64,000 nucleotides of DNA from the NCBI GenBank assembly GCA_002269645.1, contig NIVC01002687.1, positions 62,001-126,000 on the forward strand, written 5' to 3'. This DNA comes from Macrostomum lignano. Its lineage: Eukaryota. Positions within the stretch are counted from its first letter, which is position 1; the number at the start of each line of letters is the position of its first letter. Of the stretch, positions 1-64,000 are shown piece by piece. The notes under the pieces were generated by a model. The model saw only the letters and a program-made list of their open reading frames with translations, did not search any database and was not told the DNA's origin. The position numbers and the translations under genes are program-made.

Positions 1-1187
1 CCAGTGCTGAAGGCTTGCAACAAAGACATCGACTCCGAACTCAGCTGGGGTGTCAGCAGCAGACTCTGGCGGTTCAGCGGGCTGACTCTGCTGCAGCTGC
101 TGAGCATTCAATCCTACGATGAGCATTCGCATTCCCGTCTGAGCAAACTGATCAGCTGCGGTGCAGACCCTCGGCGGCCTGTCAGTCGGGTTGCCGCTCC
201 GGAGTTCAGACCGTACTCCAACTGCCCGCAGCTGGCTGCCAGGTTCTCTCCTGATCCCCTGGGATGCCTGCAAGCCCTAGGGCTGACCACGCCAAGGGAT
301 GTTCCGATTCTTCAGGGCACACAGCTGACCTTCAGCTGGGACACGGACTGTCACGTGTCCCACAGCTGCGCTAAGATCATCGCTTGTGAGTTCTGGTTGG
401 ACTCAAACCATTGATGAATGCATGCAGTTTGTATTGACCTGGACTGAGTATAATGCCTTTGACCCTAGCTGACCCTAGCTGACCCCCTGCCCGCCCTCAA
501 ACCTTTGATGAATGCATGCAGTTTGTATTGACCTGGACTGAGTATAATGCCTTTGACCCTAGCTGACCCCCTGCCCGCCCTCAAACCTTTGATGAATGCA
601 TGCAGTTTGTATTGACCTGGACTGAGTATAATGCCTTTGACCCTAGCTGACCCCCTGCCCGCCCTCAAACCTTTGATGAATGCATGCAGTTTGTATTGAC
701 CTGGACTGAGTATAATGCCTTTGACCCCAGCTGACCCCCTGCCCGCCCTCAAACCTTTGATGAATGCATGCAGTTTGTATTGACCTGGACTGAGTATAAT
801 GCCTTTGACCCTAGCTGACCCCCTGCCCGCCCTCAAACCTTTGATGAATGCATGCAGTTTGTATTGACCTGGACTGAGTATAATGCCTTTGACCCTAGCT
901 GACCCCCTGCCCGCCCTCAAACCTTTGATGAATGCATGCAGTTTGTATTGACCTGGACTGAGTATAATGCCTTTGACCCTAGCTGACCCTAGCTGCCTGC
1001 CTCCCACAGCTCGCACAGACCTCTCAGCAGTGACCCCCCCCCCTGTCCGCCTCCCACAGCTCGCACAGACCTCTCAGCAGGCTACAAAGAGTTGGCTCAG
1101 CGCAGACTGTCTGGTCCGGAGCTGCCCGTGCTGAAACTCGATGACGTTGACCTGCCGACTGTGGACGAGTTTTACAACATGCGTTAG
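1..1187 (+). CDS. 3' end (last two coding exons) of ankyrin-repeat gene, paralogue A; 5' part lies left of the window
   Basis: Exons <1-385 (donor T|gtgagt) and 1081-1187 (acceptor cagcag|GC) splice in frame: ...[15 protein letters not shown]...LISCGADP...[39 protein letters not shown]. About 98% identical to the minus-strand exons 60329-59945 and 58934-58833. Confidence 0.75.
412..1080. repeat. Intronic minisatellites: about 7 x 84-bp unit (412-995) plus 2 x ~41-bp unit (~1000-1080)
   Basis: GATGAATG recurs at 414, 507, 591, 675, 759, 843 and 927. CTCCCACAGCTCGCACAGACCTCTCAGCAG occurs twice, the second ending at the splice acceptor. Confidence 0.95.
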
Positions 1188-2147
1188 AACCCGACCCCTC
1201 CACTTTCTGAGCCTTCAGCAATCAGGATTTCCTTTTGAGTTACGAGAATCTACTCATTTTGCCCACCCGGAGCTTTTGATAGAGGATTTTAAAGCAACAC
1301 CTGCTTGCAACGATAATTTTTTAAAATGCATGCCTAGTACGTATGTTGTGGCTCATTTGTTTCATTTTCCTGAGTTTTCGAATTTAAACAAGACACTTAC
1401 ATGTACATATTGTTTAGGAGTACCTTGAAAACACACATTTTAATGCAGAGCATCACAGGCGTAATTTTAAGTAATTGTTTATCATAATTTTTCTTCGTTT
1501 CGTGTGCTTTTTTCAATGCGGCTCCACTAATTGTTTTATGCAAAATGTTTAATATCATATAACACGCTAATATACACACGAACATATGTACACATACTCA
1601 GTGCTTACGCAATTGTATCTACATGTAAATATGGTTTGCTTGTAATCGCTTTTTAAAGACTTCAAATACAAACTAATTCGTCAAAACATTATTAATTTCT
1701 TTTAACAACGTAAAATGTGTTTTTTTTCTTTCGTTCATGTAATCATGCCGTAATTACATATTCCTGTCACATAGTAATTAATTCATTATCTCATAATTTG
1801 TTTGACTACTAATTATTTTTTAATTGCACTATAAAAACATTCGCTGCTATGCTATTAAATTTACTCGTTACAAGACTTACATAGCTCGTAGACAGTGAGG
1901 CGAATTGTGTCGAAGCACATGCAAATTATGGACGAGTTAATCCTTGTAAGTCTTTCGGGAGCCTATAATACATGCATGGTGCAACATGCATGTATAAAAA
2001 GTATGTACTGGCATGCACATGTCAATCAATAAAGCAGATTCAGCTCTTACATGTACAATACCAGTTCACTGTCCTGCCAAAGGCTATGGGAGAGTATGTG
2101 TATATGTGTACATTTGATATACTTACATGTACATGTATATCAAATAT

Positions 2148-3180
2148 GTTACGCCGTTCCTATACTGTTTGTCCTGGTTGCTTGAATGGGCTGCGGATCG
2201 CTCTTCCTCCAATGACGACGACTTTCTCGGTGACGCGGTCGACGACCGTGAAGCGTGGTTCGACGCGGATCAGCGTGCTTTTGGCTACGCCGACGATCTC
2301 GCCCTGCTGTTCTCGACCGTCGAGGGCGCCCAGCGCCAGCTGGACCGCTGGTAAGCGTTGCGGCGAGTGTCGGCCTGGTGGTCAACACACGCAGAGAAGA
2401 CCGTCGCGCTCTGCGTGCCGGACGACATCGAGCTGGCTGCAATTTTCTGACGTCGAGGCGCTGACGAAACAGGTGACGAGGCTTCCGCGCTGTCACCAGT
2501 TTGTCTACCTTGGCGGTCTGCTGGTGCCTGACGTTCTATCGCGAGGACCTGCGACGCCGCCGGGGCCTTGCCTGGCCTGCCTAATTCCGCTCCGTTAGGG
2601 CTTTCCTGCAGTCCGAGGTCTTGTCTAACCACGCCAGAGGGCGCGCGGCGTTGTTCTAGTCCGTGATCGAGACCGTCTGCTGTGCAACGCCGAGACCTGA
2701 ACGCTGACGGAATCGCGCTCAAACAGCAGGTCGATGCGGCGCACGCTGACTTGCTGCGTGCCGCCTTTTTTCAAGATCGCTTACGAGCGTGTTACCCAAT
2801 GCGGTATTCTATCGCCACACCGCGCGGCCTGTTCCGTCCTAGCGAACTGTTGCGCCGTCGCCAACTCCAGCTGCAGGCAGGCCATATCCGAGCCGAGACG
2901 ATCCATATGTACATGTTCTGCCCGCAGCCGTGGTGTAGGAGGTTCTGCTGCTGCTGACGCTGCAGGCACCCTACCGGCGGAGGCAGGCGCGCACTCGTAG
3001 GCGTTTCGACGACTGTCTGCCATGGCTGATGCCTGTGCCCGGGGACACGACACTGCGGCGGTGCGGCCTACATGTACATATTTCGCTCCGAGGCCTTGGA
3101 AGCGCGCCCTGTGACATTTGTCCTATGCTTGACTGGCTGAGAATGTACATGTATTTAATTTGTTGTTGTTGTTGTTGTTG
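2148..3180 (+). mobile_element. 5'-truncated, degenerate non-LTR retrotransposon (RTE-like LINE): RT C-terminus and 3' tail
   Basis: Frameshifted pieces read GYADDLALLFSTVEGAQRQLDR, SVGLVVNT, QFVYLGG, AETxTLT..LKQQVDAAHADLLRAAF and RPSELLRRRQLQL (RT YADD motif plus RTE-type C-terminus). It ends in a (TTG)n tail at ~3160-3180. Confidence 0.85.
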
Positions 3181-4557
3181 CACATGTACAGTATGTGTAC
3201 ACATTGCCTATTAGTTATTTTTCGCATATCTACTGTATAATTTAGATAAGAAATTTTCCACTGAAAGAACTATTATAGCTTTTGCTGACAAGGACGGCTT
3301 TTACTGAGCTTTACGTACTTTTACGCGTTCATTAAATCTCTGCAATATGTGTGGATCAGTCTTAGCTAATTAAGCAATTATATGTTTCTCAGTCTTGACT
3401 CTTGACTCCCGTCCGCAAGTTCATGGAAAGTCCTCTAATTTCTGTGCAATCAATAATGTTCTCAAACAATATTGCAAAAATGTTATATTTTAGAACTGCA
3501 GATTGTCGGCAATCCTATGTTATATTACATAGGATAGCATAGTAGTTAGCCTCGAATAATCAAGAATGGCCTGGTATGAATAATTGTTAACTACGAGCTC
3601 CTGATACCTTTTGTTAAGTTGCTATCGCCAGTCGGTTCCGATCCGACATAGGGGGATAGGGCAAGCGTGCGTAGTGACTATGTACTAAACAAAGAACCGA
3701 CCATGACTTCAATAAAACGATGTTAAAACTTGAATCAGAACGTGTCGCAGTGCTACGTGTGGACAAAAGGTTTTAAGTTTAAAGGTCTTGAAGCTAATTT
3801 TTAGTTGTAATAATAATTAATATTGCTATTATTAGAGGGAAATCCAAGATTTACTGAACTTATTAAAATCTCCTGTAGGCCTAGACCCAATAAGCCGCTA
3901 GGCCTATCGCATAAATTGAGCTTAAGGCGAAACTGTACAAGTTCAGGTTAAGCTTATTCAGTACAGTATTACTATTATTAGGCCTACATGAATCCATGAA
4001 TGTTTTTTGCTTTTTCAAATCAGTGTGCCCTAGGCTTAGGTCTAATGCCTAAGCCGCCTAAAGGCCTAGGCCTAATGCCTAGGCCTAACTAGCTATATGA
4101 GTACATGAGTATGAACTTAGTTAACTGTCATTAGGGGTTGCAAAATCCCGGCTTGGATTGGAGATTGGAGATTTCCTCACAGTTTACCTCAATTTGTCAA
4201 TTGTGTCATAAATTCTGATATTGGTAACAAAACAAGCATCTCATTTATGCATTTTCAAGTTTTTAACACCATTTAGCTTGCTTGTTGCTCCCAATTGTTC
4301 TTGCCTAATATTACAAAATGAATAAAGGAACTCAAGAAGAACAAACTGATCAATCCAATAAACAGTTTTTACTTTTTGCTTTTATTTTCTGTATGATTGA
4401 TATAAATATGTTAGTGACTAGCTTTCATTGCGTAGCAATAGCACCATATACTGGGTTTTTTTTTTCGCCAGAGATAAGGTGCGAAATCGCACCTTGTGCC
4501 AAATTTCAAGGTGCGATTTTAAGGCTCAGAGTGCAATTTCTCTTGAGTCTTGTTTAG

Positions 4558-6643
4558 AATGTGAGGGTTTCACGAGAGATATTCAGACAGACATTCGAAA
4601 CGATCGTCTGTAACTTTAAACAAAATTGACCCGCTTCAACCATCTTTTTGGCAAATACTTACGCAAGTGTTGGGCGTCGAATAAGCTTTAATTTATTAAC
4701 TGAAGTAAAAATCCTTCTGACATACATTGATTTAAAAATTGCTTAGCAACACTAGCTCTGATTAGAAATCGCTTTAGTGTTGACTAAAATTGTTTTGATC
4801 GTAGCAGCCTAAAAGCAGATACTGGATTTAAAAATGCTTCGATTTACTCTATACGCATGTCTCAGCTTTAAAATGACACCTCAGGCGTCGCAAAAGACAG
4901 CTTTGATGCTGAGATATTCGACACTAAACATGCATTGCTTTGCGCAATCTCACATTCAGAAATTTCACTGATTTTTTGTCGATATTTGTGCAGTTGCCGT
5001 GTCCTTGTTTTTCATCAGAAACTTGTCAAATTCTAGTCATGTCCAGTTTAAACCTGGACTTCTCTTAAACTGTCTTAAGTATTTGATTTTTAATGATTCC
5101 TGCCTTTATATTGCATAGATTGTACCTGAGTCAGTGAGTCTGTGAGTGTACATTTGTACATATGGCAACCAATCATGACTTTTTCACCGCTTTGTGGTTC
5201 AAATAAATATACGAGTGTACGAGAAACATGTTCCAACTGTTATTGAGAGAAATTGACGTCGCGTTTATTAACAGTCAGTGGCAATTAATATGAAGCAAAT
5301 AGTTTATTGTTATGTTTTTACTTTTTTTGCGTGGCAATTCTGCTATCCAAATCGGAATGAGGTAAGCGGTGGGAATAAAATAAAAAGGAAGAATTTTTTC
5401 TACTGTTGTTGCAACCCAATAGCTATATGTACTTCAAACTTTTTAGATTGAACAGGCGATTTCTAATGTACTGCTAAGCTTTCCAATCCCTACGGACTAC
5501 AGTAGCAGTTCTTAACTTTTTTTCTGTCTTAACTTCTAGACTCGGAATTCGGAACAACCTAAGGAGCCGCATGAAAATATTTAATTGGATAAAGATATTT
5601 TCTAAAAACAGCTCAAGTCGTGACACATCTTCTTCTCACCTCAGTCCATCAACTGCTGCTCCTTCTGAGACCAAAGCGATCGTGAAAGTAAAACAGATCA
5701 GTTTAGATCCCATGGCCATGAATACAACCATTTCAATTGTGAACCTGCTTCGCTTACAAGTACGAGCACTAGCCTTCCATTTGATGCCATTAGCTCACTT
5801 AACTCTGAAATAGTTCAAGGACGGTTCCAAATGTTGAGATCTGACGTAGAAGCAGTCCAATTTGTGGAAATTTATCAACTGGACTCCATGAATCACTCCA
5901 ATGAAAGGCGGCGAATAGCTGCAGAATGCGTAAACAAGTTTAAGTGAGTCACAAAAACCCCATTTACTGTAACTACATACACTTGTACGTTAGCAAGGCT
6001 CCATGCGATGGTTAATAAATGGAGAAGTAGACAAGCATCTGAACAAATATTGAATAAAAATCAGTGAAGTTTCCAAATGTGAGTTTGAGCAAAGCAACGT
6101 TTAGTGTCGAATATCTCAGCATCAAAGCTGTCTTTTGCAATGCCTGAGGTGTCATTTTAAAGCTGAGACATGCGTATAGACATGACTAGAATTTGACAAG
6201 ATTCTGATGAAAAACAAGGACATGGCAACTGCACAAATATCGACAAAAAATCAGTGAAATTTCTGAATGTGAGATTGCGCAAAGCAATGCATGTTTAGTG
6301 TCGAATATCTCAGCATCAAAGCTGTCTTTTGCGACGCCTGAGGTGTCATTTTAAAGCTGAGACATGCGTATAGAGTAAATCGAAGCATTTTTAAATCCAG
6401 TATCTGCTTTTAGGCTGCTACGATCAAAAAACAATTTTAGTCAACAGTAAAGCGATTTCTAATCAGAGCTAGTGTTGCTAAGCAATTTTTAAATCAATGT
6501 ATGTCAGAAGGATTTTTACTTCAGTTAATAAATTAAAGCTTATTCGACGCCCAACACTTGCGTAAGTATTTGCCAAAAAGATGGTTGAAGCGGGTGAATT
6601 TTGTTTGAAGTTACAGACAATCATTTTGAATGTCTGTCTGAAT
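4558..6643. repeat. ~490-bp inverted repeat pair inside layer B: 4558-5043 versus 6181-6643 continued at 22230-22253; partial extra copy at ~6040-6180
   Basis: AATGTGAGGGTTTCACGAGAGATATTCAGACAGACATTCG (4558) is mirrored by ...AATGTCTGTCTGAAT (to 6643) plus ATCTCTCGTGAAACCCTCACATT (22230-22252). The right arm is split by the layer C insertion. No TSD found. Confidence 0.85.
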
Positions 6644-7009
6644 GGGTCTCCCTAAAACACGCCCCGCACCGCCCTGCAGCGCTACACATTAAAACAAATT
6701 GGACTATAACTAAAGACACTTCAGAATGCGTTTTCTGTTAAGCTTCAAGTTTTTATTAAATTTAGTTTTTTTACTTTGAAATATAAAATTCGGTGAACAA
6801 TAAGTGATATTAATAATAATATTAATAAAATAATAATATTATAATTAAATAATGAAAACGAGAATATAAAAAATAATAATATTTAAAAAAATAAATAAAG
6901 ATATTTATTCCATTACTATTTTAACTTTTCCTTGCAATCAAATACTGCATTGACAAAAAATGTTATAATGTGTAGCAGTTCGGGGCCCGGTGCGGGGCGT
7001 GTTTTAGGG

Positions 7010-10000
7010 GGGTCTCACTAAAAGACGGATCGGATCGGATCAGCTCGGATCGGATCCGATCCGATCCGATCCGAGTGTAACATACTAAAACAAAAACCTT
7101 AGTCTAATTCTTTTGCTTCTAAATATTTAAATACATTTAAATTTAGAGAATAAAGCCACCTAAGGACTAGAATAAAGGACACATCGTGCACGCGCAATTA
7201 ATTTTAATTCTGCAGTCTGCTGCAGCTTTATTCAAGTGGGTTGGTCGATGGGGCTTAGTTCTAGTGGTAGGCCTAGTAATATTAATAAGCTGGTTGGCTT
7301 GTATTTCTGCAAAACATTCCTAGTCTTTTTTTAGTCATTCTATTTTAAAGGCTGTTTAAATCTCTTTTCACATTCAGGATTTTGCATCCTCATACATCCT
7401 CATACTTTCACATTGAATTTTCAACTGTCTAAGGCCTTGGTAGGCCCTTCCTTACAAAAATACATTGTCTTAAACAATTGTATTTATTCCATTGACTGTC
7501 TTTAGACTATATTAATATATAATTTATATCATAAGGGAGTATATTAGACTCAGTTTTATAGTATTTCAATTTTTAGAGTATAGTATTCTGAATTTCTGGT
7601 TTTATTTAATAGGCTAATAAGTTGCTGTTGTTCATATAGCTAAGCATAAAGTATTTTAATTTTCCCATGCTATTTGATTGTCTTTACCATGTTTATATCT
7701 TTCAATATACCAAAAATAAAATCCCTCATATTTTATTGTGACATTTATTAACAATTGTTGACTGTCTACCAGTTAGGCCTATTCAGATTTACTATCTGAA
7801 GTTCCATAATTTATTGACTTTATTTCCTTCTCATTTTTCACTTTTCTCTTTTCTAATATATATATATACATTTGTTAATATTCATATTTGTTTTCTTCCC
7901 ATTTTTGCAAATCATTTACTAGGCCCTATCTACTACAATAGATCAAAACTGTACTATGCTAAATATCTAATATTTTAACCAACCTTTCAAAATACTTTCT
8001 TTTTAATATGTTATTACTTTGTAAATTTGAATTTATTATCCTTGCTTAATTTGATTTTTGCACTTTTTGAATCAAATTAATTTCCAAATTCTAAAAATAT
8101 ATGAATTATCTCATACATGTGTTATGTTAAAATTGAACTTCCAACAAAAAAAACCAAATATACTTTCTAATGTTGGCACAACAGGCACCATTTGCCTGAG
8201 CCAATCCTAACTACTACTACCACTCTACTCTTTAATTACTAGGCCTATTCATCTAGAGCAATAATGTTTCTTCTATAAGGTATATTATTGTTAAAGTATA
8301 TAGCCATAGAGACCTAGTCTAAATTCAATTCAACCCTATCTAACTTTATTCCAACTACAATCCAACTTTAATAGAACCTCTTCCAACTTTAATCAAATTT
8401 TAATCCAACATTATCCAACTCTTTCCTAAATCTTGTCACTCAATAAGGAACACTCAAAAGGAACACTTGGTAATCTTCTGTTTTCTTGTTTGCACTTACT
8501 CTCTCCATAGTCGCCTCCCTTGTCACCATATTTGGTCATTCTAGGCTTTCAACTTGAGAATCTAATCATTTCTAGGCACTCTGTGACGTCTGCTCTTGCT
8601 CAATCTGATCACCTGGACTCAAAACGAAAAAACTTGGTATTCTCTTGTTTTCTTGTTTGCACTTACTCTCTCCATAGTCGCCTCCCTTGTCACCATATTT
8701 GGTCATTCTAGGCTTCCAACTTGAGAATCTAATCATTTCTAGGCACTCTGTGACGTCTGCTCTTGCTCAATCTGATCACCTGGACTCAAAACAAAAACGT
8801 GATATTATCTTGTTTTCTTGTTTGCACTTACTCTCTCCATAGTCGCTTCCCTTGTCACCATATTTGGTCATTCTAGGCTTCCAACTTGAGAATCTAATCA
8901 TTTCTAGGCACTCTGTGACGTCTGCTCTTGCTCAATCTGATCACCGGGAATCAAAACGAAAAAACTTGGTATTCTCTTGTTTTCTTGTTTGCACTTACTC
9001 TCTCCATAGTCGCTTCCCTTGTCACCATATTTGGTCATTCTAGGCTTCCAACTTGAGAATCTAATCATTTCTAGGCACTCTGTGACGTCTGCTCTTGCTC
9101 AATCTGATCACCGGGAATCAAAACGAAAAAACTTGGTATTCTCTTGTTTTCTTGTTTGCACTTACTCTCTCCATAGTCGCTTCCCTTGTCACCATATTTG
9201 GTCATTCTAGGCTTCCAACTTGAGAATCTAATCATTTCTAGGCACTCTGTGACGTCTGCTCTTGCTCAATCTGATCACCGGGACTCAAAACGAAAAAACT
9301 TGGTATTCTCTTGTTTACTTGTTTGCACTTACTCTCTCCATAGTCGCTTCCCTTGTCACCATATTTGGTCATTCTAGGCTTCCAACTTGAGAATCTAATC
9401 ATTTCTAGGCACTCTATGACGTCTGCTCTTGCTCAATCTGATCACCTGGACTCAAAACGAAAAAACTTGGTATTCTCTTGTTTTCTTGTTTGCACTTACT
9501 CTCTCCATAGTCGCTTCCCTTGTCACCATATTTGGTCATTCTAGGCTTCCAACTTGAGAATCTAATCATTTCTAGGCACTCTGTGACGTCTGCTCTTGCT
9601 CAATCTGATCACCGGGACTCAAAACGAAAAAACTTGGTATTCTCTTGTTTTCTTGTTTGCACTTACTCTCTCCATAGTCGCCTCCCTTGTCACCATATTT
9701 GGTCATTCTAGGCTTCCAACTTGAGAATCTAATCATTTCTAGGCACTCTGTGACGTCTGTTCTTGCTCAATCTGATCACCTGGACTCAAAACGAAAAAAC
9801 TTGATATTCTCTTGTTTTCTTGTTTGCACTTACTCTCTCCATAGTCGCTTCCCTTGTCACCATATTTGGTCATTCTAGGCTTCCAACTTGAGAATCTAAT
9901 CATTTCTAGGCACTCTGTGACGTCTGCTCTTGCTCAATCTGATCACCGGGAATCAAAACGAAAAAACTTGGTATTCTCTTGTTTTCTTGTTTGCACTTAC

Positions 10001-10498
10001 TCTCTCCATAGTCGCTTCCCTTGTCACCATATTTGGTCATTCTAGGCTTCCAACTTGAGAATCTAATCATTTCTAGGCACTCTGTGACGTCTGCTCTTGC
10101 TCAATCTGATCACCTGGACTCAAAACGAAAAAACTTGGTATTCTCTTGTTTTCTTGTTTGCACTTACTCTCTCCATAGTCGCTTCCCTTGTCACCATATT
10201 TGGTCATTCTAGGCTTCCAACTTGAGAATCTAATCATTTCTAGGCACTCTGTGACGTCTGCTCTTGCTCAATCTGTTCACCGGGAATCAAAACGAAAAAA
10301 CTTGGTATTCTCTTGTTTTCTTGTTTGCACTTACTCTCTCCATAGTCGCCTCCCTTGTCACCATATTTGGTCATTCTAGGCTTCCAACTTGAGAATCTAA
10401 TCATTTCTAGGCACTCTGTGACGTCTGCTCTTGCTCAATCTGATCACCGGGACTCAAAACGAAAAAACTTGGTATTCTCTTGTTTTCTTGTTTGCACT
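7010..10498 (+). repeat. Left TIR of element D: ~1.47-kb unique arm plus ~12 x 167-bp tandem array (~8475-10498)
   Basis: Reverse complement of 19668-22205. Identical 63-codon pseudo-ORFs recur every 167 bp (8852, 9019, 9186 ... 10355). Confidence 0.95.
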
Positions 10499-10656
10499 AA
10501 CTCGGGCGTAAGTTTATATTTGGTTTATTTAAACCCATTTGCTTCCTCTGGTGACTCTAGCCTTCTGTTTGGTGTTCAGATTAATTCTAGAGAATTTGCC
10601 AGTGGAATTGAATTAAAATTTTGAATTTCGTTCAGAATTTTTACTTGAAATAATTA

Positions 10657-11775
10657 ATGGCTGCTTTCCTTTCTAAACTTTGCTTCATGGCATTTGCAAA
10701 GGACGCTTTTGCGCTATTCATTGGGCAAGGATGTTTGCCATCCCCCTTTCCTAAAGAGGACTTTGTTGTTGGAGTACGACTTATGGCTTCGGATGTTCGG
10801 GAAGCGGCTGTAACTCTTGGGTTAAAAGCGCTGAGTCGTTCTAGTATTCGTAATGTCGAAGGTCTTGAATTAAAGTACTTGACCGAAAGTGGGTTAAGCA
10901 TTGCGTTTGGTAATGGCGTCGCTATCACTCGAAAGAAGGGATCATCGACTGAATGCCGACAATCAGTTTCAGCGCGATGCAAGGCTGCGGACATGGGTCG
11001 AAAGTGGTTGGAGAGTAGCAATTGGGAGATGGTGAGTGATAGTACTTATCACCCTGCTTTTAAGCCTTGCAAGCAGCAGGTAAAACTGCACCTGCAGGAA
11101 GCTATCCGACACCTTGAGATGGCCTATTCTATTTCGAAATCACCATCCAATAGTGTTATTCGCCCAAGTTTAGTATGCGTTCGACAGGCTTTAGCAGAAT
11201 TGAACCAGATGAATGATAACCCGATTGAGATGGTGACGCTAACCAATGATGAGGTTAAGAAAGCTGAGGAAGCGAAAAAGGCTGAAGAAGCAAAGAAGGC
11301 TGAGGAAGCGAAGAAGGCTGAAGAAGCAAAGAAGGCTGAGGAAGCGAAGAAGGCTGAAGAAGCAAAGAAGGCTGAGGAAGCGAAGAAGGCTGAAGAAGCA
11401 AAGAAGGCTGAGGAAGCGAAGAAGGCTGAAGAAGCAAAGAAGGCTGAGGAAGCGAAGAAGGCTGAAGAAGCAAAGAAGGCTGAGGAAGCGAAGAAGGTTG
11501 AAGAGGCAAAGAAGGCTGAGGAAGTGAAGAAGGCTGAAGAGGCAAAGAAGGCTGAGGAAGTGAAGAAGGCTGAAGAAGCGAAGAAGGCTTGTGAAGCGAA
11601 GAAGGCTGGTAAAGCGAAGAAGGCTGAGAAAGCGAAGAAGGCTGAGAAAACGAAGAAGGCTGGTGAAGCGAAGAAGGCGAAGGAGGCTCAGGTATTGCCT
11701 GGGCCAAGACGCAGGCGTGCAGCATTTTCTGTTCTTCTACAGGAGCCAGTACAAAAGCAACTAAAGCGAAAGTAA
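10657..11775 (+). CDS. Orphan cargo protein of element D (372 aa): ~200-aa unique N-terminus plus 24 KKAEEA-type hexapeptides
   Basis: Uninterrupted ATG-to-TAA ORF. 18-bp codon repeats span 11257-11688, alternating in third positions. A possible in-frame 51-bp intron lies near 11692-11742. Confidence 0.7.
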   Translation: MAAFLSKLCFMAFAKDAFALFIGQGCLPSPFPKEDFVVGVRLMASDVREAAVTLGLKALSRSSIRNVEGLELKYLTESGLSIAFGNGVAITRKKGSSTECRQSVSARCKAADMGRKWLESSNWEMVSDSTYHPAFKPCKQQVKLHLQEAIRHLEMAYSISKSPSNSVIRPSLVCVRQALAELNQMNDNPIEMVTLTNDEVKKAEEAKKAEEAKKAEEAKKAEEAKKAEEAKKAEEAKKAEEAKKAEEAKKAEEAKKAEEAKKAEEAKKAEEAKKAEEAKKVEEAKKAEEVKKAEEAKKAEEVKKAEEAKKACEAKKAGKAKKAEKAKKAEKTKKAGEAKKAKEAQVLPGPRRRRAAFSVLLQEPVQKQLKRK

Positions 11776-11925
11776 GCTGAAGAGCATTTTTGTGAAAACA
11801 TCGCTCAATCTGATATTTAATATCACTGTGTGTACCTGGTGATTTTTTCCGATCTACTAATTGCTCACTAATAGTGCTGTTTTAATAATCTTTGTACTTT
11901 TGCCTAAGGAAATGTATCCAGAAGT

Positions 11926-12509
11926 AATATTGCATTTGACAAGCTGAGTGAGAATTTGGACATGCAAAATGAGAATCGCCCATCTGCTACATTGTATGGT
12001 CGCGAATGGTGGCTCAATTAAAGGCATAGGCACCTGGACATGTAAAATGAGAATAAGACATCCAAAATGGGAATGGATGGTTTCGCAATCAAGATTCATG
12101 CCAGTCCTGAATAAGCATTTTCTCTCTCCCTCTATCCAGTGTACATTTACATGTACATGCACATTGGTTCAATTCTCAATAATTGCTTACTGCCCCACCT
12201 TTTATTTACTCACCTCACCTGTTTTGCAGTTCAGCATCAACCCCATTTTGGCTGTACATCCATTTGCCACTCACTTCAGAGCGCCAACCCTCTCTGTGCC
12301 CCTTCTTACCTTCTTGCCCAGTTTACCCGCCCCCAAGTTTACAACAGATAAAGACACCCAGTCCCATTTTGGATGTCTAAATTCTCATTTTGCATGTCCA
12401 AGTGCCTGTGTTTATAATTGAGCCACTATTCGCGACCATATAATGTGGGAGATGGGCGATTCTTATTTTGCATGTCCAAATTCTCATTTGGCTTGTCAAA
12501 CGCAATACT
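11926..12509. mobile_element. MITE-like element, copy 1 (inside element D)
   Basis: Long TIRs TATTGCATTTGACAAGCTGAGTGAGAATTTGGACATGCAAAATGAGAATCGCCCATCT and AGATGGGCGATTCTTATTTTGCATGTCCAAATTCTCATTTGGCTTGTCAAACGCAATA. TSD unclear. Confidence 0.7.
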
Positions 12510-12775
12510 TATTCAGGGAGGCAATGGTATGACAGCTTCGTTTTCCGTACTTACTTTAACTACGACTAGATTTGGCTTTGGCTTTAGTATCAATATTTTT
12601 TACGAGTACCAATATACTAAACTATATTCTTATGCCGTTAAAGTAGTAGCTCTGAATCCTTTATGCAGCTTGTATAATGTACTTTTCGTTACTAACACGC
12701 GTAAAGTATGTGTGTAAAGTATAAAATCGTTTAAACATTCATGATTCAGGCAACACTCTGAAAGTTTGATACTAA

Positions 12776-13176
12776 TTAAGAAAATGAGGAAATAAAAACT
12801 CGTAATCTTTCACAAATGAGATGGTGATGGTGAGACAATGATGAGGCGAAGAAGGCATTTGAGAAATTGACTGTGCAATAATCAAGCAGCAAAAAATCCG
12901 ACAGCTTCACTGCGGCTTTCTCTTTTACTCTTTTACAAAACGATTTTGTAAAAGTTGGAGTTGAAGTTTTCGAACCTGTGTAAATGTTTGCTTTTTATTT
13001 TGTTTGAAGATTGGAATAATAGCACGAGTAACATTGATTTTTATCATGAAACAGTAAGCATGAGCGTTGCAAAAACAACAAAGTTTCGTGTCATTACTTT
13101 TTCCTGACAGGTGACATCTCAAATAACATTCCAGGTACTGTAATTCAGTATCAATTTTTCGTCTAACATCACTCAT
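12776..13176 (-). pseudogene. Candidate small Cys/His-rich cargo ORF interrupted by an 8-bp tandem duplication
   Basis: The 83-aa ORF MSDVRRKIDTELQYLECYLRCHLSG...LCCFCNAHAYCF stops just after GTAAAAGA x2 (+ strand TCTTTTAC at 12921-12928 and 12929-12936). Removing one copy gives a 130-aa ORF ending at TAA 12776-12778. Confidence 0.3.
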
Positions 13177-13375
13177 TTGATTCTTAAGATCACGTAACGT
13201 GTAGATGTATGGGATTATCTAGTATGTATCCCAAGTTAAAAATGAATATATAATTAATAAAAGCACATTTTCCTGCTTACTCTACAGTCTCCTATCACGG
13301 TGCACAGTCTAGGAGTAAAGATTGACCAACAAGTGCCAAAAATTTTCATTCAAGTACAGAATGTACGATGCATCT

Positions 13376-13748
13376 AATACTGCATTTGACAAGCTAAATG
13401 AGAATTTGGACATGTAAAATGAGAATCGCCTATCTGCTACATTGTATGGTCGCGAATGGTGGCTCAATTATAAACACAGGCACTTGGATATGCAAAATGA
13501 GAATTAGACTTCCAAATGGGACTGGGTGGCTTTACTTGTTGTAAACTTGGGGGCGGGTGAACTGGGCAAGAAGATAAGGAGGGGCACAGAGGGTTGGTGC
13601 TCTGAAGTGAGTGGCAAATGAATGTACAGCCAAAATGGGGTTGATGTTGAACTGCAAAACAGGTGAGGTGAATAAATAAAAGGTGGGGCAATAAACAATT
13701 TTTGATAATTGAAGTAATGTGCATGTACTGTACATGTAAATGTACACT

Positions 13749-13795
<47 letters not shown>

Positions 13796-13849
13796 GCTTA
13801 TTCAGGGCTGGCATGTCCAAATTCTTATTTAGCTTGTCAAATGCAAATA
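13376..13849. mobile_element. MITE-like element, copy 2, internally inverted relative to copy 1; carries a (GA)n tract
   Basis: Same TGCATTTGACAAGC termini. Its interior 13450-13750 is the reverse complement of ~12130-12440. Confidence 0.7.
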
Positions 13850-14306
13850 TCAAATGCATACTGAAAAAATACATTTGCATTAAGCAGTCTAGTATGATCA
13901 GCGGGAAGTTCAATTTGGACGCCTGTGAAGCGCAGTTGCAAAGCAAAAGCTATCAGGTTAGGGTTGCTAGGGTTGGGATTATAGTCGTTAGAATTGGGGT
14001 TGATAAGATGCCATTGAATAGAATGACCGACCTAAGCAGTTGTTATGACTGACAATCGTTTTGTCGGACAAATCTTTTATTGATCTTCACTTCTAAAGAC
14101 ACTATAAAGCACTGTGGTATCTATTCACACCGTTACAAATATTTTAAGTATTTAAAGTGGAGGGACAAAATTGTGCATAAAAAGTAAAAAAAGGGAGCGT
14201 AAAATCCGAATTTATATCGTAGGATGTTATGAGACACTATCTACTGTGTGACAGCTTTCTACGAATGCAAATGATTGGAACGAGCGGACAAAGCGATCGG
14301 TAAATG

Positions 14307-15484
14307 TTACCCATAAAATAGAGCGCAGCAATTGTGCTTGATGTCAGCAAAAGCGGACGACAAAGAAACTGCGCGAACGCTAGAATCGCTAATAAAGATG
14401 CATTTGTACCCATCATAAAATGTGTAGGCAGCGTAATGACCATTTTCGGCTGAGCGACCGAAATGAACAACGGCTGCGCGAAGGTTGTACGAGCGGCCGT
14501 TAAGCTGAAGACTTAGCTCCACAGGCATTGGCGAAGTTATCTTGCGCGAGCCATGTTTGGAATCGTAACTGACCCGGCCAATTCCGACACAGAGAATCTT
14601 CGATAGTGATGCCAGCGTCTGATTGTGACTGCACTGACCGGTCGTACAATTCTCACACAAAATATCCGATCGATTCGACGAAGATAACAGAGACGCACGA
14701 ATCAGATGAGGAAAGTCGATATCATCATCCCTGATAATTTGCAGGCGCAGGATCGTAATAGTTTCATTGCGGTCCAGTCGTGTAACATATCCGCACGATG
14801 AGCACACGCGCGTCGATGACGTCTGACAAGTAGAGTTTTGAAGGAGATAGAACCATGGCATAAACATAATATGCAATGCAAATAACATAATCTCGAGCAA
14901 GCTATTTGTGTCAGTGTCTGCGTATCAAAGCACGTATTAAATTACCCAATTGTGATTTAACGCAGAAAAATATTGCACGAGCATAAAATATAGAGCAGGG
15001 AAAAATAAACTTCACAGAGCAGGGAAACATACTTCGCATTTAAAGAGCTCCTCAATTTCTCGAAGTGAAAGAATTCCAGTAAGGACCTCCAGCACACAAT
15101 TTTGTTGCTTAGGATCCATTTTCATTTGATTCGCACACCATAAAAAGGCAGCGGTGTGAAATTTGATAATCACTTGTTTGTCTCGGCTCAAAATGGCGTT
15201 CAGCAAAAAGACAACCGGAGGCGATTCTGGAAAAACTGGGAGCAACGACCCAACAGCTGCTGCGATGCACTGACAGGCAGCGTTGAAGGCACAGTACGTT
15301 CCGGTTGGATTCTCAAGTCCCAAATTCAATGGTAAAGCGAGGGGCGCCGCTGGCGACTCAAGGGGCGCCGCTGACCTCACGAGGGGCGCCGCTGGCGACT
15401 CAAGGGGCGCCGCTGACCTCACGAGGGGCGCCGCTGGCGTCACGATGGATGCCGTGGCTGCCACTTTACTTGCTCTGACGGATT
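14307..15484 (-). CDS. Ubiquitin-specific protease (peptidase C19/USP) domain encoded inside element D; 5' exon unresolved
   Basis: Exons 15484-15033 and 14822-14307, with a 210-bp GTATGT...CTTGTCAG intron in phase 0. Motifs: Cys box GLENPTGTYCAFNAACQCI, QQNCVLEVL (QDAxE-like), fingers CSSC/CENC, His box YNLRAAVVHFGRSAENGHYAAY, ISDSSV, terminal ALFY. Confidence 0.85.
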
Positions 15485-16661
15485 CTGCAGTCAGGGAAAA
15501 GCAGGTTTATGTAGCTAAGTGAAGTGAGCACTAGTTTAGTGTTAGGTGCCCCCTTTGTCAGCTGTGCCCTGCGCCCTTCTGAGCTGTTGGCTGCCGCTGG
15601 CCGCAGCTCTCCCTCTCGCTCTCCCTCTCTCCCGCTCCCTTCTCTGCCTTTCCCTCCCTCGTTGTCCTTTTGTCTGCCTGCGCTCCCTTCCCCCCCCCTT
15701 TCCGGTTCGTTTGCGTTCCCAGCGTCTGAGGTTCTCCGCTCAGCCTGTCCTTGATTCTTTGTCTGTCTCCTTCCCCCCTTTTTGTGTGACTGCGTTCTTT
15801 TGGCTCGAGTCCAGCTTGTTCCGGCTGTCCTCTCTCTGTCTGGCCGTACGGGAGCGGATCACGTGCCCCAGGCGCTCTGTCTTTTTGCGCTCCCTTGTGC
15901 AATCTCGTGTGTCAGGCTCTAAATTAGGAAAGGCGTCCTTGCCTCTAAAGTTGGGGGTTCCGCGCCTGTTTCTAAATTTAGATCTGAATCACGCCAGATT
16001 GGGGGCAGTGAGAGCGGCCTTGCGTACTCTGGCGCAATGGGGAGGCTTTCACTGTATGGTGAAATCGATCCGCTACCTTATAAGTACGGGCCTCTCGTGC
16101 CTCTGGTTGGCAACCCTCTGTGAAACCTCTCGTTTACCTGTGCGTTAACCCTTCTGATAACTGCTCTCTTGGAAGTCCAGCGCAGCTTGCGCTAGGCCTT
16201 AGCCAACCTATCTGATTTCTGATCCATCTGCGACTGTGTGTCCTCGAGTGCGCTAAATCCCAACCGAACTAACAGAGACTAGCACAGTTCCTCATCCCCG
16301 CACTTGAGCCCGGCAGGACCGCTGACGAGGTGTGCACCGGTACGAACTGTCAAATCTGCACGACGTGCTGAGTTCTCGTGTCTCGTTTATTTCGCTCAGC
16401 CCGGAGTCTCCCTCACTGAAGGACAAGATCCGAGCGAGCTGGTGGCAGCACTACCTACTCTACAAGTATCCTGCGCCAGGAGACCTACCAGGCCATCGCG
16501 AGTCAACATCGAAAAAGCCTGTACATAATTGGTGGCAGCGGTGGGATTCCAAGACCTACGGCTAGGCCACCTGAGACAAATAAGAAACCACCAACACCAA
16601 CAACTATACTTCATAAGCAACGTATGAATTGTCGGCTGATATAGCAGCCTGTGGATGAAAA

Positions 16662-19379
16662 TTACGAGCGTTTAAAGTTCATTAATATTGTCATACCTCC
16701 GGTGACAAGTGAAATAAGCTGCACGGCGGGCCCTCCTGGCTGAACGCCGGTCACCATCGGTCGAGCAGGAGGCGATGCTGCGGATTTATCTAATTGCACG
16801 ATTCGTATACAGGACACCATTGCTGAACTGCCGTGCGTCGCCATCCGTTTCACGGGCACCACTGATGTCGTCCCATTGGCCATCGTGGAAACTTTTCGCT
16901 TTCCAATTGCGGAGTGTGCGTTGGAAACTGTGATAATAGGCTGCTTTTTAGCGTCATTCCGCTCGTTACGAGTCCAATGCTTCCTGCCAGGTCTACCTGC
17001 AGGTTTTCGAAAACGCTTTGAAAGCTGGCTGAGATTTTTGCTTGGTTGATTTAGCTTAAATTGGAAACCAGTCGCGCGTTTAACTGCAGCAATGTGTGCG
17101 CAATTATGTCTCAGTACACATGAACACAGCGGTGGGCTTTGTCTAAACGTAACAACGTTGCTCACTCCAAAGCTGTTTACAAGAAACTCCGACGTATCCG
17201 AAAGAAACGTGACTTTACTGTTCAAGGTGAAGTCTAGCAGACTCCCGGTTTCTGCCGCTGCTGCTGCGTCAGTATTCACAGCCGGTGCCGGGCCAACATC
17301 CCTGTCAGCAGCCGGTGACGAATCGCGGGTTGGGCCTCCTTCAGGGCCAGCAGGCGGCGAATCGCGGGTTGGACCTCCTTCAGGGCCAGCAGGCGGCGAA
17401 TCGCGGGTTGGACCTCCTTCAGGGCCAGCAGGCGGCGAATCGCGGGTTGGACCTCCTTCAGGGCCAGCAGGCGGCGAATCGCGGGTTGGACCTCCTTCAG
17501 GGCCAGCAGGCGGCGAATCGCGGGTTGGACCTCCTTCAGGGCCAGCAGGCGGCGAATCGCGGGTTGGACCTCCTTCAGGGCCAGCAGGCGGCGAATCGCG
17601 GGTTTCGGTCAGTCTGCCGCTAGCGATTATCTGCAATACTTCCTCGGGAGACTTAGTTGGAATAAGTGTGACATCGCCTGGATCCATTCTCAGCCGTTGA
17701 TACTCCTCTTTGAGTCGGAACTTTCCGGTGCCAGTGACGCCACGAAGAATGTCGTTAAAGAACGATGTCGACAGGCAGTAGAGGCTGATGAGAAGGCCAT
17801 CAAGCGGTTTCACTTGGTGTGCAGTAAACCTTTTTAGTAGCGCATTTACAGACTCGCTTTGGTTTTGCGTCATTCCTGAGATCGGTGAGTAGTGGTTACC
17901 GAGGAGCCACTTCCCGTAATATTTGGGAATTCTAGGATGTAAATTTCGTTCAAAGTACAGCACGAAGTCTTTAGACCACTGCTTCTTCAGATCGGCGTAC
18001 AATTTGTTATAATCAGAAACTCCACTGCATTTCAGGAGACAGGTCAGATCTCGTGAATAGGCGCACTCATCAGCGAGTGTTCCATTGTTGTTACGAACCC
18101 ATTGGCGTACGTCGTCTCGCAGGTGATTCCAGCAGCCAAAGAACGCAATACCTGGCAGAACTGAGTGCATCGCGTTGCGCAGCGCATGTTCAGCATCCAT
18201 CACGCAAGCCAACGGCACTTGGCTCAGTGCAGGGAGCAACTCATTGGCATATGTCCATAGTTCCTGATGGCGGGCTTCAAATTTTCTTTCGTGTATCAGA
18301 AACATGATCGGGCATACCGGGTTGTTTTCGAAGATAGTTAACCGCATGACGAGTGTCGACACATGAGCATCGGTAAGATTGAAGCCGGTATCGTACGACA
18401 AAAGTTGGGCGCTGTCTGCTAAATTCAATATGGTGTTCGCCATATCTAACAGATTTCTTTCTCCAGCAACGATTGACAGATCCGGAAACGTTCGAATAGA
18501 CCGCGTGAAATCGGGCAGCTCATAAGCAATAAGATGCACGTTAAAAAGCGCATCCTTACTCAATCGAGACACACAATCAACGGCATGTTTAGCATTGCCC
18601 ACCTGCTTCTCGTTTCTTATGCCTAACGCAGGGTGCGACTGCTCCGTTGCAGCGTGCAAACGATAGTACGTCGATGGAGACGTCCCTTCTTTCCTTAATT
18701 GCTGCGCCAATTGGCCGAGGACAGACGGACAAGTTCGAATGTACTGACTGCCATTTATGGAGTTCCCATGCGTAACTTGCTCAGGTTGCACTTGCGAGTC
18801 CCCCATGTAGTGAATCAAAGTGCGGCTAAAATTAGAGAAAATTTTGTGGGAATAAGGGAAAGGATAAGAATCGTCAATGCCTGTGTTCAAAATACCTTGT
18901 ATCGACAGTTCCGTCCGAATTAATGAGTCGGTAGGCTAGTCGTTTGAAACGGTTGTCAACTTGTCTAGGGACTGATGAAATCTTCGTTGAAAACGATAAC
19001 TTCATAAATGCTGGCTTTGATCTGAAATATGAAAAATCCCGCGTATTTAGCTAAGAGAGAAAAGTAGAACAATACAAATGGAAAAACAATAGAAAAGTAT
19101 AAAAATTGCACATGAGGTAAACTACTAAAAGACACCTAAAACAGTTGTAACTTACTTTGGCAACCTCTGGTGACCACAGTCTATCCATGAGTAGCCATCG
19201 CAACGCCAGTCGTCAATGGCATTTGACCCAGCATTCGATGTCACAAACAGAATAATAGAACCTGAGGGTGGTCGAAACTTCAGCCGCTCCTCGGATTCCT
19301 CAGTCGCTCGAATAAGCCTTAACACATCAGACGATTGTAATGCAGCATGCTGAACGCCGAGTGTGACACAGTATGACAT
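16662..19379 (-). CDS. MULE-family DDE transposase with SWIM zinc finger (837 aa if unfused)
   Basis: Exons 19379-19156, 19021-18896 and 18825-16662 with canonical GT-AG and matching phases. N-terminal motifs DWRCDGYSW, LIHYMGD and THGNS. Catalytic motifs LSYDTGF (D), CVMDAEHAL (D), CWNH (CxxH) and TQNQSESVNALLK (E). SWIM finger CSCVLRHNCAH and a basic GRPGRK motif. No stops or frameshifts. Confidence 0.88.
17320..17612. repeat. In-frame 39-bp tandem repeat (about 7 x TRDSPPAGPEGGP) inside the transposase
   Basis: TCAGGGCCAG recurs every 39 bp from 17341, between the catalytic domain and the SWIM finger. Confidence 0.95.
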
Positions 19380-19667
19380 TGCATAACGCTGTAAATAAAC
19401 AGAAAATCACATTGTACGCCTGCAAGACATGGCTCGACAACACGCAGCTGTGCAAGGCCAAGGCCGCCTAGACAGCTATGAATCAAAACAGAAAAGCTAG
19501 TTGAGGTAAGACTGGAGTGATATGGTGTTGGAGAACGCAAGATTGAAGTTGGACAAGGTGGATTGACGTTGGTTAAAGTGGAAAAACTAAGCGCGGAAAC
19601 ATTAAAACATGGCAGTGGGAAATTAGCTATGGTTGGTGCAAAAATAGAGACATTAACTAACATACAG

Positions 19668-22205
19668 AAGAATGACCAAATATGGTGACAAGGGAAGCGA
19701 CTATGGAGAGAGTAAGTGCAAACAAGAAAACAAGAGAATACCAAGTTTTTTCGTTTTGATTCCCGGTGATCAGATTGAGCAAGAGCAGACGTCACAGAGT
19801 GCCTAGAAATGATTAGATTCTCAAGTTGGAAGCCTAGAATGACCAAATATGGTGACAAGGGAAGCGACTATGGAGAGAGTAAGTGCAAACAAGAAAACAA
19901 GAGAATACCAAGTTTTTTCGTTTTGAGTCCCGGTGATCAGATTGAGCAAGAGCAGACGTCACAGAGTGCCTAGAAATGATTAGATTCTCAAGTTGGAAGC
20001 CTAGAATGACCAAATATGGTGACAAGGGAAGCGACTATGGAGAGAGTAAGTGCAAACAAGAAAACAAGAGAATACCAAGTTTTTTCGTTTTGAGTCCCGG
20101 TGATCAGATTGAGCAAGAGCAGACGTCACAGAGTGCCTAGAAATGATTAGATTCTCAAGTTGGAAGCCTAGAATGACCAAATATGGTGACAAGGGAAGCG
20201 ACTATGGAGAGAGTAAGTGCAAACAAGAAAACAAGAGAATACCAAGTTTTTTCGTTTTGAGTCCAGGTGATCAGATTGAGCAAGAGCAGACGTCACAGAG
20301 TGCCTAGAAATGATTAGATTCTCAAGTTGGAAGCCTAGAATGACCAAATATGGTGACAAGGGAGGCGACTATGGAGAGAGTAAGTGCAAACAAGAAAACA
20401 AGAGAATACCAAGTTTTTTCGTTTTGAGTCCCGGTGATCAGATTGAGCAAGAGCAGACGTCACAGAGTGCCTAGAAATGATTAGATTCTCAAGTTGGAAG
20501 CCTAGAATGACCAAATATGGTGACAAGGGAAGCGACTATGGAGAGAGTAAGTGCAAACAAGAAAACAAGAGAATACCAAGTTTTTTCGTTTTGAGTCCAG
20601 GTGATCAGATTGAGCAAGAGCAGACGTCACAGAGTGCCTAGAAATGATTAGATTCTCAAGTTGGAAGCCTAGAATGACCAAATATGGTGACAAGGGAGGC
20701 GACTATGGAGAGAGTAAGTGCAAACAAGAAAACAGAAGATTACCAAGTGTTCCTTTTGAGTGTTCCTTATTGAGTGACAAGATTTAGGAAAGAGTTGGAT
20801 AATGTTGGATTAAAATTTGATTAAAGTTGGAAGAGGTTCTATTAAAGTTGGATTGTAGTTGGAATAAAGTTAGATAGGGTTGAATTGAATTTAGACTAGG
20901 TCTCTATGGCTATATACTTTAACAATAATATACCTTATAGAAGAAACATTATTGCTCTAGATGAATAGGCCTAGTAATTAAAGAGTAGAGTGGTAGTAGT
21001 AGTTAGGATTGGCTCAGGCAAATGGTGCCTGTTGTGCCAACATTAGAAAGTATATTTGGTTTTTTTTGTTGGAAGTTCAATTTTAACATAACACATGTAT
21101 GAGATAATTCATATATTTTTAGAATTTGGAAATTAATTTGATTCAAAAAGTGCAAAAATCAAATTAAGCAAGGATAATAAATTCAAATTTACAAAGTAAT
21201 AACATATTAAAAAGAAAGTATTTTGAAAGGTTGGTTAAAATATTAGATATTTAGCATAGTACAGTTTTGATCTATTGTAGTAGATAGGGCCTAGTAAATG
21301 ATTTGCAAAAATGGGAAGAAAACAAATATGAATATTAACAAATGTATATATATATATATTAGAAAAGAGAAAAGTGAAAAATGAGAAGGAAATAAAGTCA
21401 ATAAATTATGGAACTTCAGATAGTAAATCTGAATAGGCCTAACTGGTAGACAGTCAACAATTGTTAATAAATGTCACAATAAAATATGAGGGATTTTATT
21501 TTTGGTATATTGAAAGATATAAACATGGTAAAGACAATCAAATAGCATGGGAAAATTAAAATACTTTATGCTTAGCTATATGAACAACAGCAACTTATTA
21601 GCCTATTAAATAAAACCAGAAATTCAGAATACTATACTCTAAAAATTGAAATACTATAAAACTGAGTCTAATATACTCCCTTATGATATAAATTATATAT
21701 TAATATAGTCTAAAGACAGTCAATGGAATAAATACAATTGTTTAAGACAATGTATTTTTGTAAGGAAGGGCCTACCAAGGCCTTAGACAGTTGAAAATTC
21801 AATGTGAAAGTATGAGGATGTATGAGGATGCAAAATCCTGAATGTGAAAAGAGATTTAAACAGCCTTTAAAATAGAATGACTAAAAAAAGACTAGGAATG
21901 TTTTGCAGAAATACAAGCCAACCAGCTTATTAATATTACTAGGCCTACCACTAGAACTAAGCCCCATCGACCAACCCACTTGAATAAAGCTGCAGCAGAC
22001 TGCAGAATTAAAATTAATTGCGCGTGCACGATGTGTCCTTTATTCTAGTCCTTAGGTGGCTTTATTCTCTAAATTTAAATGTATTTAAATATTTAGAAGC
22101 AAAAGAATTAGACTAAGGTTTTTGTTTTAGTATGTTACACTCGGATCGGATCGGATCGGATCCGATCCGAGCTGATCCGATCCGATCCGTCTTTTAGTGA
22201 GACCC
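19668..22205 (-). repeat. Right TIR of element D: ~6.5 x 167-bp tandem array (~19668-20740) plus ~1.47-kb unique arm
   Basis: Mirror of the left TIR. The only arm difference I noticed is (TA)7 versus (TA)6 near 21345/7857. Confidence 0.95.
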
Positions 22206-22996
22206 GTTTTAGGGAGCCTTTGTCTGAATATCTCTCGTGAAACCCTCACATTGCTCACATTTCAGACAACTGGGAATGTATATTTTAATATCTTACATAA
22301 GGCTATAGCTATAGGCTATATCGCCTATATGACTTAATAGGATTTAAAGAGTTATTTTGTTTCATATTTTAAGGCAGTGCATAAAAAATAGCTTAAGCAT
22401 GGTTAAGCCTTTAAAGAAAAATGGTTATAAGACCGCACCTAAACCGCACCTACTTTTTTAATTTCAGGGTGCGATTTTAAAATTTAGGGTGCATACGCAC
22501 ACTCTGCGCACAAAAAAAAAACCCTGACCATATAGCTGCCATATCATATCATACATTTATGATTTAATGTTCTGAGTTGAGTTCAGAGTCTTTATAGTTA
22601 GAAGTCATATTATACAACTATATCATATCCATCAAGCATCAAGTAACTTATTGATCTTCCAAGTTCCACTTTAATCTAAATAAGAAGAGAAACAAGAACT
22701 TGGGGTAAACAAAATACAACCAGGGAAAGGGCCTTCAGTGGCCCAGCCTTATCCTGTAGCCATCCATCCTCCAGGCCTCCTTGTACCCACCACCTCATGC
22801 AGAGGCAGAGCAGATTGTTAAAGTCAATAAAGTGTACATACACTACGGTGTATATACATACACAAAGCTCTCATTTCCCTCTAGCCTACCTAGCCAAACC
22901 CAATCATATACCCAAAGCCCAGACCTCACCCCAGCTTATCTTAGCAAGTTTCATTTCTCTGCCTATCCCAAGAGCCAGGGTCTGACTGCTAGTGCT

Positions 22997-23918
22997 TAGG
23001 GATTCCAATCCCGGGATCCCGGGATCCCGGGATTGGGGCCAAAAATCCGGGATTTGAATCCCGGGATTTTTTTGGGAATCGAATCCCGGGATTTTTAATC
23101 CCGGGATTGCAAAAGTCCGGGATCGGGATCCCGGGATTTCAAGGCCTTAATCCCGGGATTGGTCCGGGATTAGAACAACCTTTCAATGCCTAAATTAGAT
23201 AATTTAAAGTCTAAACGTTTATTTGAATAATAAAACATTTATTTGTTTTTGCTGTTTCTCAATGAAACGCTAAACATTTGCAAAGCTCCTGTCCTAATTG
23301 ATCTAAAAATTGTTAATGTGAACTGTAAATGATAGATAATTTTAACTTTTTTCGTTTTCCACCACGAGACGAGACTGAGGGCCTTTTCATAGTGCTTGTT
23401 CTGGTTCCAGAAGCAGAACCAATTTGTGAAGTATAACTTTTTGTCTCCATAACTATAGGGAGATACGTGCTATAAAGTTTTTATTATTGAATGACAGTCG
23501 CCAAAAAGAAAGTGAAAAATCGTGCAAAGTGAGGCTGTTAAGGCAGTCAAATATTAACAGAGTTTAATAGTTATACTGCTGTTTTTCTTGGAATTCCGAA
23601 CCGATTCTGGTTCTGGAATTGGTAACATGAAAAGGCCCTGAGACTCTGAGAGTCGCGAGACCATGACTACTGCACGCGGCACGCCGCACAGTCCGTCTTA
23701 GGATTCCAATCCCGGGATCCCGGGATCCCGGGATTGGGGCCAAAAATCCGGGATTTGAATCCCGGGATTTTTTTTGGAATCGAATCCCGGGATTTTTAAT
23801 CCCTGGATTGCAAAAGCACCGGGATTCCAGGATTTTGAATCCCGGGATTTCAACAGCATCGGGATTTCGGGACTATTCAATCCCGGGATTGTAAAATGTC
23901 GGGATTTTGGAATCCCTA
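22997..23918. mobile_element. hAT-type MITE (922 bp) inserted in layer A, containing an internal second copy of its left end (~23699)
   Basis: 8-bp TSD CTAGTGCT at 22989-22996 and 23919-23926. TIRs TAGGGATTCCAA and TTGGAATCCCTA, with many ATCCCGGGAT motifs. Confidence 0.9.
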
Positions 23919-24876
23919 CTAGTGCTGCCTCTAAGTCTGACCAACGACAGCAGTTGGAGTTTATCTATCCCTGCTGTCTTTCTAGACTGCACACTATATA
24001 GTGCACAGCACAGTGCACATGCACATGTACCATACCATCATAAATTAATCATAGGCCTAATATCTTGCTTTTTATGATTTTAATAACTCAGTTTCCACTT
24101 TTCACATTTCAATATTTAAATTCCAAATCCCAACATAATCCCAACTTCCAATCCTAGGATCCCATAGGGCCTAATACCAAAAAATGTCTAAATCTTGGGA
24201 TTTCAAGATCCGAAGATCCTGGGATTGCAACCTCTACTGTCATAGCCTATGGAATAGCCATAGGATGAACAAACTAGCCCTAGGCCTATCAATATCATGT
24301 CATCTCTATATTGGCCTATTTATTAGACCTACTATTGGAAGTCTTCATAATTAAAATTTGATTTCTGAATCAATCTGCACTACAAATATTAATTTATAGC
24401 CTCATAGGACATAGTCTATTCTAAGAGTATAACTAGATATTTGTTCATAATAATATGCATAACATGGTAATATTATATATCTGAAAGACCTTAAGTTATG
24501 CACTATAATAAAAAGTGGCTTTAAGAAAACTATATGCCAATGTCTGCCAAAAATAATTTTCCTTAAAATGTATGCCATGCTGAAAAGTTGCAAAAGATAA
24601 ATATGTGAACAAAATAAATAAAATGATAATTTGTTGTTTTACCTTCAAACTATTTTTCCCTTAAGCCAATTTGGTCAACTACATTTATTGCCAAAAATAG
24701 CAAAGGGCATATTAATTAATTAAAGTGTATATAGACTATTTCTTAGAAAACATAAGCATTAACCCTTAAGACTTAAGTCTTTGACCCCAGGGACTTTAGA
24801 GTTCCCTTCACAAAAGGTACAAGCTACCATTATCATCTCAATGCATTGTCACATTATATGTGATGCATTAAATTTG

Positions 24877-27337
24877 ATGGCAAAGGCCAAGACAAAAGCC
24901 TCTAGGAGAGGCAATCATGCTGACAATGGGACAAAGAAAAGCAGCATTTCTGCCTGGCTCATGCCAGGTGCAGCTGTAGCAATTGTCGCCATCTGCTTTG
25001 GAATTTGCTACCAAAATTTTGCCAAAGCCACCATCAGAAATGAACAAGTTGTGCTAGCACCTGCCAATCAGTCGTTTATTGAACCAACTCAAAGGCAGTT
25101 CGAGTGTGCCAAAGCCTACACAGCCGAGCTGAGGCGCCTGCGACCCGACTGCCTGCCAGCCAGCTGCGGTCGATTCGTTCATGACGGCATCGCCACTGAG
25201 GCTGAGGCTGCGGCCCTGCTGGCACTGGCCAAGCGAGGCTTCGCTCTGGGTGGCGGATCTGGTGGGGCCACCATTCTGGATCTGCACTCCGGAGCTCTGT
25301 CTCTGGGACAGAAGTTTGTTAATGTCTACACTGTGGACGGCAGAAATGGTTAGTCACATTGCTTTCCATTATTTTCTTTTGTGTTTCAGTAGCGTTCCTG
25401 CTTGCCATTGTTGTAGTAGCTTCCATTAGTAGCTTCCCACTCTCCCTGTAGTTTCCCACTCTCTCTGTAGTTTCCCACTCTCCCTGTAGTTTCCCACTCT
25501 CTCTGTAGTTTCCCACTCTCTCTGTAGTTTCCCACTCTCTCTGTAGTTTCCCACTCTCTCTGTAGTTTCCCACTCTGTGAAGTTTCCCACTCTCTGTAGT
25601 TTCCCACTCTCCCTGTAGTTTCCCACTCTCCCTGTAGTTTCCCACTCTCCCTGTAGTTTCCCACTCTCTCTGTAGTTTCCCACTCTCCCTGTAGTTTCCC
25701 ACTCTCTCTGTAGTTTCCCACTCTCTCTGTAGTTTCCCACTCTCCCTGTAGTTTCCCACTCTCTCCGTAGTTTCCCACTCTCCCTGTAGTTTCCCACTCT
25801 CTCTGTAGTTTCCCACTCATACATGTGCAACCTCCAAAATTCGGTCAGCCGTGCGACTTAGTTTTAACAAAAATGCGACGTAGTTTTTGGCCAAAAATGC
25901 GACTTACATATAAAAAAACCCGAAAGCAAAATTAACACAACTTTGGGTAAACGGCAGGAGTAACTATGACTGTTTTATTAAGCTAAAATGCCTCGTCAGC
26001 TACTTAGTACTACTACTCGGGTTATTTTTTGGGTGGGCATTTTTGCGACTTCCTTGATTGGCCGCCAAATCGGTCGGCCGGATCGGCCGACTCGGCCGAC
26101 TGTTGCGCATGTATGTTCCCACTCTCCCTGTAGTTTCCCACTCTCCCTGTAGTTTCCCACTCTCCCTGTAGTTTCCCACTCTCTCTGTAGTTTCCTGCTC
26201 TCTCTGTAGTTTCCCACTCTCCCTGTAGTTTCCCACTCTCCCTGTAGTTTCCCACTCTGTAGTTTCCCACTCTCCCTGTAGTTTCCCACTCTCCCTGTAG
26301 TTTCCCACTCTCTCTGTAGTTTCCTGCTCTCTCTGTAGTTTCCCACTCTCCCTGTAGTTTCCCACTCTCCCTGTAGTTTCCCACTCTCTCTGTAGTTTCC
26401 CACTCTCCCTGTAGTTTCCCACTCTCCCTGTAGTTTCCCACTCTCCCTGTAGTTTCCCACTCTCCCTGTAGTTTCCCACTCTCCCTGTAGTTTCCCACTC
26501 TCTCTGTAGTTTCCCACTCTCCCTGTAGTTTCCCACTCTCCCTGTAGTTTCCCACTCTCCCTGTAGTTTCCCACTCTCTCTGTAGTTTCCTGCTCTCTCT
26601 GTAGTTTCCCACTCTCCCTGTAGTTTCCCACTCTCCCTGTAGTTTCCCACTCTCTCTGTAGTTTCCCACTCTGTAGTTTCCCACTCTCCCTGTAGTTTCC
26701 CACTCTCTCTGTAGTTTCCCACTCTCTCTGTAGTTTCCCACTCTCTCTGTAGTTTCCCACTTTGTAGTTTCCCACTCTCCCTGTAGTTTCCCACTCTCTC
26801 TGTAGTTTCCCACTTACACGGCCCAGCTAAAATTTCCCTCAACCATTTCGCCCCAACCACTCAGGAGGTCGCGGGTTCGCGCCCACCGAATCGGAGCGGC
26901 GCCTGTACGCAGGCGTGGTGAACCGCATTCGCCTGGCGGTGGCCGCCGCATTCAAAGTGTCCAACGCCGAATCGTTGCGATTGACTAAGCCGACGTTCTT
27001 CTCCAGATTAACGTCGGCCGAAGCTCGCACCCAGCACGACGAGTACTGGCACTCGCACGTGGACAAGGACACCTACGGCAGCTTTCACTACACGTCCCTG
27101 CTCTACCTGGCCAATTACGGCACAGATTTCACCGGCGGTCGGTTTCTATTTTTAGACTCCAACGGCACTTCCACGGCGTTTGTTGAGCCGCGAACTGGCC
27201 GAGTGTCAGCCTTCACGTCCGGGTCAGAGAACACCCATAGGGTTGAGCGGGTCACCAACGGGCAGAGGTTCGCGCTCACCATAGCCTTCACCTGCGACCC
27301 GGCTGCGGCAATTGATGCTAGTGCCATGGGCGGCTGA
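24877..27337 (+). CDS. OGFOD3: 2-oxoglutarate/Fe(II)-dependent oxygenase domain-containing protein 3 (314 aa)
   Basis: Exons 24877-25348 and 26865-27337 (phase 1). N-terminal transmembrane segment AAVAIVAICFGICY. Motifs TILDLHSGALS, HDEYWHSHVDKDTYGSFHYTSLLYL, FTSGSENTHRVERV and RFALTIAFTC match OGFOD3 (HxD...H...R). Confidence 0.92.
25430..26815. repeat. 19-bp minisatellite (GTAGTTTCCCACTCTCYCT) filling the OGFOD3 intron
   Basis: Direct 19-bp periodicity; the pseudo-ORFs have a 19-aa period. Confidence 0.97.
25822..26111. mobile_element. 290-bp MITE with TA flanks (Tc1/mariner-like) within the 19-bp array
   Basis: TA|CATGTGCAAC ... GTTGCGCATG|TA at 25820-25831 and 26102-26113. Confidence 0.6.
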
Positions 27338-27750
27338 TCTGATCAGTCTGGTTGGGTGTGGGATCAGTCAGGTTGGGGGTGGGATCAGTCTGGTTGGGGA
27401 TGGGATCAGTCTGGTTGGGGGTGGGATCAGTCTGGTTGGGGGATGGGATCAGTCTGGTTGGGGGATGGGATCAGTGTGGTTGGGGATGGGATCAGTCTGG
27501 TTGGGGATGGGATCAGTCTGGTTGGGGTGGGATCAGTCTGGTTGGGGGATGGGATCAGTCTGGTTGGGGGATGGGATCAGTGTGGTTGGGGTGGGATCAG
27601 TCTGGTTGGGGGATGGGATCAGTCTGGTTGGGGGTGGGATCAGTCTGGTTGGGGGTGGGATCAGTCTGGTTGGGGGATGGGATCAGTGTGGTTGGGGATG
27701 GGATCAGTCTGGTTGGGGGATGGGATCAGTCTGGTTGGGGGTAGGATCAG
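27338..27750. repeat. 21-23-bp G-rich minisatellite starting at the OGFOD3 stop codon
   Basis: About 18 copies of GGGATCAGTCTGGTTGGGG(G)AT. Confidence 0.95.
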
Positions 27751-28344
27751 TCTGATAGGGACTTAAGCTTAATATGGATCCTGATGTATTCTTTAGAAAC
27801 ATTGTTGATTTGCGGCATCTCCTACTGTTAGTAGAGCATCGATTCACGAAATTGTGGTTGTAAAATCGCCTAAAATCGTTCCTGTGTTTTGCTAGTTGCT
27901 TGCTTGTTCCTTTTTTCTAGTCATTCTAGTTAGTTATTTTTAGTATATGGGATAGCTTTTTGTCTTGATCGATTTCTGTCTACCAACCCCAAAATTGAAC
28001 CATTGGGCTCATGAAATTTCTTAGCATCGGAATATGTCTGTCTGAGATGTTTTTGTTATTTTCAAAAATTCTCTTTGAGTCAGGATGCAGTTGAGCGCTT
28101 TAATTAATCAATCGTATTGGTTTTGTTTTATTAAACTCTGAGTTAGTAGTTCTCAAATTGTACGCGTCAGTGCATATAAAGTGCCAATGTAAGCTCAAAG
28201 TTTATTGACCATTACATCATAGTTTAAATATTTTACTGCACGAAGAGTTCAGTCGCTTGACCATCTTGACAAAAATACAAGCCTGTCTTGTGACTCTTGT
28301 GTCTCTGTCTTTTGCACCAAAGACTTGTACGACTATGGCACCGT

Positions 28345-29820
28345 CCGCCTCCCAGATCCTCAGTTGCTGGGCCAGCCTCCCAGATCCCCAGTTGCTGGGC
28401 CAGCCCCCCAGATCCCCAGTTGCTGAGCCAGCCTCCCAGATCCCCAGTTGCTAGGCCGGCCTCTCCAATCCTCAGTTGCTAGGCCAGCCTCTCAGATCCC
28501 CAGTTGCTGAGCCAGCCTCCCAGATCCCAGTTGCTGGGCCAGCCTCCCAGATCCCCAGTTGCTGGGCCAGCCTCCCAGATCCCCAGTTGCTGGGCCAGCC
28601 TCCCAGATCCCCAGTTGCTAGGCCGGCCTCTCCAATCCTCAGTTGCTGGGCCAGCCTCTCAGATCCCCAGTTGCTGAGCCAGCCTCCCAGATCCCAGTTG
28701 CTGGGCCAGCCTCCCAGATCCTCAGTTGCTGGGCCAGCCTCCCAGATCCCCGGTTGCTGGGCCAGCCTCCCAGATCCTCAGTTGCTAGGCCAGCCTCCCA
28801 GATCCCAGTTGCTAGGCCAGCCTCCCAGATCCCCAGTTGCTGGGCCAGCCCCCCAGATCCCCAGTTGCTGAGCCAGCCTCCCAGATCCCCAGTTGCTAGG
28901 CCGGCCTCTCAAATCCTCAGTTGCTGGGCCAGCCTCTCAGATCCCCAGTTGCTGGGCCAGCCCCCCAGATCCCCAGTTGCTGAGCCAGCCTCCCAGATCC
29001 CCAGTTGCTAGGCCGGCCTCTCCAATCCTCAGTTGCTGGGCCAGCCTCTCAGATCCCCAGTTGCTGAGCCAGCCTCCCAGATCCCAGTTGCTGGGCCAGC
29101 CTCCCAGATCCTCAGTTGCTGGGCCAGCCTCCCAGATCCCAGTTGCTGGGCCAGCCTCCCAGATCCTCAGTTGCTAGGCCAGCCTCCCAGATCCCAGTTG
29201 CTGGGCCAGCCTCCCAGATCCCCAGTTGCTGGGCCAGCCCCCCAGATCCCCAGTTGCTGAGCCAGCCTCCCAGATCCCCAGTTGCTAGGCCGGCCTCTCA
29301 AATCCTCAGTTGCTGGGCCAGCCTCTCAGATCCCCAGTTGCTGAGCCAGCCTCCCAGATCCCAGTTGCTGGGCCAGCCTCCCAGATCCCCAGTTGCTGGG
29401 CCAGCCTCCCAGATCCCCAGTTGCTGGGCCAGCCTCCCAGATCCCCAGTTGCTAGGCCGGCCTCTCCAATCCTCAGTTGCTGGGCCAGCCTCTCAGATCC
29501 CCAGTTGCTAGGCCGGCCTCTCCAATCCTCAGTTGCTGGGCCAGCCTCTCAGATCCCCAGTTGCTGAGCCAGCCTCCCAGATCCCAGTTGCTGGGCCAGC
29601 CTCCCAGATCCTCAGTTGCTGGGCCAGCCCCCCAGATCCCCAGTTGCTGAGCCAGCCTCCCAGATCCTCAGTTGCTAGGCCAGCCTCCCAGATCCCCAGT
29701 TGCTGGGCCAGCCTCTCAGATCCTCAGTTGCTGGGCCAGCCTCCCAGATCCTCAGTTGCTAGGCCAGCCTCCCAGATTCCCGGTTGCTGGGCCGGCCTCC
29801 CAGATCCCCGGTTGCTAGGC
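28345..29820. repeat. 27-28-bp minisatellite (GCCTCCCAGATCCCCAGTTGCTGGGCCA), ~50 copies with higher-order blocks
   Basis: Direct periodicity. Confidence 0.97.
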
Positions 29821-30584
29821 TGTCTGTGCTTTTATTTTGCAATTCGCTGATGGCATTTACAACCCAGTGCCCAGCCCTGGCTGATTGCCGCACAATTTTT
29901 TTATTAAAAATGCTATGCTATGCCGAACTGAATATCGGAAGGAGCGTCAACTCATCTGTCTGACTGCCTTTTGCGGTCCGGCTTTTTAATTCCTCCTCTT
30001 TCACTCTGATCCCGGGCGATTATCCCATGGGATTTGAGTGAAAATCCGCAGCTGCATCGGGCATCAGCCATGGTAAGACGAGAGTCGAGTGGACAGACAG
30101 TGGATGGAATATCTAGGAAATAAATATAGTGGAGTTTATCCGCTCAGCCTGGACTGTCTGCCACAGCTTATGCTAGAGGTTATGGTCGTTCATTTTCCTC
30201 GGCCACGTGCACAAGAATTTCAATATAAGACATTTACCAGTACTATAATCACGTAATAAGTTCATCAATTCTTATATAAGACATATAATCCATCTACCTG
30301 GGTATGTTAATTGGTGCCTTTCCGTTGCAATAAACCTACAGTTAAGACCAACAACCGGAAGTGCGCCGCGCTTACACTTTCGTTTCCAATTTCGTCTGGG
30401 CTCTCCTTTCCTGGAGGCCTTTCAGTTCCGATGAAGGGCTTGTAGGGCAGGCAGACCTGCAGTGTCATCTTCCTAGCTCAGTTACTGCCACTTTTACTGA
30501 TTATAATGTTCTTAAAATAGTTCTTTCGTTTCAATATTTGTTAAGGTTTTCTTAAGTCTAGTTTATTGTTTTAGTATACATTGG

Positions 30585-30851
30585 GCTGTCTGTCTGTGAC
30601 TCACTTCCTGTCTGTGACTCACTTCCTGTCTGTGACTCACTTCCTGTCTGTGACTCACTTCCTGGCTGTGACTCACTTTCTGGCTGTGACTCACTTCCTG
30701 TCTGTGACTCACTTCCTGGCTGTGACTCACTTCCTGTCTGTGACTCACTTCCTGGCTGTGACTCACTTCCTGGCTGTGACTCACTTCCTGTCTGTGACTC
30801 ACTTCCTGTCTGTCTCACTGACTGTCTGTCGTCTGTCTGTGACTCACTTCC

Positions 30852-30897
<46 letters not shown>

Positions 30898-30972
30898 GTC
30901 TATTTGTCTATTTTTCTGTCTGCATGTCTGTCCGTCTATCTATTTGTCTGTCCGTGTCTGTCTGTCTGTATA

Positions 30973-31025
<53 letters not shown>

Positions 31026-31026
31026 G

Positions 31027-31071
<45 letters not shown>

Positions 31072-31165
31072 TAGTGTCTGTCTTAGTGTCTTTCTGTCTG
31101 TGACTCACTTCCTGTCTGTCTCACTGACTGACTGTCTGTCTGCCTGTCTGTCTGCCTGGCTGTCC

Positions 31166-31233
<68 letters not shown>

Positions 31234-31308
31234 TGTCTGCCTGTCTTGTCTGCCTGTCTGTCTGTCTGTCCGTCTGTCTGTCTGCCTGTCTGTCTGTCTG
31301 TCTGTATA

Positions 31309-31343
<35 letters not shown>

Positions 31344-31355
31344 GCCTGGCTGTCC

Positions 31356-31411
<56 letters not shown>

Positions 31412-31625
31412 TGTCTGCCTGTCTTGTCTGCCTGTCTGTCTGTCTGTCCGTCTGTCTGTCTGCCTGTCTGTCTGTCTGTATGTCTGTCTGTCTTTGTGTC
31501 TGCCTGTCTGTATGTCTGTCTGTCTGTCTGTCTTAGTGCCTGTCTTAGTGTCTGTCTGTCTGTCTTTGTGTCTGCCTGTCTGTCTGTCTGTCCGTCTGTC
31601 TGCCTGTCTGTCTGTCTGCCTGTCC

Positions 31626-31657
<32 letters not shown>

Positions 31658-31710
31658 TGTCTGCCTGTCTGTCTGTCTGTCTGTCTGCCTGTCTGTCTGC
31701 CTGGCTGTCC

Positions 31711-31754
<44 letters not shown>

Positions 31755-31951
31755 TGTCTGCCTGTCTGTCTGCCTGTCCGTCTGTTTGTCTGCCTGTCTG
31801 TCTGTCTGTATGTCTGCCTGTCTGTCTTTGTGTTTGCCTGTCTGTATGTCTGTCTGTCTTAGTGCCTGTCTTAGTGTCTGTCTGTCTGTCTTTGTGTCTG
31901 CCTGTCTGTCTGTCTGTCCGTCTGTCTGCCTGTCTGTCTGTCTGCCTGTCC

Positions 31952-32015
<64 letters not shown>

Positions 32016-32342
32016 TGTCTGCCTGTCCGTCTGTCTGTCTGCCTGTCTGTCTGTGTATGTCTGTCTGTCTGTCTGTCTGTCTGTCTTTGTGTCTGCCTGT
32101 CTGTATGTCTGTCTGTCTGTCTGTCTGTCTTAGTGCCTGTCTTAGTGTTTGTCTGTCTGTCTTTGTGTCTGCCTGTCTGTCTGTCTGTCCGTCTGTCTGC
32201 CTGTCTGTCTGTCTGCCTGTCCGTCTGTCTGTCTGTCTGTCTGTCTGTCTGCCTGTCTGTCTGTCTGTCTGTCTGTCAGTCTGTCTGTCTGTCTGTCTGT
32301 CTTAGTGTCTGTCTGCCTGTCTGTCTGTCTGTCTGCCTGTCC

Positions 32343-32374
<32 letters not shown>

Positions 32375-32415
32375 GCCTGTCCGTCTGTCTGTCTGTCTGC
32401 CTGTCTGTCCGTCTA
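30585..32415. repeat. 18-bp array (CTGTGACTCACTTCCTGT, ~30590-30850) followed by a long degenerate (TGTC)n microsatellite
   Basis: Direct periodicity; the LSVC-type ORFs are artefacts. Confidence 0.97.
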
Positions 32416-32829
32416 CCTTGTGCGCAATGCAGGCAGCTCTCAAAATATTTTTGTCACCCACCGCCTTGACCGATTCTACTTTCGTAACAGGCATCTACCA
32501 AGCTCAAACATGACTAACACAAATGATACTAGATAAACACTGCTAAGTAAGCCTAACTGCGGGAGCCCTCTTATAAGATTCAAGGCAAAGTCTTACTTGG
32601 CTTGTCTAATTCCACAGAGAGATCTTACCTTAGACTGTGTTGTCTGCCTTCCACTGCTGCCACATACACTGCGGCCACACTACTGCACTGGTCAATACAT
32701 ATGAACAGGGTTTCTAGCTAAATCGGTATATCAATAAAGAAAATTACTTTGAGTTCGTCTATAATTATGTGAAGAGCATTTTAGAGTATATAGAAGGGTG
32801 CCATTTTTATAATTGATGGGATGGGATAC

Positions 32830-33380
32830 ATTGGATGTCTTTATTTGTCTCTGGCTATTCATTTGATGTTTGTATCATGTGTATTATTAGTTATTTTATG
32901 TTTGTATCATGTCTTTTATTTGTTAATTGATGTGTGTATAATGCGTTTTATTAGATATTTTATGTGTGTATCATGCGCTCTATTAGTTAGTTGATTTGTG
33001 CATCATGTTATTGGATTTGTGTATCATGTGTATTATTATTAATTTGATGTGTGCATCATGTGTAATATTATTAATTTGATGTGTGCATCATGTGTATTAT
33101 TATTAATTTGATGCGTGCATCATGTGTATTATTATTAATTTGATGTGTGCATCATGTGTATCATTAGTCATTTGATGTGTGCATCATGTGTATCATTAGT
33201 CATTTGATGTGTGCATCATGTGTATCATTAGTCATTTGATGTGTGCATCATGTGTATCATTAGTCATTTGATGTGTGCATCATGTGTATCATTAGTCATT
33301 TGATGTGTGCATCATGTGTATTATTAGTCATTTGATGTGTGCATCATGTGTATCATTAGTCATTTGATGTGTGCATTATA
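32830..33380. repeat. 32-bp minisatellite (GCATCATGTGTATCATTAGTCATTTGATGTGT), degenerate toward the left
   Basis: Period of 32 bp at 33181/33213. Confidence 0.93.
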
Positions 33381-33929
33381 TTTGATTAGCTCTGCATGAG
33401 CTGATACAACATAATTAGCCCGCATATTGGTGTATGATAATTAATAATTTACAATTCGCAGCGGATGCAGAAACGGGCAGGAGAGCTCCTAGGCTCAGCA
33501 ATGATTAATGAAAGGTGCATCTCGAATCCCAAACTGGTAGGCTAAAGTCTCTTGTTAAGAAGGGCTTAAGAAGCGCCCAACTCTCGATCGCGTTACAGTT
33601 ACCTGGGGCTTGTCTCAAGATTGCCCTTCCCCAGGCGCAGAGTCTGTTGTTAACAGCTAGTTAGCAAGGATTCCATTTACACCGGTTTCCAATGGCAACC
33701 CGAAGATTGCGCTCCAATCTGAGCAGCATTGTGTCGAATAGAGGAGCTATTTTTATTGCCAGCAATAGGCTCGCCGGCTGGCGGTTTCATTAGGGTTTTG
33801 CAACAAGAAGAGGGAACCATCGAACGGAGTGAAAAACTTTCATAGTTTGGATTCGCGACTAATGAGAAACCGGCCGCTGGACCGCCTGCCGTGCGAGCGG
33901 TCTATTAGTCTTTATTCCCCCTTGCCTTT

Positions 33930-34630
33930 CTTTACTCTTGTCTCGCTATTCTCTCTTATCTCTCTGTCCTCTCTCTTGTCTCTCTGTTCTCTCTCTTGTC
34001 TATTCTCTCTCCTGTCTCTCTATTCTCTCTCTTGTCTCTCTATTCTCTCTTGTCTATTCTCTCTCCTGTCTCTCTATTCTCTCTCCCGTCTCTATTCTCT
34101 ATTCTCTCTCTTGTCTCTCTATTCTCTCTCTTGTCTATTCTCTCTCCTGTCTCTCTATTCTCTCTATTGTCTCTATTCTCTCTCCTGTCTCTATTCTCTA
34201 TTCTCTCTCCTGTCTCTATTCTCTATTCTCTCTCTTGTCTCTCTGTCCTCTCTCTTGTCTCTCTATTCTCTCTCCTGTCTCTCTATTCTCCCTCTTGTCT
34301 ATTCTCTCTCTTGTCTCTCTATTCTCTCTTTTGTAACTCTATTCTCTCTCCTGTCTCTCTATTCTCTCTCCTGTCTCTCTATTCTCTCTCCTGTCTCTCT
34401 ATTCTCTCTCCTGTCTCTATTTTCTCTCTTGTCTCTCTATTCTCTCTCCTGTCTCTCTATTCTCTCTCTTGTCTCTCTATTCTCTCTCTTGTCTCTCTAT
34501 TCTTTCTTTTTTCTCTGTATGCCCTCTCGTCTCTCTATCTTGTCTGTCGATTTGGTCTCTCTTTATTTACTTTCTCCCTCCACCTCCCCTCCTTTCTTTA
34601 TCTCTGCTCTGTCTCTTCTAGCTATCTCTG
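33930..34630. repeat. CT-rich low-complexity repeat (TCTCTATTCTCTCTCYTG-like)
   Basis: Pyrimidine-rich degenerate periodicity. Confidence 0.9.
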
Positions 34631-35269
34631 ACTCTTATCTCTAACAGCCTTGTCAACTGGCACTTAAAAAGCCCCATAGAGTTCCAGGATTATTTAGTTA
34701 AAGTAATTTCATTATTAAAGCGACAACGCAGACTTAAGCCAAGACGTTCGTCTGCTAGAAAAAAAGGGAGTAGCGGGATAATTTCCGGAGAAACAGGCCA
34801 AGCGTGTGATAGAGCAAACCTAGCGATCAGTGCTATGCACGGAAGAAGTGAAAGCGGTAGACGGCTATCCGTACCCTCTAAGTAGTGTAAGTGGATCTGC
34901 TCAAACAGACACCGCCCAATCCGAGCCTTCTTCCACGGAGATAGAGATTAAGAGCGACGTGAGTCTCTCTAGAAAAAAAATGAAGCTTTAAAAGCCTCGA
35001 CCGAAGCAATCTCTCATTTGCGAGGCGGACGAGGTTCTTCTTAGCACTGCAGTCTCCAGTAAACGCGAGCTATCGGTCGTCTGTAGCTTGGCAACTGCAA
35101 ATAGCTGCTTGAACTGACCCGTATTGATTAGCTGAGACTGCAGCACTTCTTAGTGGATTTGGTTAAGATAGCTTTTCGGTAAGCTCCGCTCTTGCAACGC
35201 TTTTTGCACAATATTTTTGTCCCTTGTTATAACGCCTCTCTGGGACTTGTTTTAGCGCCTCTAGGGCGC

Positions 35270-35970
35270 TGATTTCGGTGCCTCTCTGATACTTATTTTG
35301 GCGCCTCTTTGACACTCATTTTGGCGCCTCTCTGATACTCATTTTGTCGCCTCTCTGATACTCATTTTGTCGCCTCTCTGATACTCATTTTGGCGCCTCT
35401 CTGATACTCATTTTGGTGCCTCTCTGACACTCATTTTGGCGCCCCTCTGACACTCATTTTGGCGCCTCTCTGACGCTCATTTTGGCCCCTGACTGATACT
35501 CATTTTGGCGCCTGACTGATACTCATTTTGGCGCCTGACTGATACTCATTTTGGCGCCTGACTGAGACTCATTTTGGCGCTTCTCTGATCCTCAGTTTGT
35601 CTCTTCTTTGACACTCATTTTGGCGCCTCTCTGACGCTCATTTTGGTGCCTCTCTGACACTCATTTTGGCGCCCCTCTGACACTCATTTGGGCGCCTCTC
35701 TGACGCTCATTTTGGCGCCTGACTGATACTCATTTTGGCGCCTGACTGATACTCATTTTGGCGCCTCTCTGACACTCATTTTGGCGCCCCTCTGACACTC
35801 ATTTTGGCGCCTCTCTGACGCTCATTTTGGCGCCCCTCTGACACTCATTTTGGCGCCTCTCTGACACTCATTTTGGCGCCTCTCTGACGCTCATTTTGGC
35901 GCCTCTCTGACGCTCATTTTGGCGCCTCTCTGACATCTAATTTGTCTCTTCTCTGATACTCATTTTGGCG
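35270..35970. repeat. 23-bp minisatellite (CTCATTTTGGCGCCTCTCTGACA)
   Basis: About 28 direct copies. Confidence 0.95.
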
Positions 35971-36229
35971 CCTCTTTGCCTGTTTTACGCGATTGGTTAC
36001 GAGATAAAAGTAAACCGATACTCGTAAAGGCCTACCAATAGAAGCAGTGCAGGTTGCAGTTAGATCTATCAGAACCATCCCGACTTTTCTTGCTTTAACT
36101 GACATTCCTCAGGTTTTCGTCTCATAGCACGCCAGCCAACCCTTCTGTGAGACTTGAGAAAAGTTTCAGTTTTGTCTTATTTATAATCAATGAATAAATC
36201 AACCACTGTAGTTAACCCACCCTATCAAG

Positions 36230-36600
36230 TCCCCCTTTCAAATCTCCTCTCAAATCCCCCTCAAATTCCCACTCTCAGATCTCCCTATCAAAACCCCTCT
36301 CAAATCTCCCCCTCTCAAATCCACCTCTCAAATCTCCCTTTCTCAAATCCCCCTCTCAAATCCCCGTCTCAAATTCGCCCTCTCAAATCCCCCTCTCAAA
36401 CCCCCTCTCAAATCCACCTCTCAAACTCCCCTTCTCAAATCTTATCCTCTCAAATCTCCCCGCTTTCATCTCCCCCTCTTTAATATCTTCTCTCTCTAAT
36501 CTCCTCTCCAAATCTCCATCCTCTCTAATCTCCATCCTCTCTAATCTCCCCCTCTCGAATCTCTTCGCCTTTCCAATCTCTACCCTCTCAAATCTCCCCT
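36230..36600. repeat. Degenerate ~13-14-bp CTCTCAAATCCCC repeat
   Basis: Repeated CTCAAAT motif. Confidence 0.85.
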
Positions 36601-37156
36601 TCTCATCAATGTCTCTGCTCCGTCAACAAGACTCAATGCTGAGCGTCCCTCAGCCTGAATGCACTTGCGCGATCGGCGCCCTGTTGCATGGTCAGCCAAC
36701 CCCAGCCCGAGCGTGGGGTCGGTTCCGCCCTCTGCCATTTGGGGGCTGACTGCATGCAGACTTCTCAATCTGGCAGTTATTGCCTCCGTCTGGCTGCTCA
36801 ACTGGCAATCAGGCAGATTGGCGTATTTACTCAGTCTGAATATATTATTGCCAGAAATTGATATTATTTATACGAGTACACTGAAGTTACCGCTTTGACA
36901 GGCACTTGGCCGGAAATGATTTATGATCACTATGGCCGATCATTAGCAAGATGATGTGTTAGAGCAATAAGTACTCAATGCATCTTTAATATTTTATGAA
37001 CATTTTGCATCAAGGGGATACACTAATTTAACTGCTCTAGTTGAAATCATAAGACTGACTCGCAAATTGCTCTACTTGTAAGTAGCATTCTGCAGACACA
37101 ATATTTCAAATTTCAGTCACAGTAGAAAATTTTTTTCTAGAGAAAATTTTCTCTAC

Positions 37157-38855
37157 GAAGAGAAAGCCATGGACCTCTAAACCAAGAAGGATCTGGATTA
37201 GAAAAACGCTCATATAAGTAACTCTCGTGTCTTGGACCGCAACATCTAATTTCAATGAACAGGTTAGACACTAATTTAAAAAGCCTTGAAACTGAGATAT
37301 TGACAAGCCAATGCATTTTTATGCTGAAGTTAAGGTTTTTAAGTGGTAATCCGGTAATCTGGCCAGACTCTGGCTCTGAAGGAGCACCTTGGCATGGCTT
37401 AAGTCTACAGGTACTCGATAAATAGCCACGGTTCTGCCTTTTTATTACTGTTTCGGAGAAATCATTTTTAGTTCAAAAATACAAGCTGAAGCATTCGTTC
37501 TTTTCGGGTGTGTAACTAATCTTTGACGGTGTCTAACATTTTTCTCAAATCTATCTAACAGGTGACAACTGCCTCTAACATGTTACAGTTAGGAGTGTCT
37601 AACATGCTACGAATAACAGTGTCTAACATGTTGCAATTAACAGTGTCTAACATGTTACGAATAACAGTGTCTAACATGTTACAACTATCAGTGTCTAACA
37701 TGTTACGAATAACAGTGTCTAACATGTTACAACTATCAGTGTCTAACATGTTACGAATAACAGTGTCTAACATGTTACGAATAACAGTGTCTAACATGTT
37801 ACGAATAACAGTGTCTAACCTGTTACAACTATCAGTGTCTAACATGTTACGAATAACAGTGTCTAACATGTTACGAATAACAGTGTCTAACATGTTACGA
37901 ATAACAGTGTCTAACATGTTACGAATAACAGTGTCTAACCTGTTACAACTATCAGTGTCTAACATGTTACGAATAACAGTGTCTAACATGTTACGAATAA
38001 CAGTGTCTAACATGCTACGAATAACAGTGTCTAACATGTTACGAATAACAGTGTCTAACATGTTACAACTATCAGTGTCTAACATGTTACGAATAACAGT
38101 GTCTAACATGTTACGAATAACAGTGTCTAACATGCTACGAATAACAGTGTCTAACATGTTACGAATAACAGTGTCTAACATGTTACAACTATCAGTGTCT
38201 AACATGTTACGAATAACAGTGTCTAACATGTTACGAATAACAGTGTCTAACATGTTACGAATAACAGTGTCTAACATGCTACAATTATCAGTGTCGAACA
38301 TGTTACATAACTGTGTCTAACATTACAAACACCTGTGTTTGGAGTGTATCAATTTAGGACTTCTTACACTCGCAGGTAGAGTAAGCTAAATTAGACCATT
38401 CCAAAGTCGAGCTTCAACATCAGAACACGCGCTACATCAGCCTCAGCTGTCTGTCACCCCGATAAATCTTGAATCTGCTGCCTGGCCAAGCAGCCAACTG
38501 GGCCCAAAATTTCGCACGAATCTTTGTTTGCACTCCAAAGTCGCGATAGAGATTCTAGAAGAGAAGCCATGGACCTCTAAACCAAGAAGGATCTGGATTA
38601 GAAAAACGCTCATATAAGTAACTCTCGTGTCTGGGACCGCAACATCTGGTTTCAATGAACAGGTTAGCAGACCAGACACTAATTAAATAAGTATTGAAAC
38701 TGAGATACTGACAAGCCAATGCATTTTTATCCTGAAGTTAAGGTTTTTAAGTGGTAATCCGGTAATCTGGCCAGACTCTGTCTCTGAATTATGAAGGAGC
38801 ACCTTGGCATGGCTTAAGTCTACAGGTACTCGATAAAAATTCACGGTTCTGCCTT
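37157..38855. repeat. ~290-bp direct repeats (37157-37440 and 38558-38855) flanking a 24-bp minisatellite (~37525-38330)
   Basis: GAAGAGAA(A)GCCATGGACCTCTAAACCAAGAAGG...CACGGTTCTGCCTT is present twice. GTGTCTAACATGTTACGAATAACA repeats ~33 times between the copies. Confidence 0.9.
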
Positions 38856-39099
38856 ATCGAATGGCAAACAGTTTTTCATTCCAAGGTTTTTGGGGGGAAG
38901 TAAAATAGTTTGTCCAAATGCAGCACCGACTTTGCAGTTGAGAAGCTGCGGTACTTCGATTGTGGGAAGCCACATCCTATATTTTAGGCCACGTCATCAG
39001 TAACTGCAAAAGCTGCACAATGGCCCTAAACAACTTTTTAGTTTATGGGTGTGGCATTCTTAGAAATAACGAGTACTTTAGAGTCCTCGGAGTGTAGAA

Positions 39100-39380
39100 T
39101 CACAGAACTGCCATTTGAGGACATGGGTGTGGGATCAGAGAACTGCTATTTGAGGACATGGGTGTGGGATCAGAGAACTGCCATTTGAGGACATGGGTGT
39201 GGGATCAGAGAACTGCCATTTGAGGACATGGGTGTGGGATCAGAGAACTGCCATTTGAGGACATGGGTGTGGGATCAGAGAACTGCCATTTGAGGACATG
39301 GGTGTGGGATCAGAGAACTGCCATTTGAGGACATGGGTATGTGATCAGAGAACTGCCATTTGAGGACATGGGTGTGGGAT
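39100..39380. repeat. 35-bp minisatellite (~8 copies) about 300 bp upstream of the PKG start
   Basis: CCATTTGAGGACATGGGTGTGGGATCAGAGAACTG recurs with period 35. Confidence 0.95.
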
Positions 39381-39689
39381 CAAAAAAACTAACCTTAGTC
39401 ATGGTTGAGTGATCGAAAAAGTGATTTAAAGTGCGACTATCACCTAAAGCTGGGTTTCTAGGACTATAAGTTGCACTGAATAGATACGGCGGCCTTCCCA
39501 TTGGTTCAGACGTGAGGCTCAGAGTCTGCCCGTCCCGCCCCCTCCCCCAGTCCAGCTCTCAAGATGCCAGTCGCGGGAGGCGCCAAGACTCCGGCAAGCG
39601 CCGCATCAAGCCAGCCATCGAAGCCGCGTCAGCAACGGAAACCATCGAACAACAGCAGCGGCAGCAGCAGTCGGGCAGCTTCAACACCG

Positions 39690-42600
39690 ATGGGAAACGG
39701 GGCCGGCCTCAGTTCCGGTGGCAGCCGCAAGGTGACGCTTGACGGGGTTGCCGTGCCGTCCGCAGAGCTCGCAGCCACCGTGACGCGGCTGAGGTTGGAG
39801 CGGCAGCGGCAGGCCGACCTCCTGGTCGAGGCGGAGGCGGCCAACAGGGAGCTGCGCAGGATGGTCGAACTGCAGCGACAGGAGATGGACGGCCTGAGGG
39901 CCGAGGCCAACAAGCTGAAGTCTGTGCTGGACCTCACGGTGGGCGCGGAGCCGGAACTCGTCACCGAGGCGCTGCACGCCAAGACTGCGACAACGACGGC
40001 GGCGGCGACCACTACGGGTGGTCTCGGAGCTGCCGCAAGCGCCAGGGAGAGACTGAAAAAGCAGGGCGTCTCGGGCGAGTCCCTGGACTCGCAGCTGGGC
40101 GAGATCGAGCTGCGGCATCACGACAAGGATGAGCGGTGAGATGGGGGGTTAGGGCTGAGTGACAACTGCAGTGACTGAGTGACAATATTAGAGTGACAAT
40201 ATTGGAGTGACTGAGTGACAATATGAGATTGACTGAGTGGCAATATTGCAGTGACTGAGCGACAATATTAGAGTGACTGAGTGACAATTTTGGAGTGACC
40301 GAGTGACAATATTAGAGTGACTGTGTGACAATATCGAAGTGACTGAGTGACTGGAGTGACGGAATGACAAAATCGTTGCTCAATAAGACAAGATGGCAAA
40401 CTGAATGAGGCAAGCCGTTCTCAGCTGGGCGGAGTGCCAGAGATTGGGATGGAGCGAGGGCGGAGAAAATTGGGGGAAAATTGAGTTTGGGATTGGCCAG
40501 CTGGATTTCAGATGGATTGGGCTGAGCAATTTATAACACCTGCGATCTTCTACAGTTTTATAAATCTATCTGCCATCTACACTGAGAGGGAGACAGGGAG
40601 AGGGAGACAGGGAGAGGGAGACAGGGAGATGGAGACGGGGACAGGGAGACAGGGAGAGGGAGATAGGTGAGGGAGATAGGGAGAGGTAGATAGGGAGAGA
40701 AGACAGGGAGAGAGAGACAGGGAGAGGGAGACAGGGAGAGAGAGACAGGGAGAGGGAGACAGGGAGAGGGAGACAGGGAGAGGGAGACAGGGAGAGAGAG
40801 ACAGGGAGAGGGAGACAGGGAGAGGGAGACAGGGAGAGGGAGACAGGGAGAGGGAGACAGGGAGAGGGAGACAGGGAGAGGGAGACAGGGAGAGGGAGAC
40901 AGGGAGAGGGAGACAGGGAGAGGGAGACAGGGAGAGGGAGACAGGGAGAGGGAGACAGGGAGAGGGAGACAGGGAGAGGGAGACAGGGAGAGGGAGACAG
41001 GGAGAGGGAGACAGGGAGAGGGAGACATAAGAGTGGACAGATGCGGAAGCTAAAGCTAGAACTCTCCTGTACTCACTTCTCCGGAACAGTGGGTACTGTA
41101 TGCAGCTCACAGAACACTCTCGCACCGAGTCCGGTCTATTCAAAGTAAACTAACCGAGCTCCTAAAGTGCATGGGCATGCAGCTATAGGCAAAGCTTCAG
41201 TTCAGTTCCCATAATTTCCTGAAAGAATTTCTGACCCAGTCGACAAGGACTAGCTGGTGAATTATTTATGATCATTGATTAGCCTTTCAGTCCTCTGAAC
41301 TCGCTTTATCTAAATATAAAGCCAATCGTTAGAAAACCTCGGCTTAGGATTTTTCAAAAGCACGAGTTTTTAAAGCATGGTTATTACTCATCTTAGTAGT
41401 GCATTGTGTGCCTAAGCAGCTCGCATCCTCACCTTGTCATCCGCAGCTCAAAGAAACTAATTCGAGATGCCATTGTGAGCAACTCGCTGCTGCAGCACAT
41501 GGAACCGCAACAACTGGACGAAATGGTAGCCTGCATGTACGCCAAAACTGTGCCGCCAGGGTGTCACGTGATTCGACAGGGCGAGAAAGGGCAGCACTTG
41601 TACGTGTGCTCGGGTGAGTGACGCTTGTGACTCTGCATGACTGTTGTAGGCTTACACACGTAGTTGGATTGAAAGCACAGTATAATCAGAGTGACGGCAA
41701 GAGTGCTTATCAGAGTGACTACTAGAGTATTCATTAGAGTGACTGCTAGAGTGTTTATCAGAGTGACTACTAGAGTGCTGATCAAAGTGACTACTAGAGT
41801 GCTTATCAGAGTGACTACTAGAGTGCTGATCAAAGTGACTACTAGAGTGCTGATCAGAGTGACTACTAGAGTGCTGATCAGAGTGACTACTAGAGTGCTG
41901 ATCAGAGTGACAACTAGTGCTTATTAGAGTGAATACTAGAGCGCTCAACCTCTCCGTTCGCACCTGGTCACAGAGGGCCGGCTCGAGGTGACGCAGGACG
42001 GCAAGCGACTTGGCGCGGTGGGCCAAGGCATCGCGTTCGGCGAGCTGGCACTGCTGTACAACTGCACCAGGACTGCGTCAGTGAAGGGTGAGCTGCTGCT
42101 GTGGGCTGATTCTGCTGCTCTAAGAGCAATCAGTTTAGCTCGGGAAGAACTGAGTCATGATGTGTTTTGTTGTGAAATGTAAAAAAGAACGAATAATTCA
42201 GATATGAAATTTATTAAAACCTTTCTTGTCTGTTTTCAAACAGTGGAAGATTCGGGTAAGAGCACCTGCGCCTAACTTTCAATTCTACATGTATCTCCAC
42301 ACTCCCTTCACTTCTCTCCCTTCACTTCACTTCTCTCCCTTCCCTTCACTTCTCTCCCCGTCTCCCTTCACTTCACTTCTCTCCCGTCTCCCTTCACTTC
42401 ACTTCTCTCCCTTCCCTTCACTTCTCTCCCCTCACTTCCCATCTCTCCTCTCTCCTCCCTTCCCATCTCTTCTCTCTCCTCCCTTCCCTTCTCTGCCCTC
42501 TCCCTCAACTTCTCCCCTCTTCCTTCACTTCTCTCTCCTCTCCCTTCATTTTACAATGCATGTCAACAAAGACACCTAGCTGACCTAGCTGAACACAAGC

Positions 42601-45600
42601 AATGTATGAATATTGGCTTCTACAAAACAGCTTCACACTGCCGTATGTATCTGTGACATCATTGAGATGTAATTAGTGTAACTTTGCACTTTAAAAACTT
42701 GATTTGCAATTCTTAGTTCAGAAGATACACATACGTTTACAGCACTAATAATTTGCTGAATTCTAGCATGCTCCGAAGGCAGACAGATATTGCATTAAAC
42801 CTATTTTCCATAATTTTTAGCCGAAAGTTCGGCAAAGCTGTGGTGCCTGGACCGCACGGTGTTCAAGGCCATCATGATGAAGGCTGGACTGGAGAAGCAA
42901 AGCGATTATGTTGGATTTTTACGCAGGTACAACACCTGAATACAACACCATAGCTCCAGTAATCATAAACCATATCATTTGGGGGGAGCATAGCAGCTCA
43001 GGGGTACTCCTACATTATTATTCTATGTTATTAAATTACATTATTAATTAACTTATTACATTCATTCTTTGCTCCCCAACGGGGGGCGTGATTAGTTAAA
43101 TTATTACTCTTGGGCAAAAATGGAAACCAATTAATTTGTGTCTTTTTGCGCCCCCCAACGGGGGTGCTAAATGGCTAGTTATCTCACTAAAATCACTATA
43201 ATAATTTGAATTTCAGCGTGCCGCTGCTAAAAAATCTAGACACTTCCAAGTTGAATAAAATAGCGGACGCTATCGAAGAGGTAAGACGGTCATAATCCCG
43301 ATAAAAATTTCCTTAACATTATTTTTTGGTAAATTAAATTCCATACTGTTATAATTATACTTTACGAAAGGATTCGTTCGAGGCCGAGCAGTACATTGTA
43401 CGCGAGGGCGAGACTGGCAACACGTTCTTCATCATTAAGGATGGCGTGGTGAGTTGCGATTTTGAGTCTGTGGTGACTCACTTAGGGACACTGGGGAGGG
43501 TAGGTGGTGACTCACTTAGGGACACTGGGGAGGGTAGGTGGTGACTCACTTAGGGACACTGAGGAGGGTAGGTGGTGACTCACTTAGGGACACTGGGGAG
43601 GGTAGGTGGTGACTCACTTAGGGACACTGGGGAGGGTAGGTGGTGACTCATTTAGGGACACTGGGGAGGGTAGGTGGTGACTCATTTAGGGACACTGGGG
43701 AGGGTAGGTGGTGACTCATTTAGAGACACTAGGGAGGGTAGGTGGTGACTCACTTAGGGACACTGGGGAGGGTAGGTGGTGACTCACTTAGGGACACTGA
43801 GGAGGGTAGGTGGTGACTCACTTAGGGACACTGGGGAGGGTAGGTGGTGACTCATTTAGGGACACTGGGGAGGGTAGGTGGTGACTCATTTAGGGACACT
43901 GGGGAGGGTAGGTGGTGACTCATTTAGAGACACTAGGGAGGGTAGGTGGTGACTCATTTAGGGACACTGGGGAGGGTAGGTGGTGACTCATTTAGGGACA
44001 CTGGGGAGGGTATAGGTAGCTAGTGACACTCTGAGGGACACAGAGGAGGGCAGAAGCGGTGACAAGTACTCTTAGATATCAATACAGAAACCCTAGAGCT
44101 GCAATTGCTTTAAAGTCCTAAAAAATATGAAATTTCAGGTAAAAGTGACGCAAAAGGTGCACGGCGGCGCGCATCCTCAGTTGATTCGAGTACTCAAATC
44201 TGGCGATTACTTTGGCGAGAAAGCTTTGCTTGAGTGAGCCAATTAAGTGGGGTGGACTTTAACTTGCATGCAGCTTGTTATTTACGAGTATGCTGATAAA
44301 TAAACAAATTAAACCATATTTCCGACCAGGGAGGAACGGAGAACGGCTAATTGCATAGCCGAAACGAAGGTCGAAGTGCTCACATTGGACCGGCTGTGAG
44401 AGAAATTCAGAAACTGATTTGCTCAGTAATCCACCTAGTCATCTTAATTAGAACGCCAATTTCTCCTAATCTATACCTCCATTTAGTTCGTTTATACACC
44501 TGATTGGCGACCTGTCTGAATTCAAGGAGAAAGTCTACGACGAAAACAGGCCGGGAAATCTCAGGTAGGTTCAGAGACGCTGTAAATTGAGTCAATCTGC
44601 ATCTCTTGATAGGCCACAAAACGGAGAATTCTGTTTGGCAGCAAAAGTACTTGATGAGATGAGACAGGGGAGTGGAAACAAGCGGGATAAGGTGGTGAAC
44701 ACCTTCATAAAATAATTTTTAATCCCCTTCTGTTGCCTCTAGAAACTACGAGTATTTTCAGAGAGGTCTTCAAAAATAGCAAGAAAAAGAGTGCGAATTT
44801 TTCTGCATCGAGCAGGAATGAACTATAAACATATAGCTCCTGGCTTAAAGCACTTCATGGTTTGAGAGTGCCTTTAAAAAGATAGTACGTTAGTAGTCAA
44901 AAGTTTTGACGACAATACAGTTTTGGTCATCAACACTTTTTAAATGGTGTTCAATTTAAGAGCTCAGCAGTGGTTCCGGAGATAACTTATCGAGATTCGA
45001 ATTAATTTTGCATCGATTCTTTTCAGCGTAGCCTCAACAAACTCAGACGAGGCGTTCGCGGTGATCGAGCTGCACGATTTGCATTTCGAAGTCACCCTCG
45101 GCATGGGCGGATTCGGTCGGGTGGAACTGGTTTGCGGCGTCCGTTTTTATTTTTTTTAATTTGTTGCAATACTTAGAGCTGACAAAGTGAAAATATTATT
45201 CATCGAATCCAAAAGGTGACGTGGAAGGCCAACCCGGATGTGACATTCGCTTTGAAGTGCTTAAAGAAGCAGCATATTGTACACACACGACAGCAGGACC
45301 ACATCTACTCGGAGAAGAATATCCTGATGAGTCTGAAGTCTAACTTTATTTGCAAGTGAGCACTCCGGAAAACCATTGAAATTCAAAGCTACAACTACTC
45401 GCGACTTTACATATTTGAATCAACCCCCACAACTGCAGGCTATACAAGACATTTAAAGACCGAAAGTACGTCTACATGCTGATGGAAGTCTGTCTGGGAG
45501 GCGAACTCTGGACCATGCTGAGAAATGTGTAAGCCGTGTGGAATGTTCCTCAATTTAACTACTGGCAATCGCAGTTAGAAGTGATAATTCCAATCAATTC

Positions 45601-47374
45601 AACTTCGCTTCGGAAATATTCTGCAAACGCCTTATCTTCTTGTTCTAGAGGAAACTTTGATGAACAGTTTATCATGGCCTGCGTACTTGAAGCGTTCCAG
45701 CATCTGCACGAGCGCGGCATAATCTACAGAGATTTGAAGCCAGAGAATCTGCTCCTGGATCATCGGGGATACGTCAAGCTGGTACGGTATCGTGATGCGC
45801 AGTGTTTACAGTTATATTCAATTTACCGGATGGTAGAACTTTTTACCAATTAAACAATCGATCGAAACAATCGAAACAATCGATTAAACAGTGCGATTTC
45901 GGGTTTGCAAAAAAAATTGGCCACGGCAAGAAGACTTGGACTTTCTGTGGCACGCCGGAGTACGTCAGCCCGGAGATCATCTTGAACAAAGGTCACAGCT
46001 TTCCGGCGGACATCTGGCAGATTGGAGTGCTGCTGTTTGAGCTCATTAGTGGCAGGTGAGGGTTCTTTCAACGTCAGCTCGGCGGTGGATTTCGACACTA
46101 CCTTGAGAATTACGAGCTAAGCTCTAGTCTACCCTGGATGCGCAGGCTATGATAGCAGCTCTGCGCTTTAGCTGTGTGGTACAAATACAGAGTGGTAGTT
46201 CGAGGCTCCCACATTGCCCAAACTGTACAAGCTGTAGAGGACAAGTACAAGCGTACATAGACCTTCGGAATCACCGCGCAATTGCAACGCGGCTACGTGC
46301 CTTTGGCCGCAAACTTAGCCACCTTAAAATGGGGCCAGGCAATGTTCCATTGTATATTTGTTCTTTTGATATATCCTCAGCAACATCGAAAAGCCGCCAC
46401 TCTATGCGCCAGTGAGCAATTTTTCTTGGACTATTCTGAAATAAAAGATAAGAGATAACTGATCGGGGTAGCGTTAGTCCGTCCAACCCTCGCGCACCGC
46501 TCCCCCCAACTTCATTTCCCAACGCGTCTGCTGCTGCGGCGTAGCAGTTGCATCACTCGCAAAGATTAGGAGACTTTACCTGCACTCTCAAAAGTGGCGA
46601 CCACAGACGGAATCTTCTGCGACGGCGTCTTTTCGATGTTGCTGAATATACATAGTTAAACTTTAGAATGGAAAATAAACCAGAAATTCTTCAGACTTGA
46701 TTTAAGGATGATTTCGTCTCGTATCTTAATGTCGGAATTTCTAAGCATCCACCGAACTTTCCTGTGACTCCAATGAGATAATGGCTTGATATTATCTCAC
46801 TGTTAGACACGATCTCAATAGGCAATTGAAGTTATCCAACCACACCCCGCCTCGATCTGTTTAACAGTCCGCCATTCAACGCCCCGGATTCCATGAAAAT
46901 CTACAACGTGATCCTTCGCGGCATCGAGGCTGTAGACTTTCCGGCTAGCATGAGCAAGGCTGCTCAGGGCCTCGTGAAGAAATTGTGCCGCGAGTCGCCC
47001 CAGGAGCGACTTGGCAGCGGAATTGGCGGCATCGCCGACATAAAAAAGCACAAATGGTTTCAAGGCTACGATTGGACTGGATTGTCAAGGATGTCGCTTG
47101 TGCCGCCACTGTCTCCGAAGGTAAATAAGGCAATTAGCTATTGACTGGTAGCTGAGAGCTGTTATCGTGTCTGACTCTCTTTGAACATTCTAAACATTAA
47201 TCTGGGGCCTTTGCACAACGTTCAATCAGTATTTTTTTACGATTTGAATTATCCTTGTTTGTTTTATCTGTCTGGCAGATTAATAGTCCAACTGACGCGT
47301 CAAACTTTGACAAGTTCGAGTCGCGATCAAGCATTCCTCCGGATGAAACGTCTGGATGGGACAAGGACTTCTAG
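39690..47374 (+). CDS. PRKG2: cGMP-dependent protein kinase, PKG-II/Pkg21D-like (16 exons, 730 aa; an in-frame upstream ATG exists at 39564)
   Basis: Exons 39690-40135, 41447-41613, 41974-42087, 42821-42926, 43217-43280, 43371-43448, 44139-44233, 44330-44395, 44487-44564, 45027-45129, 45216-45355, 45439-45528, 45649-45781, 45892-46055, 46868-47120, 47279-47374; all phases are consistent. Motifs: MGNG start, leucine zipper, KKQGVSGES pseudosubstrate, two cNMP domains ([16 protein letters not shown]; [12 protein letters not shown]), [34 protein letters not shown]. The PKG-II versus PKG-I assignment is inference. Confidence 0.93.
40150..41030. repeat. PKG intron 1 repeats: GAGTGACAATATT-type array (40150-40365) and 14-bp GACAGGGAGAGGGA array (~40585-41030)
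   Basis: Direct periodicity. Confidence 0.93.
41690..41935. repeat. 24-bp minisatellite in PKG intron 2
   Basis: TCAGAGTGACTACTAGAGTGCTGA repeats ~10 times. Confidence 0.93.
42300..42545. repeat. CT-rich low-complexity tract in PKG intron 3
   Basis: CCCTTCACTTCTCT-type repeats. Confidence 0.85.
43475..44010. repeat. 34-bp minisatellite (~16 copies) in PKG intron 6
   Basis: TAGGTGGTGACTCACTTAGGGACACTGGGGAGGG recurs with period 34. Confidence 0.95.
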
Positions 47375-47889
47375 AACCGGGTGGACCAATGCAGCTCCGG
47401 TACAAAGACTCAACGGATGATTAGAATGGATAGGCATTTATGAGCCAGCATCTGACAAAATAATATGGTAATTCTAGTTGAGAAAAAAACAAAATATCAT
47501 AATAATTGCACTAAGAGGAAAAAGATGAACAAACAACTGAGCATAAAAACTTTATATTGTTACGGTGTATATATTTTTGAAACAGGCTTTGCGAATATTT
47601 ATTATGAAATCAACCAATATTGCTGCGCAAAGAATGGCTTATCAAAGTATGCGATTTTGATTCAAATACACGTACGAGCGTATGCTCTTCTCTTCGCTTT
47701 GCTGGACAAATATAATTGCAGAAAACTATCATTGATAAGAAATTATTTTCAGTTCAATGTCAGTGAAAGTTCATTTCAAATGCAATTTATTAAGTCAAAT
47801 GATAAATTTGGGATGGAAATCAGTTAATATGATTCACATGCTAAAATATATGAATAAGCACACTGAGATAGGTTCAACTGGTGGGACTC

Positions 47890-48035
47890 GGAGAGTGGAT
47901 AAGCTATGGTTCCGTGAGAGCTATGGGTCTACGAGAGTGGATAAGCTATGGTTCCTGGAGTGGATATGCTATGGGTCTGGGAGAGTGGATAAGCTATGGT
48001 TCTGTGAGAGCTATGGGTCTACGAGAGTGATAAGC
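47890..48035. repeat. Short ~42-bp tandem repeat between the converging 3' ends of PKG and the 92-aa ORF
   Basis: GAGAGTGGATAAGCTATGG occurs 3-4 times. Confidence 0.85.
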
Positions 48036-48314
48036 TTATGGATTCAAGTCGGAGGCGCCGTTAGAAAATCTTAGTGCAGCCTCATTCATCGAGTCAGTGT
48101 GCTGCAACAGTATCGATTGAGCCTTTAAGAACTGGCTCTCAACAGATTGCATATCAGTTTTTCCCTCGACGCACTGGCGAGCACAGAGGTTAAACTCGTT
48201 AACTGCCAAGTTGCCATCTTCAATCATTTGGTTGAACGTTTTAAGCGCCTCCAATTTGGCTTCCTCTGTGCGTTTAATAGCTTTGCTAACAGTTGTTTTG
48301 CGCTTTGCCTCCAT
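48036..48314 (-). CDS. Small coiled-coil protein (92 aa), weakly BORCS7-like
   Basis: ATG in an aaaATGG context, protein-like composition, non-repetitive, predicted helical. CARQCV..DMQSVESQFLKAQSIL loosely resembles BORCS7 AARNMV..AILHSEDSLRKMAII (recalled from memory, not searched). Confidence 0.55.
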   Translation of the reverse strand: MEAKRKTTVSKAIKRTEEAKLEALKTFNQMIEDGNLAVNEFNLCARQCVEGKTDMQSVESQFLKAQSILLQHTDSMNEAALRFSNGASDLNP

Positions 48315-50730
48315 TTTGTTGGTGATTACTGATCAATAAGCAGCAGTGATTAGTGAGAATGCATGGAATTTGTAAAATATTTTATTACCATCAAATTCAA
48401 TTTGGCTGAATATAATCCAGCTATTGAACTATTAAATAAAATAATGCACAAGCTAAGAAGTTAAACAGAAAACCTATTTATAGAAACATAGGTTATTGGT
48501 TCATTCTGTTTAACCTATTTGAGTGTGTGTGTGTGTGTGTGTGTTAGGAATATCTATAAAAAGGCTAACTCTTACATTTATTTCAAGGACAAAAACCTGT
48601 CTTGAATGATACAGTTCAAGAACAAGAAATGTTTGCATGGTTTGAAGGATAGAACTTAAAAAGGTTTTAGAAGACACAGTTGAAGGTATAGCACTATGTG
48701 TTGTAGATATAACACTACAACACTGCCCAGTCATTGATTTATATAAGTATGCTTCTACGAGTATTATCTATGGCAGATATTAATGATGAAATACAGTTCT
48801 ACAGCGCTAAGCTAAGAAGCCAGAGCGGCATTTCCTACTGCTTGTTTTTACACTTCGTCCCACTGCAATTATCTGCCTTTTTTTCTTAGTTGTAGCACCC
48901 GCTACAAAGGATAGGGTTGGGTTTGTGTTGCAATGTGGTATATATTTAGATGATAGAAGAACATTTTTTGCCTAGAACATTTGAATAATAAGATAGGCTT
49001 CACAAGGTAGTTAAATACATTTAAAAGACAAAAATAGGGGTTGAGTTGTTTCCAAAGATATAATAAAAGCTAAGATAACTTGTATTTTAGAAGCAAAGCA
49101 ATATAATTGTCACAGGGTCTTTGTTATTTATCCCACTATGTTACTAAATTGTGGTTTACTGTAATCTCTTAGAATCATCTTACCACTATTACCAAAGTTG
49201 TTGCAGGGCTGACTCAATTTGGAATCCTACTAAATACTATCAAGTTGTAGTAAGGATTCTTTATCTTCTAATGTAACACTTAAATGTACTTTTAACACTG
49301 CATTATACACTAGTAGCATATCATATATTACTGGCCTGAGTAGTCTTTAGGCACTTACTTAGCCTATGTATTTCCCTATTTTGAAATGTGCTCCTATTGA
49401 GGGTTTCTCTCAGTCTGGGCATTACTAAGATTAGAAGGTTACAGCTCATATTTTAATAATTATTTTGACTTAGGCAATTCCTTAGATTCTGAATCTAGAT
49501 GTCTCATTTCTAAATGGTTATTTCTCTTAAAGTTTGGGAATTTGTTGATTTACTATTTATTACTCAAATAACTGGTACTGAGATAACTATTAGCCCTAGG
49601 CTACTTATCAATTTGGTCTTAAAGTAGTATAGTTAGAGATTGAAGAGCTCAAGTATTTGAGTGAATAAAACAAAACAAGTCAAGTTTATGATTTTTGTTT
49701 ACTTGCTATTATTTATACTAAAACATTAGCTATTTAAAACATAATTATATAGTAATATTCATAATATTTATAAAATATTTTTCATATATATACAGCCTAA
49801 CAAACTTACAAAATTTATGGCAAGCTATGCATACCATAAACAATTTCGATTCTGCAATGCACAAGTAAGAAAACACTTTTTCAACAAGAGAAATAGCATT
49901 TTTGATTAGAAAATTGTCTATAACCAAGCTAGAAAAAGTCAAGAGACAGAAAATACAGACAGGAAAAGTTAACTAAAAGAATGTTTACTTGTGCCTCCTT
50001 AGTTTGCCATCCCAGCTTACCAAATCTTACAATGCAGCAAGCAGTCAAACAGTGACAACAAGCACTGAAGTAGCCAAGCAAGCCTAGCAAAACTTGGACC
50101 TAAACAGTGAATCAAGCAATAAGTCCAAAGTCAATAACTCCAAATACCAATGCTTGAGCTAATTCTCTTTCTGAGTTCCTTGAGGTAAGTAGAGTAAATC
50201 TGGGATTCTTTGCATTTACTAATATGGATGATGGCTAGATGAAAATGGAGATAATAATAAAATTATAATAAACTGCTTTATAGACTTAGAGCTTAGAAGC
50301 CCTGCACTGTTTCTGAGATGACAAAGGTGATTGGCATTTGCATTTTTGAGCTGTTCAAAAACTGGAGCTGACAACTTACTAGTCAAAGGGCTTATTCTAC
50401 TTCCATTCCTATTTTTAAAGCATGAAGATGCTCCTTGCTTGCAGTTTTAGCAGATCATGACATTGCTGCATTGCTATGATTATTGACTTTGACACTGATG
50501 ATCCCTTGTGCAAGATAAGGCCATTCCTAGATATTATCTAGATAGTTTGTAAAAACAGCTACTTGCCTAGTCAAAGCATTGCCATTGATAAAGTGCTGCA
50601 CATTTCTACAAAGAGATGCTGCTTTTTAAGTAGTACATGCCGAATAAGAGAACCAAGTTTAGGCCAGGCATAAATAGCTTTCTAAAAACTTTATGAAACT
50701 ATCTTGATACATTCAAACACTATTGCAAAT

Positions 50731-53700
50731 TAGGGGTCCCAATCCTGGGATCCTGAGTTCCTGGGATCCCCAGGATCCCGGCTTTTTGTTACTGTTTGGG
50801 ATCCTGGGATTAGGGGTCTGGGATCCCAGTAAACATGGGATTGGAATTCACACTTTGCAAAAATGAATATTTTTTGTTTTGCAGTTAGCATTTTAGCACT
50901 TAACAGTTTTGAGAGAATTTTTACATCCTGAGAATGAAGTTATAGAATGAAGGACAGTAGGACTATCAACAATCATCTGTATCAAGCACTACTACTTGTC
51001 ACTAGACTGAGTCTAGTCTAGACTCTAGTCTAGCTGTCTAAGTGGCGATGGCTTTGACACTGGGCCCACTGGCCCAGACCCCTCCGCAGGGCATAGGCGC
51101 AGCTAAGGAAAGGAAAGGGGTAGAAAAAGGGGGTAGGATGGGGACTGGGTTCTGATTGCTAAACCTGAGCCTCTGTGCTGTGTGTGAGGTGGTCTGTGTT
51201 GGGGGCAGAGAGAGGCACCAGCGCAGCATATACAGTCCTAATCTGAGGAGAGAGGGTGTTAGTTTAGTATGTATTATGTACAACTATACATGGATTAGAT
51301 AGTGAAAATGAACACTGAACACTGAACATTGGACAAGGACAAGAAAACCAAGGCTCATGACCTTGGGTGGTTTATCTCTATATATAAAATTTAACTAAGC
51401 AATCATAAACAACTAGAAGGAAACTGGCAAGGAAGTATTTTGGAAGTATTTTGACAAGCTTTTGGGCAAAGAAGCACACTGTACGATTTGTTTGTATGCA
51501 ATTCCTACCAAAGGGGGGTCAACCAAAGGCCTACTAATGCATCCTCAAACTCGCCATAATATTGACCCAAATGACACAAGCAAAGCCATCATGAAGCCTG
51601 AAACTGAAAGCAACGATTTGTCTGTTCTGTGATGCCAGAACCCTTGGAACATCAGAGCCTCCTGCTGCAGCTGCAGTTCTTTCTGCTGGCCCTGGGCCTG
51701 TTCCTTGTGGTGCAAGTGCAATTGAACAAAATGAGCATCCCCATAAACTACAAGTACAAGCCAAGACGCCCAAGAGGGCCTGTTTGGTCACTGACTATTT
51801 TCCATCAACAAAGGACAATGCGGCCCTTGTGTTTTTGCAAATGGTTGCCAAGGATGGCATTCCATTTCAAGTTTTCGTGACATTTCAGGACCTGCGAGCT
51901 GGACTGGCAGCTTGGGCATTCATGTGCCAAACTCAGCAACTACCATTCGATCGCAAGTGATGGATTTTGCTGCCTCAGTTGAGCGCCAAATTTGCAATGA
52001 TCTCCTGAAGCGTTGGGATCAAGGTGAGCTCCTGCAAATTGTTTAGGCATGACAAATTATCCATAAATTAATGATTGTATACAAGATATATTGTTCAGTA
52101 AAAATAACTAATATGACAGGTGAGTGCTTTGCACTCAGTTTGGACGAATGGACTGGTGTGAATAACAAGCGCTATCTAAACATCAACATTCATCTGTCAG
52201 ACTGCACTCAGTGCACTGTCTACAATCTTGGGCTGGTTTGAATTACTGGATCACTGCCAGCTGATTGTCTCAAAGAAATGTTGATACAACGCATTTCCGA
52301 GTTTGGGCTTAATGCTAAGGACATCACAGCCTGCACCACTGATGGAGCTTTGCTGATGCGGACGGTCAATGGATTTTGAGCACCAACTGTGCTAGTGCTA
52401 TGCTCATGGTGTGCATCTTGCTGTTTGTGACGTCCTGTATATCAAGCGATTAAGTGAGAAGGAGCAGGCCATTGATAGGGATAGTCATCATCACAACACT
52501 GAGGGCAGCAATACCAACAGCAACAGTGTCAGTGAGGAGGAGCATGACGATGATGAGGCAGACGCAGTGAACTTTGATCAGCTAACTGCACCTCCAAGGC
52601 CCTTGATGATAGAACTGTTGAATATAGTGAAGATTGTCAGGAGAGTGGTGAAGCTGTTTTGCTCCAGCATTGTTTGCAATGATAAGCTGCAGAAGTTTGT
52701 GAAGGAGAATTTTGGAAAGGAACTGTTACTGTTACTTGACACACTGATGCAGTGGAACTCCCTTGTGTCAATGATGGAATGCTTTGTCTTGCTGCATAAA
52801 CAAGTGCGCAAGGCACTTGTGTGCTTGGAGATGCCACTGCCATTTATGCAACAGACTGTCAAGCAGGCGAAGGAAGTAGCCGATGTGTTGAAACCACTGG
52901 AGCTGATCGTCCAGACATTTTCTTGGCATGATTGCAACCTGAGCATGGCTGAAGTTGCTATTGGATTCGCAATTGAAGAGCTGAAGGGACTGGACTCATC
53001 CCTGTCCAAACAGCTTGGCTACACGCTGGAGAGTTGCATCAGCGAGCGAAGAAGCAGCATCACCATTGCTGTGAATGTCCTATCACGTGGCAGACAGACA
53101 AAGACAATCTCTGAGTTCAATGCTGCGAAGCATCTTTTAGTCTTGATGGCAGACAAGTTGAACCTAGGCGCCAGTGCCAGCAAAGATCCATAGGCAGCTG
53201 ATTGCGTGGAAATTGGAGCCAACAAGGAGATTGTCAGCAGCATACCTTAGGCAACAATAGAAGAAGGACTGTGACTGGCATTAGAGGGCTGGCACTCAGG
53301 CCAAGGGCAAGAAGTCCTGCTGAATAGGGAAAATTCCATTGAGGCAAGGGTTGGGCGTGAGCTGGAATTCCTGCGGGCTACAGGGCAGGAGGGGAGATGC
53401 TACAGCTGCTGTACCAATCACTGATAGCCATTCTAGCAACTAGTGTTGAAGCTAAGCATGCTTTTCCCATTGCAGGCATCCTCTTGACAAAAGTTAGGTC
53501 CAAGCTGAGCGACACAACACTCTCCAAGCTTGCCCTTTTGAGAGCCTACTTTGCTAACCAGACAAAGTAGCTTGCATTGCTGAACATCATGTAGAATAAG
53601 CAATAATATGGACAACTTGCAATTCATTCATGGCTTTTTGTGCTGTTATAACAACCCCAATTTGTGTATGCTCATAATTTTTACAATTGAACTATCACCT

Positions 53701-54138
53701 ATCATTGTCACTTGCCAGAGTTGCAAGTTTCCATGTCACAGAAACAGTTCAGTTGCAAATTTCTATTACTGCTGCTAGTAGCCTGGAACTTGTATTGCAT
53801 TGCATGATTTGCGATAGAAGATATATAGCATTGATGGAAGGCGTAGCCAGTTGAAACAGGAATGAATATGACAATTTTACAAGGAATAAGTGAGTGACCA
53901 AGGATAAGTGAAATGAAATGAAATAACTTAACTTTTTTATCAATATCAATGCAGTATAAGCTAGAAGAATGGAAAGTAGAAACCCAAATGATGCTTAAAT
54001 TAGCTGAGAAATTTGTTTTGTGGGCAATGGAAAGCTTCCCATCAATTTGTTTATTCAATCCAAGGATTGGCTCAGGATCCTAGGATTGGGTCAATTTTTT
54101 GTCTGGGATTATAAAATGTCCAGGATTTGGGACCCCTA
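50731..54138 (+). mobile_element. Full-length but decayed autonomous-type hAT transposon (3,408 bp)
   Basis: 8-bp TSD TTGCAAAT at 50723-50730 and 54139-54146. TIRs TAGGGGTCCCAATCCTGG and CCAGGATTTGGGACCCCTA, with transposase remnants inside. Confidence 0.92.
51420..53570 (+). pseudogene. hAT transposase pseudogene
   Basis: BED finger FWKYF...HCTIC...GGSTKGLLMH..RH; LSLDEWT (D); CTTDGA (D); C.AH..HLAV; DT..QWNS..M; C-terminal dimerisation remnant TSVEAKHAF..AG..LTKVRSKL. Broken by stops and frameshifts, e.g. TGA in GLV*ITGS and TAG at 53193. Confidence 0.85.
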
Positions 54139-54234
54139 TTGCAAATGAATAGTTTAGCAATGACATGCACTAGCTCTTAATCAGTAAAAAATACTGGTTG
54201 TTCCCAAAGATAAAAGGACTAACTATATGAAAAG

Positions 54235-55870
54235 CAGTGCTGGGCGTTAACTAGTTAATTGTTTAACTAGTTAATTAACTAGTTAAATTTTTTTTAAAAA
54301 TCGTTAAATTTTCGTTAAATTTTTTATGTATTAACTAGTTAACAAAAATTGTTAATTTTTTTCTGAAGTTAAAGTTAAATGACAAAAGTTAATAATTCTG
54401 GGAAATGGAGTTCCCCGGGTTCAAAATCCGCGGGTTTCAACAGCTTGTACGCCATTAAAAAGTAAAATTAATACATACATAAAATAACTTCGCCTTTCTA
54501 AGCATTATTTAACGCGTCACAAACTACTATTACATGTATATATTTCAGTTACAAGTTATAATGTATAGAATATTCGGAAGATTCTGGAATCTTCAACTAT
54601 TATCTATTGATATTCTACCCAAGGACTACTAGAAGTTATCGTTGTACATAGGGATGTCGATTCCCCGGGGAATTTTCTTATCGGGGACCCGGGGAATTTA
54701 CTGTCATTCCCCAGGGACCCCGGGGAAAAAAATAAGTAAAAAACGGCGGATAACTTAGATCTTTATAAGTCACTAAGTGGCATTTTTTAAACTTTGATTA
54801 AAGCTTTGGATGGACTACATGTTCAAGGCGCAAGGGTAAAAACTTTAAGCAATGTTTGTTTAAAACTGTATTTGACAATATGGCATCACCAAATCGTGCG
54901 CGCACCTTTATCAGAAAGGGTCCAGACTCCGGAGGCGGAAAATGCATACTCAGCAGCTGCACTCGAGGGAGGATAATTAATGAATGAGACTGTTTTTATA
55001 ATCGAAATTTTAATTTCTTGCAGATACAAATAAATCACCATTTTGTCCTGTCTAATACGGAGTATTTTGTTATTGTATGATACCCCCCTATGCGTCAGTG
55101 ACTGACGCAGGATATGGCGCTGTGCCTGCGTCAAATGTGTCAAGCCGTCAACGCAGACCAACACAATAGTCAGTAAGGCTTCTTTTTCCTGACGGGTTTC
55201 TACGCTCGTACGTTCAATTTGCTTGATTGAAAGACTCATAGTGAAAAAAACATTCAAACGGGTCGCTAATTTCATAAGACCGAAATTTCACAACGCCAAA
55301 AATTTTGCATGCAATACAATCCTTATTGTAAAGTTTTCTACGATGTGAAATTTCGGTCTTATGAAGTTTCGGTCTTGTGAAGTATGGTGTTTCGGCGTTG
55401 TGAAATTTCGGTCTTATGAACCCCCCCATTCAAACGTGTGTTGTGTTTGAAATAATACATTGAAATAAGCAGTTTTGCGGTAAAAAAGCATAGACAGAGT
55501 TTCAATCAGCTTTCTGTGAATAATTTTCTTATTTAAATGGCAAAAATTTAGTTAAAAATGCTTTTTTTCTCCCCGGGGTCCCCGGTCTAATTCCCAGGGG
55601 AGTATTCCCCGACAAGCTCCCCAGGGCGCCGCGACCTGGCCACAGCCGCGCCGCGCCGACCTGAAATTTAAAAAACACGCCGAACACATGTCCGGGAAAA
55701 TGTCACTTTTTCTGTTAGGGAATTATTAACTTTAACTTTTAACTTTTCAGAAGTTAAGTTTTGGGCAAAAGTTAAATAATTAACTAGTTACAGTTAATTT
55801 TTTTGGAGCAATTAAATTAACTTTTTAACTTTTAACGAGTTAAAAAAATTGATTAACTTGCCCAGCACTG
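54235..55870. mobile_element. Non-autonomous hAT-type element (1,636 bp) with an internal hAT C-terminal remnant (~54800-54985, minus strand)
   Basis: 8-bp TSD ATGAAAAG at 54227-54234 and 55871-55878. TIRs CAGTGCTGGGC and GCCCAGCACTG, with subterminal GTTAAC/AACTAGTT motifs. The internal piece reads PSSAAAEYAFSASG. Confidence 0.88.
55261..55427. mobile_element. Mutator-type mini-MITE nested in the 54235-55870 element
   Basis: 9-bp direct repeat ATTCAAACG at 55252-55260 and 55428-55436. Inverted repeats TTCATAAGACCGAAATTTCACAACGCC and GGCGTTGTGAAATTTCGGTCTTATGAA. Confidence 0.7.
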
Positions 55871-57552
55871 ATGAAAAGTATTATAGTAACTTATCTAAAT
55901 TAAGTCTTGCAATTTACTAGTAAGTATAAAAGATTCTTAGAATTGTTTGCTAATAGGATCAGCAAGTTACCAAAGAGATAGGACAAATATATAGGCCTAG
56001 TCCTAGCTGAGTAGCAACTACATAGAAAAGTATGACTCAAATGTTTAGACTTAAAGCTACTGGCTACTTTAATTAGGCCTAGCAGTTTAACTCTAAGGTA
56101 TAAATTGCATAGGCCCTTATGTATACATTCTAAGCCTTGGGCTATGCTAGGCTAGGCCCTAATAAGAATATAAATCCTATTTAATGCCATTTAGCACTTA
56201 TTATTATTATTATTAAAAGTTTAAAACGTACATATTTTTAATAAAAATATATTATGCCAATAGGCCTCGAGCCAATTTTATTAAAAAAAGTTAAGTTAAA
56301 TACAAAATTTGGATAAAGTATATTTAGCAACATTGAAAAGTCACTACTCTATGCACCGATGAGCAATTTCTCTTGGACTATTCTGAAATAAAAGATACAA
56401 GAAAACTGATTGAGGTCATAGGCCTAGTCCAGATCATGCTAGATATAGACCTATACCTAAACAAAAATTGAATAGATAGACAATAGATAGCCTAGGCCTA
56501 CAAATGCACACCAAAAAATTAAGCACTTGCATTGCCCTGACTCTTAAATCTAGGCCTGAATAACTATTAGGCTGAATAAGACTGAATAACTAATAGTTAT
56601 AATAACTATTATAAATAATAACTAAATTTTTAAGAATGTGCAAGAAATTTTCATACTAGGCTGGCCACCATTGTCAAGTAGGTAGGCTCACTATTGATAA
56701 TAATATCATTATGTCCTATGCAAAAAGTTTTCCCTAAAACCTGTGACATCACTGACATGCTGATGCCATCATGCTGATGCTATGCCCTTAGGCCTTAGGC
56801 CCCCTATATGCAGGGGGTAGGAAAACTCTAAGAGCTCTTAGTAAGAGCACCCATTAGGCCTCAAATGGTGGACAGACTAAAGCTAATATCACAGTTCTAA
56901 TTTTGAACTGAGCTGATATAGGCAGATAGCCTGAGATAGGCCTAGTGATATTGTGATATCTGCAGATTTATGTAGGGCCTAGATTGCAATTATTAGATAT
57001 AGACCTAGTTTAAGGAAGCTCAGACACTGTTTGTACAGGTGGCACCCTTGTATTTCAGGCATATAGGAAAAAATTATGGCTAACTTTAATTCAAAGCCTA
57101 GAATACTACGACATAAACCTGCACCCATATACCCCTATACGTACACGTAGCCGCTGTGGCGTCATGATAATTAAATTAGTAGTAGTAGTAGTAGTAGTAA
57201 GTTTGGCTAACTATTTCGTATCAAAATGTCGCATGTAGGCGACTTTGAAATAACTCTAACTCTATAACATAATAAAACAAATTTGCAGCGTTAACACATT
57301 TTTTTCTGAGCACTAACGGTACAAAAAACAAAAATCTATAGAACTGCAGTTTTTCTATTGACTAATTTTGTTCACAATAGCCTCTTAATTTGTACATGTT
57401 CCAATTGTGCAACAACTACATATGTAATCGGTCTACAATGCACGCGTATGCATGTGCGAGCGTACAAAAATCAAGGCGTCAACCTTGACAACATTCAGGT
57501 ATGATTGTTTACATGTAATGTATTTCATGTCTACACACTGCACAGGCACATT

Positions 57553-57725
57553 CAAGGACTACTCAAGTAGAAGGATGGGAATTACTTTGCATGCATATGT
57601 ACGTTTCTTGGAAATTTTTAGGGAAAAGCAGGTTCTACCGAAAGATAAATTGCAGAGAATGGAGGTTTTAAGTAAAACCTGTCTCCTAAACATAGAGTCC
57701 CCTCGTTCTACTTGAGTAGTCCTTG
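57553..57725. mobile_element. Small inverted-repeat element (possible MITE)
   Basis: CAAGGACTACTCAAGTAGAA and TTCTACTTGAGTAGTCCTTG form a perfect 20-bp inverted pair. No TSD seen. Confidence 0.4.
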
Positions 57726-58812
57726 GTACAATGTGTATAATATCGTGATGAAGTTACATTTAAATATATATAGAAGCCAGGCAAAGTTACATGTATGAGC
57801 GTACTGGGTCGAGTGAGGAGTGACCCCTCCCAGGTAAGAAAGTATTTACATGCATGTACTACACTACACTGTACAATAAGAGAAGCCCAATTAAATATTC
57901 GTCAAGTAAATCTGCTAAAATCGATCAATTATAGTCTCCTATATTGACTAATTGGACGTCATTTTGAAATCGAATTACATGCAGTATATGTAGCGGTAAA
58001 ACCTTCCGTCATGACCGCGGTATTGAACTGAATATAGAAGTTTATAGACTGATTTATTTTACCATTGATGCAAAGATGGCAGCGATTAGTGCATTGTAGA
58101 GGTCTACAGTTCGTCTGCCAGCAAGAATATAACATTATTATCGTGCAGCATGCAGTGCGTACGATGGGAACACGAAACGAAAAAACAATTCTGCAGCAAA
58201 CCCAAAATTAGCATTTTAGTATTTGCACATATTTTAGATGGTTTTACGGTATTTTAAAAATGTTTAAAATCTGCTGTTTAGTTGAATCTGGTAATAGTGC
58301 TATCGCATATATAGCTTGAGTCTTTATCTTAACAGGTAACAGATTTTAATATCTATAATTCAGTGATAAGGGTTGCCCTAAGGAATTAGCTTACACAAAC
58401 CATTGCAAAACAATTAAAATATCACTGTGGTAAAGTTGCGCGTCTGAGAGAAAGTAGAATTAAGAAGGTGCGGGTTATCATTTTGTATGATAACGCTCAC
58501 ATTCTTAATTAAAATACCAATATTCATGGCGCATAAAATTTGGCTAAATCAGTTTTGAACGTACAAAGTTAAAGATTGTATTATAATTATTTATTTAAAC
58601 CCTGTTTACGAATAGGATTTGCGTTTCGAAAACTCCCAAACAGCGAAAAGAATTAGACTCTGGTTAGATCGCGTCACAAGGTATGCAAGGTATGAAAATG
58701 GTTAAATTTGCAGGACGTATTCAGTTTTTTGCACTTTCCAAAGTCAGTATCTCGGATACGAACAGAAATACGCAAAACGAAGATGTAAACAATGAAGCTG
58801 GGCCACGCAGGC

Positions 58813-61800
58813 TCAGGCGGTGAAGGATTTCAGCATGTTGTAAAACTCGTCCACAGTCGGCAGGTCAACGTCTTCGAGTTTCAGCTCGGGCAGCTCCGGG
58901 CCAGACAGTCTGCGCTGAACCAACTCTTTGTAGCCTGCTGCGAGGTCTGTGCGAGCTGTGGGAGGCGGGCAGGGGGGTCACTGCTGAGAGGTCTGTGCGA
59001 GCTGTGGGAGGCGGGGGGTCACTGCTGAGAGGTCTGTGCGAGCTGTGGGAGGCAGGGGGGTCACTGCTGAGAGGTCTGTGCGAGCTGTGGGAGGCGGGGG
59101 GTCACTGCTGAGAGGTCTGTGCGAGCTGTGGGAGGCGGGGGGTCACTGCTGAGAGGTCTGTGCGAGCTGTGGGAGGCAGGGGGGTCACTGCTGAGAGGTC
59201 TGTGCGAGCTGTGGGAGGCAGGGGGGTCACTGCTGAGAGGTCTGTGCGAGCTGTGATAGGCAGGGGGGTCACTGCTGAGAGGTCTGTGCGAGCTGTGGGA
59301 GGCGGGCAGGGGGTCACTGCTGAGAGGTCTGTGCGAGCTGTGGAAGGCGGGCAGGGGGGGTCACTGCTGAGAGGTCTGTGCGAGCTGTGGGAGGCAGGCA
59401 GCTAGGGTCAGCTAGGGTCAGCTAGGGTCAAAGGCATTATACTCAGTCCAAGTCAATACAAACTGCATGCATTCATCAAAGGTTTGAGGGCGGGCAGGGG
59501 GTCAGCTAAGGTCAAAGGCATTATACTCAGTCCAGGTCAATACAAACTGCATGCATTCATCAAAGGTTTGAGGGCGGGCAGGGGGTCAGCTAAGGTCAAA
59601 GGCATTATACTCAGTCCAGGTCAATACAAACTGCATGCATTTATCAATGGTTTGAGGGCGGGCAGGGGGTCAGCTAGGGTCAGCTAGGGTCAAAGGCATT
59701 ATACTCAGTCCAGGTCAATACAAACTGCATGCATTCATCAAAGGTTTGAGGGCGGGCAGGGGGTCAGCTAGGGTCAAAGGCATTATACTCAGTCCAGGTC
59801 AATACAAACTGCATGCATTCATCAAAGGTTTGAGGGCGGGCAGGGGGTCAGCTAGGGTCAGCTAGGGTCAAAGGCATTATACTCAGTCCAGGTCAATACA
59901 AACTGCATGCATTCATCAATGGTTTGAGTCCAACCAGAACTCACAAGCGATGATCTTAGCGCAGCTGTGAGACACGTGACAGTCCGTGTCCCAGCTGAAG
60001 GTCAGCTGTGTGCCCTGAAGAATCGGAACATCCCTTGGCGTGGTCAGCCCCAGGGCTTGCAGGCATCCCAGAGGATCAGGAGAGAACCTGGCAGCCAGCT
60101 GCGGGCAGTTGGAGTACGGTCTGAACTCCGGAGCGGCAACCCGACTGACAGGCCGCCGAGGGTCTGCACCGCAGCTGATCAGTTTGCTCAGACGGGAATG
60201 CGAATGCTCATCGTAGGATTGAATGCTCAGCAGCTGCAGCAGAGTCAGCCCGCTGAACCGCCAGAGTCTGCTGCTGACACCCCAGCTGAGTTCGGAGTCG
60301 ATGTCTTTGTTGCAAGCCTTCAGCACTGGATTGCCTGTTGCGGTTGGTTTTGGTGCATTGGAGCATTTATAGCGAGAATATGCGCTACTTTCTACTTGTG
60401 AGTAGGCGAGTCAGCATCTTAAATCTTAACTGGCTAAATTTGAATTCATTTTTATCAGCCATAAGAGCAGATCAAACAGATGGAAGGAGAGACCGAAGGT
60501 CTGCGTTATGAATTCAAAGCTTGGATTGCGTGTGGCACACTTGCTCAAGCTGCTCTGCAAACATGTGGGTGGCGGATGTGGAGCAGCTAAGATTGAGATA
60601 CGAACAGAGCGGCAATAAAATCAGAGACATATATGGAACCGGATGTCCTTATATTATTTACTGAGTTGACTGAATTTACTCCTGTGCAAACTTAAACTCG
60701 CATTGGTTATAAAATCTGCAACGTCCTTCTTTAGTGTTGAGTTGCTTCTGCCGCAGCAAAGGCTAGGAGAGGAGAGCAAAGCAGATTCGAAATAGAAGGA
60801 TATTAGACTATTTTTCAGCCAATGGCAGCACAGACGGTGGGGCCCTGTCTGACAAAGCCCCGCAGTGCAGAAGGATAGGAGCGCTGATAAGGCCGCACAA
60901 ATGTGCGTCTCTTATGTATAGCGACTGGAAGAGAGGCAGCGGGAGAGAGAGGCTGGTAGCACTTGGGTTCTGTTAGTCACCGCATTCGTTAGCTGGCTGG
61001 GGGCCCTCAGAACAGAACAGAAGACTCTCAGAACCCGACATAAACAAAAATACAAAACCGGAGGGTAATTTTGCTATTTTTGGCATCTGCACGACCTGCA
61101 CTTTGCTTGTGCTGGTTGTTGAATTCGGGATTAGGATATTAAAAAGCATCATTTTAGCATTTATTTCGGTTGCCACGTGGTGTAGGGCGATAAATTGTGG
61201 AGATTAAAGATGCACGCACGCGGAAAATTCCAGAAAAAATGAAAATGCAGAAAAGAAAGATTTGCAATTTCATTTTTGCAACGTCATTTTACAATGAGAT
61301 TGCATTAAGCCGTGAGGCCAAGGACCCCTGAGACAGCCACTTCAGCTGTGAGGCCAAGGACCCCTGAGACAGCCACTACACCTGTGAGGCCAGGGACCCC
61401 TGAGATAGCCACTTCAGCTGTGAGGCCAAGGACCCCTGAGACAGCCACTTCAGCTGTGAGACCAAGGACCCCTGAGACAGCCACTTCAGCTGTGAGACCA
61501 AGGACCCCTGAGGCAGCCACTCACCGTTCACGTCCAAGTCCTGGCACAGGGTGGTCAGGACGGTCAGGAAAATTTCCTCATCCGCCGCGGGCAGCAGGGC
61601 GGCCTCGGCCAGCGCGGGCAGCAGCAGCCGATCGGAGCTGCTGGTGAACAGGCAGCAGTAGGCCACGGCTTTGGCGTTCTGCTGCTGCACCGCTTCTAGA
61701 AGAACCGTCCGACCGAAGCTGTCGGGGGTGTTGATGCCCGCGAAGAGGTCGCCGAAGGACGGGTTGCTGAGCTGGCGCTGGTTGAAGGCCACCACCTTGG

Positions 61801-61869
61801 GCCAGTTGCCCTCGCGAGCCAGCTTGTGGACCAGCCTGGGATGTGGGAGGTGGGGTTAGAGACAGACAC

Positions 61870-61907
<38 letters not shown>

Positions 61908-61953
61908 TGACAGACAGACAGACACTAAGACAGGCAGATAGACACTAACACAC

Positions 61954-62044
<91 letters not shown>

Positions 62045-64000
62045 CACAGACTGACAGACAGACACACAGACTGACAGACAGGATACTCACAGCTCTCCGT
62101 GCTCATTCTTCTGAGTCAGCTCTCCATACGCCAGGTTCCCGATCACACGCCGGGCTTCCTGCAGCTCTTCTCCTGTGCAGGTAAAGTCAGTGAGGAATTA
62201 AGTATAAAAGCAGCTCATAGTCCCAATACTCAGCAATTTCATCTCAAACAAGCAAAGGCGGAGAGCCTCACTGCAGACGAAGTCCGCAGCCGCAGAGCTG
62301 CCTCGCTGAGCTCCCAGAAAAATCGCAGCCTGACGCCTTGGCTGAAGGAGATGCAGCTGCTGAGGCTGCTGGGCGCTGGCCCCAGCAACAGTTGCTGAGC
62401 TGCCATTGGCGGCAGCGCCGGTGTCGAACTTTCTCGGTCGACCGCGCTTGCGCTTCTCAGGCGCGACGGGCTGAGGAGGCACCGGAGGCTGCTGCTGCTG
62501 CACCGGTGGCTCAGCATTGACGGTCATGCTGTGCTGCTGCCTGAATTCGGGTGTGGGAATGAAGTGACAAGCTTGATGCAGTGTGCTCTGTGCTCAGGGC
62601 TCACGGTTTTGTGCAATCAATGGTGCTGAATTACCTGACTTCGTGAGCTGCCTGCGGCGGCCACTGCACCTGCTGATGCTCTTCGTGGCTGGGCGGCGTG
62701 TGGACCTGAAATCCTGGCGGGGAGGCGTTCGATGAGTAGGGCGAAGGTGCCAAGGTTGTGGTTGTTGTGGAGCTCAGCTGGCGGCGTCGCCGGTCCGGCA
62801 CCTCGCCGCGGTTGTAGCCGTCTCCGTCCTCGAGCTCGCGCAGGATGTCGTCGTCATCGTCGCTGCCTTCGGCGCAGCCCCTGGCGAGTTTGGAAAAGTT
62901 CGTCGTGGTCTGTGGGTCAATGGAATGCGGCGGAGCCTTCGGCAGGTACAGCTGCTGGCTGCTCCTGCGGCTGCTGTCCAAGCCGCCCGCGTCATCGTCG
63001 GAACCCGAGGCCTGCCAATCATCGCTGTCGAGGACATCGGGGATGCCGATGACCTGGAGAAGGAGATGGGGCGTTGTTGAGACTGGATACTGGGCTGCAT
63101 TCACAAATGGACACTTTGAGCAGCATGCACTGAGCACAGGGAAGTCAAGTCACACCGGATCGCATTCACAAATGCACATTTTGAGCAGGATGCACTGAGC
63201 TCAAGGAAGTCACACTGGATCTCATTCACAAATGCACACTTTGAGCAGGATGCACTGAGCTCAAGGAAGTCACACTGGATCGCATTCACAAGTGCACACT
63301 TTGAGCAGGATGCACTGAGCACAGGGAAGTCACACTGGATCGCATTCACAAATGCACACTTTGAGCAGGATGCACTGAGCTCAGGGAAGTCACACTGGAT
63401 CGCATTCACAAATGGACACTTTGAGCAGGATGCACTGAGCTCAGGGAAGTTACACTGGATCTCATTCACAAATGCACACTTTGAGCAGGATGCACTGAGC
63501 TCAAGGAAGTCACACTGGATCGCATTCACAAATGCACACTTTGAGCAGCATGCACTGAGCACAGGGAAGTCACACTGGATCGCATTCACAAATGCACACT
63601 TTGAGCAGGATGCACTGAGCTCAAGGAAGTCACACTGGATCTCATTCACAAATGCACACTCTGAGCAGGATGCACTGAGCTCAAGGAAGTCACACTGGAT
63701 CGCATTCACAAATGGACACTTTGAGCAGGATGCACTGAGCTCAGGGAAGTTACACTGGATCGCATTCGCAAGTGCACACTTTGAGCAGGATGCACTGAGG
63801 TCAGGGAAGTTACCTGTGTCTGAGATCTGTCGATTCCGGCAGCAGCGTCGGCAGCGGCGGCAGCTTCGGCGGCCTTCCTGCGCCGGTTCTCAAAGTTCAG
63901 CTTCGGTATCGGCTGCGAGTTGATGCTGGCAAGAAGCTGGGCGGCCCGACGGCCAGGTGGTGCGGCTGGTGATGCCACGTCACGGCTGACATCCAAGCTT
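58813..64000 (-). CDS. AT-hook plus ankyrin-repeat protein, paralogue B (5' end lies right of the window)
   Basis: Exons >64000-63814, 63053-62635, 62540-62272, 62172-62091, 61835-61525, 60334-59945 and 58934-58813 join in frame with canonical sites. Motifs: acidic/Ser/Gln-rich N-terminus, KRKRGRPRK (NLS/AT-hook), and ankyrin-like [42 protein letters not shown] and LISCGADP. Ends YNMLKSFTA*. Confidence 0.8.
58940..59925. repeat. Last-intron arrays of paralogue B: ~11 x 41-46-bp unit (58940-59400) and 6 x 84-bp unit (59400-59925)
   Basis: Reverse complements of the units at 412-1080. Confidence 0.95.
61305..61520. repeat. 36-bp intronic minisatellite (~6 copies)
   Basis: GTGAGGCCAAGGACCCCTGAGACAGCCACTTCAGCT repeats directly. 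Confidence 0.93.
61860..62080. repeat. (GACA)n intronic microsatellite
   Basis: Direct tetranucleotide repeat. Confidence 0.95.
63095..63813. repeat. 60-bp intronic minisatellite (~12 copies)
   Basis: The pseudo-ORF has a 20-aa period and the array runs up to the splice donor at 63813. Confidence 0.95.

What the first reader, a model, noticed from the sequence alone, without database searches (positions are those of the whole stretch)
7010..22205. Young giant Foldback-Mutator transposon carrying a multi-gene accessory kit (transposase, USP deubiquitinase, KKAEEA protein)
Seen: a 15.2-kb element with a perfect 9-bp TSD, 2.5-3.5-kb TIRs whose unique 1.47-kb arms are almost identical, and an intact spliced transposase. 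It also carries two intact non-transposase genes arranged convergently, each side starting just inside a TIR satellite array (KKAEEA ATG ~160 bp from the left array, transposase ATG ~290 bp from the right array). Established: maize MuDR drives mudrA and mudrB convergently from TIR promoters. Arabidopsis VANDAL elements carry a ULP-type protease (VANB) and an anti-silencing protein (VANC) that binds tandem repeats in the element. Inference: this could be an animal counterpart, a self-propagating module of transposase, chromatin or protein-stability modifier, and array-binding factor. I do not know of a described animal Mutator with this combination.
Basis: partly seen in the sequence, partly recalled or inferred. 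Interest (0 to 1): 0.92.

Follow-up and report, generated by a model that had tools for sequence, protein, structure and literature searches.

The report
Mutator transposon with deubiquitinase-fused transposase
This is a real, very recently inserted 15.2-kb Mutator-type jumping gene whose transposase seems to be spliced onto a ubiquitin-removing enzyme and which carries a second conserved gene of unknown fold. It is a new variant of a known theme (transposases joined to ubiquitin/SUMO proteases), not a new kind of element.

Summary
The structure is confirmed. The element spans window 7010-22205 and is flanked by a 9-bp duplication, GTTTTAGGG. Three paralogous empty sites match the reconstructed site with 0/160 mismatches. 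A 98-99% identical contig, probably the other allele, lacks the element. The unique 1.45-kb TIR arms differ by one 2-bp indel. Inside them lie 167-bp arrays of 12.2 and 6.5 copies.

The gene content needs correcting. The USP is not a free-standing cargo gene. It has no start codon before its Cys box, and its first exon begins at a strong acceptor. A phase-matched donor lies 10 codons before the transposase stop. Splicing would give an open 1106-aa transposase-USP fusion.

A paralogue (C37) and two database proteins (P0092, P0014) carry both parts in one ORF.

The KKAEEA gene (ORF2) runs convergently to the fusion gene. Its N-domain gave a moderately confident model with no known fold match.

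At least five diverged families in this genome share the layout ORF2 -> <- USP-transposase, with between-family dN/dS of about 0.1-0.3. Relatives elsewhere carry Ulp1, PHD or Macro domains instead.

Ulp1-bearing animal Mutators are already described, so this is a new variant of a known kind. Only one complete copy exists.

The parts
7001..7009 (.). Left target-site duplication GTTTTAGGG
   Evidence: Read directly. A single copy is present at three paralogous empty sites.
22206..22214 (.). Right target-site duplication GTTTTAGGG
7010..8464 (+). Left TIR, unique outer arm. It starts GGGTCTCACTAAAAG and holds a palindromic (CGGAT)n tract at 7026-7074.
   Evidence: Compared with the reverse complement of 20749-22205: 0 mismatches and one 2-bp indel. 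Tract.
8465..10503 (+). Left TIR, inner 167-bp tandem array (12.2 copies)
   Evidence: TRF. The array occurs only in this element and its sister copies.
10657..11775 (+). ORF2 ('KKAEEA protein'), 372 aa. It has a conserved N-terminal alpha/beta domain (about aa 10-190), an 18-bp x 23 KKAEEA repeat (11257-11687) and a basic tail.
   Evidence: ORF. Forty matches in the genome at 29-97% identity, most at 38-50%. Alignment A1. AF2 model pLDDT 79. No match in Pfam, PDB or BFVD.
11918..12517 (+). Hairpin module, copy 1, 143 bp after the ORF2 stop. It has a stem of about 170 bp and a CT-rich loop.
   Evidence: Inverted repeats. RNA fold -286 kcal/mol, z = -17.6. Found only in MULE-USP loci of the genome.
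13375..13854 (-). Hairpin module, copy 2 (partial), about 450 bp after the USP stop, inverted relative to copy 1
14307..14822 (-). Exon 4 of the transposase-USP gene: zinc-ribbon cysteines, His box GHYAAY, the DSSV Asp, and the stop at 14307-14309
   Evidence: Pfam UCH. Alignment to USP15/USP12. Acceptor chosen by phase and by paralogue exon starts.
15033..15484 (-). Exon 3: 42-bp coding repeat (15338-15439), Cys box GLENPTGTYCAFNAACQ and the QQN..E motif. There is no ATG before the Cys box.
15520..16613 (-). Nested probable solo LTR (1,094 bp, TG...CA, 4-bp TSD CTTA at 15516-15519 and 16614-16617), lying inside the proposed intron 3
   Evidence: Absent from the sister copy. Dispersed repeat with same-orientation pairs about 9.35 kb apart. 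Coordinates.
16662..16664 (-). Stop codon that ends a 795-aa transposase-only product if intron 3 (16696-15485) is retained
16697..18825 (-). Exon 2: DDE core (D216, D282, E395; CWNH at aa 305), a 39-bp x 7.3 coding repeat (17319-17604), SWIM-like CSCVLRHNCAH, and a tail. The donor GAG|GTATGA lies at 16696.
   Evidence: Homologues at E = 1e-53 to 1e-76.
19156..19379 (-). Exon 1: ATG at 19379 and a WRKY/CG-1-like N-terminal domain. Donor AAA|GTAAGT.
   Evidence: CG-1 is found in 11 of 50 relatives.
19669..20748 (-). Right TIR, inner 167-bp array (6.5 copies)
20749..22205 (-). Right TIR, unique outer arm
4450..7009 (.). Left part of the 2,872-bp host TIR element into which the Mutator inserted. 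The rest lies at 22215-22526. Its 7-bp TSD ACCATAT is at 4443-4449 and 22527-22533.
   Evidence: High-copy family at 99-100% identity. Absent from the near-identical contig C363.

Best explanation
Window 7010-22205 is a putatively autonomous cut-and-paste transposon of the Mutator (MULE) superfamily with Foldback-like TIRs. Each TIR has a unique 1.45-kb arm plus a 167-bp array. The insertion is very recent.

The element carries two convergent genes that start just inside the TIR arrays.

(1) A four-exon gene on the minus strand. Its product has a WRKY/CG-1-like N-terminal DNA-binding domain, a DDE/CxxH catalytic core, a repeat linker and a SWIM-like zinc finger. Splicing of a short intron that contains the transposase stop codon adds a complete USP (peptidase C19) deubiquitinase domain with Cys, His and Asp in place. 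Retention of that intron would give a 795-aa transposase alone. Splicing gives a 1106-aa fusion.

(2) ORF2 on the plus strand. It has a conserved alpha/beta domain of unknown fold, a KKAEEA repeat and a basic tail.

Shown: the boundaries, the TSD and the insertion polymorphism; the domain content; conservation of the layout across diverged families; and single-ORF transposase-USP proteins elsewhere.

Inferred: the splice itself (no RNA data); that the transposase binds the TIRs; and that the USP acts at the transposition complex. It may protect the transposase from ubiquitin-dependent turnover, or erase ubiquitin marks of chromatin or DNA-damage signalling at the break. This matches the role proposed for Ulp1/OTU domains of other transposases. 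The function of ORF2 is unknown. My guess is a helper or regulator analogous to MURB or VANC.
For: Boundaries and youth:
- TSD and three exact empty sites.
- TIR arms identical apart from a 2-bp indel.
- Contig C363, 98-99% identical in the flanks, lacks both the element and the 2.87-kb repeat that hosts it.

MULE identity:
- DDE, CWNH and SWIM motifs.
- PF10551 scores 20.7 bits, below the cut-off.
- Matches at E = 1e-53 to 1e-76 to proteins, several of which score above the PF10551 cut-off.
- The TSD is 9 bp.

USP identity:
- PF00443 scores 47.4 bits against a cut-off of 23.9.
- Cys box, His box and the DSSV Asp align with USP15/USP12.

Fusion:
- There is no ATG before the Cys box.
- The acceptor CCCTGACTGCAG|AA and the donor GAG|GTATGA are phase-compatible and give an open 1106-aa frame.
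- The same sites in the sister copy give a 114-nt intron.
- The C13/C2719b family has the donor TAC|GTAAGT four codons before its stop, with a matching acceptor in a different phase.
- The C37 paralogue has the DDE core, SWIM and USP Cys box in one 704-aa ORF.
- P0092, from a 27.7% GC contig of another organism, has the transposase and a full USP in one ORF. P0014 has the transposase, SWIM and the Cys box.

Conserved layout:
- ORF2 -> <- USP-Tnp is seen in the window, C2719, C13, C1753 and C1176. ORF2 -> <- Tnp is seen in C2608 and C2284.

Selection:
- Between families, dN/dS is 0.12-0.22 for the USP and 0.18-0.34 for ORF2.
Against: - No transcript data exist, so the splice is predicted only.
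- The exon 3/4 and exon 1/2 junctions were picked by phase and by paralogue comparison.
- The 1.1-kb LTR in the intron could impair splicing in this particular copy.
- PF10551 is below Pfam's threshold for the window protein itself.
- Only one complete copy and nine termini exist in a 764-Mb assembly, so current activity is unproven.
- Identical TIR arms could partly reflect gene conversion.
- C363 could be a recent duplicate rather than the allele.
- No activity data exist for the USP.
- ORF2 has no homologue outside this genome in the five external loci checked.
Confidence: 0.7

Rival explanations
1. One reading: the USP is an independent third gene (cargo) with its own promoter, transcribed separately from the transposase.
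For: The transposase ORF has its own stop codon at 16662-16664. In this copy 1.2 kb separate that stop from the USP exon, and a sense-oriented LTR, which could carry a promoter, lies just upstream.
Against: The USP frame opens only at 15506, downstream of the LTR, and has no ATG before the catalytic Cys. The exon begins at a strong acceptor. Without the LTR the spacer between the transposase stop and the USP frame is only about 60 bp. Single-ORF fusions exist in C37, P0092 and P0014.
Confidence: 0.15
2. One-off capture of host gene fragments (Pack-MULE-like). On this view the USP and KKAEEA sequences are passengers without function for the element.
For: MULEs are known to capture host fragments (PMC6446971). 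Within-family recent copies evolve neutrally, with dN/dS of 0.8-1.0.
Against: The same parts, in the same order and orientation, occur in at least five families whose proteins are only 26-60% identical. The catalytic residues are kept. Between-family dN/dS is 0.1-0.3. Neutral decay of individual copies is normal for transposons.
Confidence: 0.03
3. The element is an immobile relic, or a domesticated locus, whose identical arms are kept by gene conversion. On this view it is not a recently transposed active element.
For: Only one complete copy exists and all relatives are truncated. There is a nested LTR and there are two internal hairpin modules.
Against: There is a perfect TSD and exact empty sites. 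The element is nested in a repeat family whose copies are 99-100% identical. It is absent from a 98-99% identical contig and from C219. All ORFs are open.
Confidence: 0.1

Closest known systems
Maize MuDR (Mutator superfamily)
   Same: MULE DDE transposase, long TIRs and a 9-bp TSD. Two genes transcribed convergently, starting at the inner TIR ends (mudrA/mudrB; established knowledge, and PMC6446971).
   Different: MURA has no protease domain. ORF2 was not compared with MURB because no MURB sequence was at hand. The TIRs here are 2.5-3.5 kb with a 167-bp array, and the transposase has a CG-1/WRKY-like N-terminus.
Ulp1 (with or without PHD)-bearing Mutator transposons: hydra and lancelet MuDR families in Repbase, plant KI-MULEs (PMC2836005), and the clam protein P0006
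   Same: The same transposase clade (32-37% identity). A C-terminal cysteine protease acting on ubiquitin-like modifiers is fused to, or encoded by, the element. Twenty of 50 long relatives carry Peptidase_C48 and nine carry PHD.
   Different: The protease here is USP/C19 (clan CA), not Ulp1/C48 (clan CE). There is no PHD and no Macro domain. ORF2 was not found next to the external relatives.
Foldback / Phantom elements (Drosophila FB, Meloidogyne Tm1; PMC3169594)
   Same: TIRs containing tandem repeats of variable copy number, a 9-bp TSD, and a MULE-type transposase.
   Different: Phantom transposases have an N-terminal FLYWCH finger, which was not detected here. Here the outer 1.45 kb of each TIR is unique and only the inner part is an array.
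Other transposases joined to deubiquitinase-type domains: Ginger1 (OTU or Ulp1), Helentrons (OTU/VTD; PMC9741609), and T. vaginalis XP_001314237 (transposase_11 + Peptidase C19; PMC2836005)
   Same: A DNA-transposon protein carrying a Ub/Ubl-deconjugating protease. The Trichomonas case even has the same protease family (C19).
   Different: These belong to different transposase superfamilies (integrase-like, RepHel, IS4/IS5-like).
Arabidopsis VANDAL21 (VANA/VANB/VANC)
   Same: A MULE with accessory genes beside the transposase. VANC binds noncoding repeats of its own element (PMC5735166 and PMC10398659 abstracts).
   Different: VANDALs lack TIRs. No homology of ORF2 to VANC was tested. The Ulp1 domain sits in the VANC-type Kaonashi gene, and VANB is of unknown function.

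Membership tests
Mutator / MULE superfamily | MULE-type DDE transposase (PF10551 / IS256-like, with the C/DxxH motif) | tested here: met
   D216, D282, E395 and CWNH were read directly. PF10551 scores 20.7 bits, below the cut-off of 27.6. However, the protein matches at E = 1e-53 to 1e-76 to proteins several of which pass it (P0006 scores 33.3 bits), and 33 of 50 relatives match at E <= 0.001.
Mutator / MULE superfamily | Target-site duplication of 8-11 bp, usually 9 | tested here: met
   A 9-bp GTTTTAGGG, proven by three empty sites.
Mutator / MULE superfamily | Long terminal inverted repeats | tested here: met
   TIRs of 3.5 and 2.5 kb. The unique arms are identical apart from a 2-bp indel.
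Foldback / Phantom subgroup | TIRs built from tandem repeats with variable copy number between the two ends | tested here: met
   The 167-bp unit occurs 12.2 and 6.5 times. The outer 1.45 kb is not repetitive.
Foldback / Phantom subgroup | [quoted passage not shown] | tested here: not met
   No FLYWCH hit was found. There is a weak CG-1 hit (E = 0.0065-0.08). Among 50 relatives, 11 have CG-1 and 1 has FLYWCH.
Foldback / Phantom subgroup | Phylogenetic placement of the DDE core with FB4/Phantom transposases | not tested
   No reference FB/Phantom sequences were available in the tools.
USP / UCH deubiquitinases (peptidase C19) | Match to the family profile over the catalytic core | tested here: met
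   PF00443 scores 47.4 bits, E = 2.6e-12, against a cut-off of 23.9, on the spliced domain. One exon alone gives E = 4.6e-10.
USP / UCH deubiquitinases (peptidase C19) | Catalytic Cys box, His box and Asp/Asn present | tested here: met
   GLENPTGTYCAFNAACQC aligns with the GLSN-LGNTCFMNSAIQC of USP15. GHYAAY and DSSV align with GHYTAF and DSSV. There is one extra residue before the Cys.
USP / UCH deubiquitinases (peptidase C19) | Isopeptidase activity on ubiquitin | not testable with these tools
   This needs a Ub-AMC, Ub-PA or di-ubiquitin cleavage assay.
Ulp1-bearing Mutators (KI-MULE, hydra/lancelet MuDR) | Peptidase_C48 (Ulp1) domain encoded by the element | tested here: not met
   No PF02902 hit was found in any ORF of the element. 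It is present in relatives P0006 and P0013, and in 20 of 50 long relatives.
MuDR-type two-gene elements | Second gene convergent to the transposase, both starting near the TIRs | tested here: met
   The ORF2 ATG is 154 bp inside the left array and the transposase ATG is 290 bp inside the right array. The arrangement is repeated in seven loci.
MuDR-type two-gene elements | Second gene homologous to mudrB | not tested
   No MURB sequence was at hand. ORF2 has no match in Pfam, PDB or BFVD.
VANDAL-type anti-silencing system | Accessory protein (VANC) that binds repeats of its own element and removes silencing | not testable with these tools
No sequence or structural evidence supports or contradicts it.

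The most novel reading that the evidence does not exclude
In this transposase clade the C-terminal module is interchangeable among erasers and readers of protein modification: USP here, and Ulp1, Macro or PHD in relatives. That suggests the transposase must locally undo ubiquitin, SUMO or ADP-ribose signalling, either at the chromatin it cuts or on itself, in order to transpose or to escape host control. ORF2, together with the conserved 3' hairpin module, would then be a previously unknown helper or self-regulation system specific to the USP-bearing lineage.
Probability: 0.25. Interest if true: 0.8.

Novelty: new variant of a known kind. Interest (0 to 1): 0.55.

Why it matters
Protease domains of the ubiquitin/SUMO system have been noted in several transposon superfamilies since about 2006-2010: Ulp1 in MULEs and Ginger1, and OTU/VTD in Helentrons. 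Their role in transposition has never been shown.

This locus offers a useful test case. It is a single, fully open, very recently inserted and apparently hemizygous copy. Its deubiquitinase is of the well-understood USP class, and splicing may switch it on or off. Decayed sister copies and many diverged paralogous families in the same genome provide comparison.

The locus also shows that within one transposase clade the appended module has been exchanged (USP, Ulp1, PHD, Macro). That argues for a selected function rather than accidental capture.

For genome annotation, USP-like and ORF2-like 'genes' in this genome should be flagged as transposon-borne.

Tried and rejected
- Whole-transposase word search returned one hit because the coding repeats swamped the words. 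It was repeated on residues 75-475.
- A search for USP relatives among proteins of fusion length found nothing.
The single-ORF C37 paralogue was used instead.
- ORF2 N-domain: Pfam gave only a low-complexity hit. A PDB profile search gave E = 0.61. Foldseek gave E = 0.058 against PDB and 0.011 against BFVD, with TM about 0.2. No assignment was possible.
- No ORF2-like or USP-like sequence was found around four external relatives (L071, L075-L077). A profile search for ORF2 that also covered L088 found nothing.
- dN/dS between the window and the sister copy was uninformative, because the copies are 98.4-99.3% identical with 0-7 changes of each kind per region.
- The C13 paralogue has no long TIRs within the 16 kb held.
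- A suspected Ulp1-like ORF after the C2608 transposase got no support from Pfam or tblastn.
- An LTR-promoter-driven USP was rejected, because the frame opens only downstream of the LTR and has no ATG.
- The 600-bp inverted-repeat modules were first taken for MITEs. This was rejected because they occur only in MULE-USP loci.
- Rfam found nothing in 4000-25000.

Full report
OBSERVATION

The element is real and its limits are exact. It begins at 7010 (GGGTCTCACTAAAAG...) and ends at 22205. It is flanked by GTTTTAGGG at 7001-7009 and 22206-22214.

The left flank belongs to a high-copy repeat: 596 first-look candidates, of which 40 were scored at 99-100% identity. Three other copies of that repeat (C93, C26, C1701) read left flank + one GTTTTAGGG + right flank, with 0 mismatches over 160 bp. 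These are paralogous empty sites, so the 9-bp duplication is not a chance match.

The unique TIR arms (7010-8464 and 20749-22205) differ only by one 2-bp indel. Inside them lie arrays of a 167-bp unit, with 12.2 and 6.5 copies. This unit occurs nowhere else in the 764-Mb assembly except in the sister copies.

YOUTH

Contig C363 is 98-99% identical to the unique DNA on both sides of the element. Read across the site, C363 joins window 4449 to 22527. It therefore lacks both the Mutator element and the 2,872-bp TIR element in which the Mutator is nested (7-bp TSD ACCATAT). A more distant duplicate, C219, is also empty.

The insertion is thus younger than a repeat insertion that is itself absent from the probable other allele. 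C363 could instead be a recent duplicate. Either way, an empty state exists.

COPY NUMBER

The terminal 24-mer occurs nine times in the genome at up to 3 mismatches. Two are the window's own ends. The others are single ends on C89/C2647, C150, C2719/C2830 and C301/C3040.

The sister copy on C2719 is 96-99% identical internally but only about 93% identical in the TIR arm. It has lost the transposase-side arm and has a roughly 195-bp insertion in exon 1. It also has stops or frameshifts, and 4.3 kb of foreign DNA in the ORF2-side array. C89 is a TIR fragment. So there is one complete copy.

TRANSPOSASE

The minus-strand gene starts at 19379. Exon 1 has a WRKY-like DGYSW motif and a weak CG-1 match. 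It ends at AAA|GTAAGT. The only phase-compatible acceptor that avoids stops is TTTTAG|C at 18825.

Exon 2 carries LLSYDTGF, CVMDAEH, GCWNHL and QNQSESVN (the DDE triad plus CxxH). It also carries a 13-aa x 7 repeat and CSCVLRHNCAH, which is SWIM-like.

PF10551 scores 20.7 bits, below Pfam's cut-off of 27.6. However, the core matches 13 database proteins at E = 1e-53 to 1e-76, and several of these pass the cut-off. Together with the 9-bp TSD and long TIRs, membership in the Mutator superfamily is secure. FLYWCH, the Phantom/Foldback hallmark (PMC3169594), was not found.

THE USP IS PART OF THE TRANSPOSASE GENE

Two ORFs, 15506-15015 and 14924-14310, encode a USP core. The spliced domain scores 47.4 bits on PF00443 (cut-off 23.9). 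Its Cys box, His box and DSSV Asp align with USP15 and USP12.

The frame has no Met before the Cys box, and it begins at CCCTGACTGCAG|AA. Ten codons before the transposase stop lies GAG|GTATGA, in the complementary phase. Joining the two gives an open 1106-aa protein.

The window differs from the sister copy by a 1,094-bp insert at 15520-16613. The insert has TG...CA ends and a 4-bp TSD CTTA. It belongs to a dispersed family whose members often lie in same-orientation pairs about 9.35 kb apart, so it is most likely a solo LTR. Without it the intron is 114 nt, and both splice sites are conserved in the sister copy.

Independent support for the fusion:
- The C13/C2719b family (44-51% protein identity) has TAC|GTAAGT four codons before its stop. 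A phase-matched acceptor lies before its USP exon, in a different phase from the window's.
- The C37 paralogue has the DDE core, SWIM and the USP Cys box in one uninterrupted 704-aa ORF.
- An exhaustive search with that ORF (944 hits at E <= 0.001) found P0092. It comes from a contig with 27.7% GC, so from another organism. It has the transposase, SWIM and a complete USP in one ORF.
- The same search found P0014, which has the transposase, SWIM and the Cys box in one ORF.

I therefore read the USP as a C-terminal domain added by splicing. Intron retention would give a 795-aa transposase alone. No RNA data were available, so the splice remains a prediction.

ORF2

ORF2 spans 10657-11775 (372 aa). 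It has a conserved N-domain, 23 KKAEEA units and a basic tail. The N-domain has 40 matches in the genome at 29-97% identity, most at 38-50%.

An alignment of eight paralogues gave an AlphaFold model with pLDDT 79 and pTM 0.61. The model has no significant match in the PDB or BFVD, and no sequence match in PDB or Pfam. Its function is unknown.

CONSERVED ARCHITECTURE

The order ORF2 -> <- USP-transposase recurs at C2719, C13, C1753 and C1176. The order ORF2 -> <- transposase recurs at C2608 and C2284. Transposase followed by USP occurs at C1798, C1023, C1564, C1223, C3789, C37 and C2719b.

Between families, dN/dS is 0.12-0.22 for USP exon 4 and 0.18-0.34 for ORF2, with dS saturated. Between recent copies within a family it is 0.8-1.0. 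These are therefore selected parts of the elements, not one-off captures.

RELATIVES ELSEWHERE

External transposase relatives (32-37% identity) carry other C-terminal modules. P0006, from the clam Ruditapes philippinarum, has CG-1 + MULE + Peptidase_C48 + PHD. P0013 has Macro + C48 + PHD. P0001 and P0007 have Macro.

Of 50 long hits of the exhaustive search, 20 have C48, 9 have PHD, 11 have CG-1 and only 1 has UCH. No ORF2-like sequence lies near the five external loci examined.

COMPARISON WITH THE LITERATURE

Bao, Kapitonov and Jurka (PMC2836005) record Ulp1 domains in Mutator transposons of hydra, lancelet and plants, and align Ulp1+PHD of Mutator transposases. They also record a Peptidase C19 domain fused to an IS4/IS5-type transposase in Trichomonas. 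They propose a role in DNA-repair signalling.

Helentrons carry OTU/VTD deubiquitinases (PMC9741609). The survey of MULE diversity (PMC6446971) mentions no protease. I found no paper describing a MULE-USP fusion or ORF2. Repbase and Dfam could not be searched.

The class is therefore known. The USP version, together with ORF2 and the 3' hairpin module, is a new variant.

MECHANISM

Shown by sequence: a DDE cut-and-paste element with a 9-bp staggered target cut.

Inferred: the N-terminal domain binds the termini or the array. The USP acts in cis at the transpososome, either stabilising the transposase or erasing ubiquitin marks on chromatin or repair factors. ORF2 assists or regulates.

VERDICT

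The interpretation needs correcting to two genes, one of them a fusion, and its novelty claim is too strong. Interest is moderate.

Noticed in passing
window 11918-12517 (+) and 13375-13854 (-); also C13:662545-662851, C382:162349-162633, C947:14340-14650, C2657:69099-69386: A module of about 600 bp folds into a stem of about 170 bp (RNA dG -286 kcal/mol, z = -17.6). It lies just downstream of each of the two convergent genes, and the two copies are inverted relative to each other. It is not a dispersed MITE. All 12 candidates in the genome are in MULE-USP loci. In four other families a copy at 70-72% identity lies 200-300 bp after the USP stop, in the same orientation. It may be a conserved 3' hairpin, serving as a terminator, a small-RNA source or a regulatory element.
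   Followed up: partly
window 15520-16613: A nested 1,094-bp probable solo LTR (TG...CA, TSD CTTA) lies in the transposase-USP intron. Its family has 793 first-look candidates, with same-orientation pairs about 9.35 kb apart (three in a row on C4250).
   Followed up: partly
window 4450-7009 + 22215-22526: A 2,872-bp TIR element (ends ACTGGGT10...A10CCCTG, 7-bp TSD ACCATAT) hosts the Mutator. Its family is very young, with 596 candidates and scored copies at 99-100% identity. This insertion is absent from contig C363.
   Followed up: partly
window 22997-23918: A 922-bp hAT-like MITE (10-bp TIR TAGGGATTCC, 8-bp TSD CTAGTGCT, internal ATCCCGGG repeats) is also absent from C363. The window haplotype therefore carries three insertions that the other contig lacks.
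   Followed up: partly
L071, L076 (P0001, P0007, P0013) and L075 (P0006, Ruditapes philippinarum): MULE transposases of the same clade in other organisms are fused to a Macro domain (an ADP-ribose binding/hydrolase fold), or to Ulp1 + PHD. The C-terminal module appears to be exchangeable.
   Followed up: partly
window 19156-19379; P0006 residues 168-275; 11 of 50 relatives: The N-terminal DNA-binding region of these transposases hits Pfam CG-1, the DNA-binding domain of CAMTA transcription factors, with E down to 1.8e-11 in relatives. This hints at a link between CG-1 and WRKY-like domains of transposases.
   Followed up: no
window 7010-8996 versus C2719:124966-127000: Between the window copy and its sister, the TIR arm is about 7% diverged while the internal genes are only 1-4% diverged. 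The arms evolve faster, or were exchanged with another element.
   Followed up: no
window 11257-11687, 15338-15439, 17319-17604; paralogues L052, L053, L054, L029: Every linker of the element's proteins is an in-frame tandem repeat (18, 42 and 39 bp). Each paralogous family has a different repeat at the same positions.
   Followed up: no
L060 (C1117:177178-180609): Here the USP and its repeat linker follow a 313-aa ORF that is not recognisably the same transposase tail (it reads ...HVTNAAVESWFSWGK...). The USP module may be attached to a different partner at this locus.
   Followed up: no
window 25000-42000: This region has strongly skewed composition (AT skew down to -0.61). Long ORFs are open in several frames (for example 30575-32305), and they give only low-complexity Pfam noise. 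It is probably satellite or simple-repeat DNA.
   Followed up: no

What the first reader, a model, noticed from the sequence alone, without database searches (positions are those of the whole stretch)
14307..15484. Transposon-encoded USP (C19) deubiquitinase with a complete catalytic set and a Ser-Asp third-residue motif
Seen: the oxyanion Asn and catalytic Cys (GLEN..GTYC), CxxC/CxxC fingers, catalytic His (GHY) and ISDSSV are all intact across a canonical intron. Established: protease cargo reported in DNA transposons is typically ULP1/C48 or OTU type. USP30, USP16 and USP45 use Ser as the third catalytic residue, and USP16 removes H2AK119 ubiquitin, the Polycomb PRC1 mark. Inference: the enzyme could counter ubiquitin-dependent silencing or degradation of the transposase. 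A motif match alone does not make it a USP16 relative.
Basis: partly seen in the sequence, partly recalled or inferred. Interest (0 to 1): 0.85.

Follow-up and report, generated by a model that had tools for sequence, protein, structure and literature searches.

The report
Mutator transposase fused to a deubiquitinase
A very young, apparently intact Mutator-like DNA transposon of the flatworm Macrostomum lignano encodes one spliced 1148-residue protein in which the transposase ends in a complete USP-type deubiquitinase domain, a kind of ubiquitin-removing cargo I found no report of in DNA transposons.

Summary
Window 15484-14307 (minus strand) holds two exons that splice into a USP (peptidase C19) domain: Pfam UCH E=2.6e-12, AlphaFold pLDDT 93.8, best PDB folds all USPs. 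The Cys box, four zinc-ribbon cysteines, catalytic His and a Ser at the third triad position are all present.

It lies inside a 15,196-bp element (7010-22205). The element has a perfect 9-bp target-site duplication. Its inverted repeats of 2.5-3.5 kb are identical over the outer 1,455 bp apart from one 2-bp indel.

The USP is not free-standing cargo. It has no start codon of its own and is spliced onto the transposase, giving a five-exon, 1148-aa reading frame: CG-1-like N-terminus, DDE core, SWIM finger, USP.

The same transposase-USP linkage occurs in two diverged elements of an unrelated AT-rich eukaryote. The closest transposase relative found carries Macro plus ULP1-like plus PHD domains at that position instead.

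Caveats:
- The MULE profile match is below Pfam's threshold.
- The only public gene models skip the Cys box through an alternative donor.
- Nothing links the domain to USP16 or H2A.
- Enzyme activity is untested.

Verdict: a new variant of a known kind (transposon-borne ubiquitin/UBL proteases), of moderate to high interest.

The parts
7001..7009 (.). Left copy of the 9-bp target-site duplication GTTTTAGGG
   Evidence: Identical 9-mer directly outside both TIR tips
7010..10503 (+). Left terminal inverted repeat (3.5 kb). The tip is GGGTCTCACTAAAAGA followed by (CGGAT)n. It includes a 167-bp tandem array, 12.2 copies, at 8465-10503.
   Evidence: Inverted-repeat pairs I1-I23. TRF array. The tip 24-mer occurs only at the two ends. 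The outer 1,455 bp are identical to the right arm except for a 2-bp indel.
10657..11775 (+). Second open reading frame inside the element (372 aa, (KKAEEA)n tail), convergent with the transposase gene. Whether it is a gene is unknown.
   Evidence: ORF list. Only low-complexity Pfam hits.
14307..14822 (-). Exon 5: USP fingers and palm. Zinc-ribbon Cys984/987/1033/1036, His1106 (14436-14438), Ser1122 (14388-14390), Asp1123, and the stop codon at 14307-14309.
   Evidence: Pfam UCH E=6e-10 on this exon alone. The acceptor TGTCAG|ACG is confirmed by the P0001 junction. Residue coordinates.
14823..15032 (-). Intron 4 (210 nt, GTATGT...TGTCAG), phase 0, inside the USP domain
   Evidence: The same intron position is found in relative L002.
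15033..15484 (-). Exon 4: linker with a 42-nt x2.4 repeat, plus the USP thumb. It holds the Cys box (Asn885; Cys891 at 15291-15293) and the QQNCVLEV motif. It has no ATG before the Cys. It contains two GTGAGG alternative donors (15422-15417 and 15380-15375).
   Evidence: The Cys-box exon is conserved in P0004 (52% identity) and L002 (43%).
15485..16696 (-). Intron 3 (1,212 nt, GTATGA...CTGCAG), joining the transposase exon to the USP exons
   Evidence: The junction LISLVTG|ESVRASK is present in UniProt models P0001 and P0002. Splice sites.
16697..18825 (-). Exon 3: transposase core (Asp262, Asp327, C348-x2-H351, Glu441), a 39-nt x7.3 in-frame repeat (17319-17604), the SWIM finger CSCx6CxH (aa 684-694) and a basic linker
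   Evidence: Pfam MULE PF10551 E=4e-4. Residues conserved with P0160, P0157 and P0012. Coordinates.
18896..19021 (-). Exon 2 (second half of the CG-1-like N-terminal domain)
   Evidence: Splice model with GT..AG introns of 134 and 70 nt restores one open frame. Pfam CG-1 E=6e-4.
19156..19379 (-). Exon 1, with the start codon at 19379 (first half of the CG-1-like domain)
19669..22205 (-). Right terminal inverted repeat (2.5 kb), with the 167-bp array, 6.5 copies, at 19669-20748
22206..22214 (.). Right copy of the 9-bp target-site duplication GTTTTAGGG

Best explanation
SHOWN:
- Window 7010-22205 is one complete, very recently inserted Mutator-like DNA transposon of Macrostomum lignano.
- Its single large gene (minus strand, five exons, 1148 codons, uninterrupted) encodes a fusion protein: a CG-1-like N-terminal domain, a DDE transposase core with the CxxH motif, a SWIM zinc finger, a repeat-rich linker, and a C-terminal USP-fold (C19) domain.
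- The USP domain has Cys891, His1106, Ser1122 at the third triad position, Asp1123 and a four-cysteine zinc ribbon.
- A Cys-containing USP product can be made only as part of the transposase polypeptide. Exon 4 has no start codon before the Cys, and the frame is closed upstream of its acceptor.
- The transposase-USP linkage is old. It recurs in two diverged elements of another eukaryote.
- The closest transposase relative found carries Macro, ULP1-like and PHD domains in the same C-terminal position.

INFERRED:
- The USP domain is an active thiol isopeptidase that travels with the transposase to the element's ends.
- There it removes ubiquitin (or a close ubiquitin-like modifier) either from the transposase itself or from chromatin and repair proteins around the excision and integration site.
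- This would protect transposition from ubiquitin-dependent degradation, silencing or damage signalling. It would be the same job that ULP1, OTU and VTD domains are thought to do in other transposons.
- Alternative use of a GTGAGG donor would give a Cys-less isoform, which may be inactive or regulatory.
For: - Organism: P0001 is a 100% identical UniProt protein of M. lignano.
- Element boundaries: 9-bp TSD GTTTTAGGG, and TIR tips found only at the two ends. The outer 1,455 bp of the arms are identical apart from one 2-bp indel.
- Gene model: all four introns are GT..AG and the frame is open for 1148 codons. The exon 3-4 junction and the exon 5 acceptor are reproduced in P0001 and P0002.
- USP identity: Pfam 2.6e-12, PDB alignments, AlphaFold pLDDT 93.8, Foldseek hits to USP18/46/35/30/12 at about 1e-20, column conservation.
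- Selection on the Cys-box exon: its motifs and open frame are kept at 43-52% identity in P0004 and L002-L004. The intron position is conserved.
- Ancient fusion: P0012 is a single ORF colinear with ours from the transposase through SWIM to the USP, BLASTP 2e-40. L006, from the same sample, has a transposase homologue and a USP on one strand. Window and P0012 USPs are near-reciprocal best hits within the retrieved set.
- Modular C-terminus: P0155 and P0160 are 31-35% identical in the transposase and carry Macro (1e-30), a ULP1-like region and PHD, inside a TIR element with an 8-bp TSD.
- Transposase hallmarks conserved across the clade: D, D, CWNH, E and SWIM.
Against: - No enzymatic or expression data exist. 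Activity, substrate and biological role are inference.
- The public gene models P0001 and P0002 splice out the Cys box, and P0005 also lacks it, so the catalytically complete isoform is not documented at RNA level.
- The Cys box has one extra residue between the oxyanion Asn and the Cys. The usual QQD motif reads QQN.
- The MULE Pfam match is below the gathering threshold (about 21 bits against 27.6) and is absent in L006.
- At least one genomic copy (P0002) is broken after part of exon 5.
- I could not take a census of copies in the genome.
Confidence: 0.6

Rival explanations
1. The USP module is mainly a non-catalytic product. The usual transcript uses the GTGAGG donor and lacks the Cys box. 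The remaining fingers/palm part would then act as a ubiquitin-binding or regulatory appendage, or as a repressor isoform, rather than as a deubiquitinase.
For: P0001 and P0002 both join ...PAAPL/R directly to TSSTRVC, at canonical GT..AG sites and in frame. P0005 also lacks the Cys box.
Against: The Cys-box exon keeps an open frame and its motifs (NP[TS]GTYCAFN, QNC.LE.LT) at 43-52% identity in two other lineages. Its FxCE|GT donor is conserved, which is not expected for a sequence that is always removed as intron. The basis of the automated UniProt models is unknown.
Confidence: 0.15
2. The domain is an active C19 protease but its substrate is not ubiquitin. It could act on another ubiquitin-like modifier, or cleave the transposase polyprotein in cis, as some viral DUB-type proteases do.
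For: The best structural match is the ISG15-specific USP18, and USP36-Fubi is also among the hits. The ubiquitin-tail-contacting QQD motif is altered to QQN/QNC in this clade. The linker carries repeated ...PEGGP... units.
Against: The Foldseek scores for USP18, USP46, USP35, USP30 and USP12 cannot be told apart. No LRGG-type site is present in the protein. A Gly-Gly-Pro bond is a poor USP substrate (established knowledge).
Confidence: 0.1
3. The element is not a Mutator-superfamily member. It belongs to Zisupton/KDZ or to an undescribed superfamily that shares the SWIM finger and protease cargo.
For: The MULE HMM match is sub-threshold. The closest relative, L005, has an 8-bp TSD, which is the Zisupton TSD length (PMC12730594). 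It also has a SWIM finger and a ULP1-like domain, which from my own recollection are Zisupton features.
Against: PF18758 (the KDZ transposase domain), which Zisupton proteins match (PMC9297572), never appears even at E<=10. PF10551 MULE is the only transposase family hit, and it covers 2-96 of 99 profile positions in 3 of 4 clade members. The TSD here is 9 bp. The only NCBIfam hit is IS256, the bacterial relative of MULEs (E=0.067).
Confidence: 0.1
4. It is a specific anti-Polycomb enzyme, like USP16, that removes H2AK119ub over element copies.
For: Only the Ser at the third triad position, which USP16, USP45 and USP30 share (established knowledge; the alignment is).
Against: There is no zf-UBP domain. 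No preferential similarity to Ser-type USPs is seen: USP30 E=0.46 against USP15 1e-4. Ser occurs in 8 of 60 unrelated-looking neighbours, and the P0012 fusion has Asp.
Confidence: 0.04
5. It is a host USP gene, or a Pack-MULE-style captured fragment, that merely sits inside the element and has no function for it.
For: MULEs are known to capture host gene fragments (PMC6446971).
Against: The domain is complete and confidently folded, and it is spliced in frame to the transposase. The same linkage exists in elements with only 26-29% identical transposases. The best cellular USP matches reach only about 25-37% identity over partial stretches.
Confidence: 0.02

Closest known systems
ULP1 (C48)-bearing Mutator-like elements of plants (KI-MULEs/Kaonashi) and other ULP1-carrying DNA transposons
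   Same: A Mutator-type element that carries a papain-fold protease of the ubiquitin/UBL system alongside or fused to the transposase. The presumed role is to counter host modification-based control. (This comparison rests on my own knowledge of the literature.)
   Different: The protease here is C19/USP, not C48/ULP1. The host is an animal (a flatworm). The domain is obligatorily fused to the transposase by splicing.
MuDR-6_HM of Hydra, with an OTU domain (Dupeyron et al. 2019, PMC6446971, Table 1)
   Same: An animal MULE with a deubiquitinase-class cysteine protease listed as an extra motif.
   Different: OTU (C85) fold rather than USP. The terms 'ubiquitin', 'protease' and 'peptidase' do not occur in that paper's main text. 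Among the extra motifs visible in the passages shown are OTU, SET and PMD.
Helitron/Helentron VTD and OTU deubiquitinases (Erven et al. 2022, PMC9741609)
   Same: Transposon-encoded DUB domains embedded in the transposition protein, with catalytic residues conserved in autonomous copies. They are proposed to protect transposition proteins from proteasomal degradation. Biochemical activity has been shown for VTD.
   Different: A different transposon class (rolling-circle RepHel), a different DUB fold and a different active-site layout.
The sister transposon family found here (L005/P0155/P0160, ENA ERZ18545498)
   Same: Transposase 31-35% identical over about 480-520 aa, with the same N-terminal block, DDE/CxxH core and SWIM finger. 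The TIR tips have a similar design. It also carries a C-terminal accessory module.
   Different: The accessory module is Macro plus ULP1-like plus PHD instead of USP. The TSD is 8 bp. The element is 4.8 kb with short TIRs.
Zisupton/KDZ DNA transposons
   Same: Multi-exon transposase genes (PMC9297572). From my own recollection, also a SWIM finger and a ULP1 protease.
   Different: Zisupton gives 8-bp TSDs (PMC12730594) and matches Pfam PF18758 (PMC9297572). This element gives a 9-bp TSD and shows no PF18758 match.
Human USP30, USP16 and USP45 (USPs with Ser as the third triad residue)
   Same: Ser at the position aligned with the catalytic Asp/Asn. USP30 structures are among the top fold matches.
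   Different: No specific sequence affinity, no zf-UBP domain and no transmembrane anchor. The resemblance is a single residue.

Membership tests
USP / peptidase C19 (Pfam PF00443) | Profile match above the curated threshold | tested here: met
   47.4 bits against a cut-off of 23.9, E=2.6e-12 on the spliced product. Exon 5 alone gives 39.6 bits.
USP / peptidase C19 (Pfam PF00443) | Cys box with the catalytic Cys and the oxyanion Asn | tested here: met
   GLENPTGTYCAFNAACQC aligns with GLSN-LGNTCFMNSAIQC of USP15, with one extra residue before the Cys. The aligned columns are N 45/46 and C 48/49. The Pfam envelope itself starts only at profile position 120.
USP / peptidase C19 (Pfam PF00443) | His box with the catalytic His, and a polar third residue followed by the conserved Asp | tested here: met
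   GHYAAY...ISDSSV aligns with GHYTAF...FDDSSV. His 61/61 and Asp1123 59/60. The third position is Ser here; the column reads D26/N25/S8.
USP / peptidase C19 (Pfam PF00443) | Fingers-palm-thumb fold with a CxxC...CxxC zinc ribbon | tested here: met
   AlphaFold2 pLDDT 93.8 and pTM 0.90. The Foldseek top 50 hits are all USPs, TM 0.77. Cys984/987/1033/1036 lie in columns that are at least 90% conserved.
USP / peptidase C19 (Pfam PF00443) | Isopeptidase activity on ubiquitin | not testable with these tools
   This needs Ub-AMC and Ub-PA assays with a C891A control.
Mutator superfamily (MULE/MuDR) | Target-site duplication of about 9 bp (8-11) | tested here: met
   Perfect 9-bp GTTTTAGGG on both sides.
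Mutator superfamily (MULE/MuDR) | Terminal inverted repeats, often long, with subterminal repeats | tested here: met
   Arms of 3.5 kb and 2.5 kb, 98-100% identical, containing 167-bp tandem arrays.
Mutator superfamily (MULE/MuDR) | Transposase matching the MULE domain profile (PF10551) | tested here: inconclusive
   This is the only transposase family hit, and it covers 2-96 of 99 positions. But it scores 20-21 bits against a cut-off of 27.6 (E=4e-4). It is found in 3 of 4 clade members and is absent in L006. The IS256 NCBIfam model scores E=0.067. The AlphaFold model of the core was unusable (pLDDT 44).
Mutator superfamily (MULE/MuDR) | D, D, CxxH and E catalytic signature, followed by a SWIM zinc finger | tested here: met
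   LLSYD262TGF, VMD327AEH, C348WNH351, NQSE441SVN and C684SCx6CxH694 are conserved between this element, P0160/P0157 and P0012. The assignment of these motifs to catalysis rests on the published MULE signature (established knowledge).
Zisupton / KDZ superfamily | Match to the KDZ transposase profile PF18758, and an 8-bp TSD | tested here: not met
   No PF18758 hit at E<=10. The TSD is 9 bp. The criteria come from PMC9297572 and PMC12730594.
USP16/USP45-type USPs | N-terminal zf-UBP domain and closest similarity to USP16/45 | tested here: not met
   No zf-UBP hit anywhere in the protein. The best named matches are USP15, USP12, USP35, USP46, USP38 and USP36/42-like proteins.
Pack-MULE (captured host gene fragment) | Non-autonomous element carrying a fragment of a host gene | tested here: not met
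   The element has an intact transposase gene, and the USP domain is complete and fused in frame. The linkage is conserved in distant relatives.

The most novel reading that the evidence does not exclude
One lineage of Mutator-like transposases carries interchangeable 'eraser' enzymes at its C-terminus: USP (ubiquitin) in Macrostomum and in an AT-rich eukaryote, and Macro (ADP-ribose) plus ULP1-like (SUMO) plus PHD in the sister family. Ubiquitin, SUMO and ADP-ribose are marks that signal DNA breaks and drive silencing. The transposase may therefore bring its own eraser to the cut site, to blunt the host response to excision and integration or to escape degradation. In the flatworm element, the choice between two 5' splice sites would switch the eraser between a Cys-containing and a Cys-less form.
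Probability: 0.25. Interest if true: 0.8.

Novelty: new variant of a known kind. Interest (0 to 1): 0.62.

Why it matters
Transposons are known to carry ULP1, OTU and VTD proteases, yet what these do for the element is still largely unknown. This element adds the largest DUB family (USP/C19) to that list, and in an unusually clean form. The USP is physically part of the transposase. The copy looks able to move: identical TIR ends, an intact TSD and an intact 1148-codon frame. The host is a laboratory flatworm with transgenesis and abundant stem cells and germline. The sister family, with Macro and ULP1-like domains at the same position, gives a natural comparison of which host modification each element has to erase. 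Together they make the question 'why do DNA transposons carry ubiquitin/UBL proteases?' directly testable with point mutants. There is also a practical point for annotation. The public gene models for this family are truncated and omit the catalytic Cys, and one of them is named simply as a host 'ubiquitinyl hydrolase'.

Tried and rejected
- The search for homologous proteins with the whole 742-aa transposase ORF returned nothing. The 13-residue tandem repeat saturated the 8000-candidate word list.
- The profile search with the repeat-trimmed fusion returned only P0155.
- The look-up of encoding contigs could not find P0001, P0002 or the window's own exon-5 ORF. No other M. lignano genomic copies could be fetched, so no census of copies was possible.
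- AlphaFold2 of the transposase core with a 4-sequence alignment gave pLDDT 44. I did not use it for fold search.
- NCBIfam gave only a marginal IS256 hit.
- Pfam found nothing in the L006 transposase or in the N-terminal region of P0017. I therefore do not call P0017 a transposase.
- PDB sequence search with the CG-1-like N-terminus found nothing.
- Ten long proteins among the USP hits were checked for transposon domains and had none. BLASTP showed that, of the 150 listed USP hits, only P0012 has a homologous transposase.
- Naming of the nearest USP hits gave mostly unnamed environmental sequences, so no orthogroup could be assigned.
- My by-eye guess that ORF 52411-53193 is hAT-like got no Pfam support.
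- Literature searches for USP/C19 domains in transposons found no report. That covers only the open-access library searched.
Full report
**What is at the coordinates**

On the minus strand, two open frames (15464-15012 and 14900-14307) flank a short stop-rich stretch. Exon 5 alone matches Pfam UCH/USP (PF00443) at E=6e-10. Joining FKCE|GTATGT (donor at 15032) to TGTCAG|ACG (exon start 14822) gives a 274-aa domain. This domain scores 47.4 bits (E=2.6e-12) against a cut-off of 23.9.

phmmer against PDB aligns the His box and ISDSSV with GHY...FDDSSV of USP15. This puts Ser1122 at the third triad position. The Cys box aligns with GLSN-LGNTCFMNSAIQC, with one extra residue before the Cys.

An AlphaFold2 model built on 63 aligned sequences has pLDDT 93.8 and pTM 0.90. 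Its best 50 PDB fold matches are all USP catalytic domains, including USP18, USP46, USP35, USP30 and USP12, at E about 1e-20 and TM 0.77.

In that alignment the catalytic Cys, the catalytic His, Asp1123 and the four zinc-ribbon cysteines fall in columns that are at least 90% conserved. The third triad column reads D26/N25/S8.

**Organism and public models**

The spliced domain finds a 100% identical UniProt protein of Macrostomum lignano (A0A1I8IIT2, 'ubiquitinyl hydrolase 1', P0001) and a second, diverged and interrupted copy (P0002).

Both models start inside the upstream transposase frame and read ...LISLVTG|ESVRASK...PAAPL|TSSTRVC.... This confirms two of my junctions: transposase exon to exon 4, and the acceptor of exon 5. 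It also shows that these models use a different donor, a GTGAGG inside a 42-nt tandem repeat (15422 in P0001; a second identical copy at 15380). That donor removes 130 codons, including the Cys box.

**The element**

The region is bounded by inverted repeats 7010-10503 and 19669-22205. These contain 167-bp tandem arrays of 12.2 and 6.5 copies. The tip sequence GGGTCTCACTAAAAGACGGATCGG occurs only at the two ends. The tips are flanked by a perfect 9-bp duplication, GTTTTAGGG. The outer 1,455 bp of the two arms differ by only a 2-bp indel. This is a complete, very young insertion of 15,196 bp.

**The gene**

Upstream of the 742-codon frame (18890-16662) there are two small exons. With GT..AG introns of 134, 70, 1,212 and 210 nt, the five exons (19379-19156, 19021-18896, 18825-16697, 15484-15033, 14822-14307) give one uninterrupted 1148-codon frame.

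Exon 4 has no ATG before Cys891, and the frame is closed just upstream of its acceptor. A Cys-containing USP can therefore be made only as the C-terminal part of the transposase.

The domain order is as follows:
- a CG-1-like N-terminus (Pfam PF03859 E=6e-4, below threshold);
- a core whose only transposase-family match is MULE PF10551 (E=4e-4, 21 bits against 27.6);
- an in-frame 39-nt x7.3 repeat;
- a SWIM-type CxCx6CxH finger;
- a basic linker;
- the USP domain (one search gives the residue coordinates).

**Relatives**

An exhaustive phmmer search of 1.84 billion representatives gave 166 hits at E<=1e-3. The closest are listed below.
- Other M. lignano fragments. P0004 is 52% identical and holds the Cys-box exon GLPNPTGTYCAFNAASQC. 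P0005 is 62% identical.
- Logan contigs from three SRA runs (P0003/P0151; L002-L004), 44% identical. They have both exons, the same FxCE|GT...CAG|T intron position and VSDSTV. An open frame, conserved motifs and a conserved donor at this divergence argue that the Cys-box exon is coding. This bears directly on the exon-skipping models.
- P0012 (ENA ERZ25039471), further away. It is a single 729-aa ORF colinear with ours from the second catalytic Asp through SWIM to a complete USP (BLASTP 2e-40, 24% identity). It has Asp at the third triad position.
- A second contig of that sample (L006). It carries a transposase homologue (29% identical to ours, 36% to P0012) and a USP on the same strand, 4 kb apart.

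Within the retrieved set, the window USP is the second-best hit of the P0012 USP. Of the 150 listed USP hits, only P0012 has a homologous transposase.

The closest transposase relative found is P0155/P0160 (31-35% identity, E about 1e-70). It carries a Macro domain (1e-30), a ULP1-like region (PDB 6dg4, E=2.5e-4) and a PHD finger at the C-terminus. It sits in a 4.8-kb element whose TIR tips resemble ours, with an 8-bp TSD.

The D, D, CWNH, E and SWIM residues are conserved across all of these transposases.

**Classification**

The Mutator assignment rests on four things: the 9-bp TSD, the long TIRs, the DDE/CxxH/SWIM arrangement, and a consistent but sub-threshold MULE profile match found in 3 of 4 clade members.

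Zisupton/KDZ was considered because of the SWIM finger, the protease cargo and the 8-bp TSD of the sister family. However, the KDZ profile PF18758, which Zisupton proteins match (PMC9297572), is never hit. In addition, Zisupton makes 8-bp TSDs (PMC12730594), whereas this element makes 9 bp. I rate Mutator-superfamily membership at about 0.75-0.8.

**Function**

Shown: fold, catalytic residues, fusion to the transposase, conservation of the linkage, and a modular C-terminus in the clade.

Inferred: the domain is an active isopeptidase that acts where the transposase acts. It would remove ubiquitin from the transposase, or from chromatin and repair factors at the element, and so favour transposition. 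This parallels what has been proposed for the biochemically active VTD domains and the untested OTU domains of Helitrons (PMC9741609), and for ULP1 in plant MULEs (my own knowledge).

Nothing supports a USP16-like or H2AK119ub-specific role. There is no zf-UBP domain. There is no preferential similarity to Ser-type USPs. The Ser is also not shared by the P0012 fusion.

Features that could alter activity or specificity are the one-residue insertion before the Cys and the QQD to QQN change.

**Novelty**

The Mutator review table lists OTU, SET and PMD among the extra motifs shown, and the terms 'ubiquitin', 'protease' and 'peptidase' do not occur in its main text (PMC6446971). My full-text searches found no report of a USP/C19 domain in a DNA transposon. 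Only the open-access library was searched, and Repbase reports are not covered.

I therefore rate this a new variant of a known kind, not a new kind. It is interesting because the copy looks active, the host is experimentally tractable, and the sister family offers a built-in comparison.

Noticed in passing
window 19379-18896 (minus; exons 1-2): The transposase N-terminus matches the CG-1 DNA-binding domain of CAMTA transcription factors across almost the whole profile (PF03859 positions 7-114 of 116, E=6e-4, 19.9 bits against a cut-off of 23.5). The same block (DWRCD.Y.W ... L.HYMGD) is present in the L005 relative. I found no paper linking CG-1 to transposases and no PDB relative.
   Followed up: partly
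L005 9196-13972 (ENA ERZ18545498, contig atg000041l): A sister transposon family. The transposase is 31-35% identical, but the C-terminal module is Macro plus ULP1-like plus PHD instead of USP. The TIR starts GGCCGGGACTATTT, followed by (CGGAA)n. The TSD is 8 bp, TCAGTTCC. There are several copies in that assembly (P0155-P0163).
   Followed up: partly
window 15338-15439 and 17319-17604: There are in-frame tandem repeats inside the coding sequence: 42 nt x2.4 (AAPLVRSAAPLESP) and 39 nt x7.3 (TRDSPPAGPEGGP). The first carries two GTGAGG motifs. The UniProt models use this donor to skip the catalytic Cys.
   Followed up: partly
window 1-995 and 59405-60329: A second, much larger inverted-repeat pair. 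653 nt are 100% complementary, and each arm has an 84-bp tandem array. The arms are 59 kb apart, and the left arm is cut by the window start. The Mutator-like element lies between the arms. This may be the ends of another long-TIR element or two inverted copies of one.
   Followed up: no
window 10657-11775 (+): A 372-aa ORF inside the element, convergent with the transposase gene, ending in a long (KKAEEA)n repeat. It has no family match. Whether it is a second element gene is unknown.
   Followed up: partly
window 11918-13728: A palindromic block inside the element: inverted repeats of 144 nt (92%) and 137 nt (86%), with mirrored ORFs. It may be a nested foldback or MITE insertion between the second ORF and the USP exons.
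   Followed up: no
P0017 (ENA, 1402 aa, contig of 28.7 kb): One protein of an unidentified eukaryote combines a USP domain (E=2.7e-19) and a ULP1/Peptidase_C48 domain (E=1.3e-11), after a 400-aa N-terminal region with no family match.
   Followed up: partly
window 7010-7075 and L005 9196-9291: The TIR tips of the window element and of the sister family share a design. A short unique tip (GGGTCT.A.TAAAA.A) is followed by pentanucleotide repeats, CGGAT here and CGGAA in L005. These may be transposase-binding sites.
   Followed up: no
window 25429-44012: The 20 kb downstream of the element is almost entirely short-period tandem arrays (periods 4-43 nt, many hundreds of bp each). This accounts for most of the long 'ORFs' there.
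   Followed up: no
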